From: a virus
IMG/VR virus record: IMGVR_UViG_3300035698_010610
Span: 1 to 64,000 of that record
DNA length: 64,000 nucleotides
Direction: 5' to 3' (one strand)
The position numbers were made by a program, and so were the translations under genes. The notes beneath the pieces were generated by a model, which was given only the letters and a program-made list of their open reading frames with translations, was not told the DNA's origin and searched no databases. This document shows, one piece after another, positions 1 through 64,000 of the stretch (positions are counted from its first letter, which is position 1; each line of letters starts with the position of its first letter).

Positions 1-328
1 CGTCAAGTGTGTATTTCCAATCGCCGTGCAGCAGGAGTGCTTTTGCGTTCTCTGCCCGCATGCAGTCGGGGTTGTCCGCGTCAACAATTGCACCGACCCC
101 AATCGTGCCCGGCCGCTTCATGGCCTCCGTGAGTTCAAATAAGCCGAATTTCCAAGTCGACGCCGCACGAATGACCGTGCCTGCCGGGTCGCGGCGAATC
201 GTGATACCGTTTTCGCCCCGCATGTTTCGGAGCGATTCAACCTCGCGGGCGACGACATTCCAGTCGTTCTCCGCGTACAGCGGCATCCCAACGGCTTTGT
301 GCTTGTCGAGTTTTCGGCCTTCGGCCAT
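1..328 (-). CDS. tail-region hypothetical protein, truncated at window edge
   Basis: ATG at 326-328 overlaps the upstream stop (TAATG); open to position 1 (MAEGRKLDKHKAVGMPLY...); not in the ORF track because there is no stop in the window. Confidence 0.7.
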   Translation of the reverse strand, partial: MAEGRKLDKHKAVGMPLYAENDWNVVAREVESLRNMRGENGITIRRDPAGTVIRAASTWKFGLFELTEAMKRPGTIGVGAIVDADNPDCMRAENAKALLLHGDWKYTLD

Positions 329-1143
329 TACGCCATCCTAAACAGTGCTTGCAGGTCAGCGGTCTCGTACATGTAGTTTCCGGACGTTTTATTCTTCGGC
401 TTGTCCCACTCGGTGGCCGATCCGGCGCGGTAGGTATGCAGCCAGCCGTACGTTACGCCGTCAATATCAACGGACCGTTTGAGGAAAGTCATCGTCAACG
501 TGTAGAGCGACGCCCCTTCATCGGTGAACTTGCGCTGAACCTGGGCACCGGTGAACAGCATCGTTTCGGCCTTGTGCCCTGCCCACACCCCCGCGTTGAT
601 CTTCCCCCGCATTTCTTCTATGTCCGTCCACGGCGGGTCGGTTACGTTCGTCCATGTCATCCGGTAGGTGGAGGTGTGAATCAGCTTGCCAGCATCGACG
701 CCGTCGAGCGGCTTGCCGTCGCTGTCCCATTCAAGCGCGTGGTCGGGCAGCGTCAGCATTTCAACGCCCATATCGACGTCAATCGAAAGCTCCGTCCCCT
801 CGGGAGTTTCCGGCTTTTCCTCGCTGCTGTCATCGGCGTTTATCAGTTCGCCCTCGTAGGAAATGACAGCCTTCGCGCCGTTCTCGTAATTGCTCCCTGT
901 CCCGTGCGGCGGATCGTCAATGAACGGCTCGAAATCAACCCCGGTGACAACGCACCACGTCCACACCGGATGGCGGACCTTCCAGTTGACCGTATAGCCG
1001 ACGCCAGCGGTGAACGCCGAGCCCATCAACTCCGTGATAAACGCCTGGATGTCCCCCCATCCCAGCTTGACCTCACGGGTCGCGGTCGCGCTGTCTTCGC
1101 CGACATGCAACTTGTCGGAAAGGATGTCGCCAGAAACAGCCAT
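328..1143 (-). CDS. putative distal tail/tail protein
   Basis: 271 aa directly downstream of the tape measure gene; function from position only. Confidence 0.55.
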   Translation of the reverse strand: MAVSGDILSDKLHVGEDSATATREVKLGWGDIQAFITELMGSAFTAGVGYTVNWKVRHPVWTWCVVTGVDFEPFIDDPPHGTGSNYENGAKAVISYEGELINADDSSEEKPETPEGTELSIDVDMGVEMLTLPDHALEWDSDGKPLDGVDAGKLIHTSTYRMTWTNVTDPPWTDIEEMRGKINAGVWAGHKAETMLFTGAQVQRKFTDEGASLYTLTMTFLKRSVDIDGVTYGWLHTYRAGSATEWDKPKNKTSGNYMYETADLQALFRMA

Positions 1144-1155
1144 AATCGCTCCCGA

Positions 1156-3447
1156 TTATTGCAACAGGCCGCCCGCAGAACGGGCCAGCCCTTTTAGTGT
1201 GGTCACGGTGGCCTTGACGCCCGCGTTGATGTCAATCAACTGCTTGTTGCGTTCCTTGTCCATCGGATTCTTCGGTTTCAACGAGGTCTGAATATGCTTG
1301 GCGAAGTCGGCCGCTGCCATGATCTGCGATTGTCGCATCGGCTCCGGCGGGGCGAGTGCTTTCTTCGCCGCTGCCCTGGTCATGCCGCCACCAGCTTGCG
1401 CAGCAGAAACACCAATGCCCGTCAATGTAGTCCCAAGGCCAGACATGAGCGAATTGCCAAGGGCGTTGACTATAGGGCTGCTTTTGTCGCTCATCCGCAG
1501 CTTGATCGTGTCGATCATCTTCTGCCCGGCGTTCATGTACGGGCTGGCGATATTGCTTGCGGATTGCATCGCCGCGTCCATGCCCGTTTTCTGCTTTGGG
1601 ATGAGCGATGTCCACCCGCCCTTGGACAGGTCCTTGAATGTCCTCTGCTGCTGTGCCGCAATCGCTTGCGCCAGATATTCCTTCGCGTTCCTGACGCCCC
1701 GCACCGACGTGCTCATATCTGCTCTCGCGCCCTTCGCCGCCGTGGCGATTGTCGCGTCGTCTGTAAACAGGCCGCCCATGCCTTCCCGTTGGCGAATAGC
1801 CGCCCGCCGCTTGGCGTCTTTCTGGCTCCAGCCGCCCTGGGTGATTGTTCCTTGCTGCCGCCGCGCCTGCCACCAATTGAGGTCGCTAACACGCCTTTCG
1901 TTTTGGTCCGCGAGCGACTCATTCATCTTCACCGATCTCTTCGCCGCATCGACGTGGGCCGGCGATCCCACCACGGTAGGGTCGTTTGCCATGTCCCGCT
2001 CCGAGGCCGACTCCTTTTTGACTTTGTCGAACCTGTTTTGCGAGTCCATGACCTCGTCAATTGCGTTCCGGTATCCTCCCAGCAATTTGATCTGTGCGTT
2101 AAGCGCGTCGCCAAATGACTCCCCCTTCGCCTTCGCCCGCATCCACGCCGTGGCGAGAACGCCCACTGCCGTAGCAAGCGCCATAATCCCCATCGTCACC
2201 GGTCCACCCGCTGCTGCCCCGACGGCGGTTAGGGCCGAGACCATAGACAACAGCTTGGCTCCAATTACAACTGCCGCCAAGGCCGACCCGAGCCGCACAA
2301 GCACTTCAACGAATTTCGCTATCCCGTCATTGCTCTCGGTCATCGCGCTGGCCAGTGACGTAATCCTCTCCGCCAGCTTTGTGAAAAACGGAAGCGTTTT
2401 TTCGCCAACGGCAATCAGCAGCCCCTCGAATGCTGACTTGAGTTTCGTTATCTGGCCGGACAGCCCTCGCATCTGAACATCGGCGATCCGCTTGGCGGTG
2501 CCGCCCGCGTCCTCAAGAGCGCGTTGATAATCGCGGACCGCGTCCCCTCCTTGGCTGAGTAATTCAAGCAGGGCAGGCCCGGCCCGTTGGCCGAACGCCT
2601 TCATCATCAGCATCATCTTGTCGCCTTCGCCTTTACCCGCCATCGCGGCATTAAGATCGTCGAAAATGTCGGCCAGCGGACGCAGCTCACCGAAAGCGGT
2701 CTTGGTTTCCACGCCAAGCGATTTGAAGACCTTAGTTGTTTCAGGCGTTGCCCCGGATAGCTTCGACATGATTCCACGCAACGCGGTCCCGGCCATCCCG
2801 CCTTGCATTCCCGCATTGCTCAAAACCTGAATTGCTGCGGCAGTTTCCTCCAGGCTATATCCGGCAGTCTTGGCAACCGGGCCGACGTATTTCATCGCTT
2901 CGCCAAGCTGCACGAGGTCTGTATTCGATGTGGTAAATGCTTTTGCCAAAACATCGACAGCGTGCCCGAGTTCGTCCGCCTCCATTCCCATTCCGGCCAT
3001 AATCTTCGCGGCGATGTCGGACGCGGTTGCAACGTCGAGTTGGCCAGCGGCGGCAAGGTCCAACGTCGCAGGCATGGCCCCGATAATCTTTTTCGCGTCA
3101 AACCCCGCCAGCGCGAAGTTGCCCATCGCGTCGGCTGACTGCCGGGCGGAAAACATAGTCGTGGCCCCGAGCTTTTTCGCCTGGGCAGACAGCGCTGCGA
3201 AGTCAGACTCCCCGGCACTGGTCAAAGCCAGCACACGATTCATCCCCTGCTCGAATGACGCGGCGGCATGAGTCGCAACCCCGAACGCACCAGCGCCGAG
3301 GAGTAGCCCGAGTTTCGCCTTCGCGGCGACCTTCTCCATCGACATCACGGCACCCTGGAACTGCTTGCGCGAACGCGACAGCCCCTTGGCGAATGCCTTG
3401 TGGTCGATGCCGATATACGCGAAGTATTCACCGATCTTGCTGGGCAT
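1156..3447 (-). CDS. tail tape measure protein (TP901 family)
   Basis: FEQGMNRVLALT...AKKLGATTMFSARQSADAM, LGEAMKYVGPVA, GMAGTALRG; Ala-rich helical; follows the chaperone genes. Confidence 0.92.
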   Translation of the reverse strand: MPSKIGEYFAYIGIDHKAFAKGLSRSRKQFQGAVMSMEKVAAKAKLGLLLGAGAFGVATHAAASFEQGMNRVLALTSAGESDFAALSAQAKKLGATTMFSARQSADAMGNFALAGFDAKKIIGAMPATLDLAAAGQLDVATASDIAAKIMAGMGMEADELGHAVDVLAKAFTTSNTDLVQLGEAMKYVGPVAKTAGYSLEETAAAIQVLSNAGMQGGMAGTALRGIMSKLSGATPETTKVFKSLGVETKTAFGELRPLADIFDDLNAAMAGKGEGDKMMLMMKAFGQRAGPALLELLSQGGDAVRDYQRALEDAGGTAKRIADVQMRGLSGQITKLKSAFEGLLIAVGEKTLPFFTKLAERITSLASAMTESNDGIAKFVEVLVRLGSALAAVVIGAKLLSMVSALTAVGAAAGGPVTMGIMALATAVGVLATAWMRAKAKGESFGDALNAQIKLLGGYRNAIDEVMDSQNRFDKVKKESASERDMANDPTVVGSPAHVDAAKRSVKMNESLADQNERRVSDLNWWQARRQQGTITQGGWSQKDAKRRAAIRQREGMGGLFTDDATIATAAKGARADMSTSVRGVRNAKEYLAQAIAAQQQRTFKDLSKGGWTSLIPKQKTGMDAAMQSASNIASPYMNAGQKMIDTIKLRMSDKSSPIVNALGNSLMSGLGTTLTGIGVSAAQAGGGMTRAAAKKALAPPEPMRQSQIMAAADFAKHIQTSLKPKNPMDKERNKQLIDINAGVKATVTTLKGLARSAGGLLQ

Positions 3448-3808
3448 CTTCCGCCCTCCGCCTAGCGGCCAATTGTTGCTCTTTTTGCATTTTCCTGATT
3501 CGCCCCTTCAGCCGCTCCTGGTATCGCTGCCGTTTGGCTTTGTTCCACTCGGTATCCCTCGCGGCTTGACTACGGCCGACCTTCCGGACGCGGGCGTCTG
3601 ACGCCGTCATCGGATTGACCTTGTATCGGCCGCTCCCCAGTCTGTCGCGGCTCGACATCAAAACGCGAATCTGGTACATGGTCATCTGGCCGACCTGCTG
3701 TGGTGTAAATCGGTATTCGTCGGCCATGTAGCGGATGATGCGACGCCACGGAACTGCCGTATACGTCCGATCTGATTGCCCGTCCTCCACGGGCCAGTCT
3801 AGTTTCCC
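3428..3808 (-). CDS. tail assembly chaperone, frameshifted (gpGT-like) extension
   Basis: -1 frame after the slippery site reads KLDWPVEDGQSDRTY...FTPQQVGQMTMYQI, continuous with ORF 3428..3790. Confidence 0.75.
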   Translation of the reverse strand, partial: GKLDWPVEDGQSDRTYTAVPWRRIIRYMADEYRFTPQQVGQMTMYQIRVLMSSRDRLGSGRYKVNPMTASDARVRKVGRSQAARDTEWNKAKRQRYQERLKGRIRKMQKEQQLAARRRAEDAQQDR

Positions 3809-4308
3809 GCCAAGTCCTCACCGCTGGCCTTGTTCATCACCTCCGTGACTTTGTCGAGAACGTCGGCTTGCGCTTTCTGCCTGGCTTCTATCGGGCTGTC
3901 GGGGTTCTCGGCATTTTGTAGCTCGTCAACCAGCTTGTCGACCAGCGACAACAACCAGGACTTGACCTCCGACTCCGCGGGCGGGTCGGGGTTGTGCTTG
4001 ACTGAAAGCCAGAATGTAAACGTCACGCCGTCGAGACTATTGCACCAGTCCCTCGCTTCGTCGCCTCCGACGCTCCGGTGTTCCTTGACCTCGTTAAAGG
4101 CCATCTGCAATAGCTGCTTTTGGGCTGCGGGCTGTCCATCGAACAATTCCATCTTCTCGCGAGCCAGGACGAACGGGTCCGGACGTAGCGATAGGATTCT
4201 CTGCTCAATTGCCGCCCACATGTCGACAACGCGGGGCCGCACCTCAAGCGTGCGGCCCCGGAAGTCGATTTCAGTCGCCGCACCAAAGGCGCGTGCTGCA
4301 CCGTCCAT
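3799..4308 (-). CDS. tail assembly chaperone (gpG-like)
   Basis: 169 aa between tail tube and tape measure; ends in the slippery site. Confidence 0.75.
   Translation of the reverse strand: MDGAARAFGAATEIDFRGRTLEVRPRVVDMWAAIEQRILSLRPDPFVLAREKMELFDGQPAAQKQLLQMAFNEVKEHRSVGGDEARDWCNSLDGVTFTFWLSVKHNPDPPAESEVKSWLLSLVDKLVDELQNAENPDSPIEARQKAQADVLDKVTEVMNKASGEDLAGN
3802..3808 (-). other. programmed -1 frameshift slippery heptamer G GGA AAC
   Basis: ...GCG GGA AAC TAG at the end of the chaperone ORF; X XXY YYZ pattern, like lambda G/T GGGAAAG. Confidence 0.8.
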
Positions 4309-4355
4309 CTTTCATCCCTCCAAAACGTGGTTGCCAGAACGATCAGGAAGGGCGA

Positions 4356-4757
4356 TCAGGGCTCGCTCCAAGTGCCGTGGGAAGCCCACGACAGGGAGAA
4401 GCTGACCGGGTCGCCAGCGTCGCCCTCGGCGTCGAAAGACACGTCGGTGATGACCGCCGTGACTTCCCAGTATTTGTCGGCGGCCGCGCCGCTCGCGGTC
4501 TGGGTCATGTAGAGCTTCAGGACAACGGTGTCGCCCACCTTGATGAGGTCTTCCAGCGGGACGGCGAAGTCGTACATGCCTTCGACCGTACCGCTTGCCG
4601 ACTTCTGCCCAGCGACGGAGTTCTTATACCCTCCGCCGCCAAACAGCCCATACTGGGTGTTATCGGCCCGTTGCTCCATCGTCCAGTGGTTGGCCTCCGC
4701 ATACGCAGACGACCCGAAGTCGACGCGGGCGTATTTGCCGGAATAGGGTGTCCCCAT
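4356..4757 (-). CDS. major tail (tube) protein
   Basis: 133 aa beta-rich, GYKNSVAGQKSASGTVEG...VSFSLSWASHG; tail-tube-like pattern and position. Confidence 0.75.
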   Translation of the reverse strand: MGTPYSGKYARVDFGSSAYAEANHWTMEQRADNTQYGLFGGGGYKNSVAGQKSASGTVEGMYDFAVPLEDLIKVGDTVVLKLYMTQTASGAAADKYWEVTAVITDVSFDAEGDAGDPVSFSLSWASHGTWSEP

Positions 4758-4789
4758 TTCAAACGCTCCTTACGAAAATAGTTGAGGCG

Positions 4790-5344
4790 TCACTCCACGC
4801 CCAAGATCACAATGTCGTACTCAACATCCGAACCGCTCGCGAGGTTGCCGTCCCACGCAACACGCAAAATATCCTTGACGCCCGGCTCGACGCTATATCC
4901 GTCGAGCGGTGAATAGGCGAGTACGAACCCGCCAGAGCGCACGCGGACCTTGGCGTCCTGGTTGCCGTCGAACAGGGATGCGAACGCAAGCCCGGCCGCG
5001 CCCGCACCGCCGAGCAATAGGTCTTGGCCCGCTGCCTCCACCCACGTCGCTCCGCTCGGCAGGCCACGGTTGCGGACAAGGATGGCCTTGATAATGGCGA
5101 ACATGACTGTGTTGCCGAACTGATTCAGCAACGTCCCGGACAGGTCAAGGTCGTCGGTCCCCGTTGCCGCTGTCAGCGTGCGGCGGTCCCGCCACATCTG
5201 GTTCATCTGGTCGTCACCGGTGCCGGTTGCGATGCTTTCCGCGAACCGGTTCGACGTTGACTCTTTCGTGATGGCGAGGTCGTCGTCGTTTTGGAAATCC
5301 CACGCCAACTCCATCAGCATCCGGCCTGTAAGAACTTCGGCCAT
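4790..5344 (-). CDS. virion structural/hypothetical protein
   Basis: 184 aa beta-rich ORF translationally coupled within the neck/tail operon. Confidence 0.6.
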   Translation of the reverse strand: MAEVLTGRMLMELAWDFQNDDDLAITKESTSNRFAESIATGTGDDQMNQMWRDRRTLTAATGTDDLDLSGTLLNQFGNTVMFAIIKAILVRNRGLPSGATWVEAAGQDLLLGGAGAAGLAFASLFDGNQDAKVRVRSGGFVLAYSPLDGYSVEPGVKDILRVAWDGNLASGSDVEYDIVILGVE

Positions 5345-5757
5345 TATCTTGCCTCCCGTGTCTTCACTGAATATTCAAGGACGCATTCCCACAGGTCTGC
5401 ATCTATCTGGATGAACCGCCCGCCGGTTTTCTCCAGCAGGAGCACCTGCATTCCGCTTGCCGTGATCTGTGCCGCCGGTTCGTCAAATACCGCATTGACG
5501 AGCAAGGCGTGAGCCCCGACCAGTTCGAGAGTCTTGTCTACGATCTGGAACGCGAACGCCGTGGTCCGATAGATGCTTCCCCATGTTTTGATCGTGCGGG
5601 AGTCATCGCTCGGAATCATCACGCAGAACGGTCGGGCAATTGCAGCCGGGTCGTCGATCTGATCGGCGGCATACAGCGCCGTAAACACACCGCTCGGAGC
5701 GGCGAGCGTGGCGTCGGCGTCGAACCGCGTTTTGATCGCTTCGTACAGCTTTTCCAT
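5344..5757 (-). CDS. putative tail terminator (DUF3168-like)
   Basis: LYEAIKTRFDADATL, ARPFCV; position after the gp10-like gene. Confidence 0.65.
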   Translation of the reverse strand: MEKLYEAIKTRFDADATLAAPSGVFTALYAADQIDDPAAIARPFCVMIPSDDSRTIKTWGSIYRTTAFAFQIVDKTLELVGAHALLVNAVFDEPAAQITASGMQVLLLEKTGGRFIQIDADLWECVLEYSVKTREAR

Positions 5758-5758
5758 G

Positions 5759-6316
5759 TCAGCCCAGCCTGAGTTTTCCGGCCTTCAATTTCGTTGCCAG
5801 GATGCTGTGTATTTGAGGCCGCATCATCTTGATCGTCGAGTGAATGAACGGACGCGGCGCGATCGGCCCCGGATGCGAGACTTTCGGGAACACCCACGTC
5901 CCGTTGTATCCGAAGGCGAGGGTCTTCTTACGCTTCGCCGTAACCGTGCGTGACTTCTTGACTCCCAGTTCCAAATAAGCCCCATACTTCACAGTCGTTC
6001 CGACGCGGCCGACGATCACACCGCCATGCCACCCGACCGGATCGACCTGCCCGAAGATCGAGCGGGCCAGCGTGCCGGTGTCCTTGTGCGGCGGCTGCCC
6101 CGGCTTGGAGTGGTTGAACCGCATCGCCTTCGTGTTTCGCTTCGGACTCCTTCTGCCCTTCGGGCCACCCATCCCACCGGCCCTCGCCGACGTGCTGATC
6201 CTTCGCACGATACCGCTTCGCACCACCTGCACGACGATCCGCATGGCGGCCTTCGCCTTCGCGTTGAACTCGGCGTTGACAGCATCGCCGTACCACTTGA
6301 TGCGATTCTTCGCCAT
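5759..6316 (-). CDS. HK97 gp10-like tail completion/neck protein
   Basis: SKPGQPPHKDTGTLARSI, VGTTVKYGAYLELG, PRPFI; start MAKNR at a TAATG overlap. Confidence 0.8.
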   Translation of the reverse strand: MAKNRIKWYGDAVNAEFNAKAKAAMRIVVQVVRSGIVRRISTSARAGGMGGPKGRRSPKRNTKAMRFNHSKPGQPPHKDTGTLARSIFGQVDPVGWHGGVIVGRVGTTVKYGAYLELGVKKSRTVTAKRKKTLAFGYNGTWVFPKVSHPGPIAPRPFIHSTIKMMRPQIHSILATKLKAGKLRLG

Positions 6317-6657
6317 TATTGGTTGTGCTCCAACTCGGTGCAGTCCACCCGCCACAACCGCCCCGCCTCGTCCGTGTTCGTTGCCTTGCCGTTGACCATG
6401 AACGTGCGGGTGCCGTAAAGCAATTTATCCTGGTTCGTCACGCCCGGGTCCGATGCGAAGTAGACGACGTGGGTGATTTCGTAGCCCGCCTGCATCGCTT
6501 GCAAACTCTCGCCTGCCCCGAGTGGTTGAACGAAGCCCGTCAGGCTCGCGGTCAACGTCGGCCATGTGTACGTTGCCGAACCGGCCGCCCCTATCGATGC
6601 CTTGCTCCGGGCGTAGTGGCTGACGGCGTGGCGACTGCACAGCCCCTGAATGCTCAT
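6316..6657 (-). CDS. head-tail adaptor/head closure protein (SPP1 gp16-like)
   Basis: start MSIQG at a TGATG overlap; THVVYF...VTNQDKLLYGTRTFMV. Confidence 0.7.
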   Translation of the reverse strand: MSIQGLCSRHAVSHYARSKASIGAAGSATYTWPTLTASLTGFVQPLGAGESLQAMQAGYEITHVVYFASDPGVTNQDKLLYGTRTFMVNGKATNTDEAGRLWRVDCTELEHNQ

Positions 6658-7385
6658 CACATAAACCTTCCGTAACTCAGGAACGGTCGGAGCCGCTTGC
6701 GGGCCGCTCGTGGGATGCTCGACTCCTTGCCGTCCGCAGCGGCGTAGGTGACGGAATAGTCGCCCAGTTTTTCGCTCTTGACTGCCCCGGCCCCGGCCCC
6801 ACGATTCGCGAACTGAAAGCGAATGCTCTCCCACACAGCCATCTTGATCGGCGCGGCAATCCCCGTTGCAAGCTCCGCCTGCGTGTAGCCCGCGACGTAG
6901 ACGACTTTGACCGAGCGAGCCGACGAGGGCCACGCACCGCCGATCCGCCGCAGGATTGCCGACGTGGAGATGCCGTCTTCGGTTTGGTCGATCCAATAGT
7001 CCGAGCCCGCCGTCAAGAGCGAGGCGGCGGCGAAATCCCCGCTGCCTTGTCCGCCATAAGCACCCGTGTCCTCGTTGACTGATGTGACGCTCCGCACCGG
7101 CAATTCTGGGAGGAGCAATTGCGAGTCTTCACGCCCTCCAGCGGGCTGGTCAATAACAGCCTTGCCGCCGCGAACGTCGAAGCCCATCGCACCGACCGGC
7201 TGAACGCCACGGGATCGATGGGGCAGAAAGTGGGTATAGGTCGCCTGCACGACACTGTAGCCGAGGAGCCGCTGCACGTCCAACTCGACCATCGGTTGGA
7301 TCATGTTGAGGAAGCCGTCTTCGGCGTCCGTCAGCGACGAGCCCTTGCCGAGGAACGTCAACACCTCCGCGCGGTCAGCGATCAT
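6657..7385 (-). CDS. head-tail connector protein (gp6/gp15-like)
   Basis: VKVVYVAGY, PIKMAV, VKSEKLGDYSVTY motifs. Confidence 0.8.
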   Translation of the reverse strand: MIADRAEVLTFLGKGSSLTDAEDGFLNMIQPMVELDVQRLLGYSVVQATYTHFLPHRSRGVQPVGAMGFDVRGGKAVIDQPAGGREDSQLLLPELPVRSVTSVNEDTGAYGGQGSGDFAAASLLTAGSDYWIDQTEDGISTSAILRRIGGAWPSSARSVKVVYVAGYTQAELATGIAAPIKMAVWESIRFQFANRGAGAGAVKSEKLGDYSVTYAAADGKESSIPRAARKRLRPFLSYGRFM

Positions 7386-7777
7386 GTTAGCCCCACGTCG
7401 CCATCTTGAGTTGGGATAATGTGCAGCACCCCGATCTCAGCGGCCTTGACGGCGTCGGCCGGTGCGGTTTCGGAGTTGTCAACGACGAGAATTTCCATCG
7501 AATACGTGCCCCGCAATCCCGTCAAGTCGCCTTGCGCCAGACGGACGGTCACTGTGGCGTGCGTCGCCGATCCGTCGCCCACCTCATCGACGGTCACGAC
7601 TGAGCCGTTTGCGGTCGCGGCGACAGAGTCCAGATCGAGGGCTACCGCTCCGACCCGTCCGATCTTGACGCGGACCACGTCGTCGGCGGCCAATTGCAAA
7701 TAGCCGCCCGAGTCCGTCTTGATCGTGACGGTCAGGTCCAGTGTGCGACCGGCATAGGCTTTCGACTCGAAACTCAT
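7382..7777 (-). CDS. hypothetical virion protein (Ig/BppU-N-like)
   Basis: 131 aa beta-rich ORF in the structural operon. Confidence 0.5.
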   Translation of the reverse strand: MSFESKAYAGRTLDLTVTIKTDSGGYLQLAADDVVRVKIGRVGAVALDLDSVAATANGSVVTVDEVGDGSATHATVTVRLAQGDLTGLRGTYSMEILVVDNSETAPADAVKAAEIGVLHIIPTQDGDVGLT

Positions 7778-7853
7778 CGGGCAACCCTCGGCGGGGGAAT
7801 TTGTCGCGGGCAGCGTAGCACGAAGGAGGGTCGCGGCTCAAGACGAACTTGCG

Positions 7854-8069
7854 TCACGCTTCGCGGGGCGAAACTCCGACACCGCCAGGGCCGCCACTTG
7901 ATGCCGCGACGCAACCGGGACCGGCTGCCGCTACGGAGGTACAACCTACTCCCGCGTGAGATGTAGACGCCGCCCCTGGGAATTTCGGAGTGGATGCCGC
8001 CGCCGTCACCCCTTCACCGAACGGCGGCCAGAGGTTGACGATGGGCAGGATACTCAGACCGGTGCTCAC
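7854..8069 (-). CDS. small hypothetical protein
   Basis: GTGA overlap with the upstream gene; low complexity. Confidence 0.35.
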   Translation of the reverse strand: MSTGLSILPIVNLWPPFGEGVTAAASTPKFPGAASTSHAGVGCTSVAAAGPGCVAASSGGPGGVGVSPREA

Positions 8070-11000
8070 GATGGCGTCCCCAGTGTTTCGGTGCCCGCGC
8101 CGTCGTCCGTGATTGTCTGTTCGGTGACGGTTGCGTCGGCCTCGGTCTTAACGGTCACCTTGGTCGGAGTCTTATCGGCACGCCAGAACCGCTGAACCAG
8201 CCAGAGGACTTTGCCAGGGAACGTCGTCGGCTTCCCGCTCGGCTCGGTGGCGGCGACCGCGTCCAGCCCGGCAGCAGACAGGGCAACACCAGACGCCGCA
8301 GTGATGTTCGTCGGGGTAGCAAACCCGGTGGCCTTGCTGGCCGTGCGACTTGCGGAGTCAGTGGTAACGGCGGCGGTTACACTCCCCACAGCACCAGAAA
8401 CGCTTCCAACCGCACCCGTCACGCTCCCCACGGCCCCGGAGACACTCCCTACGGAGCCGGACAGATTCCCCGTAATGTCGCCGGTGATGTTCATCGTCTG
8501 GTTTGGCAGGTTGATATTCGTCAGCCCGTTACCTGCCGTGCCAATCTCTGCCGTATCGGTCTCAATGTCGGTCTGCTTGTTGCGGATGTGCTCCAGCGTG
8601 TCCGTCACGGATGACCACGTCCCACCCTTGATTTCCGTGAACGCATTCGTCATCTCGGTGGCGGTCGGTGGGTCATAGTCCGTTAGCGCCGTGTCCATCT
8701 GCGAATTGATCTGAGCAAGGTCGTACCGGTTCACTTCCGTCAACGTGCCCAGGAAACCGCCAGCCACATTGTCCGTCGTGTCGGCCCAGAATCCCCGCAG
8801 CGTGATGGTTGCCTGCGGCGTGCCGGAGCAGTTGGCATTGAGGACCAACCGGCCCGCGCCGTCGAGCGTGACGGTATTCGTGGAGGCAAGGCCCTTGAGT
8901 TCGATTCCACCGCTCCACTTCCGAACGCCAGCCACCACGTTCGCGGCAAAAATAAACGTCGGATTATCCGATGTGCTCGGCGTCACGTCCAGGCAATGAT
9001 CGAGGACGTAATCACCGCCCGACAGGAAGGTGGTCTCGCCGGAGAAGCCACACTGGGAGAAGTTGCATTCGCCGAAGGTCGTGCCGTCTCCGATTGTGCA
9101 GCCAAGTATGTTGTTGCCGGTGCCGGTGGAGACACCAGAAATAGTCGCGCCGGAAATATTGCACCCGCTGACAGCTTGCCCGCCAAGGGCGAGCGTCCAC
9201 AAATTGCCTTCCATCGTGCTGTTTGTGAGCCCGGCAGACAGCGTGACCGTCTCACCGTTGACGATATGGAATCGGGTCAGACCCAAGGCGGCAGCGATAA
9301 CAAGGGCGTCGGCCCACGGGCAGGGGTTGTCCGCCGTCCCGTTGACGTAGGAAGCTGTGCCAGACGTGCCGGTTGCTTTGACCCACACGGCCCCGTTGGC
9401 ATACCCAACGCTTTGCCCGGCAATCGCCGCTTCGACCAGCAGCGAGTCGACGTACAACGTCGGGTTGCTCTGGCCGGAGCAAACGAACCGCAAAAGCACC
9501 TTGCCGGCGTAGTCTCCGGTCCCGGTATGCTTCGATAGCAGGTTGATCGTGTACGTCTGCTTGGCGGAAGTCCCGCCGATCAGCAGTCGCGTCTCCCAGT
9601 CGCCGCCGATGTAGTCGTAAGCCTGAACCGTGACCGTGTCGTTCAACCCATCGACATAGCCTCGCATTATGGCCTGCACGGCCTTGTGAATCCCGCCCAC
9701 GTCGAACTGGTACACAATGTCGATCGCATCACTATCGTCGTCGATCTGGTGATACGTCCCGTCGTCGGCTTCCGTGCTGGCGTAGGTGCCACTTGTCTGA
9801 ACGCCCACGAACGGAACCAATGGGGAGAATACCGGGGCGGACGCGATCACGCCGTCCACGGTATCATCCTCGGCGGCGAAGTTCAGCCCGGTTCCACTGG
9901 CCACGCCGATGGCCCCAATGGCCGCATCGGTTGTGGCGTGCAGCGCCGCTGCCGTCCCCGCCACGTCCGGCACAACCGTGTTCGGTGCTGTACCGGCAAC
10001 CCCTGTCACGTCAGCATGGATCGCACGAATTACTTCGGCCAACGAAACCGCGTTACCGGGGGCGGCCTCGGGCGGGAATGTCGCCACGCCGTCCGTACCG
10101 ACCAGCACATTGATAAGCTGCTTGACGTACTGCATCAGCGTGTCTGCCGAGGTTGGATCGCCAGCCGCGGAAGCATCGGCCAAAGCACCAACGACAGACG
10201 CCAGCGCGGCATTCTCGGTTCCCCGCATGGGCGTGGTCGGAATCGCGTCGAGCAGTAAATCCAACCGCCCGCCGTCGATCCAGTCGTCGAGGGCTCCCAT
10301 TCTGGCGGCAGTCACCAGATCGGTGGCGGCCTTGATAAGCGCCAGGTGGCTTCCCGCCGCCTCGATGGCCGTCTTGATCCCGTCCGCCGTGGGAGCCGTT
10401 CCCGCCGAGTCGGGCACGGTCGTGTTGGCCCCGTCCGTGCCGACCATCGTCGAGCCGTGTGGGGCCACGTCGCGGATCGACTGGAGGCTGTCAGTCGTGT
10501 TGACATAGGTGCTCCAGTCAGCCGTCGCCCCACTCGCTGCCAGCTTCGCAATCACGCTGTTGTCGATCACGTCGTCGTCGTCGGCTATCTTGAGCAGGTG
10601 GTCGAGGTTCAGTTCGTCCAGCACCTTGCGTACCGCCAAAGCGATAATATTGTCTGCGTAGGCAGTCGAGCCCACGTCGTCGGCAAAGGTGGCGTTGTCG
10701 ATGGCCCCAGCGGCAATCGCAGTCGCGTCGATCGCGCCTGCCGCGAAGCTCCCATTGTCCAGTTGCCCAGTATCAGATTTCAGCGCCTCGACGAACAGCT
10801 CAAGGATGTCCGCTGCGGTAGCGTCGGCGGAGATCATCGTCACGTTGGCGTCCACCTCGCCGGTCGCCTGGATGTCCAGCGTCCGCCCCGGCGTCGTCGG
10901 TCGTAACGCCGCATACTCGCAGCGAACCATCGTCTGCGTCGGCACATGGAGGTCGCCCGATTCCTTCGCGTACTCGGTGTACTCCACACCGGAAGTCGGC

Positions 11001-11236
11001 CACGCCTCGGCGTCCACACTTGCAGACCAATGCCCGTCGGCCTTGTGGCTCATCACGGCAGCAATTGATTCGCTCGCGTCCCACGAATTGTCGGAGGTCT
11101 TGAACCACTTGCCCGCGTTTGTGCCCGTATTGGCAATCAGGTAGTAATTGACCGTACCGGACGTAATCGGTGTGCCGTCCGCTCGTGCCACGAGGCTTCG
11201 TGACCTCGTGTTGGCCTGGAGTGGAATTGGGTTCAT
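8066..11236 (-). CDS. large Ala/Thr/Gly/Asp-rich virion fibre/adhesin-like protein
   Basis: 1056 aa; beta-helix-like segment (GCNISGATISG...ECNFSQCGFSG); (G)AVGSV(S/T) heptad repeats near the C-terminus. Confidence 0.65.
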   Translation of the reverse strand: MNPIPLQANTRSRSLVARADGTPITSGTVNYYLIANTGTNAGKWFKTSDNSWDASESIAAVMSHKADGHWSASVDAEAWPTSGVEYTEYAKESGDLHVPTQTMVRCEYAALRPTTPGRTLDIQATGEVDANVTMISADATAADILELFVEALKSDTGQLDNGSFAAGAIDATAIAAGAIDNATFADDVGSTAYADNIIALAVRKVLDELNLDHLLKIADDDDVIDNSVIAKLAASGATADWSTYVNTTDSLQSIRDVAPHGSTMVGTDGANTTVPDSAGTAPTADGIKTAIEAAGSHLALIKAATDLVTAARMGALDDWIDGGRLDLLLDAIPTTPMRGTENAALASVVGALADASAAGDPTSADTLMQYVKQLINVLVGTDGVATFPPEAAPGNAVSLAEVIRAIHADVTGVAGTAPNTVVPDVAGTAAALHATTDAAIGAIGVASGTGLNFAAEDDTVDGVIASAPVFSPLVPFVGVQTSGTYASTEADDGTYHQIDDDSDAIDIVYQFDVGGIHKAVQAIMRGYVDGLNDTVTVQAYDYIGGDWETRLLIGGTSAKQTYTINLLSKHTGTGDYAGKVLLRFVCSGQSNPTLYVDSLLVEAAIAGQSVGYANGAVWVKATGTSGTASYVNGTADNPCPWADALVIAAALGLTRFHIVNGETVTLSAGLTNSTMEGNLWTLALGGQAVSGCNISGATISGVSTGTGNNILGCTIGDGTTFGECNFSQCGFSGETTFLSGGDYVLDHCLDVTPSTSDNPTFIFAANVVAGVRKWSGGIELKGLASTNTVTLDGAGRLVLNANCSGTPQATITLRGFWADTTDNVAGGFLGTLTEVNRYDLAQINSQMDTALTDYDPPTATEMTNAFTEIKGGTWSSVTDTLEHIRNKQTDIETDTAEIGTAGNGLTNINLPNQTMNITGDITGNLSGSVGSVSGAVGSVTGAVGSVSGAVGSVTAAVTTDSASRTASKATGFATPTNITAASGVALSAAGLDAVAATEPSGKPTTFPGKVLWLVQRFWRADKTPTKVTVKTEADATVTEQTITDDGAGTETLGTPS

Positions 11237-12585
11237 GCCGCCTCCAAGATGTGCGAAAGTGGTACGGTATAGCCGCCCGCGGCCAGCGTCACGGTCCAGT
11301 CGTCATCCGCCGTCTCGGAGTCGTCGTCGGTGACCTCGACGGTGATCGTCCATACGTGGCCGACAACGAGCGGGTCGGGATCGGCGATCGTGATCGCACC
11401 GGTGGAGGCGTTGATCTGGAACGGCTCGGTAGCCGCGACGGTCGCCGTGCCGGTGGCGTCGGACAAGCCGTAGGGGGCATAATCTCCCAATGACGAGTCG
11501 TTAGTCCACTCCGCCGATCCGGTATTACCCAACTCGTCACTAATGTGCCATGTGCCCGCCCCCGCCCAAATAAACCACCCGCCGCCTACTTTGGTATAGG
11601 CGGCTTCTCCGCCGTAGGTGCCGTCTTCGACGTAGATCCCGGTGGCGTCGGGGTCCAGCGTGCCGGTTACTTCCAGGACTTCGGTGTCGCTCGTCTGGGC
11701 CGTGATCGCGTAGCTGTAGGGCGTGCTCCCGCCAGTGGCCGCGGCCGTGGCCACCTCGTCGTCGGCGGAGTACGGGTCGGCGAGGTTGAGTGTGTCGCCG
11801 GCGATCGCGAGCACCGCCCCCGCCACCGCCGCCGGGGACCACCGACGCGGTGATTGAATCCAACCGTTGTATGTCGGGTCGCTGCGGGCGGAGGCGAGGA
11901 GGGTACGCTCTGCACCAGACAATGCACGATTGAAGATTATCGGGTCGGCTACCGATCCGGCCCAATACTCGCTTGGTGTATCGTCTGTGTATCGGCAAAA
12001 CAGCGAAGTGCCGGTTTTGACGAGCCAGCCGCCGCCCCCGCCGCCATTTACGAGCAGCACATTGTCCAGGTACGGCGTGATCGTTGTACTGGTGTATTCA
12101 ACCAGAAGGTGTGTCCATCGAAAATCGTAGGTCGATGTGAGTTGTGTTCGCCAATCTACATTTCCGGCGGCGATCTCGCTTCCGAGCGCCAGCGTGCCAT
12201 TACCCGTCGCAAGAAACCCTGCCGACACCTTCATCGCATCGCTGTGGAAAACTACAGCGTTATCCTCAACGTCACCGTAGAACCACAACGATAGCGTGAC
12301 GACACTCGGGGAGGGCAGCTTGGAATCATCGAACGTCACGTTGGCAGTGCCAGCAGCACTCACCGCCGCCGTATCCCACGGCGTCCGCGTCCAGGTGGGG
12401 CCGTTCGTGAGCGTGCCGTGTTTGCCGTGCGGGCCTGGGTTGTGCAGGTCGATCAGTCGATTGCCGCCGTCCATCCCCGAGCGGGTCAGGTACGCCGCCA
12501 CGCATCCACGCGACAACGGATGGAACGGGTCCAGCGGTTGGACCATGTCCACCAAGTCGGAATAGTGCGGCGTCAGCAGGCTCAT
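11233..12585 (-). CDS. LamG/ConA-like plus cadherin-like virion protein
   Basis: start MSLLTP at an ATGA overlap; HGTLTNGPTW, TLSLWF, WTHLLV, IFNRALS (LamG); FQINASTGAITI...TITVEVTD (cadherin). Confidence 0.7.
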   Translation of the reverse strand: MSLLTPHYSDLVDMVQPLDPFHPLSRGCVAAYLTRSGMDGGNRLIDLHNPGPHGKHGTLTNGPTWTRTPWDTAAVSAAGTANVTFDDSKLPSPSVVTLSLWFYGDVEDNAVVFHSDAMKVSAGFLATGNGTLALGSEIAAGNVDWRTQLTSTYDFRWTHLLVEYTSTTITPYLDNVLLVNGGGGGGWLVKTGTSLFCRYTDDTPSEYWAGSVADPIIFNRALSGAERTLLASARSDPTYNGWIQSPRRWSPAAVAGAVLAIAGDTLNLADPYSADDEVATAAATGGSTPYSYAITAQTSDTEVLEVTGTLDPDATGIYVEDGTYGGEAAYTKVGGGWFIWAGAGTWHISDELGNTGSAEWTNDSSLGDYAPYGLSDATGTATVAATEPFQINASTGAITIADPDPLVVGHVWTITVEVTDDDSETADDDWTVTLAAGGYTVPLSHILEAA

Positions 12586-13208
12586 GCGATTGTGTCCGAA
12601 TCGTAGGTGATGGCGAGTGCCTTGACGTGGCCGTTGGCACCGGCGGCTCCCCCGTGACACCAGATCACGCGGAACGACTCCATCGCGTTCAGATCCAACG
12701 CACAGACGAACTTGCTGGCGTCGTTCCAAATCTTATCTGCCGAATCCTTCTCGGTAGTCAGGCCGTCTACCAGGTCGATGGAGGTGTTGACGACCACCTT
12801 CAGAACCTCGCCCCACTCGCTGGCAGCCAGCGTCGTCGTGTCCACGAGATAGACCAAGTCGCCAGAGGCAAACGGCTCCTCGTCGGCCACGGTCATAACC
12901 GTCTCGCCAATCGGCTCCGTAGCGGTCAAATCTTCCACTACCGGCGTCGAGCCCACGGCCACGTATTCGGCCACCGTGATCCAGTGCTCGGTTGCCGATC
13001 CGTCGCCCGCGTCCGGTCGCACCTGGACCTTGAACGTGCCGGGATTCGTGTCGGCCGCCGCCTCGATGTAGCCGTGGTACAGGAAGATCACGGCGGCTCG
13101 CTTGGTCCGGCAGTCGATTGCCGAGCCCTTGAGCACACAGGGGTGCGTGCCCAACTGGTGGGCCAGAACCTCCACAGAGTCAGTTTTGGTCGGTGTACTC
13201 GTACTCAT
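12582..13208 (-). CDS. hypothetical structural protein
   Basis: 208 aa, acidic and beta-rich, coupled in the operon. Confidence 0.6.
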   Translation of the reverse strand: MSTSTPTKTDSVEVLAHQLGTHPCVLKGSAIDCRTKRAAVIFLYHGYIEAAADTNPGTFKVQVRPDAGDGSATEHWITVAEYVAVGSTPVVEDLTATEPIGETVMTVADEEPFASGDLVYLVDTTTLAASEWGEVLKVVVNTSIDLVDGLTTEKDSADKIWNDASKFVCALDLNAMESFRVIWCHGGAAGANGHVKALAITYDSDTIA

Positions 13209-13213
13209 TTTGC

Positions 13214-13597
13214 TTACCTCACATGGACGATATGGCCAGCACCCAGCCCCGTGCAGCCGTTGTTGTCAGCCCAGGAAACCGCCTCCAGGCGGGCCGCAGC
13301 CAGGGCCGCGATCGTGACCGACCCGACTCCGAAGATGGTCTGCATCCGCGTTTTCTCGACGCCAAACGGGTTGAGCGTGCCGAGGTGCAACAGGTCCCAA
13401 ACATACTGCTTGTCGGTATCGCTCAGGGCCGCGTACTCCGTCCCGTCGATAGCCTGTAGCACTTCGCTGCCGGACATGGACGTGCGGTTGCGAGTCTCCG
13501 TCTCGGCGTTCAGTGAGTCAGCGATCTGCTGGTCCGTCCACTCGGGATTGGCAACCAGCACCTCCGCGGCCTTCGTTGCCAGCTTTACGTAGTCCAT
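13214..13597 (-). CDS. hypothetical protein
   Basis: GGAGG RBS before MDYVKL. Confidence 0.6.
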   Translation of the reverse strand: MDYVKLATKAAEVLVANPEWTDQQIADSLNAETETRNRTSMSGSEVLQAIDGTEYAALSDTDKQYVWDLLHLGTLNPFGVEKTRMQTIFGVGSVTIAALAAARLEAVSWADNNGCTGLGAGHIVHVR

Positions 13598-13637
13598 CGC
13601 ATCCTCCAAAACCACCAGGCATTGCCTGACTAAACGG

Positions 13638-14081
13638 TTATCCATTCGGGTCTACACGACTTGGCATCGCAACAGACGTTCGGCCTTCGTCGATGTGCTG
13701 TCGCAATTTGCCAATATCGAGCTTCAGGTCGGCGGTGTCTTTTTGCAGGGCCTTCATATCGGATGCTATCCCCTCCACGAGGTGGCGGAACCACTCTGGC
13801 GGAACCTCCGTCGGGAGCTTGGCGACTTCCGCCGTCATCGCTGCTACATCTCTGGCAGTTCGCACCTCGATCTCGCCGATGCGAGTATGGGCAGAGACTG
13901 CCAGATTCAAGGTCGCCGTGATGACTAGGCACACGATGGCACCCACAGCCCCCACAGTCCATTTCACACCGCCCAGGGACCGCTGAATGTCCGCCACTGT
14001 TGCTGCGTGCCTCTCTCCACATTCACGCCGCGTGATGGGGCTATCGCCGTTGGCCGCAATGATTGTTTGTTCCGGTGGCAT
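13638..14081 (-). CDS. single-TM plus coiled-coil protein (holin/spanin-like candidate)
   Basis: TM segment WTVGAVGAIVCLVITATLNLAV followed by heptad repeats. Confidence 0.5.
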   Translation of the reverse strand: MPPEQTIIAANGDSPITRRECGERHAATVADIQRSLGGVKWTVGAVGAIVCLVITATLNLAVSAHTRIGEIEVRTARDVAAMTAEVAKLPTEVPPEWFRHLVEGIASDMKALQKDTADLKLDIGKLRQHIDEGRTSVAMPSRVDPNG

Positions 14082-14101
14082 CTCTGCCCTCCCTCATGCG
14101 A

Positions 14102-14419
14102 TTACGTCGTGTCCCTGTCGGCAGCGCACTGCGTGAGCATCCGATGCATCACGGCTGTCGTTTTCTCTGCGTTGGCTTTGCTCGTCGCCGCCATTTTGTC
14201 AACCTGCTCCGCGTTGTGCGCCCGCTGCGCTGCCGCCTCTTCTCGGAAGTCGTTGATCGCGTTGAGTACCTGTTTGTCCTTGGCGGGCAACGCCCGGCAG
14301 GTGACATAATAAGCGTACCAAACCACGGCGATAAACGCCACGCCGACTGACACGTTCTGCATCCAGTCCGGCGCGGCAGGAACATCCTGAGCGAACAGCA
14401 GCAACGCAGCGGTCATCAC
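14102..14419 (-). CDS. small membrane protein (holin-like candidate)
   Basis: TM segment VSVGVAFIAVVWYAYYV plus a helical tail; adjacent to the peptidase. Confidence 0.5.
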   Translation of the reverse strand: MMTAALLLFAQDVPAAPDWMQNVSVGVAFIAVVWYAYYVTCRALPAKDKQVLNAINDFREEAAAQRAHNAEQVDKMAATSKANAEKTTAVMHRMLTQCAADRDTT

Positions 14420-14425
14420 GCCCTC

Positions 14426-15169
14426 CTATGCGGTCGCGGGCTTCGGGATGTCGTCGTCCTCTTCTTCGGGCACGATGACCGAGCGGATCGCCCACGCGCC
14501 GTATCCCCAGACAATGGAACGCGAGCGAGCCCGGCCGTAGCCTTGATCGCCCCACATTCCCCAACTGTTGAGATACTCAATGGTGTTTTCATCGGTCAAG
14601 CCAGTGGCCAAGATCGAATGGCCACTGTAACCCCACACGACGGCGAACCCTTGCAGCAACGCGGAGCCGAACTCCTCCCACGTCTGGATGTCGAAGAATT
14701 CGTCGATCCGGTATCTGAGGGCGGCGTGCTTGGCCTCCTCGGACGGGGTCTTGAGGAATCCCTTGCTGCGTGGCCACACTGACTCGGGGGCTACGCCGTG
14801 CTCGCGAATGAACGCGAGGTTGCTGTCGATGTTGGAGCCGCTGTCACGGCCGCCGCTCGTCGTGTGGTAGACAAAGAGCGGATTCAGCTCCATGAACGGC
14901 ATACGGTTCATGGACCGGCAGACCTTGACGCCGCCAGTCGCTGACTCCGTGGCGCAAGAGCCGTTTCCGTTTTGATCGAAAACGGACGGCACTTTAGGCC
15001 GCAGGTCGATGCGAGGGATCAGATCGCTCCACTCGCGTTGCGGGATCGTTTTGATGCGTTCGGACGCAAGCGGACATACCGCGCCGGGGAGACTTCCCCG
15101 ATAGAGGCAGCCCTTCACCCGGCCGGGTGGAGGCGTCAGGGTTTCGTACAGATGCGGGTCGCCAGTCAT
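14426..15169 (-). CDS. papain-like C1 cysteine peptidase
   Basis: DQNGNGSC (Gln/Cys), GHSILATG (His), YLNSWGMWGDQGY (Asn). Confidence 0.88.
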   Translation of the reverse strand: MTGDPHLYETLTPPPGRVKGCLYRGSLPGAVCPLASERIKTIPQREWSDLIPRIDLRPKVPSVFDQNGNGSCATESATGGVKVCRSMNRMPFMELNPLFVYHTTSGGRDSGSNIDSNLAFIREHGVAPESVWPRSKGFLKTPSEEAKHAALRYRIDEFFDIQTWEEFGSALLQGFAVVWGYSGHSILATGLTDENTIEYLNSWGMWGDQGYGRARSRSIVWGYGAWAIRSVIVPEEEDDDIPKPATA

Positions 15170-15924
15170 GGCTTGGTTGCCTCCATGTATTTGCGGAGAA
15201 GCGTGAATAGCTTTTGGGACGTTTCCGGCACGTCGCCGTTGTAGAAAATTTTCCCTCTATCGCCAACGATAACGAGCGTTGGAAGGTCGCCCTTCTTGAC
15301 CATCTCCAGATACGGGGCAAGATCCGTCGGGACAGTCCCTTCCTCCGTCTTCGCGTCCCGGTCCGTCACCCGCATGACCAAACCGTTCTCCTCCAAGAAA
15401 GAGTCCACCGCCGGGTCGGCTAACAGGCGGGCGAGTATGGGGTCTCTCTGGGGGCCAGTCTCCTCCACCAGCACCGCTCCCCAGAGGTCCTGGTCGGGGG
15501 CGGGATCGGGATCGGGGTCCGGGTCCGGCCCGGGGAAAGGGGCGACGGTGACCTCATGCACCAGTAGCGTGCCGACCCCTTTGGCTACGACCATCAAGAC
15601 GACGCCCGCTTTGCCGGGGTCCGTCAGCGTGAACGTGGCATAGGGGGAAACCACCCACACCAGTTTTTTCGTTTTCTCGTCGGGTACGGCCTTCAATTCC
15701 AGGTGCGTGCGGTACGTTCCCGCTGACTCCGGGAGCAGCTTCCACTCGATCTGCGGCGGCTCCTTTTGCAGCGAGTCGTATGTCATTTGCATTCCTTCGA
15801 CCGCCAGATCGAAGGGGATGTTCGCGATGGCCTTGTCCGGCCCATCGATAGTCACCTCGCCCCACGCCACGGCTGCTGTCAGTAGCACAACTGCCGCCAT
15901 CAGGCTCCATAATCGTGGTCGCAT
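15166..15924 (-). CDS. exported protein with PD linker and thioredoxin-like C-terminal domain
   Basis: signal peptide MRPRLWSLMAAVVLLTAAVAWG; PGPDPDPDPDP; LPTLVIVGDRGKIFYNG. Confidence 0.65.
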   Translation of the reverse strand: MRPRLWSLMAAVVLLTAAVAWGEVTIDGPDKAIANIPFDLAVEGMQMTYDSLQKEPPQIEWKLLPESAGTYRTHLELKAVPDEKTKKLVWVVSPYATFTLTDPGKAGVVLMVVAKGVGTLLVHEVTVAPFPGPDPDPDPDPAPDQDLWGAVLVEETGPQRDPILARLLADPAVDSFLEENGLVMRVTDRDAKTEEGTVPTDLAPYLEMVKKGDLPTLVIVGDRGKIFYNGDVPETSQKLFTLLRKYMEATKP

Positions 15925-16014
15925 GTTTCGCTCCTCGTGGTTGGTCGTGTGGTTGCCGCTGGACGGGCGGGGTGCCGGTGGCAAGGACAACACCCCGCCC
16001 GCCGCTTCCCGTCA

Positions 16015-16296
16015 TCACTGTCTACAGCAGCGCCGCCTCCCAAGCAGCCTGCGTAGAGGTTTCCGTTTGACAAAGAACCGCACCGGCGCGGTCACGGCCC
16101 GCAAGACAGGACACGATCTGGCACGCTTATCCGGGCTCGCGGTTTGGCACGCGGAAGTATCCTCCGCCGTGCTGGTTGTTTGCTCGTCGATGAGGCCGCA
16201 TGACCGCTGGCCATCCGCGGGGTCGACTAAGCATTGAGCAGCGGACTGGGAGCACAGCAACACCGCCAGGACCGCAAACAAAACTACCCCACGCAT
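16015..16296 (-). CDS. small secreted basic protein
   Basis: signal peptide; C-terminal PVLRAVTAPVRFFVKRKPLRRLL; GGAGG RBS. Confidence 0.6.
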   Translation of the reverse strand: MRGVVLFAVLAVLLCSQSAAQCLVDPADGQRSCGLIDEQTTSTAEDTSACQTASPDKRARSCPVLRAVTAPVRFFVKRKPLRRLLGRRRCCRQ

Positions 16297-16338
16297 CAGG
16301 CACCTCCTTGGCTGAAACAGAAAACAGACCGCAGCCTC

Positions 16339-16848
16339 CTACTTGTTGCGGCGGTCGCGGAAGAACTTGAACGCCTTCAGGACGAAACCGGCGATGCTGA
16401 TGATGGTCAGAATGCCGATCGCCGGTTTGTCAGCGGCCACGGTTTGCGGCTCGCTTGCATCGGCCAACGCCTTGACCACTTCTTCGGCCTTCGCCTTGGT
16501 GGAGTCGTCCACCGTCGGGACGTCATCGCTCCGCTCGGCACCCACCTTGTCCAGGTTGAGCAGCCCGACCAGCAGCCCGTGGAATGCGGACCATGCGGCG
16601 TCGTTGTTGACGACGGCGGACAGGGTGGCGACCGCCTTGTCGTCCAACTCCGTGTCGCTCAGATCAACGCCCTTGTCGAGAACCGCGATCAACGACCGCA
16701 CCCAGTTGCGGGTCGATTCGCTGTCCACCAGATCGGGCAGCGTGAACAACGGGGCGATCAGTTCGTACAGCTCCTTGAAACTGATGCCGAACTTGTCCAC
16801 CAGTTCACGCAGCTTGGCGATCAACGCCAACAAGTCCCGGAAACCCAT
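16339..16848 (-). CDS. membrane-anchored hypothetical protein
   Basis: GGAGG RBS; C-terminal hydrophobic helix followed by a basic tail. Confidence 0.6.
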   Translation of the reverse strand: MGFRDLLALIAKLRELVDKFGISFKELYELIAPLFTLPDLVDSESTRNWVRSLIAVLDKGVDLSDTELDDKAVATLSAVVNNDAAWSAFHGLLVGLLNLDKVGAERSDDVPTVDDSTKAKAEEVVKALADASEPQTVAADKPAIGILTIISIAGFVLKAFKFFRDRRNK

Positions 16849-16875
16849 TTCGCACCTCCAACGTGGTTGCGCAGC

Positions 16876-17004
16876 CTATTTTGTGCCAAAGCCTTTCTTG
16901 CGGCCTTGGCATGACGGGCACGGCCGCTTGTGCCCGCCGACCGACTTCACCTTGCCTGTGCCTTTGCAGACGCGGCAGACTTTTTCTCCACGATTGCTCT
17001 GCAT
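16876..17004 (-). CDS. 42-aa DnaJ-type zinc-finger peptide
   Basis: MQSNRGEKVCRVCKGTG...PCPSCQG; GGAG RBS; overlaps the end of the glycosyltransferase gene. Confidence 0.5.
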   Translation of the reverse strand: MQSNRGEKVCRVCKGTGKVKSVGGHKRPCPSCQGRKKGFGTK

Positions 17005-17942
17005 CGCTCCACCAGTTCCTTTACTCGATTGCCAACGAGGTGGCTTCTGAACGTCCAACTGCGGGCCGCCCTTCCGAGTGACCTACGCACCTCCGGTTCA
17101 GTCCGGAGATACCCGACATGCAAGATCAATTGCTCGTGATTGCTGTAGTGCAAATACGGCCCTGGCGGCAGACCGGGCGTTGACCGTCGGACCACGCACG
17201 CCCCCGCACCGGTCGCCAGCCAGAACCGATCCGACCAATATCCGTCGATGTCGTGCCGCATATCGCAACACAGAACGACCGCCGCTTTCGAGATAAGCGA
17301 GGGCAATTCAAACGGCGGGCAGAATTGCAAGGGCAGGGAACCGCCAACCACCGGGGGACCAGCGGCCCCTGCCCAGGCAACCACGTATCCGGCGTTGACC
17401 AGCGCCGCCACGTCGTTGCGCCGCTCCCGCCATTCGTTGTGGGTGCAACCCCACAAAAGCACGTCGTACTCCGGGGCGTCTGCGTATTCAGTGGCAGGCA
17501 TCCCGCACGGGCACCCTTGGTCGAGCCACACCGCTTTGATGCCGAGGCGATGATAGTCAGCGAGAAGCCCCCGCTCTTTCACAAACACGATGTCGCATTC
17601 CGCGAGCAGCGTCGCGAAGGAATTGAGGATCGGCCGCTGTGCGTAGTCGGTCCGGAATAGCGTTGATTGGCCTTGCAGGCCGCGACCACGCATGGCCATC
17701 AAATCAAACACCCAGCACGCCCACACCGCTTGGCGGCCCTTCGCGGCCGACATCACGTCAGCGTGCGGAAGGCCGGCACCCTTCTGGGAGAACAAGACAA
17801 CATCGCACTCGGCGTCTGCCCTACGGAGGTCATCAGCGGTTGCGATCCGCGTTACCTCGTGGCCTGCGTCACGAAGGGCTTGAGCTACCCATCCGTTCTT
17901 CGGCCACTTAGGCTGCTTGGAATACGCGAACCCTATCCGCAT
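16947..17942 (-). CDS. GT-B glycosyltransferase (CgeB/Glyco_trans_1_2-like)
   Basis: start MRIGFAY after GAGGT; ALRDAGHEV, YDVLLWG, YWSDRFWLATGAGA. Confidence 0.78.
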   Translation of the reverse strand: MRIGFAYSKQPKWPKNGWVAQALRDAGHEVTRIATADDLRRADAECDVVLFSQKGAGLPHADVMSAAKGRQAVWACWVFDLMAMRGRGLQGQSTLFRTDYAQRPILNSFATLLAECDIVFVKERGLLADYHRLGIKAVWLDQGCPCGMPATEYADAPEYDVLLWGCTHNEWRERRNDVAALVNAGYVVAWAGAAGPPVVGGSLPLQFCPPFELPSLISKAAVVLCCDMRHDIDGYWSDRFWLATGAGACVVRRSTPGLPPGPYLHYSNHEQLILHVGYLRTEPEVRRSLGRAARSWTFRSHLVGNRVKELVERCRAIVEKKSAASAKAQAR

Positions 17943-17949
17943 CGCGACC

Positions 17950-18513
17950 TCACTTTCGGTCAGCTTGCGCCTCGGCGGCGAACCGCATCGGCCCTTTGAA
18001 ATTGCCGTTGCGGTATTGCTCCATCTCCTCTTCGGTCTTCGGGCCGAACGGGTTCGAGTCGAAAAAGTCAACGCGGGCCGTCCCCTTGACCTTCTCGCGA
18101 AACGCGCCGCGCTTGAGCGATGCATGGTTCGCCTGGCATAGCCGTCGCATGTGATAATGCCACGTTGCCAGTTGGTTGTCGGTCATGTTCTCCACGACCT
18201 TCGGCGGCTCCGGCGACAGCTTTTGCATCCCAGCAGCGCCTCCCGACAGAAACGATCCCCACTTGTCGAATAGCTGCTTATTGGACTCAAAGCCCAACGG
18301 GTCGAGAATGCGGCCGCGGCGCTCGCTGAACGACAGCGAAATCAGGAAACCCGGCAGCGTTGGCATCGCCAACAAGCCGCTCGCCGACGTTGCCCCGGCC
18401 GGAAGGTTTTCCCGCTTGAAACTGCCGCGGTAGATGGTCTGCGTCGGCGGGAACATCATGTTCCCGTTCTTGCCATCGTCGAGTTCGATCACGATTTCGT
18501 CTTCGGTTGCCAT
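17950..18513 (-). CDS. hypothetical protein downstream of capsid
   Basis: 187 aa ORF with GAGGG RBS. Confidence 0.6.
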   Translation of the reverse strand: MATEDEIVIELDDGKNGNMMFPPTQTIYRGSFKRENLPAGATSASGLLAMPTLPGFLISLSFSERRGRILDPLGFESNKQLFDKWGSFLSGGAAGMQKLSPEPPKVVENMTDNQLATWHYHMRRLCQANHASLKRGAFREKVKGTARVDFFDSNPFGPKTEEEMEQYRNGNFKGPMRFAAEAQADRK

Positions 18514-18567
18514 CGCATAGCCCTCGTGCGGGGTTCATGTGTGCCTCTGCGGTGGTGCCACAAAAGC

Positions 18568-18605
18568 AAAAGGGGACGAGGCGGAAATTGCCACCCCGCC
18601 CCCTT
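18568..18605 (-). terminator. intrinsic terminator after the major capsid gene
   Basis: AAGGGGGCGGGGTGG-CAATTT-CCGCCTCGTCCCC-TTTT. Confidence 0.65.
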
Positions 18606-18650
18606 GTATGCGACAGCCGAAAAGCGGTCAAGCACATGAAGGGAAAACGA

Positions 18651-20324
18651 TCACCCAGTCTGCGGGCCGTCGGTGATGTAGGCGAACGCCGAGCCCAGAC
18701 GAAGCTGGCCGCCGTAGCGAGCCCGCATCGTGATGAGTTTGGTGTTTTTCAGGACCAACGTCTGGCCCTCGGTGGAAATGCGAATCTGCATCCCCAACCG
18801 GCGGAACAACCGATAGAAGCCGAAATTGCAGTACCCGATGTCACCATCGGTGATGTCGTTCTGGATCTTGCAGGACTTTTCGAGGAGCGTGTACGCCTCG
18901 TGGTCGTACCCAAGGATGCGGCGGGCGTCGTCCGTCGAAACCGGCACGCTGCGGGCACGACGGTACATCGTGTCGGTGGTCAGGAACGCACAGCGGCGAC
19001 CACCTTCCTTCCGCATCGCCTTCGACAGCCCGAAGATCATCTCCTCGAAGTCGCCGATGGTGAACGGTCCGCTCGTGGCGTTCGCCGAGGCCAGGACGTT
19101 CGTGCCGCTCGCCGAGAACACGCCCGTCGGCTGGCTCGTGCCGTTGCCGACAGCGATGCAATAGTCGAGCGTCTCGGCCAACTTCAGACCCATCCGCTGC
19201 GGGATGAGCGTGCCGAAGTTGATCGGCGAATCCTGCTCCCAGTCCATGCCGAGTTCGATGCCCATCTGCACCGGGTACATGGTCGTGTCCAGGTTCCCGA
19301 TCAGGCTGGTCGTCGTGATGAGCGACAAGCCGGAACCCTCGGCGGTTCCCCAGGTGACACTCGGGTCGGTCCAGGTCGAACCGTCCACGGCGTTCCCGCG
19401 AGAGAGGTTGATGATCTCGACCATCGGCACGAGTTCGCCTTCGAGGATCGGAGTCAGCGTGATCCGCTCATCGAACACGGTGGGAACGGCGTAGGTGCCG
19501 CCGCTGGTCGAGTCGTTCAGCAGCGCCTTGCGCTCGAACTCGGTCAACTTGCGGTCGCCGATGTCAACACCGCCATCGTCGAACGTGCCGACGAATTGCT
19601 CCTCGTGGAGGGCGTGGGCAACGAGGGCTTTCTCGTGCTCGTTCAGCACGTTCTCACCGCCTAGCTTCCACTTGAGCCACGCACCCATGATCGCCGTGTC
19701 CTTCTGGCTCGGCTCGTCCAGAGCGCGACCTCCGAACGTGGCGGGCATTCCGGCCATCGGATGCCGGGAGCCATTGGACTTCCGGTCAGGGCAGATGCAC
19801 TGCTTCTTGCTGTGGTCGTACCGCTCGGTGGCGGCCTTCATGCGAATGCGGGCCGGGCTCTCGTTGGCCGACTGGTGGCCACGCAACATCGCCATGTCGG
19901 CGAAGTTGGGCTCGGCGTCCCCGGCGGGGGTGAGGTTCAGCCCGGCGATCTTTTTCTCGACGGCCGCATTGATGGCCTTCAGGGTGTCCTCTTCGCTCGG
20001 CCCAGCGGGCGTGGGGGGAGTCGCGGCCGGGGTGGCCGGGGCAGCCTTCTGGTCGGCCAGCTTGGCGATACCGGCGGCCATTTGCCCCATCGCCGTCACC
20101 AGCGGACTCATCGACTCAGCAACCCCCTTCGCGGTGCGGTCGGCGATCTCCTTCGCCATGTCGGCCAGCGCTGCCTTCGGTTCGGCTTCCAACTCGGCCA
20201 GCCGCTCCTTCGTCAGCGTCTTGTCCTCCAGTGCTTTGTCGATGGCGGCCTTGAAAACTTCGTCGGTTGCGTCGGCGGCCACGCCCAGATGCTTGATGGC
20301 CCACGCCTTGGTCTTGTCTTTCAT
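18651..20324 (-). CDS. HK97-fold major capsid protein with long N-terminal scaffold domain
   Basis: TSGGTYAVPTVF, WGTAEG, GNGTSQPTGV, ITMRARYGG; helical/Pro-rich N-terminus. Confidence 0.9.
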   Translation of the reverse strand: MKDKTKAWAIKHLGVAADATDEVFKAAIDKALEDKTLTKERLAELEAEPKAALADMAKEIADRTAKGVAESMSPLVTAMGQMAAGIAKLADQKAAPATPAATPPTPAGPSEEDTLKAINAAVEKKIAGLNLTPAGDAEPNFADMAMLRGHQSANESPARIRMKAATERYDHSKKQCICPDRKSNGSRHPMAGMPATFGGRALDEPSQKDTAIMGAWLKWKLGGENVLNEHEKALVAHALHEEQFVGTFDDGGVDIGDRKLTEFERKALLNDSTSGGTYAVPTVFDERITLTPILEGELVPMVEIINLSRGNAVDGSTWTDPSVTWGTAEGSGLSLITTTSLIGNLDTTMYPVQMGIELGMDWEQDSPINFGTLIPQRMGLKLAETLDYCIAVGNGTSQPTGVFSASGTNVLASANATSGPFTIGDFEEMIFGLSKAMRKEGGRRCAFLTTDTMYRRARSVPVSTDDARRILGYDHEAYTLLEKSCKIQNDITDGDIGYCNFGFYRLFRRLGMQIRISTEGQTLVLKNTKLITMRARYGGQLRLGSAFAYITDGPQTG

Positions 20325-20364
20325 CACGCGATCCTCAAAAAGTGACACGGGCCGTGCCCGCTTT

Positions 20365-21441
20365 TCATCCAACGAGCAGCCCAGCGGCTGCGCCGTATTC
20401 CTCCGCCTCGCGGCGGTTCATTTCTGCTTCGAGTTCCGGCATCGTGGCGCACGCCAACGACTTGTCGATGTCGATGACCTTGACCGGCTCCGTGGCTTTG
20501 CCGTCTCCGTCCTCTTCGTCCAATTGCTCCAGCACCGCATCGAGCTTCGTCATGGCGTCGTGGGCCATCGTCGTGACGGCTTTCACCGGCATGTTTTCGC
20601 CGTTGTGGGCAATGAGCAGGCAGGACTCGCGAGCGTCGCGGATGCGGCCCTCGTTGGCCTTGGACAACGTCCGTCCGCTTTTCTCGGTGGCAACGGTGGG
20701 CGGGAGCGTGACGGGAAACAACTTCTCGCGCTGGCGGATGTCAGGCAGGCGATTGCCCCATAGCTCGGCCAACGCCTTGACGGCGGGGTCGTGGAGCTTG
20801 GCGTCCTCAATGGCCGTGATAACCGCGTCGGCATTCGACGGGACGCTGACCAGCGACACCTCCATGATTTCGTACTTGGTGATGTGCCAACCCAGGAAGT
20901 CTTCCGCGTCATCCCCTTTGCCGCCCTTGGTGCGCTCCTCGTATTCCTCCGGGTTAAACCCGTGGGAGATTCGCAGCGCACCGAACTTGACCATCTCGGC
21001 GGCTTCCCGGCCGAGGGGCGTGTCGGCGATGGCGAAGCGGGCAGATACCCGCTTCGTGTTCTGTCCGAGAACGCCCACTAGTTTGCCGATGGGATGCATG
21101 GGGCTATGCTGCCACAACAGCGGCGAGCGTTCGTCAACGCGGGCCCCCTTCGGCTCCAGAATGTCACCGTCGCGGTCGATGCGGTTGGAGGTCACGATGG
21201 CGTCGAACTCCATGATCGCGCCTTCGGTCTTGACCTTCGACGCCCGCTTCACGGGGAACATATCCGGAGCGCAATACGTCATCACCCGCTCGGCCGCCTT
21301 CAGCACCGCTGACCATTCGGCCGGATCAACGTCGAGCGTTTCGGGGGACAACCCCTTGAGATACTGCGCGGCCGTTCCGATTCCCCATCGCTTTTTATTC
21401 TTGCGTGCGGCCAGTTCGGTGAGCAGTTCTTCGAGCACCAT
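20365..21441 (-). CDS. HK97-family prohead protease
   Basis: DRDGDILEPKG, PLLWQH...PIG, ISHGF, EVSLVSVPSNADA. Confidence 0.9.
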   Translation of the reverse strand: MVLEELLTELAARKNKKRWGIGTAAQYLKGLSPETLDVDPAEWSAVLKAAERVMTYCAPDMFPVKRASKVKTEGAIMEFDAIVTSNRIDRDGDILEPKGARVDERSPLLWQHSPMHPIGKLVGVLGQNTKRVSARFAIADTPLGREAAEMVKFGALRISHGFNPEEYEERTKGGKGDDAEDFLGWHITKYEIMEVSLVSVPSNADAVITAIEDAKLHDPAVKALAELWGNRLPDIRQREKLFPVTLPPTVATEKSGRTLSKANEGRIRDARESCLLIAHNGENMPVKAVTTMAHDAMTKLDAVLEQLDEEDGDGKATEPVKVIDIDKSLACATMPELEAEMNRREAEEYGAAAGLLVG

Positions 21442-21532
21442 TTTCGTCCCTTCCAAGGTTCGTTGGCGTGCAAGCTAGCGGGTTTTGCACAGGAGGGTCA
21501 AGACGAATCTGGGGTATGCCGCTGCGGAGGGG

Positions 21533-21829
21533 CTACCCGACAGCACCATCGGGGAGCTTCACGGCAACCGGGCCGCTGGTTTCCACGCTGAGGTATTCCT
21601 CAAAGACTTCATCAGCCATGATTGCAACGAAGGACAGCGGGTCTGTCTTGTGGTCCTCTGGGATCACTGACGACACGGCTGCCGACACAACAGGCGTCCC
21701 TTGCAGCGCGTCTGCGATGGCCTCGAAATGGGCAATGACACCCGCCTCCCCAGACAGCACTCCGTCAACAAACTCCACCGTCGTCGGAGTCAAGCCTCGC
21801 CGCCAGATGCCGGTGATTAGGATTCTCAT
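21533..21829 (-). CDS. small acidic protein coupled to the MuF fusion (candidate immunity protein)
   Basis: ATGA overlap with the MuF stop; 98 aa; role inferred from position. Confidence 0.45.
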   Translation of the reverse strand: MRILITGIWRRGLTPTTVEFVDGVLSGEAGVIAHFEAIADALQGTPVVSAAVSSVIPEDHKTDPLSFVAIMADEVFEEYLSVETSGPVAVKLPDGAVG

Positions 21830-24800
21830 AATGCCAACAGCACCCCCAGGGCGAAGTTTGTGTAATCGCTGTCTTTCCAATACTTCGCAAACTTCCCGCC
21901 GCCGAAAAACGACTCCATTGCCATCGACATGATTTCGGTGCTTCCCGACGAGTAGGTCTTGCCGCAGTATTTGTCGGGGAACTTACCGTCCTTGTATTTC
22001 TCGCCGTCGTTCCACGGAAGGTCTTTCGTTGATTGCCCCTGCGTCCTCCGCTGAACGAATCTATTCTCTGCTGTCCGCAGCCGCATTCGCCCGCCGTTGG
22101 CTTTGAGGTTCCTTGCATGCCAGTGCGCCATTTCATGCGACGCTTCGTTGACGGCTCGCTTCGGCGTGGCTTTCCTGCCCAGGTAAATGTCGTTAGTAGA
22201 GTACGAAAAGTACGCACGGTCGTCCATCGCGGCTTCGATATAGTAGCTTTCACCCCCCTCCCATTCCTTGTGGTACCACTGTGTCGGATAGTCCTGCCTT
22301 GCCTTGTCTACTCCAGCCTTGATTCCCTTCGCCTTCCTTGACTTGGCACCACCGAAACTATCCCATGAAAACGCATACTCGTGCCCTGTGTCCTTCACGC
22401 CGAAGTCCCGACATTCAGCCATCACCTTCCGGAGCTTGTCTGCTTTCTCGGCAGGAGTGTTGCCGGTGTTTTCTATCGCCTTCCGTACCTGAGTAAGCTC
22501 CCTCCTGATTTCTTTCACTTGCGCCGCTTCGGAGGCAGACATCTCTTCAATCGGACGCCGCTTGCCAATAGCGAGCAAATCGTCGACTAGCGACTCTGCT
22601 TGCTGTTTGAGAACTTTTTCAGCAGCCTGACCCTCTCTGAATGCGGCGTCTAAGTGCTCCCGCACTATGTTGCCCACAGCCCTGATGTCATCTTCTGTTT
22701 CAATGCCCGCAGCAACTTTGCGGCGAACTTCCTGGCCAATTGCCTGCACGGGGTCGTTCATGTCGACCGTTTTGCGGCCCGTGAACAAATAGTCGTCCGG
22801 CACAACAACGTCCTGAATCGCGTCCGTTGCCCCGGCAGGTACACTTGCCACTTCAGCTTCGGCTCCACCTGTTGCCAATTGGCCAGCCGTTGGCAGCGGC
22901 AATTGCACAAGCTGCGGAGGCGGTGCCACGCTGTCCGGCCATCCGCCATACGCTCCCGGCTCGGATTGATCGAACTCGGTCGGGACGGACAATGTCGTGC
23001 AGCGGCAGTTTGACAAACACGCACCGTTCGCTATAATGAGGCCGGTTTCAGATTGGAGGTCATAAACCCAATGCGAAAACTCAAACTCCCGAATGTGCAA
23101 CACCTCATCAAGATGCACAAGGCCGGAAGAACTGTCCAGCAAATCGCTAACGACATCGGCTGCTCGGTCTCGCCAATCTATCGGGCTTTCTTGGCTGGAG
23201 GCTACCGCCCCCCTCGTCGTATATCCTTGAACGTCAATGCCCTTGCTGCTGACTACACAGGAGGCATGTCGCTCAAATCCCTGGCCAGCAAGCATGGCGT
23301 TGCCCGCAATGTAATTGCCCTTCGCCTCCAAGAAGCTGGCGTCGAACTCCGAGGCAGGAGCGATGCGGAGCGGCTGAAATGGGTGACACTCAAAACCAGT
23401 CGGGCTGCCGTTATCAGGCAATGCGGCCCCGCCTGGAAAGCCGCCGTTGCCGATGTGCCCGACATCCCGATTGATGCGTGCGTCGAATCTCACCCCGGCT
23501 ACAAACGGGCTGCGGCTGGCAAGTTCGCGAGGCAGTCTGGCATTTACCCGAACGAACAAGCCGTGGCCACGTTCCTGCGGCACAGCGGCACAGACATGCT
23601 GCACCAGTTCCCCGTTGGGCCGTACAATCTCGACTTGGCCCTTGATACCGAATTGATCGCCGTGGAAGTCTGCTGCCTCCCGGCCCACACGTTCAACAAC
23701 AAGCCCGCAGCCCGAACCCGCACGGAAATGCAACGCCTCGAATACATCTTGAATCGCGGCTGGTTCGTCGCGTACCTGATCGGCATAGCTCGCGTCGGCC
23801 GTTACAGGTTCGACCTGTCCGTGATGGGTGGCGACTTGCTCGCCTTGCTGAAGGTCGCCCGCGGCGATAAAACCACGCGAGGTAAGTACGGGGTGGTTTG
23901 GGGTTACGGTGAACCGCCTGCCGCTGCGAAGTATGACTTCAAGGGCCTGCCCTTCGTACCAGGCTTTGGTGCCTGCTACAAATGATCCTCGCACCTTGTT
24001 GCCCGGAAGAATGCAGTGGCATCGCTCCTTCCCTGGCAATGAATGGTGGCCGGGGAACGGTGCAGGAGAAGCACCAACCATGAACACGCCGGTCGGGAAA
24101 TCCTTCGGCACCCGTTTCCCGTGCAGGTCCGCGTGGGACTGGCGGGTATACTGGTCGAACGTCGCCGACCATTCCAGTTGCATCGCAGTCCCGTCGCTGA
24201 CCATCTCCTGATGTTGGACGTGGTGCCCGGAATTCCATGCGCCGCCGCTTTCCGTACGGCCGATGAGTTCCCCTCTGCGGCTGTTGCTATTGAGCCCTAA
24301 CACGCCGTCGGGGTTGCCGTCGCCGATCCGCACGCCCATCTGGTATAGATTCTCACCCTGCGACATTGAGGTGTTGATGGCGGTCGCCAAATTGTTGCGC
24401 GTCGTCATCGACATATCTTGCCAGTACGGCCGGGCCATGATCGTGTTGACCTCAGCCCTGACGGCGGCTTGCGTTTGCGGCGATAGCGTCACCATCAACT
24501 CGTCGATGGGCTTCGCGGCGCGGCGGGGACTCATGCCGAACACGCTGGCGAATATCGCACCATGAACCGCCAAGCCGAGCATGTGCGGGGTCGCAACCCG
24601 GAATAGCTCATCATTCCAGTATTGCGTATCGTAGACCACGTCCACAATGCCGCCGGACGCTGCCGCTCGCTTGAATGCCAGTGACGACGCGGACTTGTGG
24701 AACACGTTGCCGAGACGCACAAGGATTTCCGGACGCATGGCCTCGAACATCGCGGCAATGTCTACTGCCATGTCCCGCTCAAGGCTGTCGAGCTTGCGGA

Positions 24801-26382
24801 CCTGAGCGGTCGCGACACGCTTGGCAAACGTGTAGAATTTGTCCTTCCGCCAAAGCGGTGCGGCCACTGCCGCAGCGGGCTCGCCTTCCTCATCACCGCC
24901 TTCGGCGGCCCCGCCGGATTGTGATCGCCCTTGCCCGCTGCCGTCGTTAGCTCCACAACCCTGGCGAGGCGGTGGCGCGGACGCCGGATCGCGGATAGGC
25001 GTAAACACCTGATTCGCTGGCATCGGCAGATCGGCACCAGCACCTTTCGGCAGTTCTTCGAGTTGGCCGATGTTCACCCGTAGCTCGTCACGGTCCACGG
25101 CGCCGTACTTCGCCAGCAGAGCAAAGTCCTTCCGCCGCTCCTCGGGATCGTTCGGGCGGTATGCGTCCAGCCAGACGTACAGCCTCTCACCGGCCGGGGC
25201 GAAGATGGGGCGAAGCCACTTTGTCAGCACCTGACTCAGTAGTTCGATCTTCGGGTTGATCGTGAAGTCCGCGAAGTGCTCCCTGGCAACGGCAGACGCC
25301 GCACGGCTCATTTGCTCCACGCTGCCGATGATGGCCGGGTTCGTCCCGTGGCCTTGCGTGATGCGGTCCTTTGTGATCCTGCCGGAGCCGCCGAAGTCCA
25401 ATTCCGCCGGGCCGTGGCTGATCTGCTTCACGTCCTTGATAAGCGCGTCGAGAAGCAGCGGTTCCCCGTATTTGTGAACGCCGCCATAATACTGCCGGAC
25501 CGCCGCGTGGATCTGTTGGCGCTGTTCGCGCTCAAGCAGGGGCTTGCCCTCGTCTTCGCCGTCCTCGTCGGTGATGTCGCCGACAATGAGTGCTAACGTC
25601 GGATGGACGCCGTTCTTGAACGTGACCTCCTGAGCGGTCTGCATCGCCTCGTCAGCGAGGACGGCCCTGCGGTTTGCAGCCAGCGGACTGACGCTTCCGA
25701 GCGGATCGCCTGGGTCGGGGTAGGAGAAGTAAACCACCTCGTGGGCTGGACGGACGATCGGCTGCCCGGTCCCACGAGGTGTAATCGCCCACCCCGAAAA
25801 TGCTCCCTTCTTTTTGTCGTGGACCGGGGCCACCCAACTCTTCGGCAGCGGCCAGAGTCGGGCCTGACCATTCTCCCGTGTGATCCACCAGTAGGCTTCA
25901 CCGACCAACTCCAAGGACGCTACCGTGGAGTACCACACCGCCCACCCGGTCAATGCGGGGTTCGGGTCTTCCAGTAGATCGAGGATCGGGTGCTGTTCGT
26001 AAACCTGCAAATTCTCGGCGGCCGACTTGAGGTACCGCGGCGCGTTGCGGGCGGCGAACATCCTCCGCATCCGCTCCTTCGGGTCATCAATCGACAGAGA
26101 ACGGATGCCCGGTTCAACCGCAACACGCAGCGCCTGACCGGCGATGGCTTGACAGATCGGCCGAACGCTCGAATACACCCACCCACGAAACCATTGATAG
26201 TCCTGGCCTTGCGCGTTGCCGTCGGTGAGGATCGCCAGCGGGCTCGTATTCATCGCGTCCAAGGCAATGCCGCCGGATGCCAGACCGGCATCCCGTTGGG
26301 CGGGCGGCGAATAGCTCCGAGCATGGATGGCGATGCGATCCGCCGCGACCGATGCATTCCGATAGATCGTGTCGAGAGACAT
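21826..26382 (-). CDS. portal-MuF fusion with intein and C-terminal HEXXH (zincin-like) domain
   Basis: portal motifs (VYSSVRPI, HPILDLLEDPN, LVGEAYW, GSVSPL); MuF motifs (IGRTE, EWSATFDQYTRQSHADLHG, CH/CRC); HEMAH...EIMSMAME; 1518 aa from MSLDT after GGAG. Confidence 0.88.
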   Translation of the reverse strand: MSLDTIYRNASVAADRIAIHARSYSPPAQRDAGLASGGIALDAMNTSPLAILTDGNAQGQDYQWFRGWVYSSVRPICQAIAGQALRVAVEPGIRSLSIDDPKERMRRMFAARNAPRYLKSAAENLQVYEQHPILDLLEDPNPALTGWAVWYSTVASLELVGEAYWWITRENGQARLWPLPKSWVAPVHDKKKGAFSGWAITPRGTGQPIVRPAHEVVYFSYPDPGDPLGSVSPLAANRRAVLADEAMQTAQEVTFKNGVHPTLALIVGDITDEDGEDEGKPLLEREQRQQIHAAVRQYYGGVHKYGEPLLLDALIKDVKQISHGPAELDFGGSGRITKDRITQGHGTNPAIIGSVEQMSRAASAVAREHFADFTINPKIELLSQVLTKWLRPIFAPAGERLYVWLDAYRPNDPEERRKDFALLAKYGAVDRDELRVNIGQLEELPKGAGADLPMPANQVFTPIRDPASAPPPRQGCGANDGSGQGRSQSGGAAEGGDEEGEPAAAVAAPLWRKDKFYTFAKRVATAQVRKLDSLERDMAVDIAAMFEAMRPEILVRLGNVFHKSASSLAFKRAAASGGIVDVVYDTQYWNDELFRVATPHMLGLAVHGAIFASVFGMSPRRAAKPIDELMVTLSPQTQAAVRAEVNTIMARPYWQDMSMTTRNNLATAINTSMSQGENLYQMGVRIGDGNPDGVLGLNSNSRRGELIGRTESGGAWNSGHHVQHQEMVSDGTAMQLEWSATFDQYTRQSHADLHGKRVPKDFPTGVFMVGASPAPFPGHHSLPGKERCHCILPGNKVRGSFVAGTKAWYEGQALEVILRSGRRFTVTPNHPVLTSRGFIAAGDLQQGEQVATHHGQVEPVTADASYADQVRDEPAAIQDVFEALHFRAGSGCGLVVERVGREAADFHGDQFGIKGQVEIVRPNGELVQHVCAAVPQERGHGLFVRVNARLPRELASRSPFVAGVRFDARINRDVGHIGNGGFPGGAALPDNGSPTGFECHPFQPLRIAPASEFDASFLEAKGNYIAGNAMLAGQGFERHASCVVSSKGIDVQGYTTRGAVASSQESPIDWRDRAADVVSDLLDSSSGLVHLDEVLHIREFEFSHWVYDLQSETGLIIANGACLSNCRCTTLSVPTEFDQSEPGAYGGWPDSVAPPPQLVQLPLPTAGQLATGGAEAEVASVPAGATDAIQDVVVPDDYLFTGRKTVDMNDPVQAIGQEVRRKVAAGIETEDDIRAVGNIVREHLDAAFREGQAAEKVLKQQAESLVDDLLAIGKRRPIEEMSASEAAQVKEIRRELTQVRKAIENTGNTPAEKADKLRKVMAECRDFGVKDTGHEYAFSWDSFGGAKSRKAKGIKAGVDKARQDYPTQWYHKEWEGGESYYIEAAMDDRAYFSYSTNDIYLGRKATPKRAVNEASHEMAHWHARNLKANGGRMRLRTAENRFVQRRTQGQSTKDLPWNDGEKYKDGKFPDKYCGKTYSSGSTEIMSMAMESFFGGGKFAKYWKDSDYTNFALGVLLAL
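23010..23060 (+). promoter_or_regulatory. consensus sigma70 promoter and RBS for the antisense endonuclease
   Basis: TTGACA 23010-15, 16-bp spacer, TATAAT 23032-37, GGAGGT 23055-60, ATG 23071. Confidence 0.8.
23071..23985 (+). CDS. HTH + DUF559/Vsr-like endonuclease, antisense and nested in the intein
   Basis: two HTH-like segments (TVQQIANDIGCSVSPI; SLKSLASKHGVARNVI); NEQAV...HQFPVGPYNLDLAL...IAVEV...H...ILNRGWFV. Confidence 0.8.
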   Translation: MRKLKLPNVQHLIKMHKAGRTVQQIANDIGCSVSPIYRAFLAGGYRPPRRISLNVNALAADYTGGMSLKSLASKHGVARNVIALRLQEAGVELRGRSDAERLKWVTLKTSRAAVIRQCGPAWKAAVADVPDIPIDACVESHPGYKRAAAGKFARQSGIYPNEQAVATFLRHSGTDMLHQFPVGPYNLDLALDTELIAVEVCCLPAHTFNNKPAARTRTEMQRLEYILNRGWFVAYLIGIARVGRYRFDLSVMGGDLLALLKVARGDKTTRGKYGVVWGYGEPPAAAKYDFKGLPFVPGFGACYK

Positions 26383-26392
26383 GCGGCAACTC

Positions 26393-26659
26393 CTACTGTC
26401 TGCCGGTGCGGCGGGTACTCTCAGCAATGTCGGCTAGCCCGCGGTGCCTGATCCGCTCCAACTCCCCGGCGATCAATTCCGCTTCGTGGTTGGCGACACG
26501 GGCATCCGCCTCCAGCATTTTGATCCTGGCCCGAAGGTCCGTGATCTCGTCTTGCTGGACCGCCACAGCTCTCGCAAGGCGAACCTCCTCGGCCGATCTC
26601 CGCGCTGCGTTCATCCAACGGCAAATCGCCGCCGTCATCCTCAACTGTAGTTGCCACAT
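26393..26659 (-). CDS. small coiled-coil protein, first gene of the late operon (probably leaderless)
   Basis: EITDLRARIKMLEAD; ATG begins 7 nt after the -10 box. Confidence 0.55.
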   Translation of the reverse strand: MWQLQLRMTAAICRWMNAARRSAEEVRLARAVAVQQDEITDLRARIKMLEADARVANHEAELIAGELERIRHRGLADIAESTRRTGRQ

Positions 26660-26665
26660 GGGGGC

Positions 26666-26694
26666 GTTGTAGCATGCAGGCCCGGCCGATACAA
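26666..26694 (-). promoter_or_regulatory. promoter for the structural operon
   Basis: TTGTAT-N17-TACAAC with TG extension. Confidence 0.55.
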
Positions 26695-26736
26695 GATGAA
26701 GCATGGAGCGGGGGCGAATTGCTTCCATCCAACCCG

Positions 26737-26745
26737 TGGTATAAT
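26737..26745 (+). promoter_or_regulatory. extended -10 promoter for the plus-strand island
   Basis: TGGTATAAT. Confidence 0.55.
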
Positions 26746-26768
26746 TGCTTTCCAGATTGCGGCTCGAC

Positions 26769-26795
26769 CACATCGACTACCTGGTTGTCGATGTG
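26769..26795. repeat. 27-bp palindrome, copy 1
   Basis: CACATCGACTACC-T-GGTTGTCGATGTG; near-identical to 60224-60250. Confidence 0.8.
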
Positions 26796-26834
26796 CCCCC
26801 TTTTTTGTCGCAAACGCCTCCACGGACTGGACTT

Positions 26835-27368
26835 ATGCCGCCTCGCGATGTCAAGCGAATCTTCTACCGCGCACTGGTCACGGAGCCCGAGCCGGCGAAC
26901 GTCGACCTTGAATTGACCGTGCTGGGCAAGGTCGCAGCAGAACCGGCCGTCGCCGCGTGGGCGGTCCCGTTCTTGAGCGTCGGGGACTTCACAGATCGGG
27001 AATGCCGCCGCCGGTTTGCTGCCGTCAAACGGGAATGGAAGATGGAACCCACGAGAACCGCATCGGCCGACTCGTATGATGTTGTGATGCGGTTGCGGAG
27101 ACTGACGGCCGAACGGACGGCACGTCAACTCGCATGGCGGTTCGTTCGGTCAGCACACAACATGTCGCCCGAGAAGTTCGCCGACTACGTTATCGAACGG
27201 CTCGGGCAATTCCGCGAACGCCTTGGGGAATCGGGGCTGGGAGGATCGAATGGCCTACAGGTTGAACACGGGCAATCAGGCAAAGCTGCCGGAAGCACCA
27301 CCGAACGCAAGGGGACATCGGGCCCGCCACGAGCCGGGAAAGATGAACAGCCTGGAAAAGCGGTATAG
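26835..27368 (+). CDS. protein with a DnaB N-terminal-like domain
   Basis: PANVDLELTVLG...FLSVGDFTDRECRRRFAAV resembles DnaB_N; start uncertain. Confidence 0.5.
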   Translation: MPPRDVKRIFYRALVTEPEPANVDLELTVLGKVAAEPAVAAWAVPFLSVGDFTDRECRRRFAAVKREWKMEPTRTASADSYDVVMRLRRLTAERTARQLAWRFVRSAHNMSPEKFADYVIERLGQFRERLGESGLGGSNGLQVEHGQSGKAAGSTTERKGTSGPPRAGKDEQPGKAV

Positions 27369-27636
27369 CGAAGAACTTGACTTGCGGTTGCTGGCTGGCG
27401 AGGTGTTATGGTGGCGGTTTGAACCGCTCAAGCTACGGCTCGCGAATGGTACGTTCTACACCGCCGACTTCCTGGTCATGCTGGCGGACCGAACGCTTGA
27501 GGTTGTTGAGGTCAAGGGCGGCCACTGGGAAGATGATGCACGGGTCAAATTCAAAGTCGCCGCAGAACAGTTCCCGATCTTCCGCTTCCGCGCCGTGCAA
27601 TGGAAGGGGAAGGAACGCACAGAGGAAGTCCGATGA
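27250..27636 (+). CDS. PD-(D/E)XK nuclease (DUF1064-like)
   Basis: MNSLEKRY, YTADFLV, VVEVKG, ARVKFK; GGAGG RBS. Confidence 0.8.
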   Translation: MAYRLNTGNQAKLPEAPPNARGHRARHEPGKMNSLEKRYSEELDLRLLAGEVLWWRFEPLKLRLANGTFYTADFLVMLADRTLEVVEVKGGHWEDDARVKFKVAAEQFPIFRFRAVQWKGKERTEEVR

Positions 27637-27845
27637 GCTACACAGTCATTCCGGAGATGGCGTGTTTGCGGTGCAAAGGCCCCATCGTCGTGACTAAAAG
27701 CGGGCTCTGCTGCACGCAATGCGACGCCCCGATAGAACTGCTTAGCCGTCGCGAATTGCAACGGCTCAAGAGGACGCACCCGGGCCGCGTTATGCGATAC
27801 GGCGGTTGGCAACCACAACCCAAACCGGAGGAACCAGAATGCTGA
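27633..27845 (+). CDS. small zinc-ribbon protein
   Basis: CLRC...CTQC; ATGA overlap. Confidence 0.55.
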   Translation: MSYTVIPEMACLRCKGPIVVTKSGLCCTQCDAPIELLSRRELQRLKRTHPGRVMRYGGWQPQPKPEEPEC

Positions 27846-28153
27846 AAGACTCTATCGACACGTTGATCGCCCAACTGCAACGACTGCGGGCTGAATTGGG
27901 CGATGCATTGCAGGCGCCGCCAGTCGTTGAGATAGAATGCGGGGCGATGCAGCAGGACGCTCCGGCGGCCGTGCAAGTCTCCCGTGCAGTGGACTTCGCC
28001 TACGCCGTCAAGCACACGGGCAACCTGAATGTGCTTTTCAAGCAAGCCAAGGGTGCGTGCCGCGTTCTCGCGAGGGCGTATCAATCGGAAACGAAGACGA
28101 CGGTGATTTGCAGGCACGCCGATCGCGTGCTACTTCAACGCCAGGGGGGATGA
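27839..28153 (+). CDS. hypothetical protein
   Basis: GGAGG RBS before MLKDSID. Confidence 0.55.
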   Translation: MLKDSIDTLIAQLQRLRAELGDALQAPPVVEIECGAMQQDAPAAVQVSRAVDFAYAVKHTGNLNVLFKQAKGACRVLARAYQSETKTTVICRHADRVLLQRQGG

Positions 28154-28791
28154 TTGTGCTGACAAAACTCCGTGACCGCATCATGCGTGCGGGAATGCGA
28201 TGGCGACTATACCGCTGGATCACGCACCGCGTCGTTCCGAAGATCCGGCTTTCGTGGGGATACACCGGAATGAGCGAGGCCGCATTCTGGGACGGCGAAT
28301 GGCATTGGCAACCCGGCGACATTATCCTGACGAGCGACCGGGCCAAACTGTCGACCAAGCTGATCCCCGGCACGTTCCCACATGCGATGCTTGCGGTCGG
28401 GAAAAAGCTCCCAGAACTCGGCGTCGGGCACGGCGGCTTCATCGCACAGATGACGAGCAAAGGCTATTCGGAAATCGGCTGGTACGAGACCTGCAAGGAG
28501 TCGGACCGCGTGCTGATCTGCCGGTGCCGCGACTGGGATTACAGGTACGTCACACGGGTCGTGGTGCCGACGTGCCGCAGCTTCGCCAACAAACAGTACG
28601 ACCTGGCTTTCGAGTTGACCCGGCAATCGCTGTACTGTTCGGAGTTGATTTATCAAGCGGACCCGGAGCGGCGGCTGCAACTGAACATGACCGACGTCCT
28701 CGGGATGCCGATGGTCCTGGCTGACGATCTGCTGGCGGCCGAGAATGTCGATGTTGTTTGGGATTCGCAATGGGTAGACAAAACACCGTGA
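28150..28791 (+). CDS. permuted papain-like amidase (YiiX/YebB, NlpC/P60 superfamily)
   Basis: QPGDIIL, FPHAML (His), YDLAF...LYCSELIYQA (Cys). Confidence 0.8.
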   Translation: MIVLTKLRDRIMRAGMRWRLYRWITHRVVPKIRLSWGYTGMSEAAFWDGEWHWQPGDIILTSDRAKLSTKLIPGTFPHAMLAVGKKLPELGVGHGGFIAQMTSKGYSEIGWYETCKESDRVLICRCRDWDYRYVTRVVVPTCRSFANKQYDLAFELTRQSLYCSELIYQADPERRLQLNMTDVLGMPMVLADDLLAAENVDVVWDSQWVDKTP

Positions 28792-28883
28792 TGACCCGCG
28801 CCTTTACGTTGCTCGCCACCGTGCTGCTCATCGCGGTAATCTTGCTGGTGGCGTTTGCATGGAATGACGACGTGTGGTGGTAA
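28791..28883 (+). CDS. 30-aa single-TM peptide
   Basis: MTRAFTLLATVLLIAVILLVAFAWNDDVWW; TGATG coupling to the amidase; below the ORF-track size cut-off. Confidence 0.45.
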   Translation: MTRAFTLLATVLLIAVILLVAFAWNDDVWW

Positions 28884-28909
28884 TAACCCATACAGACAGG
28901 AAGGCCGCA

Positions 28910-29296
28910 ATGGCATACCACGGATTCAGTTCAGACGAGATTCACGGCAAGGTAATTGCAGACCTGCGAGAGTACCTCGAATGCAATGGTGTCAGTTGCG
29001 CCTGCCTCGACAGCGAGAAGACACGCCCACTGTGGGAAACGATCCGCATAGCCTGCGAGGCGGCAGCGTTTCAGACAAACTGCAAGCTGGCGGAATATTG
29101 GCGAACGTCGATCAAGGCGAACGCCGACCTCGGCATCTTGACGCTCTCGCAGGGCGACAAGATCAACAGCCTCCAGGGGGAAATCGAAACCCTGCGGCAG
29201 GCCAACGAGAAATTGACCTCCGATCTCGACAAAGCGGGCAAAGCCCGCGACGACGCCTACCGGCTGCTTGAACAGGGGAGATGCCGTGGCGACTGA
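28910..29296 (+). CDS. coiled-coil hypothetical protein
   Basis: GGAAGG RBS; heptad repeats at the C-terminus. Confidence 0.55.
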   Translation: MAYHGFSSDEIHGKVIADLREYLECNGVSCACLDSEKTRPLWETIRIACEAAAFQTNCKLAEYWRTSIKANADLGILTLSQGDKINSLQGEIETLRQANEKLTSDLDKAGKARDDAYRLLEQGRCRGD

Positions 29297-29513
29297 CCGG
29301 CGATGGGATTACTTGCGGACCTGCAATCGCTGCAATGCAACGTACGGGGCCTTGGAGCGGCGGTGCCCGAGTTGCAACGCCCAGGAATTCCGCCTGCCTG
29401 CTACAACTCCCATTCCGGACCGCGCGGTGACGGACGGGGCTTGTCGCCACCTTGCTCCCCGAAAATCCGTTTCACCAACGGTGACACTTCCTTCCCCTGA
29501 CCCTCCTGACTGA
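29286..29513 (+). CDS. small zinc-ribbon protein
   Basis: CNRC...CPSC; overlaps the terminase 3' end convergently. Confidence 0.45.
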   Translation: MATDRRWDYLRTCNRCNATYGALERRCPSCNAQEFRLPATTPIPDRAVTDGACRHLAPRKSVSPTVTLPSPDPPD

Positions 29514-31074
29514 CAGCTATCGGCGAATCCCCCATCACGATAGGCCGGTCGATCCGTGGCGGCGGCGGCTTGACCGGGGCGACCATCGCCCAGTTGGCCA
29601 GCACCACGGCGTCGGCCCGGTCCGGAGAACGGCCGATCATCTCTTCGAGCGTTTGCGCCTTGCTGTTCTTCGTCTTCTTTTTCGGCGGCAACCACAGCTT
29701 GCCCCGTTCGTCGTACGCCAGCGGCAGCACGGTCAACTCGCCACGCAATTCGTACGAGTCCGGTGGAATGGCAAAGCATCGCGACCACGTTTCGTTGCCT
29801 TGCTCGTCGACCACTTTCGTCCACCGTTGCGGGTTCATTGTCTCCCGCATGCGGCCGTACATCTCGCACCGGCGGTTCAGGTAAACCTTCGGCTCGCGGG
29901 CACCTTCACCGAACCCGATTGCCCGGACGCGAAGCCCCTGGCGTTTCATCAGGTCGCTGTACTGCTTGCCCCCGGCCCCTCGGTCGAAGCAGACGTGTTT
30001 CGCTGGGATCTTGTACCGCCGCATCTTGTCGCGGGTGATGTCCGGAATGACGGACGTGTCCCGCGTTGACATCGCCTCCACGTCCACGATGCCGAATCGG
30101 TCAATAACCGCCCAGCAGGTCAAGTCCCGCCCACCCTCCGCAACGTCAACGCCCATGAAGTACGGTCCGCGATCCAACCCGATCACGGTTTGCCACAACT
30201 CCTCGGCCGCGTCGAGCCAAGCAGGAGGGAACATCAGATACTCCCGCCCTTCGTAGAACTGGCCGTGCAGACGCATCGCCTTTTTGATCGGGTCGAGCGT
30301 CAGCTCGTAGTGCTTGTATCGCTCCCATGTCATCACCCCAGGAATCTCGCGCGGGGGTGAACCTGTGCGGCCTTGCTCTGCCCACCAGCGGCCAATCTTG
30401 ACGTTCGGGCTATCATCACCGCTGATATGCAAAACCTTGCGGGAGAACTGGCCCACGTTGTACGGATGCGGGACATCGCCAGCTTTGCAGTGCCGGTAAT
30501 ACCATCCGCTTGCCGACAACGGGTTGCTGACCGCAAGCAGCCTCTGCGCCTGTGACACGGCGGCGTCATAGTATTCATCAGGGACCGCTGACGCTTCGTC
30601 GAAAATAAACAGAACACGGGGAAGGGCCTCAGTCGCCGGAAGGTGATGCCCCTGGAAATTCTCCACGGTGTTCGTGACCAGCCCGACGACGTAGTGTTCT
30701 TCGTACGGCCGGTTTCGCTCCGGGTCCATGACCTGCATCTTGAGCGTTTGCAGATGGACGCCGAGGTCGTACTTGGCGGACCGGACAAGCTGGCCGATCT
30801 CTGCCCAGAGAATGCCCGCCAGTTGCGTGTTGCTGGACGACGATGTGACGACCCGGGCTGGGAAGCGAGTGCAAAAGAACCATAGCACGATCAGGGCCGC
30901 CGCCCGGGTCTTGCCCGTTTCATGTGCAGCGTGGCAATATGTCTCCACGTTGTCGTGAACGGACTCAATGATCTCGGCCTGTTTGTCGTAGACCCGCATC
31001 GCCGGCCAGAAGTGCGAAATGAACGCGAGCGGGTCATCTACCCACCCTGCCAGCAGTTGGGCCTCATCCGGCAT
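29401..31074 (-). CDS. terL: terminase large subunit
   Basis: Walker A AHETGKT, Walker B FIFDEAS, nuclease MGVDVAEGGRD and SPDRADA. Confidence 0.92.
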   Translation of the reverse strand: MPDEAQLLAGWVDDPLAFISHFWPAMRVYDKQAEIIESVHDNVETYCHAAHETGKTRAAALIVLWFFCTRFPARVVTSSSSNTQLAGILWAEIGQLVRSAKYDLGVHLQTLKMQVMDPERNRPYEEHYVVGLVTNTVENFQGHHLPATEALPRVLFIFDEASAVPDEYYDAAVSQAQRLLAVSNPLSASGWYYRHCKAGDVPHPYNVGQFSRKVLHISGDDSPNVKIGRWWAEQGRTGSPPREIPGVMTWERYKHYELTLDPIKKAMRLHGQFYEGREYLMFPPAWLDAAEELWQTVIGLDRGPYFMGVDVAEGGRDLTCWAVIDRFGIVDVEAMSTRDTSVIPDITRDKMRRYKIPAKHVCFDRGAGGKQYSDLMKRQGLRVRAIGFGEGAREPKVYLNRRCEMYGRMRETMNPQRWTKVVDEQGNETWSRCFAIPPDSYELRGELTVLPLAYDERGKLWLPPKKKTKNSKAQTLEEMIGRSPDRADAVVLANWAMVAPVKPPPPRIDRPIVMGDSPIAVSQEGQGKEVSPLVKRIFGEQGGDKPRPSPRGPEWEL

Positions 31075-31360
31075 GCTCGGCCTTCCATATTCCCGCCCGG
31101 CATCCCCAACACGGCCAGCCGGTCGGCGGCATCGTATTGCACAGGACGCCGCAGCGTGGGCACTTCTCGGTTTTCTCCAACTCAACGGACAGATCCCTGA
31201 TCGGCGGCGCGTACAGGGTAACAATTGTGTACTGCCCGTCGAGAACGGCTGCGATCATTTTCCGGGGCACGCCCAACGACGTCGCGATCTTCGCCCAGGG
31301 CATTCGGGTTGCTACCTTGGACTTGATCGCCGCGACGATTTCAGGTGACAATTCCAGCAT
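31064..31360 (-). CDS. HTH plus zinc-finger protein
   Basis: WAKIATSLGVPRKMI; CPRCG...CWGC. Confidence 0.6.
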   Translation of the reverse strand: MLELSPEIVAAIKSKVATRMPWAKIATSLGVPRKMIAAVLDGQYTIVTLYAPPIRDLSVELEKTEKCPRCGVLCNTMPPTGWPCWGCRAGIWKAEHAG

Positions 31361-31378
31361 AGCGGCTTACTGCGATTA

Positions 31379-32350
31379 CTAGGGGTCTGTTGTAGGAGTG
31401 GCGTCTTCAAGTATCTTCCGCATCACATCGGACTTCACTTCCGCTACTTGCCGAACCGTTACCTTCGTGCTGAATTTCCCTCGCCCATTCTCTATGGCCT
31501 TCCAGTCAATATCTTCGCGGCGCTTGAGCGGCGTGTCGAATTGCCGCCACTGGTTTTTCACGCAGTGCGCTGGGCGACCGTACCGCCGCTCTGTCGTGAC
31601 AATCCCAGGCCACATCCGCTCTAACGCCCTCGACATTTTCGCGCGGCCGTCGCCTTGATACAAGTCGTCCGTGTTCCCGCCTTTCAGCGACATCGTTTTG
31701 GCTTTCGTTGCCATGAACGCATTCAGCAATACCGTACACCACCCGTCCGACAACACCTGCAAGCAAATGTCCGTGTCGTCGTTGTACGCCAACCGCCAGC
31801 GGTGCGGGATTTCGTTCAAGATCAGCGAGCAAGAATACACATGGACATTCAGGTAGAAGGGCGGGACGTTTATCCCTGGAACGCAGAACATCTCGTAGTT
31901 GAGGCCAGCGATTGCAACATTCTCATACCTGTCGACGAATTCTTCGCACGCCCGCAAAGCCAAAGACGGCTCGCATGGGATGCGGTTCTTCTTGTACCAC
32001 ATTCGGAACATGCGAATGTTGTCGTCCAATTGCCAGTGCCGCTTTTCGCCGCGGGCAAGCGACCGCTCTTTGATCCAGTTGCGGACAGCGATCAACCCGC
32101 CGTTTTCGATCTCGCGCTCTTCGCAAAACGCTTTGCGGGTTGCGTCGTTGCCAACCCACGGCAGCACAAGTAGCTCCCCGTAGTCAATATCGTCGACCCA
32201 TTTCCGATAGAGTTCAACCTCCGGTTCTTCGACGACAATCACAAACGGCGTGCGGTATTTGCGCATCGTCTTGATCGTCAACGCACTCTTCGCCCGCCCC
32301 TTCGTTGGAACGTAGACCGGGTATCTTGTTGCGGGGGTGCTGCTAGCCAT
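31379..32350 (-). CDS. GT-A fold glycosyltransferase (TET-associated/GREB1-like)
   Basis: VYVPTKGR, RNWIKE, HWQLDDNI, NDDTDICLQ, GGNTD. Confidence 0.75.
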   Translation of the reverse strand: MASSTPATRYPVYVPTKGRAKSALTIKTMRKYRTPFVIVVEEPEVELYRKWVDDIDYGELLVLPWVGNDATRKAFCEEREIENGGLIAVRNWIKERSLARGEKRHWQLDDNIRMFRMWYKKNRIPCEPSLALRACEEFVDRYENVAIAGLNYEMFCVPGINVPPFYLNVHVYSCSLILNEIPHRWRLAYNDDTDICLQVLSDGWCTVLLNAFMATKAKTMSLKGGNTDDLYQGDGRAKMSRALERMWPGIVTTERRYGRPAHCVKNQWRQFDTPLKRREDIDWKAIENGRGKFSTKVTVRQVAEVKSDVMRKILEDATPTTDP

Positions 32351-32352
32351 TA

Positions 32353-33033
32353 CTACCCCTCCTCGATTACAAGCGAAGCGGGGTCGCGGCGATCCCTCGG
32401 CGGCCACCAGCACGACATGATTTTCCCGAAGTTCTTCTGGACCTTGAGGCCCTTGGCCTTCGCGTAAGCATCACGGGCCTCCCTGGAGTCGAAGCTGATG
32501 AGAATTTGCGATTTCGATTTCTCCGCTGGATCGTAGTCGGGCATTCCCACCCATTCCGCTGCTTCATCGAAGCCCCCCACTTCGCTCGACGGGCGAGTGT
32601 TCATCACAAGGCCCGCAAGCATCTGCTCGTCAAACCCTGTGCCGAGCAACCCTATGTCGTCGACGTTCATAATTTCCTTCAGCAGGTCCGTCAATGCGCG
32701 GTCGTCAACCTCTGCCAACCGCCCGACCTCATTGTCGCCAGCAAGCAGCTTTAACGCCTTCGGGTCTTCTGGCCCAATTGCTAGCCGAACGGCATAGACT
32801 CCCTTCCATTCCAACTTGGTAGCCGCCGCCACAACGCCGTGGCCCGCGAGGATTGTCCCGTCGTTCGCAATTGCCACGTTGCGGTACTGCCCGTGCTCTT
32901 GCAGGCTTGCCACTAGATGCTCAAGCTGGTCTTCAGGATGGCCCCTGTAGTTCTTGGGGTGGGGCTTTAGCTCTGTCAGCAAAACGAATTCCGGTTCAAA
33001 CGGCCCGGCTGTTTCGGTGCCCATGCAACTCAT
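32353..33033 (-). CDS. ParB N-terminal domain protein
   Basis: LKPHPKNYRGH, ILAGHG, LAGDN. Confidence 0.85.
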   Translation of the reverse strand: MSCMGTETAGPFEPEFVLLTELKPHPKNYRGHPEDQLEHLVASLQEHGQYRNVAIANDGTILAGHGVVAAATKLEWKGVYAVRLAIGPEDPKALKLLAGDNEVGRLAEVDDRALTDLLKEIMNVDDIGLLGTGFDEQMLAGLVMNTRPSSEVGGFDEAAEWVGMPDYDPAEKSKSQILISFDSREARDAYAKAKGLKVQKNFGKIMSCWWPPRDRRDPASLVIEEG

Positions 33034-33164
33034 CCTTTGTAATTGCGTCGCTCGCAGGCCATCCGCTTTCGCGACTTATTCCTTTTGCGCCCGGCCTTGC
33101 GATGACCTTCCCGCTTCCGGCGACGCTTCATCAGCACGGCCCTTCAGGTGGGGTACATTCCATC

Positions 33165-33389
33165 TCACTCCTCCTCGGGGACCGGTCCGAACAAGCTGAC
33201 AAGTCGGCCGAGATATTCGGCTCTCTCTATGTCCGCCGCCCCTTTGATTGCGCTGCCTTTCGGTCGCCGACTTGCCCACTGATTCACGAACGGAAGCAGG
33301 GCAGCCAAGGCGTCGCTCGGCGTGAGAAAGAACCGCTCGACGTGCGACCCATTGAACATCACGGACCACAGGTGCCGTTCTCTGTCCAT
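33165..33389 (-). CDS. hypothetical protein
   Basis: GGGGGAG RBS before MDRERH. Confidence 0.5.
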   Translation of the reverse strand: MDRERHLWSVMFNGSHVERFFLTPSDALAALLPFVNQWASRRPKGSAIKGAADIERAEYLGRLVSLFGPVPEEE

Positions 33390-33390
33390 C

Positions 33391-33624
33391 TTACTCCCCC
33401 TCGACCGCTTCGACGAACTCGCGCAGATTGACCGCTTCGCCGAGGTGCTTGGTTTCGACCACATCGGCCCAGCCGCCGGACCCGGTCGTCACTGCGTGCA
33501 AGGTCTTCGCCCATTCAGCGATGGCGAGTTGCAATACGCCGATACCATCGCCGGGGACGACGAAAATGTTGGCGTGCGGCGACCCCTTGAAGATCACCGC
33601 CCATGCGTGGCTCTTGCCCATCAT
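33391..33624 (-). CDS. hypothetical protein
   Basis: coupled ORF with AGGAG RBS. Confidence 0.5.
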   Translation of the reverse strand: MMGKSHAWAVIFKGSPHANIFVVPGDGIGVLQLAIAEWAKTLHAVTTGSGGWADVVETKHLGEAVNLREFVEAVEGE

Positions 33625-33956
33625 TCAACTCCTAATGCCTTAAAAGCCCTAGTTGCCATCCAGCGGTAAACCGCCCGACGCAACCGCCACCTTGAACGCA
33701 ACGGCACCCACGCATCGATGGCACTGACGCGGAGGCGGACGCCAGGACGGAACGACCACCACCGCGTGTCGAGGCAAACAGTAATCTCGGCCTCGCCGAT
33801 GTTGTCCTTCCGTTCCCGAAAAAGCGCGTTGTCGCCGCCGCCGCCAGTGTAGCCGCAGTCGCCGATCACCCGCCACTCCTCGCCTTTGGTTTCAAGCGAG
33901 TCGGCAACGTACTCCGCCAGCCACCACTGTTGATGCCGTGTCTTCAGAATTCCCAC
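33621..33956 (-). CDS. hypothetical protein
   Basis: GAGG RBS, GTG start. Confidence 0.5.
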   Translation of the reverse strand: MGILKTRHQQWWLAEYVADSLETKGEEWRVIGDCGYTGGGGDNALFRERKDNIGEAEITVCLDTRWWSFRPGVRLRVSAIDAWVPLRSRWRLRRAVYRWMATRAFKALGVE

Positions 33957-33972
33957 ACCAGCACCTCGCTTT

Positions 33973-34254
33973 TCACTGAGGGTCGGGGTTGCGGGCCGGC
34001 GGATCGTGCGGGCCGCCCGTAGGCTTCGGCGTTGTCTCGCGGCGGGTGTCCTGCGACACCAGCACTAACTGCTCGGAGTCGAAGGTCTGTGAATTGACCG
34101 GCTTGCCATCATGCATAGCCGTCGGGGCCAACGTCAACCGGAAGCAGCCGTTGAGCCATTCCGTCACCGCGACCACCGTGCCCTCGAACCCGCTGATTCG
34201 ATCCTTGCAAACGTCGCCGAGCGTCGCGTCACACCGTTTCCACTTAGTCGCCAT
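33973..34254 (-). CDS. small SH3/KOW-like hypothetical protein
   Basis: LGDVCKDRISGFEGTVVAVTEWLNGC. Confidence 0.6.
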   Translation of the reverse strand: MATKWKRCDATLGDVCKDRISGFEGTVVAVTEWLNGCFRLTLAPTAMHDGKPVNSQTFDSEQLVLVSQDTRRETTPKPTGGPHDPPARNPDPQ

Positions 34255-34256
34255 CG

Positions 34257-34772
34257 TTACTCCTCATCGTTCGAGTTCTTGCCTTGCGACGACTCCCAGC
34301 CGACGCCACGGACGAAACGATACCAATATTCCCCAGCACTATCAATCACCGGACGCCCGACGGCTTGAAACCCGCACGCCCGGAAGAACAGTTGCGCACC
34401 GAGCCACTGCTCGCAGACCAGAGCTGACAGGGGCTTCAGGGTATAATCCTGCATGGCGTTGAGGACCGTGCTGCCAATTCCGCGACCGTGACAGCCGGGG
34501 GCAACGCCGATCCGCCGAACCCGGGCGATCCGTTTGTACCGCCTGATAAATGCGTACGACGTGACGTGGTGCGTAAGCTCCGACCACCCGATGAAGACGA
34601 ACACTCCCTTCATGCACGACAGGGCCTTGATCTGTTTCGCAGTCAACCGGTATTCGCCAAACAGCGTTTCGTCCATGTGGGCGATCTCAGGCAGCGCCCG
34701 CTGGAGTTCCTCACCGCTGCCGATCTCGCCCGATACGTCAACGTCAGCCTTGCGTCGTCGTGCTGCTGCCAT
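34257..34772 (-). CDS. GNAT acetyltransferase (RimI-like)
   Basis: RIGVAPGCHGRGIGSTV (motif A); AQLFFRACGF. Confidence 0.8.
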   Translation of the reverse strand: MAAARRRKADVDVSGEIGSGEELQRALPEIAHMDETLFGEYRLTAKQIKALSCMKGVFVFIGWSELTHHVTSYAFIRRYKRIARVRRIGVAPGCHGRGIGSTVLNAMQDYTLKPLSALVCEQWLGAQLFFRACGFQAVGRPVIDSAGEYWYRFVRGVGWESSQGKNSNDEE

Positions 34773-34808
34773 GCGGGAACGGCGCGGGCGAGCCCCCTCT
34801 CGGTTGCA

Positions 34809-35459
34809 TCAAGCCGAGGGCTCGCCGTTGCCGCCTTCCTTTCCGTTGGAGCCGTTGGAACTGTTGGAGCCGCCGGAGCCGTTGGAGTCGGACTTCTCCC
34901 CGTTGCCTTCTCCGCTGCTTTCTCCGTTACTTTCGATGCCGTACTTCCCGGCGAGGTAGTCGTCGTCCACAACCGTCGTGCGGCGGCCTTCCTCAACCTG
35001 CCGGACGATCTGAGCGAGACCGACCGGCTGGCGACCACCCACCGCCACGTTGTTGCCGATCCCCACGTTGATCTGCGTGCCGCAATTGATCCCCGACAAG
35101 TGCTCGAACATCCGCATCAGGGCTCGACTAGCACCGTTGCGGGACCTGGCGTCGTAGCAGAAATCAATGATCGGCTTGTTCTCTGAATCGAATAGCAGGT
35201 CGCCGTGTTTGTCCCTGGCCTGCTGGCGGCGGCCGACAATTTCCATCAGGAACGTCGGCAGCTTGGTCATCACGTCCGGCGGTAGTTCCCACCCCTCAGA
35301 AACCGCTTTGGCGATCATCTGGAGGTGCTGACGGCGGTGATGCTCGTCGATGCCGATGGGGTCGGGTGGTGCGGGGCCTTCCTCCGGGACGACACCCTGA
35401 CCCTCTGAGCCAGGGAGCGAGTCGGACGGTTGTTTAGCCTCGTCGTCGGGAGATGGCAC
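34809..35459 (-). CDS. candidate terminase small subunit
   Basis: first gene of the operon ending in terL; helical core with disordered ends; assignment from position. Confidence 0.4.
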   Translation of the reverse strand: MPSPDDEAKQPSDSLPGSEGQGVVPEEGPAPPDPIGIDEHHRRQHLQMIAKAVSEGWELPPDVMTKLPTFLMEIVGRRQQARDKHGDLLFDSENKPIIDFCYDARSRNGASRALMRMFEHLSGINCGTQINVGIGNNVAVGGRQPVGLAQIVRQVEEGRRTTVVDDDYLAGKYGIESNGESSGEGNGEKSDSNGSGGSNSSNGSNGKEGGNGEPSA

Positions 35460-35613
35460 GGCGATGCCTCCGGGCCGGTGGAACGCAGGCGATGCTGACC
35501 GCCTACTGCGGGCACGGTATCACGGGGCCGGCGATGCGTCAAGCGAGGTCATCCCGCTACGGGGTGGCGTCGGTCCCGGTGTCGCGGTATCGTGTCCGAA
35601 AGGAGGGGCGGTA

Positions 35614-35913
35614 ATGGCGGGACGGAAATGTCGCAAGACGATGGCAGAAAAACACTCGCAAGGGCTAGCCGGGCACCCGCTGTTAGTGTTAGCGCGGGCG
35701 GTGCGTCGGGCCGGTGACGCGGACCGCGAAGCTAGCCTGCATGTGGAGTCTGAACCGACCGCAATGTCGATCCTGCGTGGGAGCATCGAAGAGGCTGCTT
35801 GTGCGTTGGACGAACTGACAGCATTGCTCAATGCCGGAGTATACGATACGGTCCACAGTCACGGGCGAATGCCAGGCGATGATTACGCGGCGGCACGCCC
35901 ACATAAATACTAG
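35614..35913 (+). CDS. hypothetical protein
   Basis: AGGAGG RBS before MAGRK. Confidence 0.5.
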   Translation: MAGRKCRKTMAEKHSQGLAGHPLLVLARAVRRAGDADREASLHVESEPTAMSILRGSIEEAACALDELTALLNAGVYDTVHSHGRMPGDDYAAARPHKY

Positions 35914-35926
35914 CCGAGGAGAAGCG

Positions 35927-36553
35927 ATGACGGCCGGGAAATTGACCATCAAGACGGCGAAACTTGGATCGCTCGTGCCAGCCCCCTACAATACGAGGCT
36001 GCACAACGAAGCAAACCTCTCAGCGACCCGCGCCAGCCTTGAGCGGTTCGGGCAAGTGGAACCGCTCGTCACGAGGGAATTGGAGAACGGCACGTACGAA
36101 GTCGTCGGGGGTAACGGGCGGCTTGAGGCCATGCAGTCGCTGGAGTGGGACGTGGCGAAAATCGTGGTGGTCGAGTTGACCGACCCCGAAGCCAAAGCGT
36201 TGTCGATCGCGCTGAACCGCACCGCCGAACTGGCGACGTGGGATGAATCGGCCCTTTTTCTCCAGATCACGGAAATGATTGGGGAGGGGGTGCCGTCCGA
36301 AGACCTCGGCTGGAGCGACGGCGACGTTGAGGCCCTCGCGGCGTCCGTAGACAACCCGCCCGACACGAGCGAGAACGTGGACCCGGACCCGGACACCCCG
36401 AAGGCGAAGCAGGGGAGGCCGATCAACATGACCGTCGAGCAGCGGCAAATCTTCGATCAGGCCGTGCTCAAATTGCGTCAAGTTGAGAATGAAGAATGGA
36501 CTGAGGGCAAGTGCGTCGAGATGGTTTGCGCCGACTGGCTCTCGGGCCACTAG
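35927..36553 (+). CDS. ParB N-terminal domain protein
   Basis: LVPAPYNTRLH, FGQVEPLV, VVGGNGRL, IALNR. Confidence 0.85.
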   Translation: MTAGKLTIKTAKLGSLVPAPYNTRLHNEANLSATRASLERFGQVEPLVTRELENGTYEVVGGNGRLEAMQSLEWDVAKIVVVELTDPEAKALSIALNRTAELATWDESALFLQITEMIGEGVPSEDLGWSDGDVEALAASVDNPPDTSENVDPDPDTPKAKQGRPINMTVEQRQIFDQAVLKLRQVENEEWTEGKCVEMVCADWLSGH

Positions 36554-36831
36554 CTCGCTTTTGCGGCAGCCCACAGCCGCAACAATTTCACTGCACTGAG
36601 TCCAACCGCGCACCCCATTGCTGACAGCGTGGGGAACCGGGGGACCTTCCCCGCTTCTACATCGCTCCACAGCCCCTGACTCACCCCCGCCTTTTTGGCG
36701 GCTGCCGACTGAGTCAACCCAATGCGGTTGCGGGCGCTGCGGATCGATGCACCGATTGCCGAGATCGTCGGGCGGGTCAACGGCGCACCGCGTCGCCTCT
36801 GCTTCACTGGCCTTCGCTGCTTGGTCGTCAT
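36550..36831 (-). CDS. XRE-family HTH regulator
   Basis: IRSARNRIGLTQSAAAKKAGVSQGLWSDVEAGK. Confidence 0.85.
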   Translation of the reverse strand: MTTKQRRPVKQRRRGAPLTRPTISAIGASIRSARNRIGLTQSAAAKKAGVSQGLWSDVEAGKVPRFPTLSAMGCAVGLSAVKLLRLWAAAKAS

Positions 36832-37205
36832 CGGTGCTGTCCTTGTGGTGCCGGGTAGCTCAGACCAATTGTATCCGGGCAGCCGCTGCTCAGGCTACCC
36901 CCATTCAACAGAAGCCCCGGACCTCCTGGCTTTCCGGGCCGTAGTGAAATTCCGTAATCCATTATACCCTCCACACCTCCCGCTCCAACTGCCAATTTTC
37001 AGTGTGGGGTTTTCGGCCCCGATTTTCTGCATCATTCCATGCGGCTAGGAGTGCTGGCTTTCGCGTGGAACCCCGCAGGGAGCCCTGGAGGCGGGCCAAC
37101 AAGCACCGGCGGTCTTGTCAGTTTTCTTTTCTATGCCCCGTGCTTTTCCCCCTTCAGGGGTACGATTTCCCGGCTTTCTCGGATATTTTCCGGGAAATTC
37201 AACTT

Positions 37206-37250
37206 TTGACGGGTTTACATATTCCATTTTATCTCAAAACGAGATAATCT
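37206..37250 (+). promoter_or_regulatory. AT-rich early promoter region with palindromic operator
   Basis: TTGACG and TTTACA, GATAAT/TAATCT; TTATCTC-N5-GAGATAA at 37229-37247. Confidence 0.6.
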
Positions 37251-37276
37251 AGTCATAGTCAATGTGACTGACAACC

Positions 37277-37290
37277 TGCTCTTTGACAAC
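37277..37290 (+). promoter_or_regulatory. boxA-like antitermination element
   Basis: TGCTCTTTGACAAC versus rrn boxA TGCTCTTTAACA. Confidence 0.6.
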
Positions 37291-37340
37291 TCGAACGGCA
37301 CCGGCCAAGACAGCCTTCTGCAATCTGGCCCCTGACCAAA

Positions 37341-37623
37341 CATCTCGGCTTGCCCTGACGGGCGTGAGAATAGTAGTCGGGCGGAAGATTAGCAACAACC
37401 CAGGCCCAGTCGGTCCCCCACTTCAAGGATGAATTGGGAAAGCAACCTCTTCGCAAAATCTCGCGAGCCCTCAAGAACGATCCCAGCAGTGGGAGTAACC
37501 GTCGGGCAAGCTCGCGGATGAGATACGCGAGACCTACTACCGCTCAACGGGAATTGAGCGGGATGGGGTATTCACCAACGAGCGGCCACAGCGCACAAAT
37601 GACTCGTCGGTGATTGCCCCATC
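37341..37623 (+). ncRNA. candidate structured leader RNA
   Basis: 37348-61 pairs with 37499-511; hairpins at 37540-61 and 37562-623; no credible ORF. Confidence 0.5.
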
Positions 37624-37673
37624 AGGGTCGCACGGGACTGGCACCCGTGCCTGATGAGCTGCCTCGAAACCCT
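37624..37673 (+). ncRNA. type III hammerhead ribozyme
   Basis: AGGGU-C^-GCACGGG(ACUGGCA)CCCGUGC-CUGAUGA-G(CUGCCU)C-GAA-ACCCU; complete core; loop GGCA/UGCC complementarity. Confidence 0.8.
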
Positions 37674-37689
37674 AACCCGGAGAGTAACA

Positions 37690-37941
37690 ATGACACGCCG
37701 AACCTTCATGGCCCGCCTGGAATCTGCCACCAACCTGATCCCGGACAGGATCACGCGGAAAAAGGATGGGACGGTCGAATGCAAGAAGTCGTACTTCTAC
37801 CGCAACCGTGGACAAGACGCTCGGGACGGTGAGCGGCTGGCGGCTGCATTCCCCGAAGCCACCATCACCACCCGGGACGACTATCGGAACCACCCAGCAA
37901 TATCGTACTTCGTTCACGTTCTCACCTTCCCCGTTGCCTGA
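37690..37941 (+). CDS. hypothetical early protein
   Basis: ACCCGGAGAG RBS. Confidence 0.6.
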   Translation: MTRRTFMARLESATNLIPDRITRKKDGTVECKKSYFYRNRGQDARDGERLAAAFPEATITTRDDYRNHPAISYFVHVLTFPVA

Positions 37942-37978
37942 CAATCACCTGCCCTGCCCCCTAGCCTGGAGAGAAACG

Positions 37979-38419
37979 ATGAAGACCAAACGAGCCGCCA
38001 TCAGCCGCAAAGAGTTGTTCGCTGTCGCCGCCACCGAGAGCCGTCGGGCTGCCACGACGACCAAGACCGCGAAGAACATTTTCCCCAAGATCAAGACCAA
38101 GGGGGGCGGCTATACCGTCGGCATCCGATTCATGGACGAAGCCCGCGGCGAGCGGTACTTCGACACAGAATGGAGCGTCACCGCTTGGCACGAAGCTGGT
38201 TCGTTCTCTATTCCCTGTCCTGTCTCCTATAACGGACGGATGATCTGGCAGGACCCCGCTGGCAACAGTATCGGCCGCGATATCCGCGTGGGCGACACAC
38301 TGAGCTTGACAATCACCCGCTGGTCAATGCGGGGCCGCAGCGAAACGCTTGGTCGCAGCATCACGGTCAAAGCCGTGGCGGTGGGCGACGCTGGCGACTA
38401 TGTCACCATCACGTACTAG
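37979..38419 (+). CDS. hypothetical early protein
   Basis: GGAGAG RBS before MKTKR. Confidence 0.6.
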   Translation: MKTKRAAISRKELFAVAATESRRAATTTKTAKNIFPKIKTKGGGYTVGIRFMDEARGERYFDTEWSVTAWHEAGSFSIPCPVSYNGRMIWQDPAGNSIGRDIRVGDTLSLTITRWSMRGRSETLGRSITVKAVAVGDAGDYVTITY

Positions 38420-38456
38420 CTTTTACACCACGCAACCGTCTACATTGGAGAGAGCC

Positions 38457-38777
38457 GTGTCATACCCTACCGGATGCACCATTGCTGATTTCTGCCCGGT
38501 CGACAGTTGCGAAGTCCGCCTGCACCGTCACGTCCGACCTGACGGTTGGGCATACGGCTCCAGCCTGACCCCGAGCAATTGGGACCGTGCAGCTTTCTAC
38601 CTGCCAACGCACAGCATTGGACCTGTCAAAGAGCTTGCTGTCAACATCATCGTAACCGGCCGCACCATCCAGCGCGACAACGGTTGCAACGTGGTCCGAG
38701 TGATGATCGAGTTCGTCGGTGACGGCGAGCCGTCCACAATCGTGCGCGGTTGGATGGACGTTGCTGACACCGTTTGA
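38457..38777 (+). CDS. hypothetical early protein
   Basis: GGAGAG RBS, GTG start. Confidence 0.55.
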   Translation: MSYPTGCTIADFCPVDSCEVRLHRHVRPDGWAYGSSLTPSNWDRAAFYLPTHSIGPVKELAVNIIVTGRTIQRDNGCNVVRVMIEFVGDGEPSTIVRGWMDVADTV

Positions 38778-39013
38778 CTCCCTCCCTGGCCTGCCTGCGT
38801 AACCGGGCATCGCAACCCGGCAGGCCACTTCTGCTTTACCCCCTCACCTTTCAGGGAGGAAACGATGGGCGCAATCGTCAACAGGACCGCAGAGGCCGTG
38901 CTGAAGGCCGAGTACGATGAAGGATTGCGGGTCGCGAGGGTGATTACCCGCTGCGGTATGTTTTAACCGCAGACCTATTGCCTCCAACCTTTACCCCACG
39001 CGGGAGAACAGTC

Positions 39014-39250
39014 ATGGCACCGTACCGACAAGCAACCGTTCTGACACCGAAAACTTTTGCTCGCTTTTTGTCAACAGCCGCCCACGAGTCGCTCACGGAC
39101 GAACACGCATCCAAGTTCCTCCAAAACGTCCACGAAATCTTGACCGACTACTCGATGTCGGTGCAGCTTCACGGGGACGTGCCCCCGAAAGCTCGACGCT
39201 TCGAGGACTTCGCGGACGCAGCTACTGAACACCTGGAAGATTTGATCTAG
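39014..39250 (+). CDS. hypothetical protein
   Basis: GGGAGA RBS. Confidence 0.55.
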   Translation: MAPYRQATVLTPKTFARFLSTAAHESLTDEHASKFLQNVHEILTDYSMSVQLHGDVPPKARRFEDFADAATEHLEDLI

Positions 39251-39324
39251 CGACCGTTCGTTTTTCTGCCCGTTCATGCAAGCTGGTGCATCGCCAGCCT
39301 GCCACCACAACAAGGGAGAGTACA

Positions 39325-40032
39325 ATGGCAAACGCAACCACCACCGACCTGCATTCTGGTGACCTCGTTGACCTCCGCCCCTCCGCCTTGGCTGCCCTGG
39401 CCCTCGACCCCAAAGCCGAGAACAACCTCAAAGCCTACGTCTCGCGGGTAGTGAAAAACGGCCGCGTAGCTGTCCGCACCGCCAACGGGGACAACATCAA
39501 ACTTGACCGCAAAGACATGCGGCCCCACGAGACGAGCATGCAGCGGGAAACCCGCCGCGTAAATGACCTGGAAGCTGCTGCCAGTGCGTGCCGCGAAGAA
39601 TTGTCGGCCTGGACGGCTACCATCGAGAAAGCCGTAGCGGATCGCCGCGAGCGGTTGGAGCAAGTCGCCGAAGGGGTGGAGTCCATCACGGAGTGGGTGA
39701 GGTGGCACGCTGAGGACGCAGTCCGAGATGAGGCTATATTGGCTCACGCCGACCGCTTCGGGCTGCTCACCGTCGTTGAGAGGGCCTTGAGGGGCGACCT
39801 GGCGTTGGTTGACGCAGGACGCAAATTCGAGGAGATCGAAACCCTGATGACCAAGCAGTTGATCGAGTCGCCGTACCGTCATTCATCGTCGTCCCACGCC
39901 TCCACTTTGACCGAAGCAATCGGCGTTGAGGCCCTGGCCAAACTCCTCCAATCGTACGGGGTCCGAGCCACCCCGCGCAGCATCATGCAATGGCACTTCT
40001 CTACTGCTGACACGATCGCAAAAGCGTGGTAG
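39325..40032 (+). CDS. hypothetical protein (SH3-like N-terminus plus helical region)
   Basis: GGGAGAG RBS; 235 aa. Confidence 0.65.
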   Translation: MANATTTDLHSGDLVDLRPSALAALALDPKAENNLKAYVSRVVKNGRVAVRTANGDNIKLDRKDMRPHETSMQRETRRVNDLEAAASACREELSAWTATIEKAVADRRERLEQVAEGVESITEWVRWHAEDAVRDEAILAHADRFGLLTVVERALRGDLALVDAGRKFEEIETLMTKQLIESPYRHSSSSHASTLTEAIGVEALAKLLQSYGVRATPRSIMQWHFSTADTIAKAW

Positions 40033-40108
40033 CACTTGCAGCAGCCGGGGTCGCCTACACGAGGGCGGCCCTTTCACCTACGCCTGCTGACCCCCGAACC
40101 CGGAGAGT

Positions 40109-40351
40109 ATGATGAACGATAAACTCACCTTTCAGCCGAAAGATACGACCAAGTGGGGTCACGACACCGTAGCCCTGTACCGACGCTACAATAATTTCTT
40201 CGAGGCGGTGGAGGACCGGGACTCACTCCGCAGGCATGGATGGTTCGTTGATTCGGCTTACCCCCACGCTTACCTCACCGGCTGGGAAACCCACGCCGTC
40301 ATCGCCGTCACCCACCAAACCCCGACCCGGCGTAGTTGCGCGTCCACCTAA
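40109..40351 (+). CDS. hypothetical protein
   Basis: ACCCGGAGAG RBS. Confidence 0.55.
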   Translation: MMNDKLTFQPKDTTKWGHDTVALYRRYNNFFEAVEDRDSLRRHGWFVDSAYPHAYLTGWETHAVIAVTHQTPTRRSCAST

Positions 40352-40382
40352 CAACACGGCTGCACAACCAAGGAGAGAAGCG

Positions 40383-40673
40383 ATGACATCCACAAGCGAT
40401 GTGCGGATCGAATGCAATCGCCTAGGCCTCTCGCTGGAGGACGACAAAGACAGTCAGTGCTATCGCGCGACCGCACCGGAAGGCCGCCGATTCGAGCCTG
40501 ACCTGCACGAGCTAATCGCGGTGTATGGTGGTGGTTTCGTTGGAAACGGTGCTGCCAAGGTGGAGGCGCGGATTGACCTCCTCGGCCGCTTGCGGGACTA
40601 CCGCAGCTTGGAGCCCTGCGACAATCCAGATTGCGACTGGTGCCACCCTGTTCCTGACCCGGCCGACACTTGA
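40383..40673 (+). CDS. hypothetical protein with C-terminal Cys cluster
   Basis: GGAGAG RBS; CDNPDCDWC. Confidence 0.55.
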   Translation: MTSTSDVRIECNRLGLSLEDDKDSQCYRATAPEGRRFEPDLHELIAVYGGGFVGNGAAKVEARIDLLGRLRDYRSLEPCDNPDCDWCHPVPDPADT

Positions 40674-40693
40674 CCCCAAAAAGGAAAGAAGCG

Positions 40694-41002
40694 ATGCACG
40701 TCCAGACGCGATTCAAGGAAGTGCTGACAAGTCGTCGATGGCACGTCGAAATCACCTGGAAAGTCTCGGCTGAAGTGACACTACCAATGGGGCAAATCGA
40801 CCTCCAGACCCTTTCGCCCATCCGTGTTGTTTGCCGAGACGTTCACGACCGCGTCCGCTGGATCGAGCCAATCGGCCCCCGTATGTCTACCGCGATGTCT
40901 CAGGGTTGTATGCGACGGTCGCGCAATCAAGAGAAGACGTGGCTTTGCCTTTGCAAAGCCTTGTACCAGGAAGCCCGCAATCAAGAGGAGAGAAGTCGAT
41001 GA
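40694..41002 (+). CDS. hypothetical protein
   Basis: AAGGA RBS; coupled to the next gene. Confidence 0.45.
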   Translation: MHVQTRFKEVLTSRRWHVEITWKVSAEVTLPMGQIDLQTLSPIRVVCRDVHDRVRWIEPIGPRMSTAMSQGCMRRSRNQEKTWLCLCKALYQEARNQEERSR

Positions 41003-41205
41003 CCACGTTCACGCCGCAGGCCGCGCACCGCCAGGGATTCCGCGACGGCGCCGCAGGCCGCCAAACCAACTGCTCGCTGGCTGGGCATCGCGACCAATGC
41101 ATCGGCGACGCCTACCTGGATGGATGGGAACTCGGATGCTCGCGACACGCTGACACGCCAGACAACCGCGAGGCCGTCGCCCGACGGATCGCCGTCACCA
41201 ACTGA
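40999..41205 (+). CDS. small hypothetical protein
   Basis: AHRQGFRDG...AYLDGWELG; GAGGAG RBS. Confidence 0.5.
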   Translation: MTTFTPQAAHRQGFRDGAAGRQTNCSLAGHRDQCIGDAYLDGWELGCSRHADTPDNREAVARRIAVTN

Positions 41206-41225
41206 CCCCGACCCGGAGAGAAGCA

Positions 41226-41630
41226 ATGAACGCAACCGACCCGATGACACCAGCAACCCATAACGGCATTTTCACCGTCACGTCTGCCGCCTCCGGCAGC
41301 CATCGGACATTCCGCATCAAAACGCAGAGGGACGACTCCACCTTCGCACCCGGAGAGCGGGTCGTCGCCCTACTGACCGGGGCGGACAACAGCCACGACT
41401 GTAAGGGGTTCGGGTTCATCAAACCCGACGGCCGCATCATCGTCTGGAAGAAACATCGCGGGACGGACATGGAACGGTTCGCCCGAATGCTCGAACGACT
41501 CGACGCCCACGAGGCCGCCGGGCACGTCCAGGTACAGGTTGAGGGGCGTTGCCGCCGATGTAACCGCCGCCTGACTACCCCCGAATCCGTTGCCGCCGGA
41601 ATCGGCCCGGTCTGCGACGGCCGCGACTGA
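41226..41630 (+). CDS. DUF6011-like zinc-binding phage protein
   Basis: GRCRRCNRRLTTPESVAAGIGPVC. Confidence 0.75.
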   Translation: MNATDPMTPATHNGIFTVTSAASGSHRTFRIKTQRDDSTFAPGERVVALLTGADNSHDCKGFGFIKPDGRIIVWKKHRGTDMERFARMLERLDAHEAAGHVQVQVEGRCRRCNRRLTTPESVAAGIGPVCDGRD

Positions 41631-41657
41631 ACCAACCGCCAACCCGGAGACTGAACA

Positions 41658-41957
41658 ATGCCACGCACATCGCTCGCTGATAACGTCGATCAACTCGGAT
41701 GGATCAAGGCTAAGATCGCCAACCTCAAACAGCGAGAGGACCAACTGAAGGCCGTCATCGTTGCGAGCGGGAAAACTGCCGCCGAGGGCAACCTATTTCG
41801 CGTCACCGTGTCGCGGTCCGAGGTCGCCGCCATCGACTGGAAGGCCATCGCAGCAAAAATGCACCCATCCGTGCAACTGATAACGGCGCACACATCGCAC
41901 GCCGACCGGGACACGGTCCGCTGCGTTGCCAAGACCGGCCGACCCGCGACCGCTTGA
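41658..41957 (+). CDS. phage hypothetical protein
   Basis: VDQLGWIKAKIANLK...EGNLFRVTV; RBS motif. Confidence 0.6.
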   Translation: MPRTSLADNVDQLGWIKAKIANLKQREDQLKAVIVASGKTAAEGNLFRVTVSRSEVAAIDWKAIAAKMHPSVQLITAHTSHADRDTVRCVAKTGRPATA

Positions 41958-42033
41958 CCTACTCGGCTGGGTGACGGCGACCGTCCACCGTTGGGCGGTC
42001 GCCACTTTTCAACCGCAAGCCCAAGGGAGAATA

Positions 42034-42327
42034 ATGCCCATCACGTTCGACTGGACCGAGGAAATTGACACCCCCGACTTGTTCCTCAGAATCGAATACG
42101 AGATCACGGCGCACGAGGTCGGACCGGCCGACGGCTGGGCCATCGACGAAGCGTTCGCCGTCGGCGTTGCGTCCCAACCGGCAGGCACCGACCCGGCCCC
42201 CATTCCTATCAATGACGGCCTGAGCGGCGAACTCGGTGTTGCCCTGCTGCGGCGGGCGCGGAGGAATTGGGAGCTAGAAACCGAACTGCGGGACGCCGCC
42301 GAGCGTCATCACAACAGCACCCTCTGA
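42034..42327 (+). CDS. hypothetical protein
   Basis: GGGAGA RBS. Confidence 0.55.
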   Translation: MPITFDWTEEIDTPDLFLRIEYEITAHEVGPADGWAIDEAFAVGVASQPAGTDPAPIPINDGLSGELGVALLRRARRNWELETELRDAAERHHNSTL

Positions 42328-42340
42328 CCCGGAGAGATTG

Positions 42341-42595
42341 ATGATCGCCTCAACGTACGTCTACCGGTACAACGGCCACTGGCGAAACCCACTGAGCCCG
42401 GCCCGGCAATACTGCTCGCGTATCGCCGCAACTATGGCTATGCTCAATACCGCCACTGACCTGCTGGCTAGTGCCAACGAGCAACTGAACAAAGCCAACG
42501 CCAACCCTGACCCGGACGTTTTTACTGCACGGCGATTGGACGCTCGCGAATACGTTGAAGGCTCGTTTCCCGTTGACCCCGACCAAGGAGAGTGA
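42341..42595 (+). CDS. hypothetical protein
   Basis: ACCCGGAGAG RBS. Confidence 0.5.
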   Translation: MIASTYVYRYNGHWRNPLSPARQYCSRIAATMAMLNTATDLLASANEQLNKANANPDPDVFTARRLDAREYVEGSFPVDPDQGE

Positions 42596-42598
42596 GTA

Positions 42599-44170
42599 AT
42601 GAAACTGATCGACAAAGTAAAACACGCCCGCCGCGTTTCCGTGCCGCTGGTCGGGATTACAACCGCCGATCCGATGGCGACGATGCGGTCCCTGGCTAAT
42701 GGCCTGCAAAACGGCCCTATCGTCGCGTGGGACTGTGTCCGTGGGTTGTGGGGCGTCAATACCGGCGGGGACGAATTGGCTGACGTCCTCAACGAAGGGG
42801 CTGCCCCCGAAGATCGCGGCGGCTCCCCGATGGAGGTGCTGGAGTTGGGACTGCGGACGAACTCGGACGGAACACCCCGCATTCCGGCCGAGTCCATCAT
42901 CGTGATTCTGCAAGCCGGTGCCTACATCGAACGGCCGGAGGTTCAGCAAGGCGTCTGGAATCTGCGAGACCTGTTCAAACAGGACCGCCGAATGCTCATC
43001 TTGATGGACGCTGGTTTGCAACTGCCCGCGTTCATCAAGGACGACATTGTCCTGATGGAAGACCCGTTGCCAGGCCCGGATGAACTGAAAGCGATCATCA
43101 CGGACATTGACGCCGCTGCCAACAAATGCCCTGTTTGCGTCGGGACCAAAAAGGTCGGCGGCCTCACCTGCGAGGAGTGCAAAGGCAGGGGCGTCACGAA
43201 ACGGAAACCGTTGACCGGTCCGCAGATCAGCCACGCCATTGAGGCCGTGCGTGGGCTGCCCGCATTCTCAGCAGAACAAGCGACCGCTATGGCGCTGCGG
43301 AAGAACGGCGTCGACATCGACCACCTGTGGGAGATAAAACGCAAACAGGTCGAGCAAACGCGAGGCTTGAGCGTCTACCGGGGCGGTGAGAAATTCGCGG
43401 CCCTCGGCGGGCTGGGTGCGATCAAAGCGCACCTGTCAGCCATTATGACGGGCCGCAAACCGCCGACATGCATCGTCTGGCTCGACGAAGTTGAGAAGAC
43501 CGGCATCGCCCACACCGGAGACACGAGTGGGGTAAACGCCGATCAGAACGGTGTCCTGTTGACTGAGATGGAAGATCACGACATCTACGGCGTCATGCTC
43601 CTCGGCGTGCCCGGGGCTGGGAAATCGGCGATCTGCAAAGCGGCCGGGGCTGAATTCGGTTGCCCGGTCATTCGCCTTGACCTGGGCGGGATGCAGGGAC
43701 CGCACGTCGGCGAGTCGCAGCAATTCATCAGGCACGCCCTCAAGGTTGTCTGGGCCATCGGCGGCGACTCAACGCTATGGCTGGCCACGAGCAACTCCAT
43801 CGACGGGCTCGACGCCGCGATGCGTAGCCGGTTTTGCGATACGTTCTTTTTCGACCTGCCGAGCAAAGCGGAGCGGTCTGCGATCTGGAAAGTCTGGTTG
43901 GATCTTTACCCGGACGTTGATGGATCAGAGAAGCCGAGCGATGATGGATGGGTCGGCCGAAACATCCGGCGATGCGTCGAGAAGGCGTGGCGGATGAACG
44001 TGTCGCTAACGGACGCGGCGAAGGCTGTCCTGCCGGTCGGACGTTTGGAAGCGGAAACCATTGACCGGCTCCGCTCCGGTGCCCATAAGCGATACCTCGA
44101 CGCGACCCGCGAAGGCGTCTACGAGAAACCCCGCACTGCGACTCGGTCGCGAGCGGTTGACATAGCGTAG
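42599..44170 (+). CDS. AAA+ ATPase (Ycf46-like)
   Basis: Walker A GVPGAGKS, LATSNSI, RF...FFFDLP; inserted CPVC...CEECKG zinc finger. Confidence 0.85.
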   Translation: MKLIDKVKHARRVSVPLVGITTADPMATMRSLANGLQNGPIVAWDCVRGLWGVNTGGDELADVLNEGAAPEDRGGSPMEVLELGLRTNSDGTPRIPAESIIVILQAGAYIERPEVQQGVWNLRDLFKQDRRMLILMDAGLQLPAFIKDDIVLMEDPLPGPDELKAIITDIDAAANKCPVCVGTKKVGGLTCEECKGRGVTKRKPLTGPQISHAIEAVRGLPAFSAEQATAMALRKNGVDIDHLWEIKRKQVEQTRGLSVYRGGEKFAALGGLGAIKAHLSAIMTGRKPPTCIVWLDEVEKTGIAHTGDTSGVNADQNGVLLTEMEDHDIYGVMLLGVPGAGKSAICKAAGAEFGCPVIRLDLGGMQGPHVGESQQFIRHALKVVWAIGGDSTLWLATSNSIDGLDAAMRSRFCDTFFFDLPSKAERSAIWKVWLDLYPDVDGSEKPSDDGWVGRNIRRCVEKAWRMNVSLTDAAKAVLPVGRLEAETIDRLRSGAHKRYLDATREGVYEKPRTATRSRAVDIA

Positions 44171-44229
44171 CCCGGGCAGGGAAGGGGCTTTTTCCTGCAT
44201 CCCGCCAACAACCAACTGGAGAAAAACCG

Positions 44230-45123
44230 ATGAGCGTTCTGAATGAAAACACCGTCGTCCTTGATGTCTGCTTCCGTCGTCCGGGGATCAGCCGCAAAGG
44301 AGCCCTCGATCGGGTAGTAACCGAGGCTGACAAAGGCATGTTGCGGCTCGGCAAACAGATCGTCGTGTCTGAGGAATATGTCGCCGTGAACGGCGTCGTT
44401 TCCAAGTTCAAGCGGTGGGTGGAGACGCGAGCCGTCCCTACAGGCGGGCTCAGGGAGGGTGCATACCGCATCCCAGTTGACTTACTCCCCAACGTCTACG
44501 CCCGGCTGGAAGAAACGAAAGCGGCGTACGCAGTTGCTGCCGACAAATTCTGTGCAGCTTTCCCTGAGTTGAAAGCCAAAGCGAAACTGGCCCTCGCTGA
44601 CCAGTACGACGAAAGCAACTACGCCAGCCCGGAACGACTCCGTGCCGCATTCCGGGTCGAGCATCGCCTGATCGACTACGGGGTGCCTGACGCTGCGAAA
44701 TTGGGCGAAGCGATCCACAACATTGAGGCCACTGCGGCCGACAAGGAGTTGCATGAAGCAGCCGAAGTCTGCAAGCTCGCCCTCCGCACTTCGATGCTTG
44801 ACATTATGAAGCGGTTGCAAAGCGCTTTGACAATTCGTGCTGACGGGAAAAAGGGCACGCTGCGTGACGCAACGTACGACCAGATTACCGAATTCCTTGA
44901 CTTGTTCCACAAGCGGGACATCTTCAGCGACGCCGCCACGAAAGACCTTGTTGCGAAAGCAAAGGGAGTCCTGTCCGGGACTGACGGCTTTGTTTCGGCT
45001 GATGAATTGCGGACCAACGAGGGCTTTCGGTTGCAAGCCGCAACCACAACAAGCGAAATCGTTGCAACACTCAGTATGCTGGTTGAAACGTCAACCGCCC
45101 GTGCCATCCAATTGCCCGATTAA
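44230..45123 (+). CDS. DUF3150-like protein
   Basis: GAYRIP, LADQYDESNY; context next to the AAA and DUF1257/DUF2997-like genes. Confidence 0.55.
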   Translation: MSVLNENTVVLDVCFRRPGISRKGALDRVVTEADKGMLRLGKQIVVSEEYVAVNGVVSKFKRWVETRAVPTGGLREGAYRIPVDLLPNVYARLEETKAAYAVAADKFCAAFPELKAKAKLALADQYDESNYASPERLRAAFRVEHRLIDYGVPDAAKLGEAIHNIEATAADKELHEAAEVCKLALRTSMLDIMKRLQSALTIRADGKKGTLRDATYDQITEFLDLFHKRDIFSDAATKDLVAKAKGVLSGTDGFVSADELRTNEGFRLQAATTTSEIVATLSMLVETSTARAIQLPD

Positions 45124-45152
45124 CACCAAACCCCAGGAAAGCGAGGTGCGTC

Positions 45153-45611
45153 ATTTCACACGTTGCCAAAATCGACATGGCGATAAAAGACCTCGCCGCC
45201 TTTGCTAAGGCGGTGGAACTACTCGGCGGAACTTACCACCCCGCCAAGACAAAGTGGCGATGGTTCGGGACGTGGGTGCAGGACTACAACGAGGGCGACG
45301 CCGCCTACAAACACGGTATCGACCCGAAGCGGTACGGAACCGCTGACGCTGGCGTTGTCACGATGCCCGGTTGCAATTGGGATGTCGGCATTTACAAGCA
45401 CCCGACCAAGCCGGGCGTCTACGTTCCCGTGTTTGATTTCTTCACTGGCGGACACGGGCTGGTCAAGGCCCTCGGCGGGCAGGAATTGCAGGGGCTCAAA
45501 ATCCGATACGCTGCGGAGGTAACAAAGAAGAAACTCCGCAAAAATGGATACAAGGTCAGGGAGTCGCAGGACAAATGCGGCCGCCCGAAACTGGTCGCCA
45601 CCAAACTCTAA
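45153..45611 (+). CDS. DUF1257-like protein, probable ATT start
   Basis: GAGGT-N5-ATT TCA CAC GTT giving (M)SHVAKIDMAIKDL; RYAAEVTKKKLRKNGYKV. Confidence 0.6.
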   Translation: MSHVAKIDMAIKDLAAFAKAVELLGGTYHPAKTKWRWFGTWVQDYNEGDAAYKHGIDPKRYGTADAGVVTMPGCNWDVGIYKHPTKPGVYVPVFDFFTGGHGLVKALGGQELQGLKIRYAAEVTKKKLRKNGYKVRESQDKCGRPKLVATKL

Positions 45612-45627
45612 CGCGAGGACAATCAAC

Positions 45628-45813
45628 ATGGCGAAGGTCACAGTTGAATTCGACGAGAACGGCAACCCGACTATCGACGTGTCGGGGATGGACGGCAGCG
45701 GGTGCGAAGCGGAGACCCGCGAACTTGAAGAAGCCCTCGGCACCCGAGCGGGCAATACCCGGAAGCCCGAATACCACCGGGCACCGAAGCAGCAACAACG
45801 TCGCAGTCTGTAA
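45628..45813 (+). CDS. DUF2997-like protein
   Basis: VEFDENGNPTIDVSGMDGSGCEAETRELEEALG...KPEY. Confidence 0.75.
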   Translation: MAKVTVEFDENGNPTIDVSGMDGSGCEAETRELEEALGTRAGNTRKPEYHRAPKQQQRRSL

Positions 45814-45839
45814 TATCACCACCCACACGGGAGAGTAAG

Positions 45840-46091
45840 ATGGCGAAGGAAACCGTTCTGCACGTTACGGCCAACGGGCTCGTTCAGTTTATCTGGAACG
45901 ATGAATTGTCCGTACTGCTCGAAGAAGGGCCAGCCGAAGTTCGTCGGGTGTCGCACGTCGAATTCGATGCCAGCACCCAAGGATGGACGGCTGACCTCTC
46001 CCCGGTGAACGGCCCGACGCTCGGACCGTTCCCAACCCGCCAGGACGCCCTGGCGGCCGAAGTCGAATGGCTGCGCGCCAACGACTTTTGA
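45840..46091 (+). CDS. hypothetical protein of the AAA/DUF2997 cluster
   Basis: RRVSHVE...WTADLSPVNGPTLGPF...ALAAEVEWL. Confidence 0.65.
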   Translation: MAKETVLHVTANGLVQFIWNDELSVLLEEGPAEVRRVSHVEFDASTQGWTADLSPVNGPTLGPFPTRQDALAAEVEWLRANDF

Positions 46092-46475
46092 TCGTCCCCC
46101 GAGCAATGCCCGCCGCGTCCGTTGGGCGCGGCGGGCCGAAAGGACTCTATTGCGACACCGCCGCCAACTCTGCAATCGTCAACTGGAGGAATTGGGCATT
46201 CGCCCTACCGCCACATGGCAGGTCGGTGGTCTGCAACCGGGCGATGTTGTCCGGCTGTTGATCGTCGCCGAAGAAGCAGTGCCGCGTGCGATAACCGTCA
46301 CCGTGACGCACGTTATGCACCACGGCCACTACATCGTGGCCCACGCCGTTTGCAAAACGGACGGGCAAGCCGTTGAGTTCCGTTTGCCCGTTGAACGCCC
46401 TGACGAATGGGGCGTTGTCTCTTGCCGACTCGTCACCCGATCAAATACCCAATTGCACCCGTCCCGATGGAGGAG

Positions 46476-46760
46476 ATGATGGTCACAAAAGAACAATTCG
46501 CCGAGGAAGAACGCCGAGCGTCCATCGCATTTATCAACCAGCCCGAAAAGTGGCCGTTGAAATCCGGGCTGCCCATGAAGCGCCGCACCGGGGTGCCGGG
46601 AGAATTGCCCGATCATTGCGTCATCCTGCACCCGCCGTTCGTTGCGGGCGGCCCCGCTGAACTCCATTCGTGGGCTGATGACACTTCCATTTCAAAAGAA
46701 CCGGTCCACACGTACGGCTCGGCCGCCGAATGCGTTGCCGACGGCTGGGTCGTTGACTGA
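46476..46760 (+). CDS. hypothetical protein
   Basis: GGAGG RBS; ends VADGWVVD. Confidence 0.55.
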   Translation: MMVTKEQFAEEERRASIAFINQPEKWPLKSGLPMKRRTGVPGELPDHCVILHPPFVAGGPAELHSWADDTSISKEPVHTYGSAAECVADGWVVD

Positions 46761-46789
46761 ACCGCAACGCCATCACGAGAGGATGGGAC

Positions 46790-47086
46790 ATGCCGCGAAC
46801 ACTGAAATTCAAACGGAAATACCGCCGCTGGCTGGATGCCGACAAACAGGTGCAAGTCGAACAGATGGCCATGTTCGGCTTTTCGTACCGGGCTATGGGC
46901 GAGGTTATCCTCGGCATCCCGGCGAAGTCCGACACCAACGAGGCGAGGGCTGCGAGGCACGCCTGCATGCAGTACATTCACACCACGAGCATTCGGCTGC
47001 GGCAGTGGCGGAACTGTGAAAGCGTCGTGGCGAAAAACACGGCGTATCGGGCCGCGAAGACTGGCCGCCGCAAGCGGCGTGCCTAA
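46790..47086 (+). CDS. basic hypothetical protein
   Basis: GAGGA RBS; Arg/Lys-rich. Confidence 0.55.
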   Translation: MPRTLKFKRKYRRWLDADKQVQVEQMAMFGFSYRAMGEVILGIPAKSDTNEARAARHACMQYIHTTSIRLRQWRNCESVVAKNTAYRAAKTGRRKRRA

Positions 47087-47099
47087 CGAATCTGGGTCG

Positions 47100-47144
47100 C
47101 CCGCTGTCGGGTTTACGCTTGGTTGCCCGGCGGCGGGTGTTTTT
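47100..47144 (+). terminator. intrinsic terminator
   Basis: CCCGCTGTCGGG...CCCGGCGGCGGG-TGTTTTT. Confidence 0.55.
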
Positions 47145-47161
47145 ACGAAGGGAGAATTGTA

Positions 47162-47365
47162 GTGGACAACTGCCTTTCTATCAGTACGTCGCGACCGGAC
47201 TACATCGACATTTCTATTTCCGAAGAGTCCGCCGATTGCATCGTTATTTGCATTTCCGACGCAGACGCCGACATTGCCGAGGCCGCTATAAGTTCTGCCG
47301 ACGCACGCACGCTGGCCGAGGGGCTTATCAAGCTTGCCGACGACGTCACAAAGGGAGAATCGTAA
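47162..47365 (+). CDS. small acidic protein
   Basis: GGGAG RBS; ARTLAEGLIKLAD. Confidence 0.5.
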   Translation: MDNCLSISTSRPDYIDISISEESADCIVICISDADADIAEAAISSADARTLAEGLIKLADDVTKGES

Positions 47366-47550
47366 TGGGATACCACGAAAACTTTCACACGAACGCGGGT
47401 GGGTTCGCCGCTGTTGACGTTCGCGAGGACGGCGTTTTCCTCGACTGTGAAGACTGCGAGGGCGACACGTCAACGCTGTACCTTGACGCGAACGAGGCCG
47501 TCAAGTTGGCAGGCATACCGACCCGTGCCGCTGACTCGTTGAAACCGTAA
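47365..47550 (+). CDS. small acidic protein, similar in pattern to the previous gene
   Basis: TAATG coupling; LDANEAVKLAG...AAD. Confidence 0.5.
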   Translation: MGYHENFHTNAGGFAAVDVREDGVFLDCEDCEGDTSTLYLDANEAVKLAGIPTRAADSLKP

Positions 47551-47572
47551 CACCAACTGAACGGAGGCGACG

Positions 47573-48112
47573 ATGGGCAAGAGACAATGCGGAGAATGTG
47601 CAGCGTGCTGTGCGTGGACGCGGCTTGAATTCCTGCCCGACAAGCCACGCGGCGAACTGTGCCCGCACGCCCACACGGACACCGCAACGCAGGGGCGGTG
47701 TTCCATCTACGAGACAAGGCCGTCGGTCTGCAAAGGGTTCTCCTGTTCATGGCTCGACGGCTACCTCGACAACGACGCCCGACCTGACCGGTCCGGCATG
47801 TTATTTGAGACTATGCAATTCAGCAACGAGATCGGCCCCGTTGAACCGACAATCTTGCTCGGAATCGTAAACGACATCGACAAGGCTCGCGAATACACCG
47901 AGGAGCGGATCGGCGAGTTCGTTCGCCATGATACCGCGATCCTGCTTGCGTCTCGCGACCCGGACGGCAAAACTTTTATAGCCGGTGACAAGCGGGGAGT
48001 CGCCGTCATTGAAGCTTTTCTTCGCAACACCGCTGCCAACGGCCTGGAGGTGCGATACGCCGACGGCAATATCGAGCGCATTTCTGCCGAAGAACTCAAC
48101 CGGAGAACATAA
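47573..48112 (+). CDS. YkgJ-like CxxCxxCC metal-binding protein
   Basis: CGECAACC, CSIYETRPSVCKGFSCSW. Confidence 0.75.
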   Translation: MGKRQCGECAACCAWTRLEFLPDKPRGELCPHAHTDTATQGRCSIYETRPSVCKGFSCSWLDGYLDNDARPDRSGMLFETMQFSNEIGPVEPTILLGIVNDIDKAREYTEERIGEFVRHDTAILLASRDPDGKTFIAGDKRGVAVIEAFLRNTAANGLEVRYADGNIERISAEELNRRT

Positions 48113-48138
48113 CGTCCACCATCAACAGGAGAGTAAAA

Positions 48139-49083
48139 ATGAAAGCACCATGTACCGAGGATCAGCTTACCCGCGCTCTGCGATACGCCCCCACCATTCC
48201 GGACGGCATGCATCGCGGTGCTAAGGTCACCAGTGACATCGTGCAGGCTGGCACGGCCATGACAATCGTAAGCCATCGCAACTGGCTGATGAAACAGCAA
48301 GACCCGTGGAAAGTGCGGCTCGACTCCGACTTCCGCGTTGCGTCCTTGCACGCCGACGGAACCAACTGGATGAACGGCACGCCGCAGGAAATCTCGCAAA
48401 TGGTCGAGCCGATGGAGATGGTGCGAAACCGAAGACTCCCCGGCAGCCGGGTTCTCGTCGGCGGGCTCGGGCTTGGCATCCTGACGCACCTAATGCACCG
48501 CTACGCAAAAGCGACCCGCGTTGATACCGTGGAGAACGATGGCCGCGTGATTCACCTCGTCAAGGATCACGTCCTGCACGACGAGATTATTCAGGCCGAC
48601 ATTCACCGATTTTGCGAGACGCTGGCCGCGAACCAGTATGATTTTGCGGCGATCGACTCCTGGGCACCAACCGGCGAATCCGCATGGTACGACCGCGTTC
48701 TGCCGCTGCGAAGGGCGCTGCGAGGCAAAGTGCCGGTCGTGTGGTGCTGGGCCGAGGATGAAATGCAAGGGCAGCTTCGCTCGGCACTTGTCAAAGCGAT
48801 GCTGTTTGATTTCGGCAACTACGGCGGATGGTATCGCCGGGTCCGTCCGATAGCCTCCGTGGCTGACGCTCGCGGAATCGCGCCAGCCGCCAACCGGATC
48901 GCAACCGACGATCACGACGCAATGCTCGGAGTGCTCGGTGAAGTAAACCCGCTCACAGGGGAGCACTCAAACCCGGCGATCAACGGCCTCGTGAGCGAAT
49001 TCCTCGACGTGTCGTCCGAGTCCTGGGAAGCGGTCTTCGGGGGCCTCTGGGACGCCGCAACAATGGAGGGTATGGAAACGTGA
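48139..49083 (+). CDS. class I SAM-dependent transferase, spermidine-synthase-like
   Basis: VLVGGLGLG, VDTVEND, QADI, YDFAAIDSW. Confidence 0.75.
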   Translation: MKAPCTEDQLTRALRYAPTIPDGMHRGAKVTSDIVQAGTAMTIVSHRNWLMKQQDPWKVRLDSDFRVASLHADGTNWMNGTPQEISQMVEPMEMVRNRRLPGSRVLVGGLGLGILTHLMHRYAKATRVDTVENDGRVIHLVKDHVLHDEIIQADIHRFCETLAANQYDFAAIDSWAPTGESAWYDRVLPLRRALRGKVPVVWCWAEDEMQGQLRSALVKAMLFDFGNYGGWYRRVRPIASVADARGIAPAANRIATDDHDAMLGVLGEVNPLTGEHSNPAINGLVSEFLDVSSESWEAVFGGLWDAATMEGMET

Positions 49084-49508
49084 AACAACAACTGACCGAC
49101 GCCTACCGCCGCAGTAGGAACCTCCAAAAGTACGCCGCGGCCATTTTCGCCCGGGTCGGTATCCACAGGGCGGACATCGTTCTGAAATGGCACGGCGGAG
49201 ACGTGTTTGCCGTCCGAGTCTCCCCGGATTCGTTCACCCGGCCGCTCGGCGACTACGCGGAAATGCTGGGAGCCCTGCGAATCCGCTTTCGGCGACTACT
49301 CACCGGCACGATCCAATATGGGTCGATTTCCATTGCCGTTGCCGATGGCCGCATCAAGCGGTTGGAATGGACGCACCTATACCGACCCGGCGACCGGCTC
49401 GACGCCCTCGCCAATCACCTTTTTTTGGCCGGAAAGCTTCGCGCTGACAGTGAACGCGGATCGGACGCGGAGCAACTCAATGCACTCTTTCGCCCGACAG
49501 GAGAATAA
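49080..49508 (+). CDS. hypothetical protein
   Basis: GTGA overlap with the upstream gene. Confidence 0.55.
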   Translation: MKQQLTDAYRRSRNLQKYAAAIFARVGIHRADIVLKWHGGDVFAVRVSPDSFTRPLGDYAEMLGALRIRFRRLLTGTIQYGSISIAVADGRIKRLEWTHLYRPGDRLDALANHLFLAGKLRADSERGSDAEQLNALFRPTGE

Positions 49509-49570
49509 CCAGCCTAGTTTTTAGGCCGCGCTCCTGCCGGTGCGGATTTTTACACCAACGAAAGAACGGT

Positions 49571-50188
49571 ATGCAAAACCCATACCTCGACTACGCCGCA
49601 GACTTCGTGCGGCATCCCACCCCCGACGGAACCGTGCTTCGCGGAAGTGAACTGGGGGACCTTGGCGACATAATGCAAGCGCAGAGACACCGCCACCTGG
49701 CCGTCCAGAATTGGGCGTGGGCAATCCCGACGGAGCCCATTGTCCGGGCGATCGCCGAACTGTCCCCGATTATTGAGATGGGCGCGGGGACGGGCTACTG
49801 GGCATGGTGCCTGAACCAGTGCGGAGCCGACGTGCTGGCGTTCGACCACGCGCCGCCTGGGCTCAACAGCCACAACACCCACCACCACACAACCACGCAA
49901 TGGCATCCGGTGCAAGTTGGTCGCCCGTCGATCCTGCGGTGTTATTCTGACCGCACACTCATGCTGTGCTGGCCCGACTACGACAACGACTTTGCAGCCG
50001 AGTGCCTGCGCAGTCACCGGGGAACCGATCTGGTGTTTATCGGCGAGGGGCAGGGCGGCTGCACGGGAAACGATCTGTTTTTCGACCTTCTCAGTTGCAA
50101 CTACAGGAACCCGGCCACGCTGTATATCCCGCAATGGGATGGCATTCACGACGCCGTTCACCTTTACAAGAGGAACCGAAACCGATGA
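49571..50188 (+). CDS. class I SAM-dependent methyltransferase-like protein
   Basis: WAIP, IIEMGAGTGYWA, LMLCWP, FIGEG. Confidence 0.75.
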   Translation: MQNPYLDYAADFVRHPTPDGTVLRGSELGDLGDIMQAQRHRHLAVQNWAWAIPTEPIVRAIAELSPIIEMGAGTGYWAWCLNQCGADVLAFDHAPPGLNSHNTHHHTTTQWHPVQVGRPSILRCYSDRTLMLCWPDYDNDFAAECLRSHRGTDLVFIGEGQGGCTGNDLFFDLLSCNYRNPATLYIPQWDGIHDAVHLYKRNRNR

Positions 50189-50460
50189 AATCGTTCGGAA
50201 TATTTTGCACTAGGATCGTGGGGGCCGCGTCGCTACTTGTGGGGGCCGTCATCCCGCTAGGTGTTCAGTGGCTCTACTGCCACGGGCCGGACTGGACGCA
50301 ACTCAAGTCGGGGCATAGCGAGAACGAACCCGCCGCCGGGCTCTGCCTGACGGCAGCCTTGACAGTTTTCCTGTTTATCGTATTCGGCTGCTGGATGTTC
50401 GTGATCGCCAGCAACGCATCGCCGGAGGACGACAAACAACCTCCACCGGCTGGCCGGTGA
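50185..50460 (+). CDS. two-TM membrane protein
   Basis: two hydrophobic segments; ATGA overlap. Confidence 0.55.
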   Translation: MKSFGIFCTRIVGAASLLVGAVIPLGVQWLYCHGPDWTQLKSGHSENEPAAGLCLTAALTVFLFIVFGCWMFVIASNASPEDDKQPPPAGR

Positions 50461-50491
50461 TGGACCAGGTACGGCTCAAACCAAACAGCGT

Positions 50492-50680
50492 TATAATGGA
50501 CGCTTAGGAAAATGATGACTTGGCAGGGCATCGCGGGCTTGGACCGTCCGAAGCGATGCATTGCCCCCGGCTTCGGGCCGGGACTCTCCCGTGGCGTGCG
50601 ACCACGCGCCACGCCTGCGCCGAGCGAACGGTCCGGGCGGCTGGGCATCCACTCGCTGCTTCCCGGCGCAGGACCTTTTT
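50492..50680 (+). ncRNA. candidate small structured RNA
   Basis: TATAAT at 50492; four hairpins; GGACCGT/ACGGTCC complementarity; ends in a U tract. Confidence 0.45.
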
Positions 50681-50702
50681 CTCAAGCACAAAGGACCCCC
50701 CA

Positions 50703-51107
50703 ATGCGAAAGAAACCTTACCCACCGGCAGCCCGGATTATCAACGGCATTCCGCTGTCCATGCGAACGACCGACGCCGACGGGATGAATGGGGCTTTTTG
50801 GGTTGGCAACCTGCGGTGCATCGTATCTGACGGCGGCGGCTGGGATCATGTTAGCGTGTCCCTGCCGGACCGTTGCCCGACGTGGCAGGAAATGCAACGA
50901 GCCCGAGCGTGTTTCTGGCGCGACGATGAATGGGTGGTGCAATACTCGCCCGCCGTCACGTCGCATATCAACTACCATCAGTCTTGTCTCCACTGGTGGA
51001 AACCGCAGAACGAAACGATGCCGACGCCCCCGCCGGAATTCGTGGGGGTGCCGGAGACTGCGGCTGACCGCGACAAGCTCTATCAACGAAAGGGGCGACA
51101 CCGTTGA
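50703..51107 (+). CDS. phage hypothetical protein
   Basis: GWDHVSVS...CPTWQEM...CLHWW. Confidence 0.7.
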   Translation: MRKKPYPPAARIINGIPLSMRTTDADGMNGAFWVGNLRCIVSDGGGWDHVSVSLPDRCPTWQEMQRARACFWRDDEWVVQYSPAVTSHINYHQSCLHWWKPQNETMPTPPPEFVGVPETAADRDKLYQRKGRHR

Positions 51108-51149
51108 AGTGCAATTTGAAACTGACCCGCAACCAACTGGAGGACGATC

Positions 51150-51419
51150 ATGTCCCCGCTTGAATTACAGGAAGTCATCGACCAGATCCACGCCGTCGGG
51201 CCGACTCGGGTGATCGTTGACGATCAAGGCACGGCGATGTCGCCAACCTACGCCGCACATTGCGGCCACGACATCGCCATCGCGGTGGTCTTCATCCGTG
51301 CTGACGGGTGGTCGCTCGGCGCGGCTGCTGAACTGGAAGACGCTGCAAGATCGATATGGCCTGAGAGTTGGGTTGCGGTCTTGCGTGGTTTCCTTTTGGA
51401 ATTGGAGAACCCGCGATGA
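51150..51419 (+). CDS. hypothetical protein
   Basis: GGAGG RBS. Confidence 0.55.
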   Translation: MSPLELQEVIDQIHAVGPTRVIVDDQGTAMSPTYAAHCGHDIAIAVVFIRADGWSLGAAAELEDAARSIWPESWVAVLRGFLLELENPR

Positions 51420-51829
51420 CCGACAAAGTGACAAAAATGCAAGCCGCCGACCGTATGGCGTTCACCCTGTGGCCGCACAACTGGGCCAACCTGTTCGAGT
51501 GCTTGCACTCCGGGCTGTCTCGGATCGAGTCTTCCGGTGCGTTCTGGGCATCTGTCCAGGCGCTGGAAAGTCAGTACGACGCGGCGACCGGGGAGTCGCA
51601 TGGCTGGATCGGGCGGCCGACGCCGCACGCCCTTGTCAATGACGATCTCGTCGGGGCTATCGCCGCCCTGGAATCAATCCTGGACGACATCAATGAAGGA
51701 ACGCAAGTGGATGTTGAAGCAGTTCGTCTGGCGATAGAAGATCGCATTCTCAAACGATTACAGCGGGCCGCTGGCACGCTCAACCCGGCCGGGCATTACC
51801 GTGACTTTGACCGGAATAAACAGGAATAA
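51416..51829 (+). CDS. hypothetical protein
   Basis: ATGA overlap, GGAGA RBS. Confidence 0.55.
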   Translation: MTDKVTKMQAADRMAFTLWPHNWANLFECLHSGLSRIESSGAFWASVQALESQYDAATGESHGWIGRPTPHALVNDDLVGAIAALESILDDINEGTQVDVEAVRLAIEDRILKRLQRAAGTLNPAGHYRDFDRNKQE

Positions 51830-51841
51830 GGAGGCAGCTAG

Positions 51842-52147
51842 ATGGACCGGGCCTTTATGATCGACTTTTTCCTCTTCATCACGTTCGGGTCTACATTGTG
51901 CGTTGGCATCGGCCTGCGGATGGGGGCGGACGTGGCGTGGAGTCAATCGGAAATTCTCACCTCCCGCATGGCGGAAATTCTCGCCTCCAGCATAGACGGC
52001 ACGCAGGATGCGGAGCGGAAGAAAGTCGCGCACTACATCGGGGCCACCCTTACACTTTACGGAGTGCTTCAAGGGGCGTCGCGTATCTGGTTCGGCGCGG
52101 CCGTTGTCACGGCCGTCGCGGGGGCCATCTATCACTTCATTTTCTAA
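51842..52147 (+). CDS. membrane protein
   Basis: GGAGG RBS; 2-3 hydrophobic segments. Confidence 0.55.
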   Translation: MDRAFMIDFFLFITFGSTLCVGIGLRMGADVAWSQSEILTSRMAEILASSIDGTQDAERKKVAHYIGATLTLYGVLQGASRIWFGAAVVTAVAGAIYHFIF

Positions 52148-52160
52148 GGGGGGAGTTCTG

Positions 52161-52655
52161 GTGCATTTTGACACAACGCCTTCGCCTGTCCATTGCCGGG
52201 AAACACGGGGCGTCCTGGAGAGCATCCTTGCCCAAGTGACCCGCCTCATGGGCCTGTACGGGGTGCCGTCCTCGGCGGTGTTCCTTGCTGCTGTGGACCC
52301 CGAGACCGACAAAACGCATCTCGTAGCGCTGCCGACAAAGAAGTTGCTCAGCCCGGACGAACCCGGCGATCCGAGCAACCCGCCGATTGATGCACTCCGG
52401 GCCGTAGCGCTTCACGCGGCAATGGTCTCCGCAGCCCCTCACGCCAACCCGGCAGGGTGGTGGTCCGGCATCCTGGTGGCGGAAGGCAGCCCAGATCAAG
52501 GGCGGGCTATTGCCCATGTTATCACGCCGGGATGTGCGTGGATGGCCGACGTCACTGCAAAATGGGACACACCCGAAGAATGCCCGAACCTCGACCGTCC
52601 CAATGCCTGGGACCGCGGCATCGTACGCTTCACTGCACCGCACAACGCGAACTAA
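52161..52655 (+). CDS. hypothetical protein
   Basis: GGGGGAG RBS. Confidence 0.5.
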   Translation: MHFDTTPSPVHCRETRGVLESILAQVTRLMGLYGVPSSAVFLAAVDPETDKTHLVALPTKKLLSPDEPGDPSNPPIDALRAVALHAAMVSAAPHANPAGWWSGILVAEGSPDQGRAIAHVITPGCAWMADVTAKWDTPEECPNLDRPNAWDRGIVRFTAPHNAN

Positions 52656-52676
52656 GCCCACGGAAAGGTCAACTAG

Positions 52677-53138
52677 ATGGACGGGGCACAACAGCGGGCC
52701 AACGCATTCACGGACCGCCACGACATCGCGTTCGGAGACTATCGCAAACACCTTCCAGCAAAAGCGAGGGATTTCCCGCCGCCAGAGCGGATCAAGTCCC
52801 ACGCCGTGATGCGGCAATTTCACTTCCTCTGGGACCATTGCCAAGTCTGCGGCCGAGGAAGCCGCAGGCTTGGCGTCAAACTGGAGGCCCACCACATCAT
52901 CGGCGGGCAGCAAGGGCGCAGCGACGAACTGTGCAACCTGCTGATGCTTTGCGACGACCATCACCGCGACGTGAAAACCCGCAAGCTGCCGCAGGGGTTG
53001 TTGATCTGGTGCAAGTGGCGAACGGACCGGTTCAACACGGACTGGGTGCGCCTTGCAATTCTGTCGCGGCGATTCCTGCCCGACCTGATTATCGACCGCG
53101 AATTAGCTGCGTCATATTTCCGAGAACTGACACGCTAA
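52677..53138 (+). CDS. HNH endonuclease
   Basis: CQVCG...LEAHHII...DELCNLLMLCDDHH. Confidence 0.8.
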   Translation: MDGAQQRANAFTDRHDIAFGDYRKHLPAKARDFPPPERIKSHAVMRQFHFLWDHCQVCGRGSRRLGVKLEAHHIIGGQQGRSDELCNLLMLCDDHHRDVKTRKLPQGLLIWCKWRTDRFNTDWVRLAILSRRFLPDLIIDRELAASYFRELTR

Positions 53139-53153
53139 TCGAAAGGGAAAGCC

Positions 53154-53441
53154 GTGAAACACAAAACCAACATCACCCGATTCACGTCAGCGGTTGCGGA
53201 CGCCGACGGCAACACCGATAAAATGCGAGTGGAAACCACCGGGAAGGTCTTGATCTACCCCCGGAAGCACAAAGCCGCCGCCCGTCAAATCGGCCGACTG
53301 CAAACCGAACTGATCGAAGAGGTGAAGGAACACAACAGAACCCGGAATCGGGCCAAACACTGCACCAACTGCGCCGCCTGGAAGGATGGTGTTTGCGGAA
53401 TGCTTTCCGGCAAGCAGGATCGTCACGTTACGTCCGGGTAG
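53154..53441 (+). CDS. hypothetical protein
   Basis: CTNC...C; RBS present. Confidence 0.45.
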   Translation: MKHKTNITRFTSAVADADGNTDKMRVETTGKVLIYPRKHKAAARQIGRLQTELIEEVKEHNRTRNRAKHCTNCAAWKDGVCGMLSGKQDRHVTSG

Positions 53442-53542
53442 ACGGGCGGGGTGCTCATTCTCAATACCACCCAGGTGCTAACGTGCGGCGATTTCGGCTG
53501 CGTGATGTTCCGCCCCCGACTTACGAAAAAGGGAGCCAAGCC

Positions 53543-53752
53543 GTGAAGCTGCAATACACGTTTACCTGCCACGCAATCGACTCCGCCAACGGAAAGTCCG
53601 CCGAACTCGATGCGGAGCAACTTGAAGACCTTGATGCATTGTTCGAGGACTACATTAGCAGGTTCATCCCGTCGGGGCTGGAAACGGCCGACGGGGGCCA
53701 GGTGATCGTGTTCGGTGTTGAACTGACCAATGACACACAAGAGACCCAATGA
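53543..53752 (+). CDS. small acidic protein
   Basis: GGGAG RBS, GTG start. Confidence 0.5.
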   Translation: MKLQYTFTCHAIDSANGKSAELDAEQLEDLDALFEDYISRFIPSGLETADGGQVIVFGVELTNDTQETQ

Positions 53753-54600
53753 TGGAAACCACGAAATCGGAACTACGCAACCGCGTTATCGCCCTCGCCC
53801 GTGACCTCGAAGAACAGATCAACACGGCTGCGTTTCAAACCGAACGAGCCGACGGGCTGGCACAGGAGGTCGCTGGACTCACCACCGACCTCCGCACGCT
53901 GACGAACACCCTGTTTGAGTTGCGCCGAGCCGCCGCACAAGCAGAAGCCCAGACGAACGCTGACGCTGACCGCGACCGTGCTCGCGAACAACCGAAAGCA
54001 CCGGCGCCAGAAACCACCGGCCACGTCTCTGATGACTCCGGGGACGGCAGGCACGTCACCATCACGACCGGCCCATTCCGTTGCGTGGCGAGATACAAGC
54101 GGAAAGTCCTCGCCGAAAAGATCGGAAACATGCAGCAAGACCAGTTCCAAATCCAGGCGGCATACATCGCTTGCCAACGCCACCTGGAGATGGCCAAGCG
54201 GACCCGCGACCGATGCAAGGCATTATACGAAGGCACGAAGGCGGCAAGATACGAAGACACCCTGAGAGCTTTTGTCACGCACGCCTACGAAGTGCCGCTG
54301 CTTGAATGGGTTCGCCAGCACCACAAGGCATACCTGGCGTGCGATCCCGGCGGCTGTGGAGTTGACTTCCGGAAAGCCATGCAATGCGTCCTCGCACTGG
54401 CAGGGGGCGCCGACGCACGCTCGCCGCAACCCCCTGCCGAAGGCGCTTTGGATGCGCTCACTGCCACGCTGAAAGCAGCCGACGAACACCGAGACATTGC
54501 CAGCGACGTGCCGACGCAAACGGAGGCGAAAGAAGGCGGATCGCCACACAGCGGCATCCCGTCAGCGCCGAACCCCGAAGGCCGGGAACTGGAGCGATGA
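53749..54600 (+). CDS. coiled-coil hypothetical protein
   Basis: 283 aa ORF. Confidence 0.6.
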   Translation: MMETTKSELRNRVIALARDLEEQINTAAFQTERADGLAQEVAGLTTDLRTLTNTLFELRRAAAQAEAQTNADADRDRAREQPKAPAPETTGHVSDDSGDGRHVTITTGPFRCVARYKRKVLAEKIGNMQQDQFQIQAAYIACQRHLEMAKRTRDRCKALYEGTKAARYEDTLRAFVTHAYEVPLLEWVRQHHKAYLACDPGGCGVDFRKAMQCVLALAGGADARSPQPPAEGALDALTATLKAADEHRDIASDVPTQTEAKEGGSPHSGIPSAPNPEGRELER

Positions 54601-54667
54601 ATGGCCGACCGGGCCGCAACAACCGCTTACGTTCGAGACATTAAACACAAAAAGGATTTACACCAAC

Positions 54668-55981
54668 ATGCCCCTACCCGATTCGCTCGACTCCTCGGTG
54701 GTCCTCGACATAACGCAGAACCGCGTCACCGTCACCACCGGCACACACCAGTCCACATTCCTCGACACGATCGAGGAGGCGGCGAACGCCGTCGCGCTGT
54801 GCCACGCAAAGGCAATCCAACTGGAAGACACCATCCGCACGCTGACGGGACGGCGGGAGGAATTGCGGGGGCTCAACCGGCAACTCCAAGATGAAATCCG
54901 GCACCGCAAGGACAAGGCCGAGGAACTTCGCGCTGCCGTAGGGAAATCGCAGATCGCACACGGCAAAGCAACGACAATGGTTGGCCAACACAAAGAGACG
55001 ATCCGCGCACTAGAAAAGCAACTGCACCCCCTCCGGGAGGCCAGGGCGCACGGCGATCCGCAGCGGTTCACCGTTGCGGTTAATCAGGACGAAAACAAAG
55101 TCAGCAATCAATACGTGATCGATTGCGACTCGGAATTTGATGCCATGCAGATCGCCTTCGCATTAGACGGCGGCTGGGGAGCGGACGGAAACGCAACCGG
55201 GCTGCTTGAACTGGCGAGGCGGTATTGCATGACGACTCCAAACGCACAACCGGCAGCGACGATAGACTTGCTGCCCATCGACACGGTGGCTGGAGCGCTG
55301 GCGTTCGTGGACAAAGCACACAAGGGACCGCTGCGGCGATTGCACCGCCAGGCGATGGAGGTGGCTAAAACCTTGGCCGCTGCGTGTCGGCGAGGCATGG
55401 ACTACCGCAAAGAAACGGAAGCGTCGTTACAGAAGGGCGAAGCGGAAGCCAAGCGGTTGCAAGAAGTAGCCAAAATCCTGGTCGACGAAGTCAACTGGCG
55501 GAAAAACCACCACAACGAATTCCTCAAAGAGGCCGCTGCCGACAACCAGTCGCGTGACACGGAGATCGCACGGCTGACCCGCCTTCTGGGTTTGCCGGGG
55601 CCGCGGTCCGCGATAACAAGAGAGCTTGGCGAATGCCAACGCAACGCTGCTGAGTATTCGACGCAGCTTGCCCACGCCAAGAACGAGATCGCGACTTTGC
55701 GACACCGACTCCAGGTCGCGAACGAATTCGGGATGCAAGTCCAGCAACTACTCCAGGACTCCACTGCTTCCGTCCTGCCGCAGAAATGGGACGCGACACC
55801 GGATAACGTCATCGGTGCCTTGACCGCGACCTTATGGACTGCGGAAACCAACCGCGACCAACTGCTGGCGGCAGGGGACGCTCGCGACAAGGCAATTGAC
55901 GCCGCTGACGACATCGAGAATGACCGGGACGCCATTGCAGCCCAGCTCGCTGACGTGCAGCAAAAAGCCCGAAAGCCTTAA
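54668..55981 (+). CDS. long coiled-coil hypothetical protein
   Basis: heptad-rich; start uncertain. Confidence 0.6.
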   Translation: MPLPDSLDSSVVLDITQNRVTVTTGTHQSTFLDTIEEAANAVALCHAKAIQLEDTIRTLTGRREELRGLNRQLQDEIRHRKDKAEELRAAVGKSQIAHGKATTMVGQHKETIRALEKQLHPLREARAHGDPQRFTVAVNQDENKVSNQYVIDCDSEFDAMQIAFALDGGWGADGNATGLLELARRYCMTTPNAQPAATIDLLPIDTVAGALAFVDKAHKGPLRRLHRQAMEVAKTLAAACRRGMDYRKETEASLQKGEAEAKRLQEVAKILVDEVNWRKNHHNEFLKEAAADNQSRDTEIARLTRLLGLPGPRSAITRELGECQRNAAEYSTQLAHAKNEIATLRHRLQVANEFGMQVQQLLQDSTASVLPQKWDATPDNVIGALTATLWTAETNRDQLLAAGDARDKAIDAADDIENDRDAIAAQLADVQQKARKP

Positions 55982-56017
55982 ACCCGATCCCAAGCCCCCT
56001 GCCGCAGGAGACCCGCC

Positions 56018-56897
56018 GTGCCGCTATACATTTTGACCGTCCAAGCAAACGCCACGAATATGGCCGAGGCCATCACCGAAGCCTTCCACGTTGCCAAGGA
56101 GTATCCCGACGGTTGCGAAGTGCGAGCCGGCCACAAAGTCCACGCCACGGTCTACCCTAGCGGGGACGTGGCGTTCCCAGCAATAGCAAGGAAAACAAGT
56201 AGTCAGCAGCAACCGCCGCAAGAGGGGAGAAGAGGGAATGAGTAAGGCACTATCACCGGCAGTGGTCGCTGCCCTGCGGGAATTCGCGAGCAGTCAGCAG
56301 GGTGCGTTCCCCGGGGCTATCGGCAGGAGCGGCACAGTCCTGGTGCGAGCGGGCCTGGCACGGAGGCTTGGCCTCCGCACTTACGGAGGCACCTACCGGA
56401 ACGGCGAACGGCCAGACCGCTGGGTGGAATTCGAGTTGACACCCAGCGGTCAGAGGCTAACAGCGGCAACCGCCGCAGGAGGGAAGTGAGATGCCGTTCC
56501 GTGCGTATCCAGATCCGATCTGCATGGAATGCGCACAGGAGTGTGCTATTTGGGAGATCGTCGAAACGCTTCCCAGTGGTGGAGGATGCGAACTCTGGTG
56601 CTACTGCACAAAGTGCAATGTCGAGACCTTTCACCCAGCAATAGCAGCGGCAACCGCCGCAGAAAGCGAGGCGAGCCAATGAAAATCGACGCGACCAAAA
56701 TCGTTGTCGTGACCGTCGGATACGAGACCGTGAAGGAGTTCCGCCGGCAGTGGCCGGGATTCACGATCACGGCAATCGACGATCGCAAGGTGCTCGGATT
56801 CTGTGAGGGATGCGGCAGGGTGCTGTACGAGGTCTGCGGGTTGTGCTTTTGTAAGGAGCGGGATTCAGCAGCGGCGAAGGCCGCAGGAGGAGAGTGA
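56018..56897 (+). CDS. four small coupled hypothetical genes (56018-56245, 56238-56489, 56491-56682, 56679-56897)
   Basis: overlapping start/stop codons; two carry CxxC pairs; shared 3' repeat. Confidence 0.55.
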
Positions 56898-57115
56898 TGA
56901 ACATACGATTGACCGAGAAACTCGAAACCAAACTCGACGCCTACCGGGCGATGCGGCTGGAGGAAACCGGCAAGCGACCGATGCGTGAGTCTGCCGTACG
57001 TGAGCTGCTCGAAACGGCGTTGACTGACATTGAACCCACTCGCCCGGTAGCGGACAGACTGCGAGCTATCGAGGCGCGACTCGATAGGCTGGAAGGGGGG
57101 CACTACGATGAGTAG
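56894..57115 (+). CDS. ribbon-helix-helix-like DNA-binding protein
   Basis: MNIRLTEKLETKLDAY...ESAVRELLETAL. Confidence 0.6.
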   Translation: MMNIRLTEKLETKLDAYRAMRLEETGKRPMRESAVRELLETALTDIEPTRPVADRLRAIEARLDRLEGGHYDE

Positions 57116-57953
57116 CGATAAGCCAATCACCCCCGAGGAGATCACCGAGGGGCTGTTCACCGCCGAGGCGGTGCGGAGGGAGTTGCTGAATATTGAGTCG
57201 GGAATTCCCTACATGCCGGAGCCGTGTGACACGATCCGGGGGTGGCTCGTGAGCGTGAGTACCCTCCTACCCCGAGCCCTCCGCAACCTCCAGGCCGAGC
57301 GGCAGCGGGTGGCGGAACTGGAGGCCATCGTCGAGGGGATGAAAGCCGGTGTGGCCATACGCATCCTAGAGGCTGAGGTGGTGAAACTGGAGAAACGACA
57401 GAAGCAGTGGAACGATGGGGAGCTTGACGGAATCGTAGAAGACTACGACCGCCTGCGGCAGCGGGTGGCGGAGTTGGAGGGCAAAAACGACCAACTGAAA
57501 ATGCGGTGGGATCTATTCGCCGAAACTCACCTGGAGACTGAGGCGGAAAGCATCGCGTGGGGTACGCAACTCCGCATGGCCTCGGCGCTGTACCGGCTGA
57601 CATACTTGCAGAGCAGGATGGATCGCCGGATTTGCCGGTATCGGGGGCGTATAGTACGGGCAAAGGCGATTGTTCGCGAGTATGCGGAACGAGCGGAGCA
57701 GCTCCAGCAGCGGGTGGCGGACCTGGAGGCCGATGCCGCCGTTTTCAGGTTCATGCGTGCCGTGTCGTCGTCGGTTGGATCAGGGCTGGTGACCTTCCAT
57801 TTCGATCGCGATCGACTCGCCGTCCGATGGCGATTGAAAAACTGGGCGTGGGAGCGATGCGTACCGTTGAAGGAAATCGCGACCGCGCCGTGTCCTACGG
57901 GATTCGGGCAAGTGATCGGGGAGCGGATACGCCACGAAGTCGCAAGCCGCTGA
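57108..57953 (+). CDS. coiled-coil protein with three QRVA(E/D)LE repeats
   Basis: DNA repeat CAGCGGGTGGCGGA at about 57303, 57459 and 57708. Confidence 0.6.
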   Translation: MSSDKPITPEEITEGLFTAEAVRRELLNIESGIPYMPEPCDTIRGWLVSVSTLLPRALRNLQAERQRVAELEAIVEGMKAGVAIRILEAEVVKLEKRQKQWNDGELDGIVEDYDRLRQRVAELEGKNDQLKMRWDLFAETHLETEAESIAWGTQLRMASALYRLTYLQSRMDRRICRYRGRIVRAKAIVREYAERAEQLQQRVADLEADAAVFRFMRAVSSSVGSGLVTFHFDRDRLAVRWRLKNWAWERCVPLKEIATAPCPTGFGQVIGERIRHEVASR

Positions 57954-57970
57954 AGCGGCAGGAGAAACCG

Positions 57971-58231
57971 ATGAACACAAGTAGCATCAGACTCTCGCCA
58001 GTCGTTGCAGATTCGCGAATGATTATGCGCGACCGCGACGACGGCGCGGCTGAGTGGCTGACTCCAGATCGCGAATGGTCGCGGAGCATTTTCGAGGCCG
58101 CCCGGTTTGAACTGAACGAACTATGGAAGTCGCGGTACTGGCTATCGCGAGAGATCAGAGCCGTAGACGCGGCGGGAGGTGGGAATGAGCGGCAACCGAA
58201 ACCGACTATCATAGAGAACCCGCACGACTAA
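57971..58231 (+). CDS. hypothetical protein
   Basis: AGGAGA RBS. Confidence 0.5.
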   Translation: MNTSSIRLSPVVADSRMIMRDRDDGAAEWLTPDREWSRSIFEAARFELNELWKSRYWLSREIRAVDAAGGGNERQPKPTIIENPHD

Positions 58232-58255
58232 CCCTTCTGAATTGGAGAACCTGCT

Positions 58256-59074
58256 ATGCTTCAGACAATCATTTGCTCTCTGGCCGTGATGGCCGCCGCA
58301 CAGCATGGGGCGTCGCCGATCCCTTACGTGGGCGATGAAACGAGCCTCGTTCGGCTCAAGGCAACGACCGAGAAGTATGCCAGAAAACACTTCGTGATCT
58401 GCGGCGTGATAAAGTTGTCCGATGACTATGTCGGGAGTCGTGCAACTGAGCAACGCGCTTACGATGCAATTTCACTGCACGAGTACGGGAAGGACTTAGA
58501 CTCGCCTGGAAAATATCGCGCGATCCTGTACTGGCAGAAAGACATTGACAAGCCAGCAATGGCGGCTCTCGCGGATGCATTCGCAGCCGACACGAACGAC
58601 GACGGGCTCCTAGCCCGCGTATCGGCGACACTTGGCGGAGATTGGGCAATGGAGGGGCGGCAGTACACTGGAGCATATGAACCCTGGAACATCCTTCGCG
58701 TGACGGACGTGCAGTTGATCGACGCCAGCGGCAAGAAGTGGGGACCGTGGATCATGGAAAATAGGCTGAAAAAGCTCGGGCTCAAGTACCGCGTCGAGTG
58801 GACCCCTCGCGAGTACCTTGAGGCGGTTGCCGCAGCGAAAAGGAAACAACAAAACAAAGGTCTGGGACAACCAGCGCGGAAAGTGCGGCCAGTGGAGAAA
58901 AGGGAATTCCGCGAATGGGTGGATGTGACCGGCAAGCACCGCGTCAAAGCCAAACTGAAAAGCATGGCGTTCGGCGTTATCAAGTTGGAACTCGAAAGCG
59001 GCGAGGTCATTTCGCTGCCGCTGGACAGGCTGAGCGCAGCCGACCAGCAGTACATTCGGAATCGGTCGCGATGA
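58256..59074 (+). CDS. exported protein with C-terminal SHD1 domain
   Basis: signal-like N-terminus; REWVDVTGKHRVKAKL...IKLELESGEVISLPLDRLSAADQQYI. Confidence 0.8.
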   Translation: MLQTIICSLAVMAAAQHGASPIPYVGDETSLVRLKATTEKYARKHFVICGVIKLSDDYVGSRATEQRAYDAISLHEYGKDLDSPGKYRAILYWQKDIDKPAMAALADAFAADTNDDGLLARVSATLGGDWAMEGRQYTGAYEPWNILRVTDVQLIDASGKKWGPWIMENRLKKLGLKYRVEWTPREYLEAVAAAKRKQQNKGLGQPARKVRPVEKREFREWVDVTGKHRVKAKLKSMAFGVIKLELESGEVISLPLDRLSAADQQYIRNRSR

Positions 59075-59426
59075 CTCCCGGAACCTGCGGCCGATGCAGC
59101 ACCTAGCACCCCGCGAGTGTGGGTAGATGCCCGCGATGCGGGTGCCAGGAGTTCTGGATTCCAGCCGATCCCCCTGAAAACCGCCAGGAGCCCCGGGAAT
59201 CAGCCGCTGCCGTGAGCAAACGGCCCTCAATGGATGGGAACACCCAGACCGGGACAGGCCGTTAGGCGGCGAATCTGGGGGCTGGGGATTGCTGAGCCCT
59301 GGATTGGCGGTATATTGGGGGCTCAACAGAAAAAAAGCCGCACCGATGTTGAAGCATCGTGCGGCGTGGACTGAACGGAACACCACCGCTCATGCCGTCT
59401 GAATTCTACACAAAATCGACTCATCC

Positions 59427-59469
59427 AAAAGCCTTTTTCTGGCATTTCCAGCCGGAAGGGGCTTTTTTC
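59427..59469. terminator. bidirectional terminator-like hairpin
   Basis: AAAAGCCTTTTTCTGGC-ATTTCCA-GCCGGAAGGGGCTTTTTT. Confidence 0.6.
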
Positions 59470-59503
59470 ATGCGCTTGCACCGCCCGGATGGAGGGTATC
59501 GGC

Positions 59504-59806
59504 ATGCCGCGAGATGAGTGGAAGCGTGCCAATGACCGGACTGCCTACGGACCGGCGACCCCGAGGTCAACAAAACTGCGGAAGACCAAACGCAAGCGGC
59601 GGAAGGGGAAACGGAAACCGCGAACCGGACCCGGTGCGTGGTCTGGTTCGACCGTCCTTTGGTTCGGCAAACACAAGGGCACCCCTATCCGAGACGCGCC
59701 ACCGGATTACTTGCGATGGCTGGCGGAACAAGAAGCTAGCACCCCGAACGTCGCTGCGCTGGTTGCCTGGCTGCGATCGGGCTACAACTTAAACCGGGGG
59801 CATTGA
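59504..59806 (+). CDS. DUF3820/ExoX-C-like small protein
   Basis: LWFGKHKGTPIRDAPPDYLRWL. Confidence 0.7.
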   Translation: MPRDEWKRANDRTAYGPATPRSTKLRKTKRKRRKGKRKPRTGPGAWSGSTVLWFGKHKGTPIRDAPPDYLRWLAEQEASTPNVAALVAWLRSGYNLNRGH

Positions 59807-60223
59807 CCCCGACGTGATGCCCGCCGCGTGGCCCTGTGGGGCGCGGGTAGAATTGCCAGCGACTCGGGCCGCTTACGCCTCACCTTTGACAGAGGGAGGG
59901 TTCGCCCGAGAAGGTGATCGGTGGAATGATCGGAACCGGCGGGTACGTCCCGTCGCCATCGTTACCGTACCGGCAACAGGTGAGGACTCTGGCGTCGTGC
60001 GTCGGAGCGAGTGGCGGCCTGGCGCAGCAATTGGGCTGCGAGCAAAACGCGGAGCGCCGGGGGTTGTTGCGCACTGAGGCCAACCGTGGACGTTCATCGC
60101 GGCCGTGCTGCAAACCGCCGGAACCCCATCCAAGAAAAGCAAACGGGTGCGAGCCCAGCATTACCTGTTTTCAATGCCTCCAACTTGCACAGCGCAGCAT
60201 GCGTTGGTTATCACTGAATCTGG

Positions 60224-60250
60224 CACATCGACAACCTGGTTGTCGATGTG
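60224..60250. repeat. 27-bp perfect palindrome, copy 2
   Basis: CACATCGACAACC-T-GGTTGTCGATGTG. Confidence 0.8.
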
Positions 60251-60367
60251 GCTAACATGCGTGCTGACAAAGGTTTACGGTCATCGGGTTTGCCTCAAAA
60301 CCAAACCGGGTAAAATTTGCACTTTGGGAAATGGAAACCACGGGTGCTACACACCGGAGGCTAGCCG

Positions 60368-61300
60368 ATGACCGTATTGAAGATCACGCAAATCAAAGTC
60401 GATCAGAGCATTTTGGGACGGGCAACACTTGATGAAGGGTTGCTTGTTGAATACGAGGAATTGCGACGGACTGAGGAAGCCGTTTTCCCGCCCATCGTCG
60501 TATTCAAGGACACCGCCGAGAATTACTGGCTCGGCGACGGCAACCACCGCTTGCACGTTGAAAAGAAAATCGGCAACAACACGATAGACGTTGACCTCCG
60601 CGAAGGGTCGAAATCAGACGCCCGATGGTTTGCTGCGGGCGCAAACCTCAACCACGGGCAGCGGCCGTCACGGGGCGACCGGTTGCACGCTATCCAGAAT
60701 TTGCTGCTTGATCCTGCACACCAGAAGCGCCCGTTCGTTGCCATCGGCAAACAGTGCGGAGTATCCAAGCAGTATGTCGCCAAAGTTGCCAACGCACTCA
60801 TTAAGGCTGGCAAATTGAAGCCAGCAGCCGTCGGGAGAAAGACGGTTAAAATCACCACAGGCCAACATGCGGGAAAAACTTACGAGAAAGCATCGCCAGG
60901 GACCGGCGCGAAGGCCAAAAAAACAACAAGCCCGGCAACCGCAGCACCCAAGCCCAACGCAGCAAAGAAGAAGGACCAGCGGGGGCACGTTATTCCTGAA
61001 TACCTCCTTGGCGTCTGGGCTGGCCGGTCCGTGGTGATGGACATGGTGACGGAACTGTCTGCGATCCCGGCCAAGGTGCAAAAGCTGACGGTGCATGCAT
61101 CGGGTGCCGGGTCGATGATCGAGGTCGGGACGGTGAAGGACTTGCTCGGCGAAGCCCGCACCCGCATCAAGAAGTCTGCCCCGTATGTAATTTGCTCCGA
61201 CTGCCGCCCGAGCAATCATGTGTGCAAGGGCTGCAAGCAATGCGACGGGAAGGGATGGTTGTCCGAAGACGAATATTTTGAATGGAAGCAGGAACACTAA
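60368..61300 (+). CDS. ParB/Srx-like protein with HTH and C-terminal zinc finger
   Basis: FPPIVVF, YWLGDGNHR, ANLNHG, IGKQCGVSKQYV, CKQCDGKGW. Confidence 0.8.
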   Translation: MTVLKITQIKVDQSILGRATLDEGLLVEYEELRRTEEAVFPPIVVFKDTAENYWLGDGNHRLHVEKKIGNNTIDVDLREGSKSDARWFAAGANLNHGQRPSRGDRLHAIQNLLLDPAHQKRPFVAIGKQCGVSKQYVAKVANALIKAGKLKPAAVGRKTVKITTGQHAGKTYEKASPGTGAKAKKTTSPATAAPKPNAAKKKDQRGHVIPEYLLGVWAGRSVVMDMVTELSAIPAKVQKLTVHASGAGSMIEVGTVKDLLGEARTRIKKSAPYVICSDCRPSNHVCKGCKQCDGKGWLSEDEYFEWKQEH

Positions 61301-64000
61301 TGGCGACTCCGCAAGTTGAACTGCGGCCGTACCAGAGCGAAGCGGTCGTCAAATTATTCGAGGCGTTCCCGGACAACAACCGCATTCTTGTGTCCATGCC
61401 AACCGGTGTGGGCAAGACGGTTGTTGGGATGTACGCCGCGACGGTCTGGCCCGACGCTTGCGAGGCATTAGGGCTTCCGCCGAAAGTCTTGTGGTTGGCG
61501 CACCGCGAGGAGTTGGTTTTCCAGGCCGTCACCCAATTCCGCAACATGAGCGGCGAAGAGGCGGGCGTCGAAAAAGCGTACGACACGGTGACCAGCAGGC
61601 CGCTACTGGAACGCCCCCGCGTTGTTGCCGCGAGCATCCAGACGCTATTCTCCGAGGAGCGGCGGCTCCTGTTTGCCCCCGATGAATTCGGGTTGATCGT
61701 GATGGATGAATGCGTTGACGGCCTCGCGGCAGTAGAAACAGAACTTGGGACTATTCCACTCAGCGAAGCGGTGCGGCGTAAGGCCAAACGAGTGTTGACG
61801 CATGATGGAACATCTGCTAAGTTCGGTCGCATTGAGGCGTGGGCCAGTAAAGGCCGCCGGGCGGTGTTGCGGGTAGCGACATACGGTGGCACCATTCGCG
61901 TCACGGGGGAACATCCAATATGGACACTGCGGGGATGGGTGGAAGCCCGGCACCTAAAGCCCGGCGACGCCGTTGTGCGTGCGGTTGCGGCGTATGGATA
62001 CCGGCAGTCGACACCAGGGGGCGACCGCGAAAGTGCGCCCCTGGTCATTCGACACCCAGAAGTCGCGAAGAATGGTCGGTTGAGTACGAAAAATTTAAGG
62101 CGTCACTGCCGCTTTGTGAGTGTGGCTGCGGCACTAGCGTTACGCCAAACGCGAGTACGCTATCACGGTTTATTAAATGGCGTGGCACGCGAAGCATTCC
62201 AAGGTATCGCAAAGGCCACGATAAGCGGCCGTCCGGGTGGGAGATCACGCTTACGCCTAACGAGCGGTCGGCGATTCTCGGGACGCTACTCGGCGACTTT
62301 AGCATCGGCTTACCGAACCCACGCAGTAAGAACCCCAGGCTATCCGGGAACCATTCAAGCAAGCAGACGGAGTGGGTTCGCCACAAGGCCGCTATCCTCC
62401 GGCGGCTGTCGCCATCGGTTTCGTTTGCGGCCAATCCTGGGTACGGCGACCAGTTGTGTACGTTTCGGTCAAGTTGCCTCCCGTGTCTGTTGCCGATCTA
62501 TGATCTCACCCGACCGGACGGCGGCCCCAAAGTCATATCGCGGGCATGGCTTGACTCGCTGGGGCCACTGGGGCTCGCGTGGTGGATCTGCGATGACGGC
62601 AGTAGTTCCGCCGGATGGCAGATTGCACTTCACACTGAGGGCTTTGACGACACCAGTATCAGGGCTGTGGCAATGTGGTTTCGAGCTAAATACGGCGAGG
62701 TACGGGTCGCCCAGTCACGCCGAGGCAATAAAACGGTTCACCTTCGCAAAGCGGTCGCCAGCAAGGTCGCGGCTGCCATCCGGCCGCACGTGCCGCCCTG
62801 CATGGCATATAAGCTGCGATACTGTCCTGTCGGTTGACCCTGACGGATCGCGTGAAGTCTACGACCTTGCTGTTGCCGACACGCACTGCTTTTTCGCCAA
62901 TGGCATTCTCGTGCATAATTGTCACCACGGCGTTGCCCCGGCGTGGCAAGAAGTCGCCGACTATTTCGACAAGGGGAGGCTGGTCGGGTTGACGGCTACC
63001 ACGGATCGGGCCGACGAAGTGTCGCTCGGCCAGATGTTCGGTTCAGTGCCGTTCCATTACTCCCTGCCCGATGCGATCAAAGACGGCTACCTGTCGAAGA
63101 TCAAACAGGAGTACATCCGGGTCGAAAGCCTTGACTTTTCCGGCATCAAATTGGAAGACGGCGACCTGTCTGTGAAGGCGGTAGAGGATCGGATCAACCG
63201 CGAACAGACGATCCATGAACTCTGTGCCCCGGTCGCCAAATTGGCGGGGGACCGGCAAACGATCATATTCACACCATCGGTCGGCTCGGCTGAGTCGGTT
63301 GCGGCGCTGATGTCGGCACGGTATAGCAAACGCGGTGCGGTCGCTGTCAGCGGTTCGACGAATCCAGACGACCGGAAAGCAGCGGTGGAAGCGTACCTCC
63401 GGGGCGACATTCAGTTTCTCGTGAATTGTGGTGTATTTCTGGAGGGCTTTGACGCCCCGAATACATCCTGCATCGTCATCGCTCGGCCGACTGCATCGCG
63501 GGCGCTGTACGCTCAGATGATCGGTCGCGGGTTGCGCGGCGGCTGGGCGTGCCCTATTGAAGGAAAAGAGGACTGCCTTGTCCTCGACTTGACTGGCAAG
63601 GCTGCGGACCACCGGTTGGTCGGCTCACCCGATTTGCTCGCTGGGAATTACGACAAAGCCGTAACGGATGAGATCAGACGGCGGATGGAGGAGAAGGGGG
63701 AGGACGGCGAACCGAACGACGTGGATGAGATCATTGCGGAGTGCGTCGCTTCGTCCGACGAGCTACGGAAAATGGCGTTCGTGAAAGTTGTTGCTGACGC
63801 CAAGCTGTCCCGGAAGACCATCGACCCGTTTTCGTTGCTGGATGTCGCCGAGGAGGCGTTGCCGGGCTGGTGGGACGCGAAACAACCACTGCCAGAACAG
63901 ATCGACAAACTGGAGGCAGCGGGGATCAGACACGAGGGCGACTTCGACTACGCATCCGCCCAGAAGCTGTGCCACGAACTCGACGAACGGCGGGCAGCCG
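61300..64000 (+). CDS. SF2 DExH helicase (ResIII/YejH/Irc3-like) with intein, truncated at window end
   Basis: LRPYQ, MPTGVGKT, DE[intein]CHH, GLTAT, EGFDAP, YAQMIGRGLR; hand translation finds no stop through the intein; not in the ORF track, consistent with no stop in the window. Confidence 0.9.
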   Translation, partial: MATPQVELRPYQSEAVVKLFEAFPDNNRILVSMPTGVGKTVVGMYAATVWPDACEALGLPPKVLWLAHREELVFQAVTQFRNMSGEEAGVEKAYDTVTSRPLLERPRVVAASIQTLFSEERRLLFAPDEFGLIVMDECVDGLAAVETELGTIPLSEAVRRKAKRVLTHDGTSAKFGRIEAWASKGRRAVLRVATYGGTIRVTGEHPIWTLRGWVEARHLKPGDAVVRAVAAYGYRQSTPGGDRESAPLVIRHPEVAKNGRLSTKNLRRHCRFVSVAAALALRQTRVRYHGLLNGVAREAFQGIAKATISGRPGGRSRLRLTSGRRFSGRYSATLASAYRTHAVRTPGYPGTIQASRRSGFATRPLSSGGCRHRFRLRPILGTATSCVRFGQVASRVCCRSMISPDRTAAPKSYRGHGLTRWGHWGSRGGSAMTAVVPPDGRLHFTLRALTTPVSGLWQCGFELNTARYGSPSHAEAIKRFTFAKRSPARSRLPSGRTCRPAWHISCDTVLSVDPDGSREVYDLAVADTHCFFANGILVHNCHHGVAPAWQEVADYFDKGRLVGLTATTDRADEVSLGQMFGSVPFHYSLPDAIKDGYLSKIKQEYIRVESLDFSGIKLEDGDLSVKAVEDRINREQTIHELCAPVAKLAGDRQTIIFTPSVGSAESVAALMSARYSKRGAVAVSGSTNPDDRKAAVEAYLRGDIQFLVNCGVFLEGFDAPNTSCIVIARPTASRALYAQMIGRGLRGGWACPIEGKEDCLVLDLTGKAADHRLVGSPDLLAGNYDKAVTDEIRRRMEEKGEDGEPNDVDEIIAECVASSDELRKMAFVKVVADAKLSRKTIDPFSLLDVAEEALPGWWDAKQPLPEQIDKLEAAGIRHEGDFDYASAQKLCHELDERRAA
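61711..62919 (+). mobile_element. intein (403 aa) in helicase motif II, no in-frame endonuclease
   Basis: starts CVDG; block B VTGEHPIWT; block F VYDLAV; ends FFANGILVHN with +1 Cys; removal restores DECHH. Confidence 0.92.
61920..62837 (+). CDS. LAGLIDADG homing endonuclease in the -1 frame inside the intein
   Basis: ILGTLLGD, HSSKQTEW, GLAWWICDDGS, LHTEGF, MAYKL; two CxCGCG...GH modules; GGGGGA 9 nt before the ATG. Confidence 0.85.
   Translation: MDTAGMGGSPAPKARRRRCACGCGVWIPAVDTRGRPRKCAPGHSTPRSREEWSVEYEKFKASLPLCECGCGTSVTPNASTLSRFIKWRGTRSIPRYRKGHDKRPSGWEITLTPNERSAILGTLLGDFSIGLPNPRSKNPRLSGNHSSKQTEWVRHKAAILRRLSPSVSFAANPGYGDQLCTFRSSCLPCLLPIYDLTRPDGGPKVISRAWLDSLGPLGLAWWICDDGSSSAGWQIALHTEGFDDTSIRAVAMWFRAKYGEVRVAQSRRGNKTVHLRKAVASKVAAAIRPHVPPCMAYKLRYCPVG

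Follow-up and report, generated by a model that had tools for sequence, protein, structure and literature searches.

An intein in a tailed-phage SF2 helicase gene with a LAGLIDADG homing endonuclease encoded in the overlapping -1 frame

Here, we conclude with good confidence that the window, i.e., the whole 64,000-nucleotide stretch of viral DNA analysed, carries a class-1 intein inserted in motif II (DE|CHH) of the SF2 helicase of a tailed phage, that this intein is a two-frame element with a filler kept stop-free in the host frame, and that the -1 frame over the filler most likely provides a free I-SceI-like homing endonuclease made by internal initiation. The features of the locus, in window coordinates, are as follows:

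61300 to 64000 (+), continuing to 64392 of the contig: SF2 (DExH) helicase gene, recognized as an ORF with the Pfam domains ResIII, DEAD and Helicase_C
61300 to 61710 (+): N-extein, ending ...VMDE, the first half of helicase motif II
61711 to 61989 (+): N-terminal half of the Hint domain, intein residues 1-93, with Cys1 and block B (TGEH...GW)
61906 to 61912 (+): putative Shine-Dalgarno-like element, GGGGGAA, ending 7 nt short of the window-specific ATG (61920) that follows it
61920 to 62837 (+), -1 frame: homing endonuclease ORF, 305 aa from the window-specific ATG at 61920, intact
61935 to 61937 (+): conserved candidate endonuclease start, GGA-TGG, at the Gly-Trp of Hint block B, giving a 300-aa product
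61974 to 62048 (+): first CxCGCG...GH module, seen in the sequence, with short strands modelled at residues 16-28
61990 to 62802 (+): host-frame filler, intein residues 94-364, 271 aa, kept open but not conserved as a protein
62115 to 62219 (+): second CxCGCG...GH module, with C66, C68, G69, C70, G71 and H100 nearly invariant (alignment A1)
62265 to 62696 (+): LAGLIDADG_2 core, from Pfam and the six-frame family search
62274 to 62309 (+): LAGLIDADG motif 1, ILGTLLGDFSIG (ILGTLLGD), with D126 invariant
62574 to 62603 (+): LAGLIDADG motif 2, LAWWICDDGS, whose D225 is shared by at least 90% of sequences
62803 to 62919 (+): C-terminal half of the Hint domain, residues 365-403, ending ...THCFFANGILVHN before Cys+1
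62920 to 64000 (+), continuing past the window end: C-extein, starting CHHG, the second half of motif II

The helicase gene starts at 61300 in a TAATG overlap with the stop codon of a ParB-like gene. Its product, intein included, comprises 1030 aa and is 100% identical to the 1030-aa database protein P0026; intein-less homologues of the helicase have an uninterrupted DEAHH. The sequence-only reading of this DNA had described the helicase frame as open through all 403 intein codons, and translation of 61711-62919 bears this out (403 residues, 0 stops). In this frame, Pfam detects Intein_splicing (PF14890) at 45 bits compared to a cut-off of 35.8, and the class-1 catalytic residues C1, T65, H68, H402 and N403 are present with Cys as the next residue. 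In the family alignment, C1, T65 and W76 are invariant columns of the N-terminal Hint half, which aligns with the Spl DnaX mini-intein; H402 and N403 are also invariant, and the codons after the intein read CHH. Structure prediction of the host-frame protein gives pLDDT >90 at residues 1-93 and 365-403 and <50 throughout residues 94-364, i.e., the filler is predicted to be disordered between two well-folded Hint halves. As had been noticed earlier for Arg, Ser and Gly, this middle is rich in Arg, Ala, Gly and Ser (43, 30, 30 and 27, respectively, of 271 residues).

The two-motif LAGLIDADG protein proposed for the shifted frame is confirmed by the ORF and by Pfam. Searching each frame separately, LAGLIDADG_2 (PF03161) matches specifically in the shifted frame (76.9 bits, E 2.3e-21, cut-off 25), and a six-frame family search scores 78.6 bits. 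The two LAGLIDADG motifs each contain a conserved acidic residue, as in a monomeric enzyme. Both N-terminal CxCGCG modules are present as described (61974-62048 and 62115-62219), and these may bind zinc and DNA. The stop codon at 62835-62837 lies 20 nt before the VYDLAV block, so its placement just ahead of block F holds. Among 22 endonuclease homologues of 200-394 aa, 19 have 34-50% identity. The model of the endonuclease-frame protein has a mean pLDDT of 90.6, and its best Foldseek matches are I-SceI (1r7m, E 1.8e-12, target TM 0.74) and I-WcaI (6x1j, TM 0.75). As modelled, the endonuclease is of the I-SceI-type fold.

The host frame is open to a greater extent than chance allows. It is the +1 frame relative to the endonuclease ORF, over which it has 0 stops compared to 4.8-7.7 expected; the third frame has 19. 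In the window, zero stops were reached in 0/5000 codon-order shuffles, 16/5000 synonymous resamplings and 0/5000 synonymous permutations. The +1 frame of 91 proxy genes from the same genome contains 709 stops in 23,028 codons, with a longest open run of 185 codons, and none of its 4771 windows of 290 codons is open.

The layout with the DE|C site, the endonuclease in frame -1 and a host frame without stop is found in 26 of 66 related loci. All three features, with 0 stops in the host frame, are present in each of the 23 complete copies (22 loci and the window), which fall into 19 clusters at 90% nucleotide identity with a G+C content from 31% to 61%. For these 19 clusters, 3.1-13.5 host-frame stops are expected per cluster, and zero stops were reached per cluster in 0-13/2000 codon shuffles and 0-28/2000 synonymous permutations. 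Substitutions fall at the endonuclease wobble position in the overlap and at the host wobble position elsewhere, the peak in the overlap being host codon position 2. Between loci L040 and L042, for instance, the exteins have 45, 28 and 144 differences at host codon positions 1, 2 and 3 (300 sites each), and the overlap has 10, 64 and 15 (255 sites each). This pattern is also seen overall in five of the six pairs that differ in the overlap; the sixth, L001 vs L004, has a single differing site there. Frame-specific conservation across homologues, which had been suggested as a check on the two-frame reading, therefore came out in its favor, and these data show that the endonuclease frame is under purifying selection and that stops are avoided in the host frame. 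Between L001 and L004, 104/897 extein sites are different but only 2/1218 intein sites; a near-identical intein in exteins that have diverged by 11.6% points to recent homing and shows a recent transfer of the intein between phages. In L048 (P0020), the endonuclease is spread over three frames and the host frame is closed, and this broken copy indicates that decay does occur.

The sequence-only reading had also placed the endonuclease start at an ATG straddling ATA TGG, downstream of a GGGGGA in block B. Both elements are in the sequence (ATG at 61920; GGGGGA at 61906-61911, within the TGEH codons), but the choice of start stood only in part: this ATG exists, while relatives conserve the ATG at 61935, 15 nt downstream. 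At this block-B Gly-Trp position, a start codon is present in 19/19 lineages (ATG 15, GTG 3, TTG 1). The codon before the block-B Trp in these 19 lineages is GGA in 14, GGG in three, AGA in one, GGT in one and GGC in none, compared to a background of 296 GGC and 164 GGA among extein Gly codons (n=785). Thus, conservation of the start codon exceeds codon usage. The endonuclease frame is open from the conserved start to the stop in 18/19 lineages; L032 has a stop two codons past the conserved start and, therefore, must use another one. Only 8/19 lineages have a Shine-Dalgarno-like motif at a suitable spacing (GGAG, GAGG or AGGA, ending 4-5 nt upstream of the conserved start), and in the window purines directly adjoin the ATG at 61935.

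From the sequence and the structural models, we infer that the shifted frame would yield a free endonuclease while the intein would splice out the filler. We suggest that two frames are used in the stretch between the Hint halves. Translated in the host frame, it would give a 271-residue disordered filler whose sole requirement is the absence of stop codons, which would allow an unbroken helicase precursor to be synthesized and then restored by protein splicing; the DnaX intein is the analogy on which we assume that splicing proceeds with this disordered insert in place. Translated in the -1 frame, the stretch would give a complete I-SceI-like (LAGLIDADG_2) endonuclease with a pair of CxCGCG modules at its N-terminus. 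Internal initiation would most likely produce it as a separate protein, starting either at the 61935 codon within the block-B Gly-Trp or at the window-specific ATG at 61920. Cleavage by this enzyme would be directed at helicase alleles that lack the intein (site DE|[A/C]H) and would drive copying of the whole element, i.e., homing.

Two alternatives concern how the shifted frame came about or how it is translated. It is barely conceivable that the layout is an artefact, in which two compensating sequencing or assembly indels shifted the middle of a canonical intein with an in-frame endonuclease. Three other salt-lake runs, however, yielded contigs that agree with the window at both junctions (0 differences and 0 gaps over 61920-62143 and 62751-63100), and a possible source run covers the whole stretch at a depth of 12.2. 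Although these independent-run contigs are of low depth (2-3) and both frame changes lie at domain borders, where single indels would suffice, 26 of the 66 related loci, and 19 diverged lineages, have the same offset. Moreover, the open host frame would be an accident under this explanation, as rare as the 16/5000 synonymous resamplings indicate and repeated in every lineage. Thus, the indel check at both junctions revealed no indels in independent contigs, and the earlier argument that a simple frameshift error is no explanation is upheld by these contigs and by the shared offset in relatives. Programmed -1 ribosomal frameshifting from the helicase frame would produce a fusion of the N-extein, the Hint N-terminal half and the endonuclease rather than a free protein. 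The position of the endonuclease on the same strand in the -1 frame, which is already open upstream of the block-B start, and the 11/19 lineages without a well-spaced Shine-Dalgarno motif would fit with such a mechanism. However, there is no conserved slippery heptamer: the relevant 330 nt contain none in 9/19 lineages, and in the rest they lie in differing places. An endonuclease-frame stop 5-38 nt past the block-B Thr codon in L032, L036, L040 and L044 would confine the shift to a few codons before the conserved start (in L032, before the start at +77), and the fixed position of the start codon is kept more strictly than codon usage would explain. We, therefore, consider frameshifting unlikely.

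The endonuclease gene could also be a silent relic in an element that persists only as a splicing intein and whose frames are open for other reasons, and the decayed copy in L048 is in line with this. By contrast, the wobble pattern shows that the endonuclease frame is under purifying selection, its catalytic Asp residues are conserved, structure prediction gave a confident, I-SceI-like model, and the near-identical intein in 11.6% diverged exteins points to recent homing; this makes a relic very unlikely. Finally, the helicase could be made in two pieces that are joined by a trans-splicing split intein, i.e., as a "fractured gene," as in related Pectobacterium phages. In one of these, Pectobacterium phage Ymer, the DE|C site recurs together with the same endonuclease in the -1 frame (beginning MHGESQ), and the host frame of this phage is broken by about 19 stops with three overlapping CDS annotated. 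However, the window and each of the 22 complete family loci have a stop-free host frame, so a separate start for the C-terminal piece is not needed, and the stop-avoidance itself argues that read-through matters. For the window, we regard a fractured gene as highly improbable. Altogether, a contiguous intein with a free, overlapping endonuclease remains our preferred reading.

Gorbalenya reportedly described out-of-frame intein endonucleases in 1998, with a cyanobacterial DnaX intein and its LAGLIDADG endonuclease as the case. Such endonucleases are also the subject of 2025-2026 preprints, as far as their available text goes (10.1101/2025.01.02.630785, 10.64898/2026.09.14.751524). Because the arrangement was already in the literature, the novelty implied by the sequence-only reading was too high. 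Judged by sequence similarity, the window element is homologous to the cyanobacterial DnaX intein, a type that had been described before, and constitutes its phage branch. According to the accessible part of the DnaX report by Phillips, DeSimone and Gogarten (10.64898/2026.09.14.751524), that intein has contiguous Hint halves, a disordered in-frame filler and a same-strand overlapping LAGLIDADG endonuclease with I-WcaI (6x1j) as its closest solved enzyme, and it shows frame-specific selection; the window element and its family are alike in these respects. The same part of the report states that its authors were unable to find where the endonuclease came from. Among the solved relatives of our Hint profile, the Spl DnaX mini-intein ranks first (E 8.8e-35; next 5.6e-24). 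The DnaX representatives (n=16) match profile positions 1-405 with the site IDE|CHML, and a profile of the filler only detects 16/16 DnaX proteins (E 3.6e-30 to 9.2e-18) and 0/32 shuffled or reversed controls, the presumed shared frame of the DnaX endonuclease being deduced from the host-frame protein. The junction DE|CH in the Walker-B box is common to both elements, and among 90 full-length representatives it is DE|CH in 74, DE|CQ in 13 and other in three. The hosts differ, i.e., a phage SF2 helicase in the window vs a bacterial clamp-loader subunit (DNA polymerase III gamma/tau) for the DnaX intein; of the 90 full-length matches in the representative library, the helicase branch accounts for 74 clusters and DnaX for 16.

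These likenesses allow a wider proposal, which we make tentatively and which has a somewhat less than even chance of being correct. The DnaX intein may be a small offshoot of a much larger, still mobile phage helicase intein lineage in which the I-SceI-like endonuclease is out of frame throughout, and the element may have jumped between unrelated P-loop proteins via the shared Walker-B DE|CH. Overprinting would then be a selected state that persists over long times, not a passing stage, with the start hard-wired in the block-B Gly-Trp. If so, Xanthomonas phage FoX3 gp40 would be a cultured model for the "splicing first, endonuclease invaded later" origin of inteins, and extein switching by way of a nucleotide-binding motif would have a concrete example in the DE|CH junction common to helicases and DnaX. 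By definition, inteins are in-frame elements, and both annotation pipelines and intein surveys use the host frame to translate their middle. For a large helicase intein family and its DnaX relatives, this reading of the middle would be wrong, the endonuclease being a separate overlapping gene. The whole element is carried by at least 90 clusters at 50% identity, and even for a phage in culture, Xanthomonas phage FoX3 (gp40), the endonuclease lacks an annotation. The family also provides strong natural evidence that some 270 disordered residues can be inserted in a Hint domain and tolerated, and it places two selection regimes on one DNA stretch: one frame is kept free of stops, and the other is kept for the function of its protein. 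The proposed lineage would, in addition, name a phage source for the DnaX endonuclease, which is untraced according to the available text of the 2026 preprint (10.64898/2026.09.14.751524).

Our findings contain no new principle; rather, they widen and connect recent reports. In the portion available to us, Gosselin, Arsenault and Gogarten (10.1101/2025.01.02.630785) explain non-canonical inteins of actinobacteriophages by a free-standing endonuclease gene that invaded an intein. These cases involve antisense LAGLIDADG, antisense VSR-like and frame-3 endonuclease VII-like genes, unlike the window, in DNA polymerase, minor capsid, terminase and thymidylate synthase genes; that portion names no same-strand LAGLIDADG or helicase host of the window type. 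In ShiLan-type phage methylase insertions, as far as described in the accessible text (PMC11855218), an HNH ORF lies in a shifted frame and the host frame is stop-free, as in the window; however, that insertion has no detectable splicing domain, whereas the window has both confident Hint halves. Fractured genes (Dassa et al. 2009, PMC2677866), in the available part of that report, have a free-standing endonuclease gene between the intein halves that overlaps the downstream half, and their hosts are phage DNA-metabolism genes, in which they resemble the window; their endonucleases are GIY-YIG or Vsr-like rather than LAGLIDADG. The relative of the window element in Pectobacterium phage Ymer takes this form, with the host gene broken into separate ORFs. 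Unlike fractured genes (PMC2677866), the host frame in the window is continuous, and its intein is, therefore, not split. The contiguous and split forms of the same element thus link two published models of intein evolution.

The intein in the SF2 helicase of the window's virus is overlapped, one frame back, by an ORF for a LAGLIDADG endonuclease of 305 amino acids (counted from an ATG at 61920). We refer to the helicase frame, read through the exteins, the Hint halves and the intein middle, as the host frame, and to the intein middle (residues 94-364) as the filler; a slash in a motif marks the extein-intein junction. The features of the locus are:

61300-64392, + strand: SF2 helicase gene, with Pfam matches to ResIII, DEAD and Helicase_C
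61711-62919, + strand: intein of 403 codons in helicase motif II, following ...VMDE, with Cys as first residue and ...GILVHN as last, then CHH
61920-62837, + strand: ORF in the −1 frame, matching Pfam LAGLIDADG_2 (E 2.3e-21)

The 403-codon insert matches Pfam Intein_splicing above the cut-off. Searched frame by frame, the Intein_splicing match lies in the host frame and the LAGLIDADG_2 match in the −1 frame; the third frame has 19 stops across the endonuclease ORF. An earlier sequence-only reading had described these frames, the ATG and the motifs, and all of these details proved correct when the sequence was read again. The helicase start (61300) coincides with the stop of a ParB-like gene. 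The virus record is 90,314 bp long with direct terminal repeats and is rated complete, the window being its first 64 kb; the window encodes a portal, a tape-measure protein, a large terminase and a major head protein, and DNA of this virus is present in salt-lake metagenomes. Elsewhere in the window, an ORF of 1532 aa (21826-26427, − strand) has portal matches at residues 143-804, head-morphogenesis and head-protein matches at residues 669-947 and a long C-terminal part without explanation. Three further large ORFs of 1055, 497 and 494 aa (8066-11236, − strand; 11233-12729, − strand; 54497-55981, + strand) lack any PHROGs match with E of 1e-5 or below.

The layout recurs among relatives. We found 22 endonuclease homologues in the database (200-394 aa; 19 of them at 34-50% identity) and used their alignment to search viral, genome and metagenome collections, which yielded 66 loci. 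When these are classed according to the stop-free frame that runs across the endonuclease match, the endonuclease lies in the −1 frame of the spanning ORF, as in the window, in 26 loci, in the +1 frame in 15 and in frame in 13, and a spanning ORF is absent in 12. In the −1 class, tblastn with pieces of the window places the endonuclease one frame behind the frame that is shared by the N-extein, Hint-N, Hint-C and C-extein. All 22 complete loci and the window have the DE/C junction and 0 host-frame stops; this set of 23 copies omits L034, L037 and L045, which reach contig ends and have 0 host-frame stops in the parts present, and L039, which has no Hint-N match and in which a host-frame ORF covers the endonuclease match. 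At 90% nucleotide identity, the 23 copies group into 19 clusters; G+C contents range from 31% to 61%, and each cluster has 0 host-frame stops vs. 3.1-13.5 expected. One further locus (L048, 1235-2570, corresponding to protein P0020) is a decayed copy with endonuclease pieces in three frames and a host frame that closes at 2428, although sequencing error in this short contig may be an alternative to decay. Two database proteins (P0062 and P0072) are two-intein helicases, with the overprinted type at DE/CH and, upstream, a canonical Hom_end/Hom_end_hint intein.

A host frame that is open over the endonuclease ORF could in principle be a product of chance or of two compensating indels. Relative to the endonuclease ORF, the host frame is read at +1, and in 91 proxy genes of the same genome the +1 frame has one stop per 32 codons and a longest open run of 185 codons. 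Over the endonuclease ORF of the window, it has 0 stops vs. 4.8-7.7 expected; zero stops were reached in 0/5000 codon shuffles, 16/5000 synonymous resamplings and 0/5000 synonymous permutations. As for indels, the sequence-only reading had pointed to reads as the arbiter. Contigs of three other runs cover the frame junctions (61920-62143 and 62751-63100) with 0 differences and 0 gaps; these are contigs rather than raw reads, and the independent ones have a depth of 2-3. A possible source run covers the whole stretch at a depth of 12.2. Based on the gap-free independent contigs and the recurrence of a stop-free host frame across lineages, we reject a double-indel artefact.

The pattern of substitutions tells the two frames apart. 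In closer pairs of loci, the exteins and Hint halves differ mostly at host codon position 3, and the overlap core differs mostly at the wobble position of the endonuclease, host position 2. Between L040 and L042, host positions 1, 2 and 3 differ at 45, 28 and 144 of 300 sites each in the exteins and at 10, 64 and 15 of 255 each in the core; for L027 and L033, the corresponding counts are 69, 49 and 152 of 292 in the exteins and 15, 62 and 29 of 262 in the core. Because the differences in the overlap fall on the endonuclease wobble position, the overlap evolves as an endonuclease gene, and the other frame merely avoids stops. Conservation is thus frame-specific across homologues, following the endonuclease frame in the overlap and the host frame in the exteins and Hint halves. 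The endonuclease motifs are visible in the host-frame alignment only as "shadows," e.g., GG[SFY]A[MT]T under WWICDDG. Structures were predicted for both frames. The endonuclease-frame model has a mean pLDDT of 90.6, among solved structures it matches I-SceI and I-WcaI best (target TM 0.74-0.75), I-WcaI is also found by sequence profile (E 1.4e-19), and an acidic residue is conserved in both LAGLIDADG motifs. In the host-frame intein model, the Hint halves (residues 1-93 and 365-403) have pLDDT above 90 and residues 94-364 are below 50.

How might the endonuclease be made from within the intein? The sequence-only reading proposed a free endonuclease made by internal initiation and a filler that is spliced out, with ATG 61920 as the start. 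This ATG and the GGGGGAA 7 nt upstream of it are real, but the combination is specific to the window phage, and the ATG conserved in relatives is at 61935 instead. In many relatives, an ATG lies four bases 5' of the block-B Thr codon (giving "MH..." starts); in L036, L040 and L044 it is followed by an in-frame stop. The start that is always usable lies 32 nt 3' of the block-B Thr codon, at the xGA-TGG of the Gly-Trp codons. The codon before the block-B Trp is GGA in 14 of 19 lineages, AGA in 1, GGG in 3 and GGT in 1, creating ATG, ATG, GTG and TTG, respectively. GGC is found at this Gly in 0/19 lineages, though the exteins use it for Gly more often than any other codon (296/785; GGA, 164/785), and from the Gly-Trp start the endonuclease frame is open through to its stop in 18/19 lineages. 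Only 8/19 lineages have a well-spaced Shine-Dalgarno-like motif upstream of the conserved start. The competing route, programmed −1 frameshifting from the host frame, was dropped because no conserved slippery heptamer was found in a comparison of the 19 lineages. Given a fixed start codon and no such heptamer, we infer that internal initiation is the best-supported route, in which the endonuclease would be made from the Gly-Trp codons of Hint block B; ATG 61920 may serve as an additional start. Inference from comparison and structure supports the proposed pairing of a free endonuclease with a filler polypeptide.

The element appears to be mobile. L001 and L004 differ at 104/897 extein sites and 2/1218 intein sites, and for L040 and L042 the differences amount to 24% of extein sites vs. 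12% of intein sites; low intein vs. high extein divergence points, at the level of sequence comparison, to recent movement of the element between phages. Searching viral contigs with the C-extein, we found distant intein-less helicases with DEAHH at the insertion site (n = 2) and no close empty allele.

The overprinted-endonuclease arrangement is already known and, per its describers, rare. Phillips et al. (2026, bioRxiv 10.64898/2026.09.14.751524) describe a cyanobacterial dnaX intein with a disordered in-frame middle, a LAGLIDADG enzyme in a "+2 ORF," Shine-Dalgarno motifs and frame-specific dN/dS, and credit Gorbalenya 1998 with first proposing an out-of-frame endonuclease. Two further papers describe actinophage inteins whose endonuclease genes are LAGLIDADG or VSR-like in antisense, or endonuclease VII-like in frame 3 (Gosselin et al. 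2025, bioRxiv 10.1101/2025.01.02.630785) and split inteins with free-standing endonuclease genes (Dassa et al. 2009, PMC2677866). Our literature search found no report joining a helicase intein with a LAGLIDADG gene in an alternative reading frame, although Supplemental Table 1 of Gosselin et al. could list helicase cases.

Two named phages carry the element. The cultured Xanthomonas phage FoX3 (MT161383; our loci L005/L070) carries the contiguous overprinted form in gp40 (26902-29268), which is annotated only as "putative DNA helicase"; the endonuclease gene is absent from the record, and none of the papers listed by the literature search links FoX3 to an intein in the relevant sense. Pectobacterium phage Ymer (OP748252, locus 1264-4374; L071) shares with the window the DE/C site and a −1-frame endonuclease (MHGESQ start). 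Unlike the window, it has about 19 host-frame stops, and its annotation shows three overlapping CDS; the Ymer locus is a split ("fractured gene") form of the window's element. In the +1-frame class (L007-L014, L029, L051-L055 and L064), the LAGLIDADG_2 gene is shorter, lacks CxCGCG modules and lies inside a long spanning ORF. Among the hosts are DEAD-box helicases (L011, L013), proteins with an Intein_splicing match (L009, L055) and terminase-like proteins (L010, L029, L051). In 7/10 loci tested, there are 0 host-frame stops vs. 9.0-17.2 expected, and 0/2000 permutations were stop-free; the exceptions are L029 and L053 (1/2000) and L051, which has 72% G+C (229/2000).

The closest known system is the DnaX intein, i.e., the one in gamma/tau of DNA polymerase III from cyanobacteria. 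With a profile of the family's Hint domain, the Spl DnaX mini-intein outscores every other solved relative by a wide margin (E 8.8e-35; next, 5.6e-24). While a homologous-protein search with alignment A2 at longer lengths returned 5 helicases and 0 DnaX proteins, an exhaustive search through 1.84 billion representatives with a profile did find DnaX. It gave 570 matches with E of 1e-30 or less; in 90 of the best 150, the best stretch covers all 405 profile positions, and the 60 representatives without a span of positions 1-405 were dropped before the tally. The 90 comprise 16 with DnaX flanks (IDE/CHMLS...LLKTLEEP) and 74 with helicase-like flanks, calls that Pfam confirmed for 4/4 DnaX proteins and 4/4 helicases; the junction is DE/CH in 74, DE/CQ in 13 and other in 3. 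In hhalign, the family and one DnaX protein align over 397 columns, filler included (E 2e-45). A filler-only profile matched 16/16 DnaX proteins inside their inteins (E 3.6e-30 to 9.2e-18) and 0/32 shuffled or reversed controls. Since the filler merely shadows the endonuclease, its match to DnaX implies, as deduced from the host-frame protein, that DnaX inteins probably encode an endonuclease homologue at the same relative offset. In a quick tree, a branch with SH-aLRT 100 separates off the 16 DnaX inteins, which sit beside a helicase group (support 85); the tree is midpoint-rooted, uses host-frame translations that include a filler not under protein-level selection, and shows no direction of transfer. 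Phillips et al. report that they could not trace where the dnaX endonuclease came from. The window's element is a phage-helicase member of the DnaX-type lineage, and the DnaX intein may have derived from the phage lineage by switching exteins at the shared DE/CH junction.
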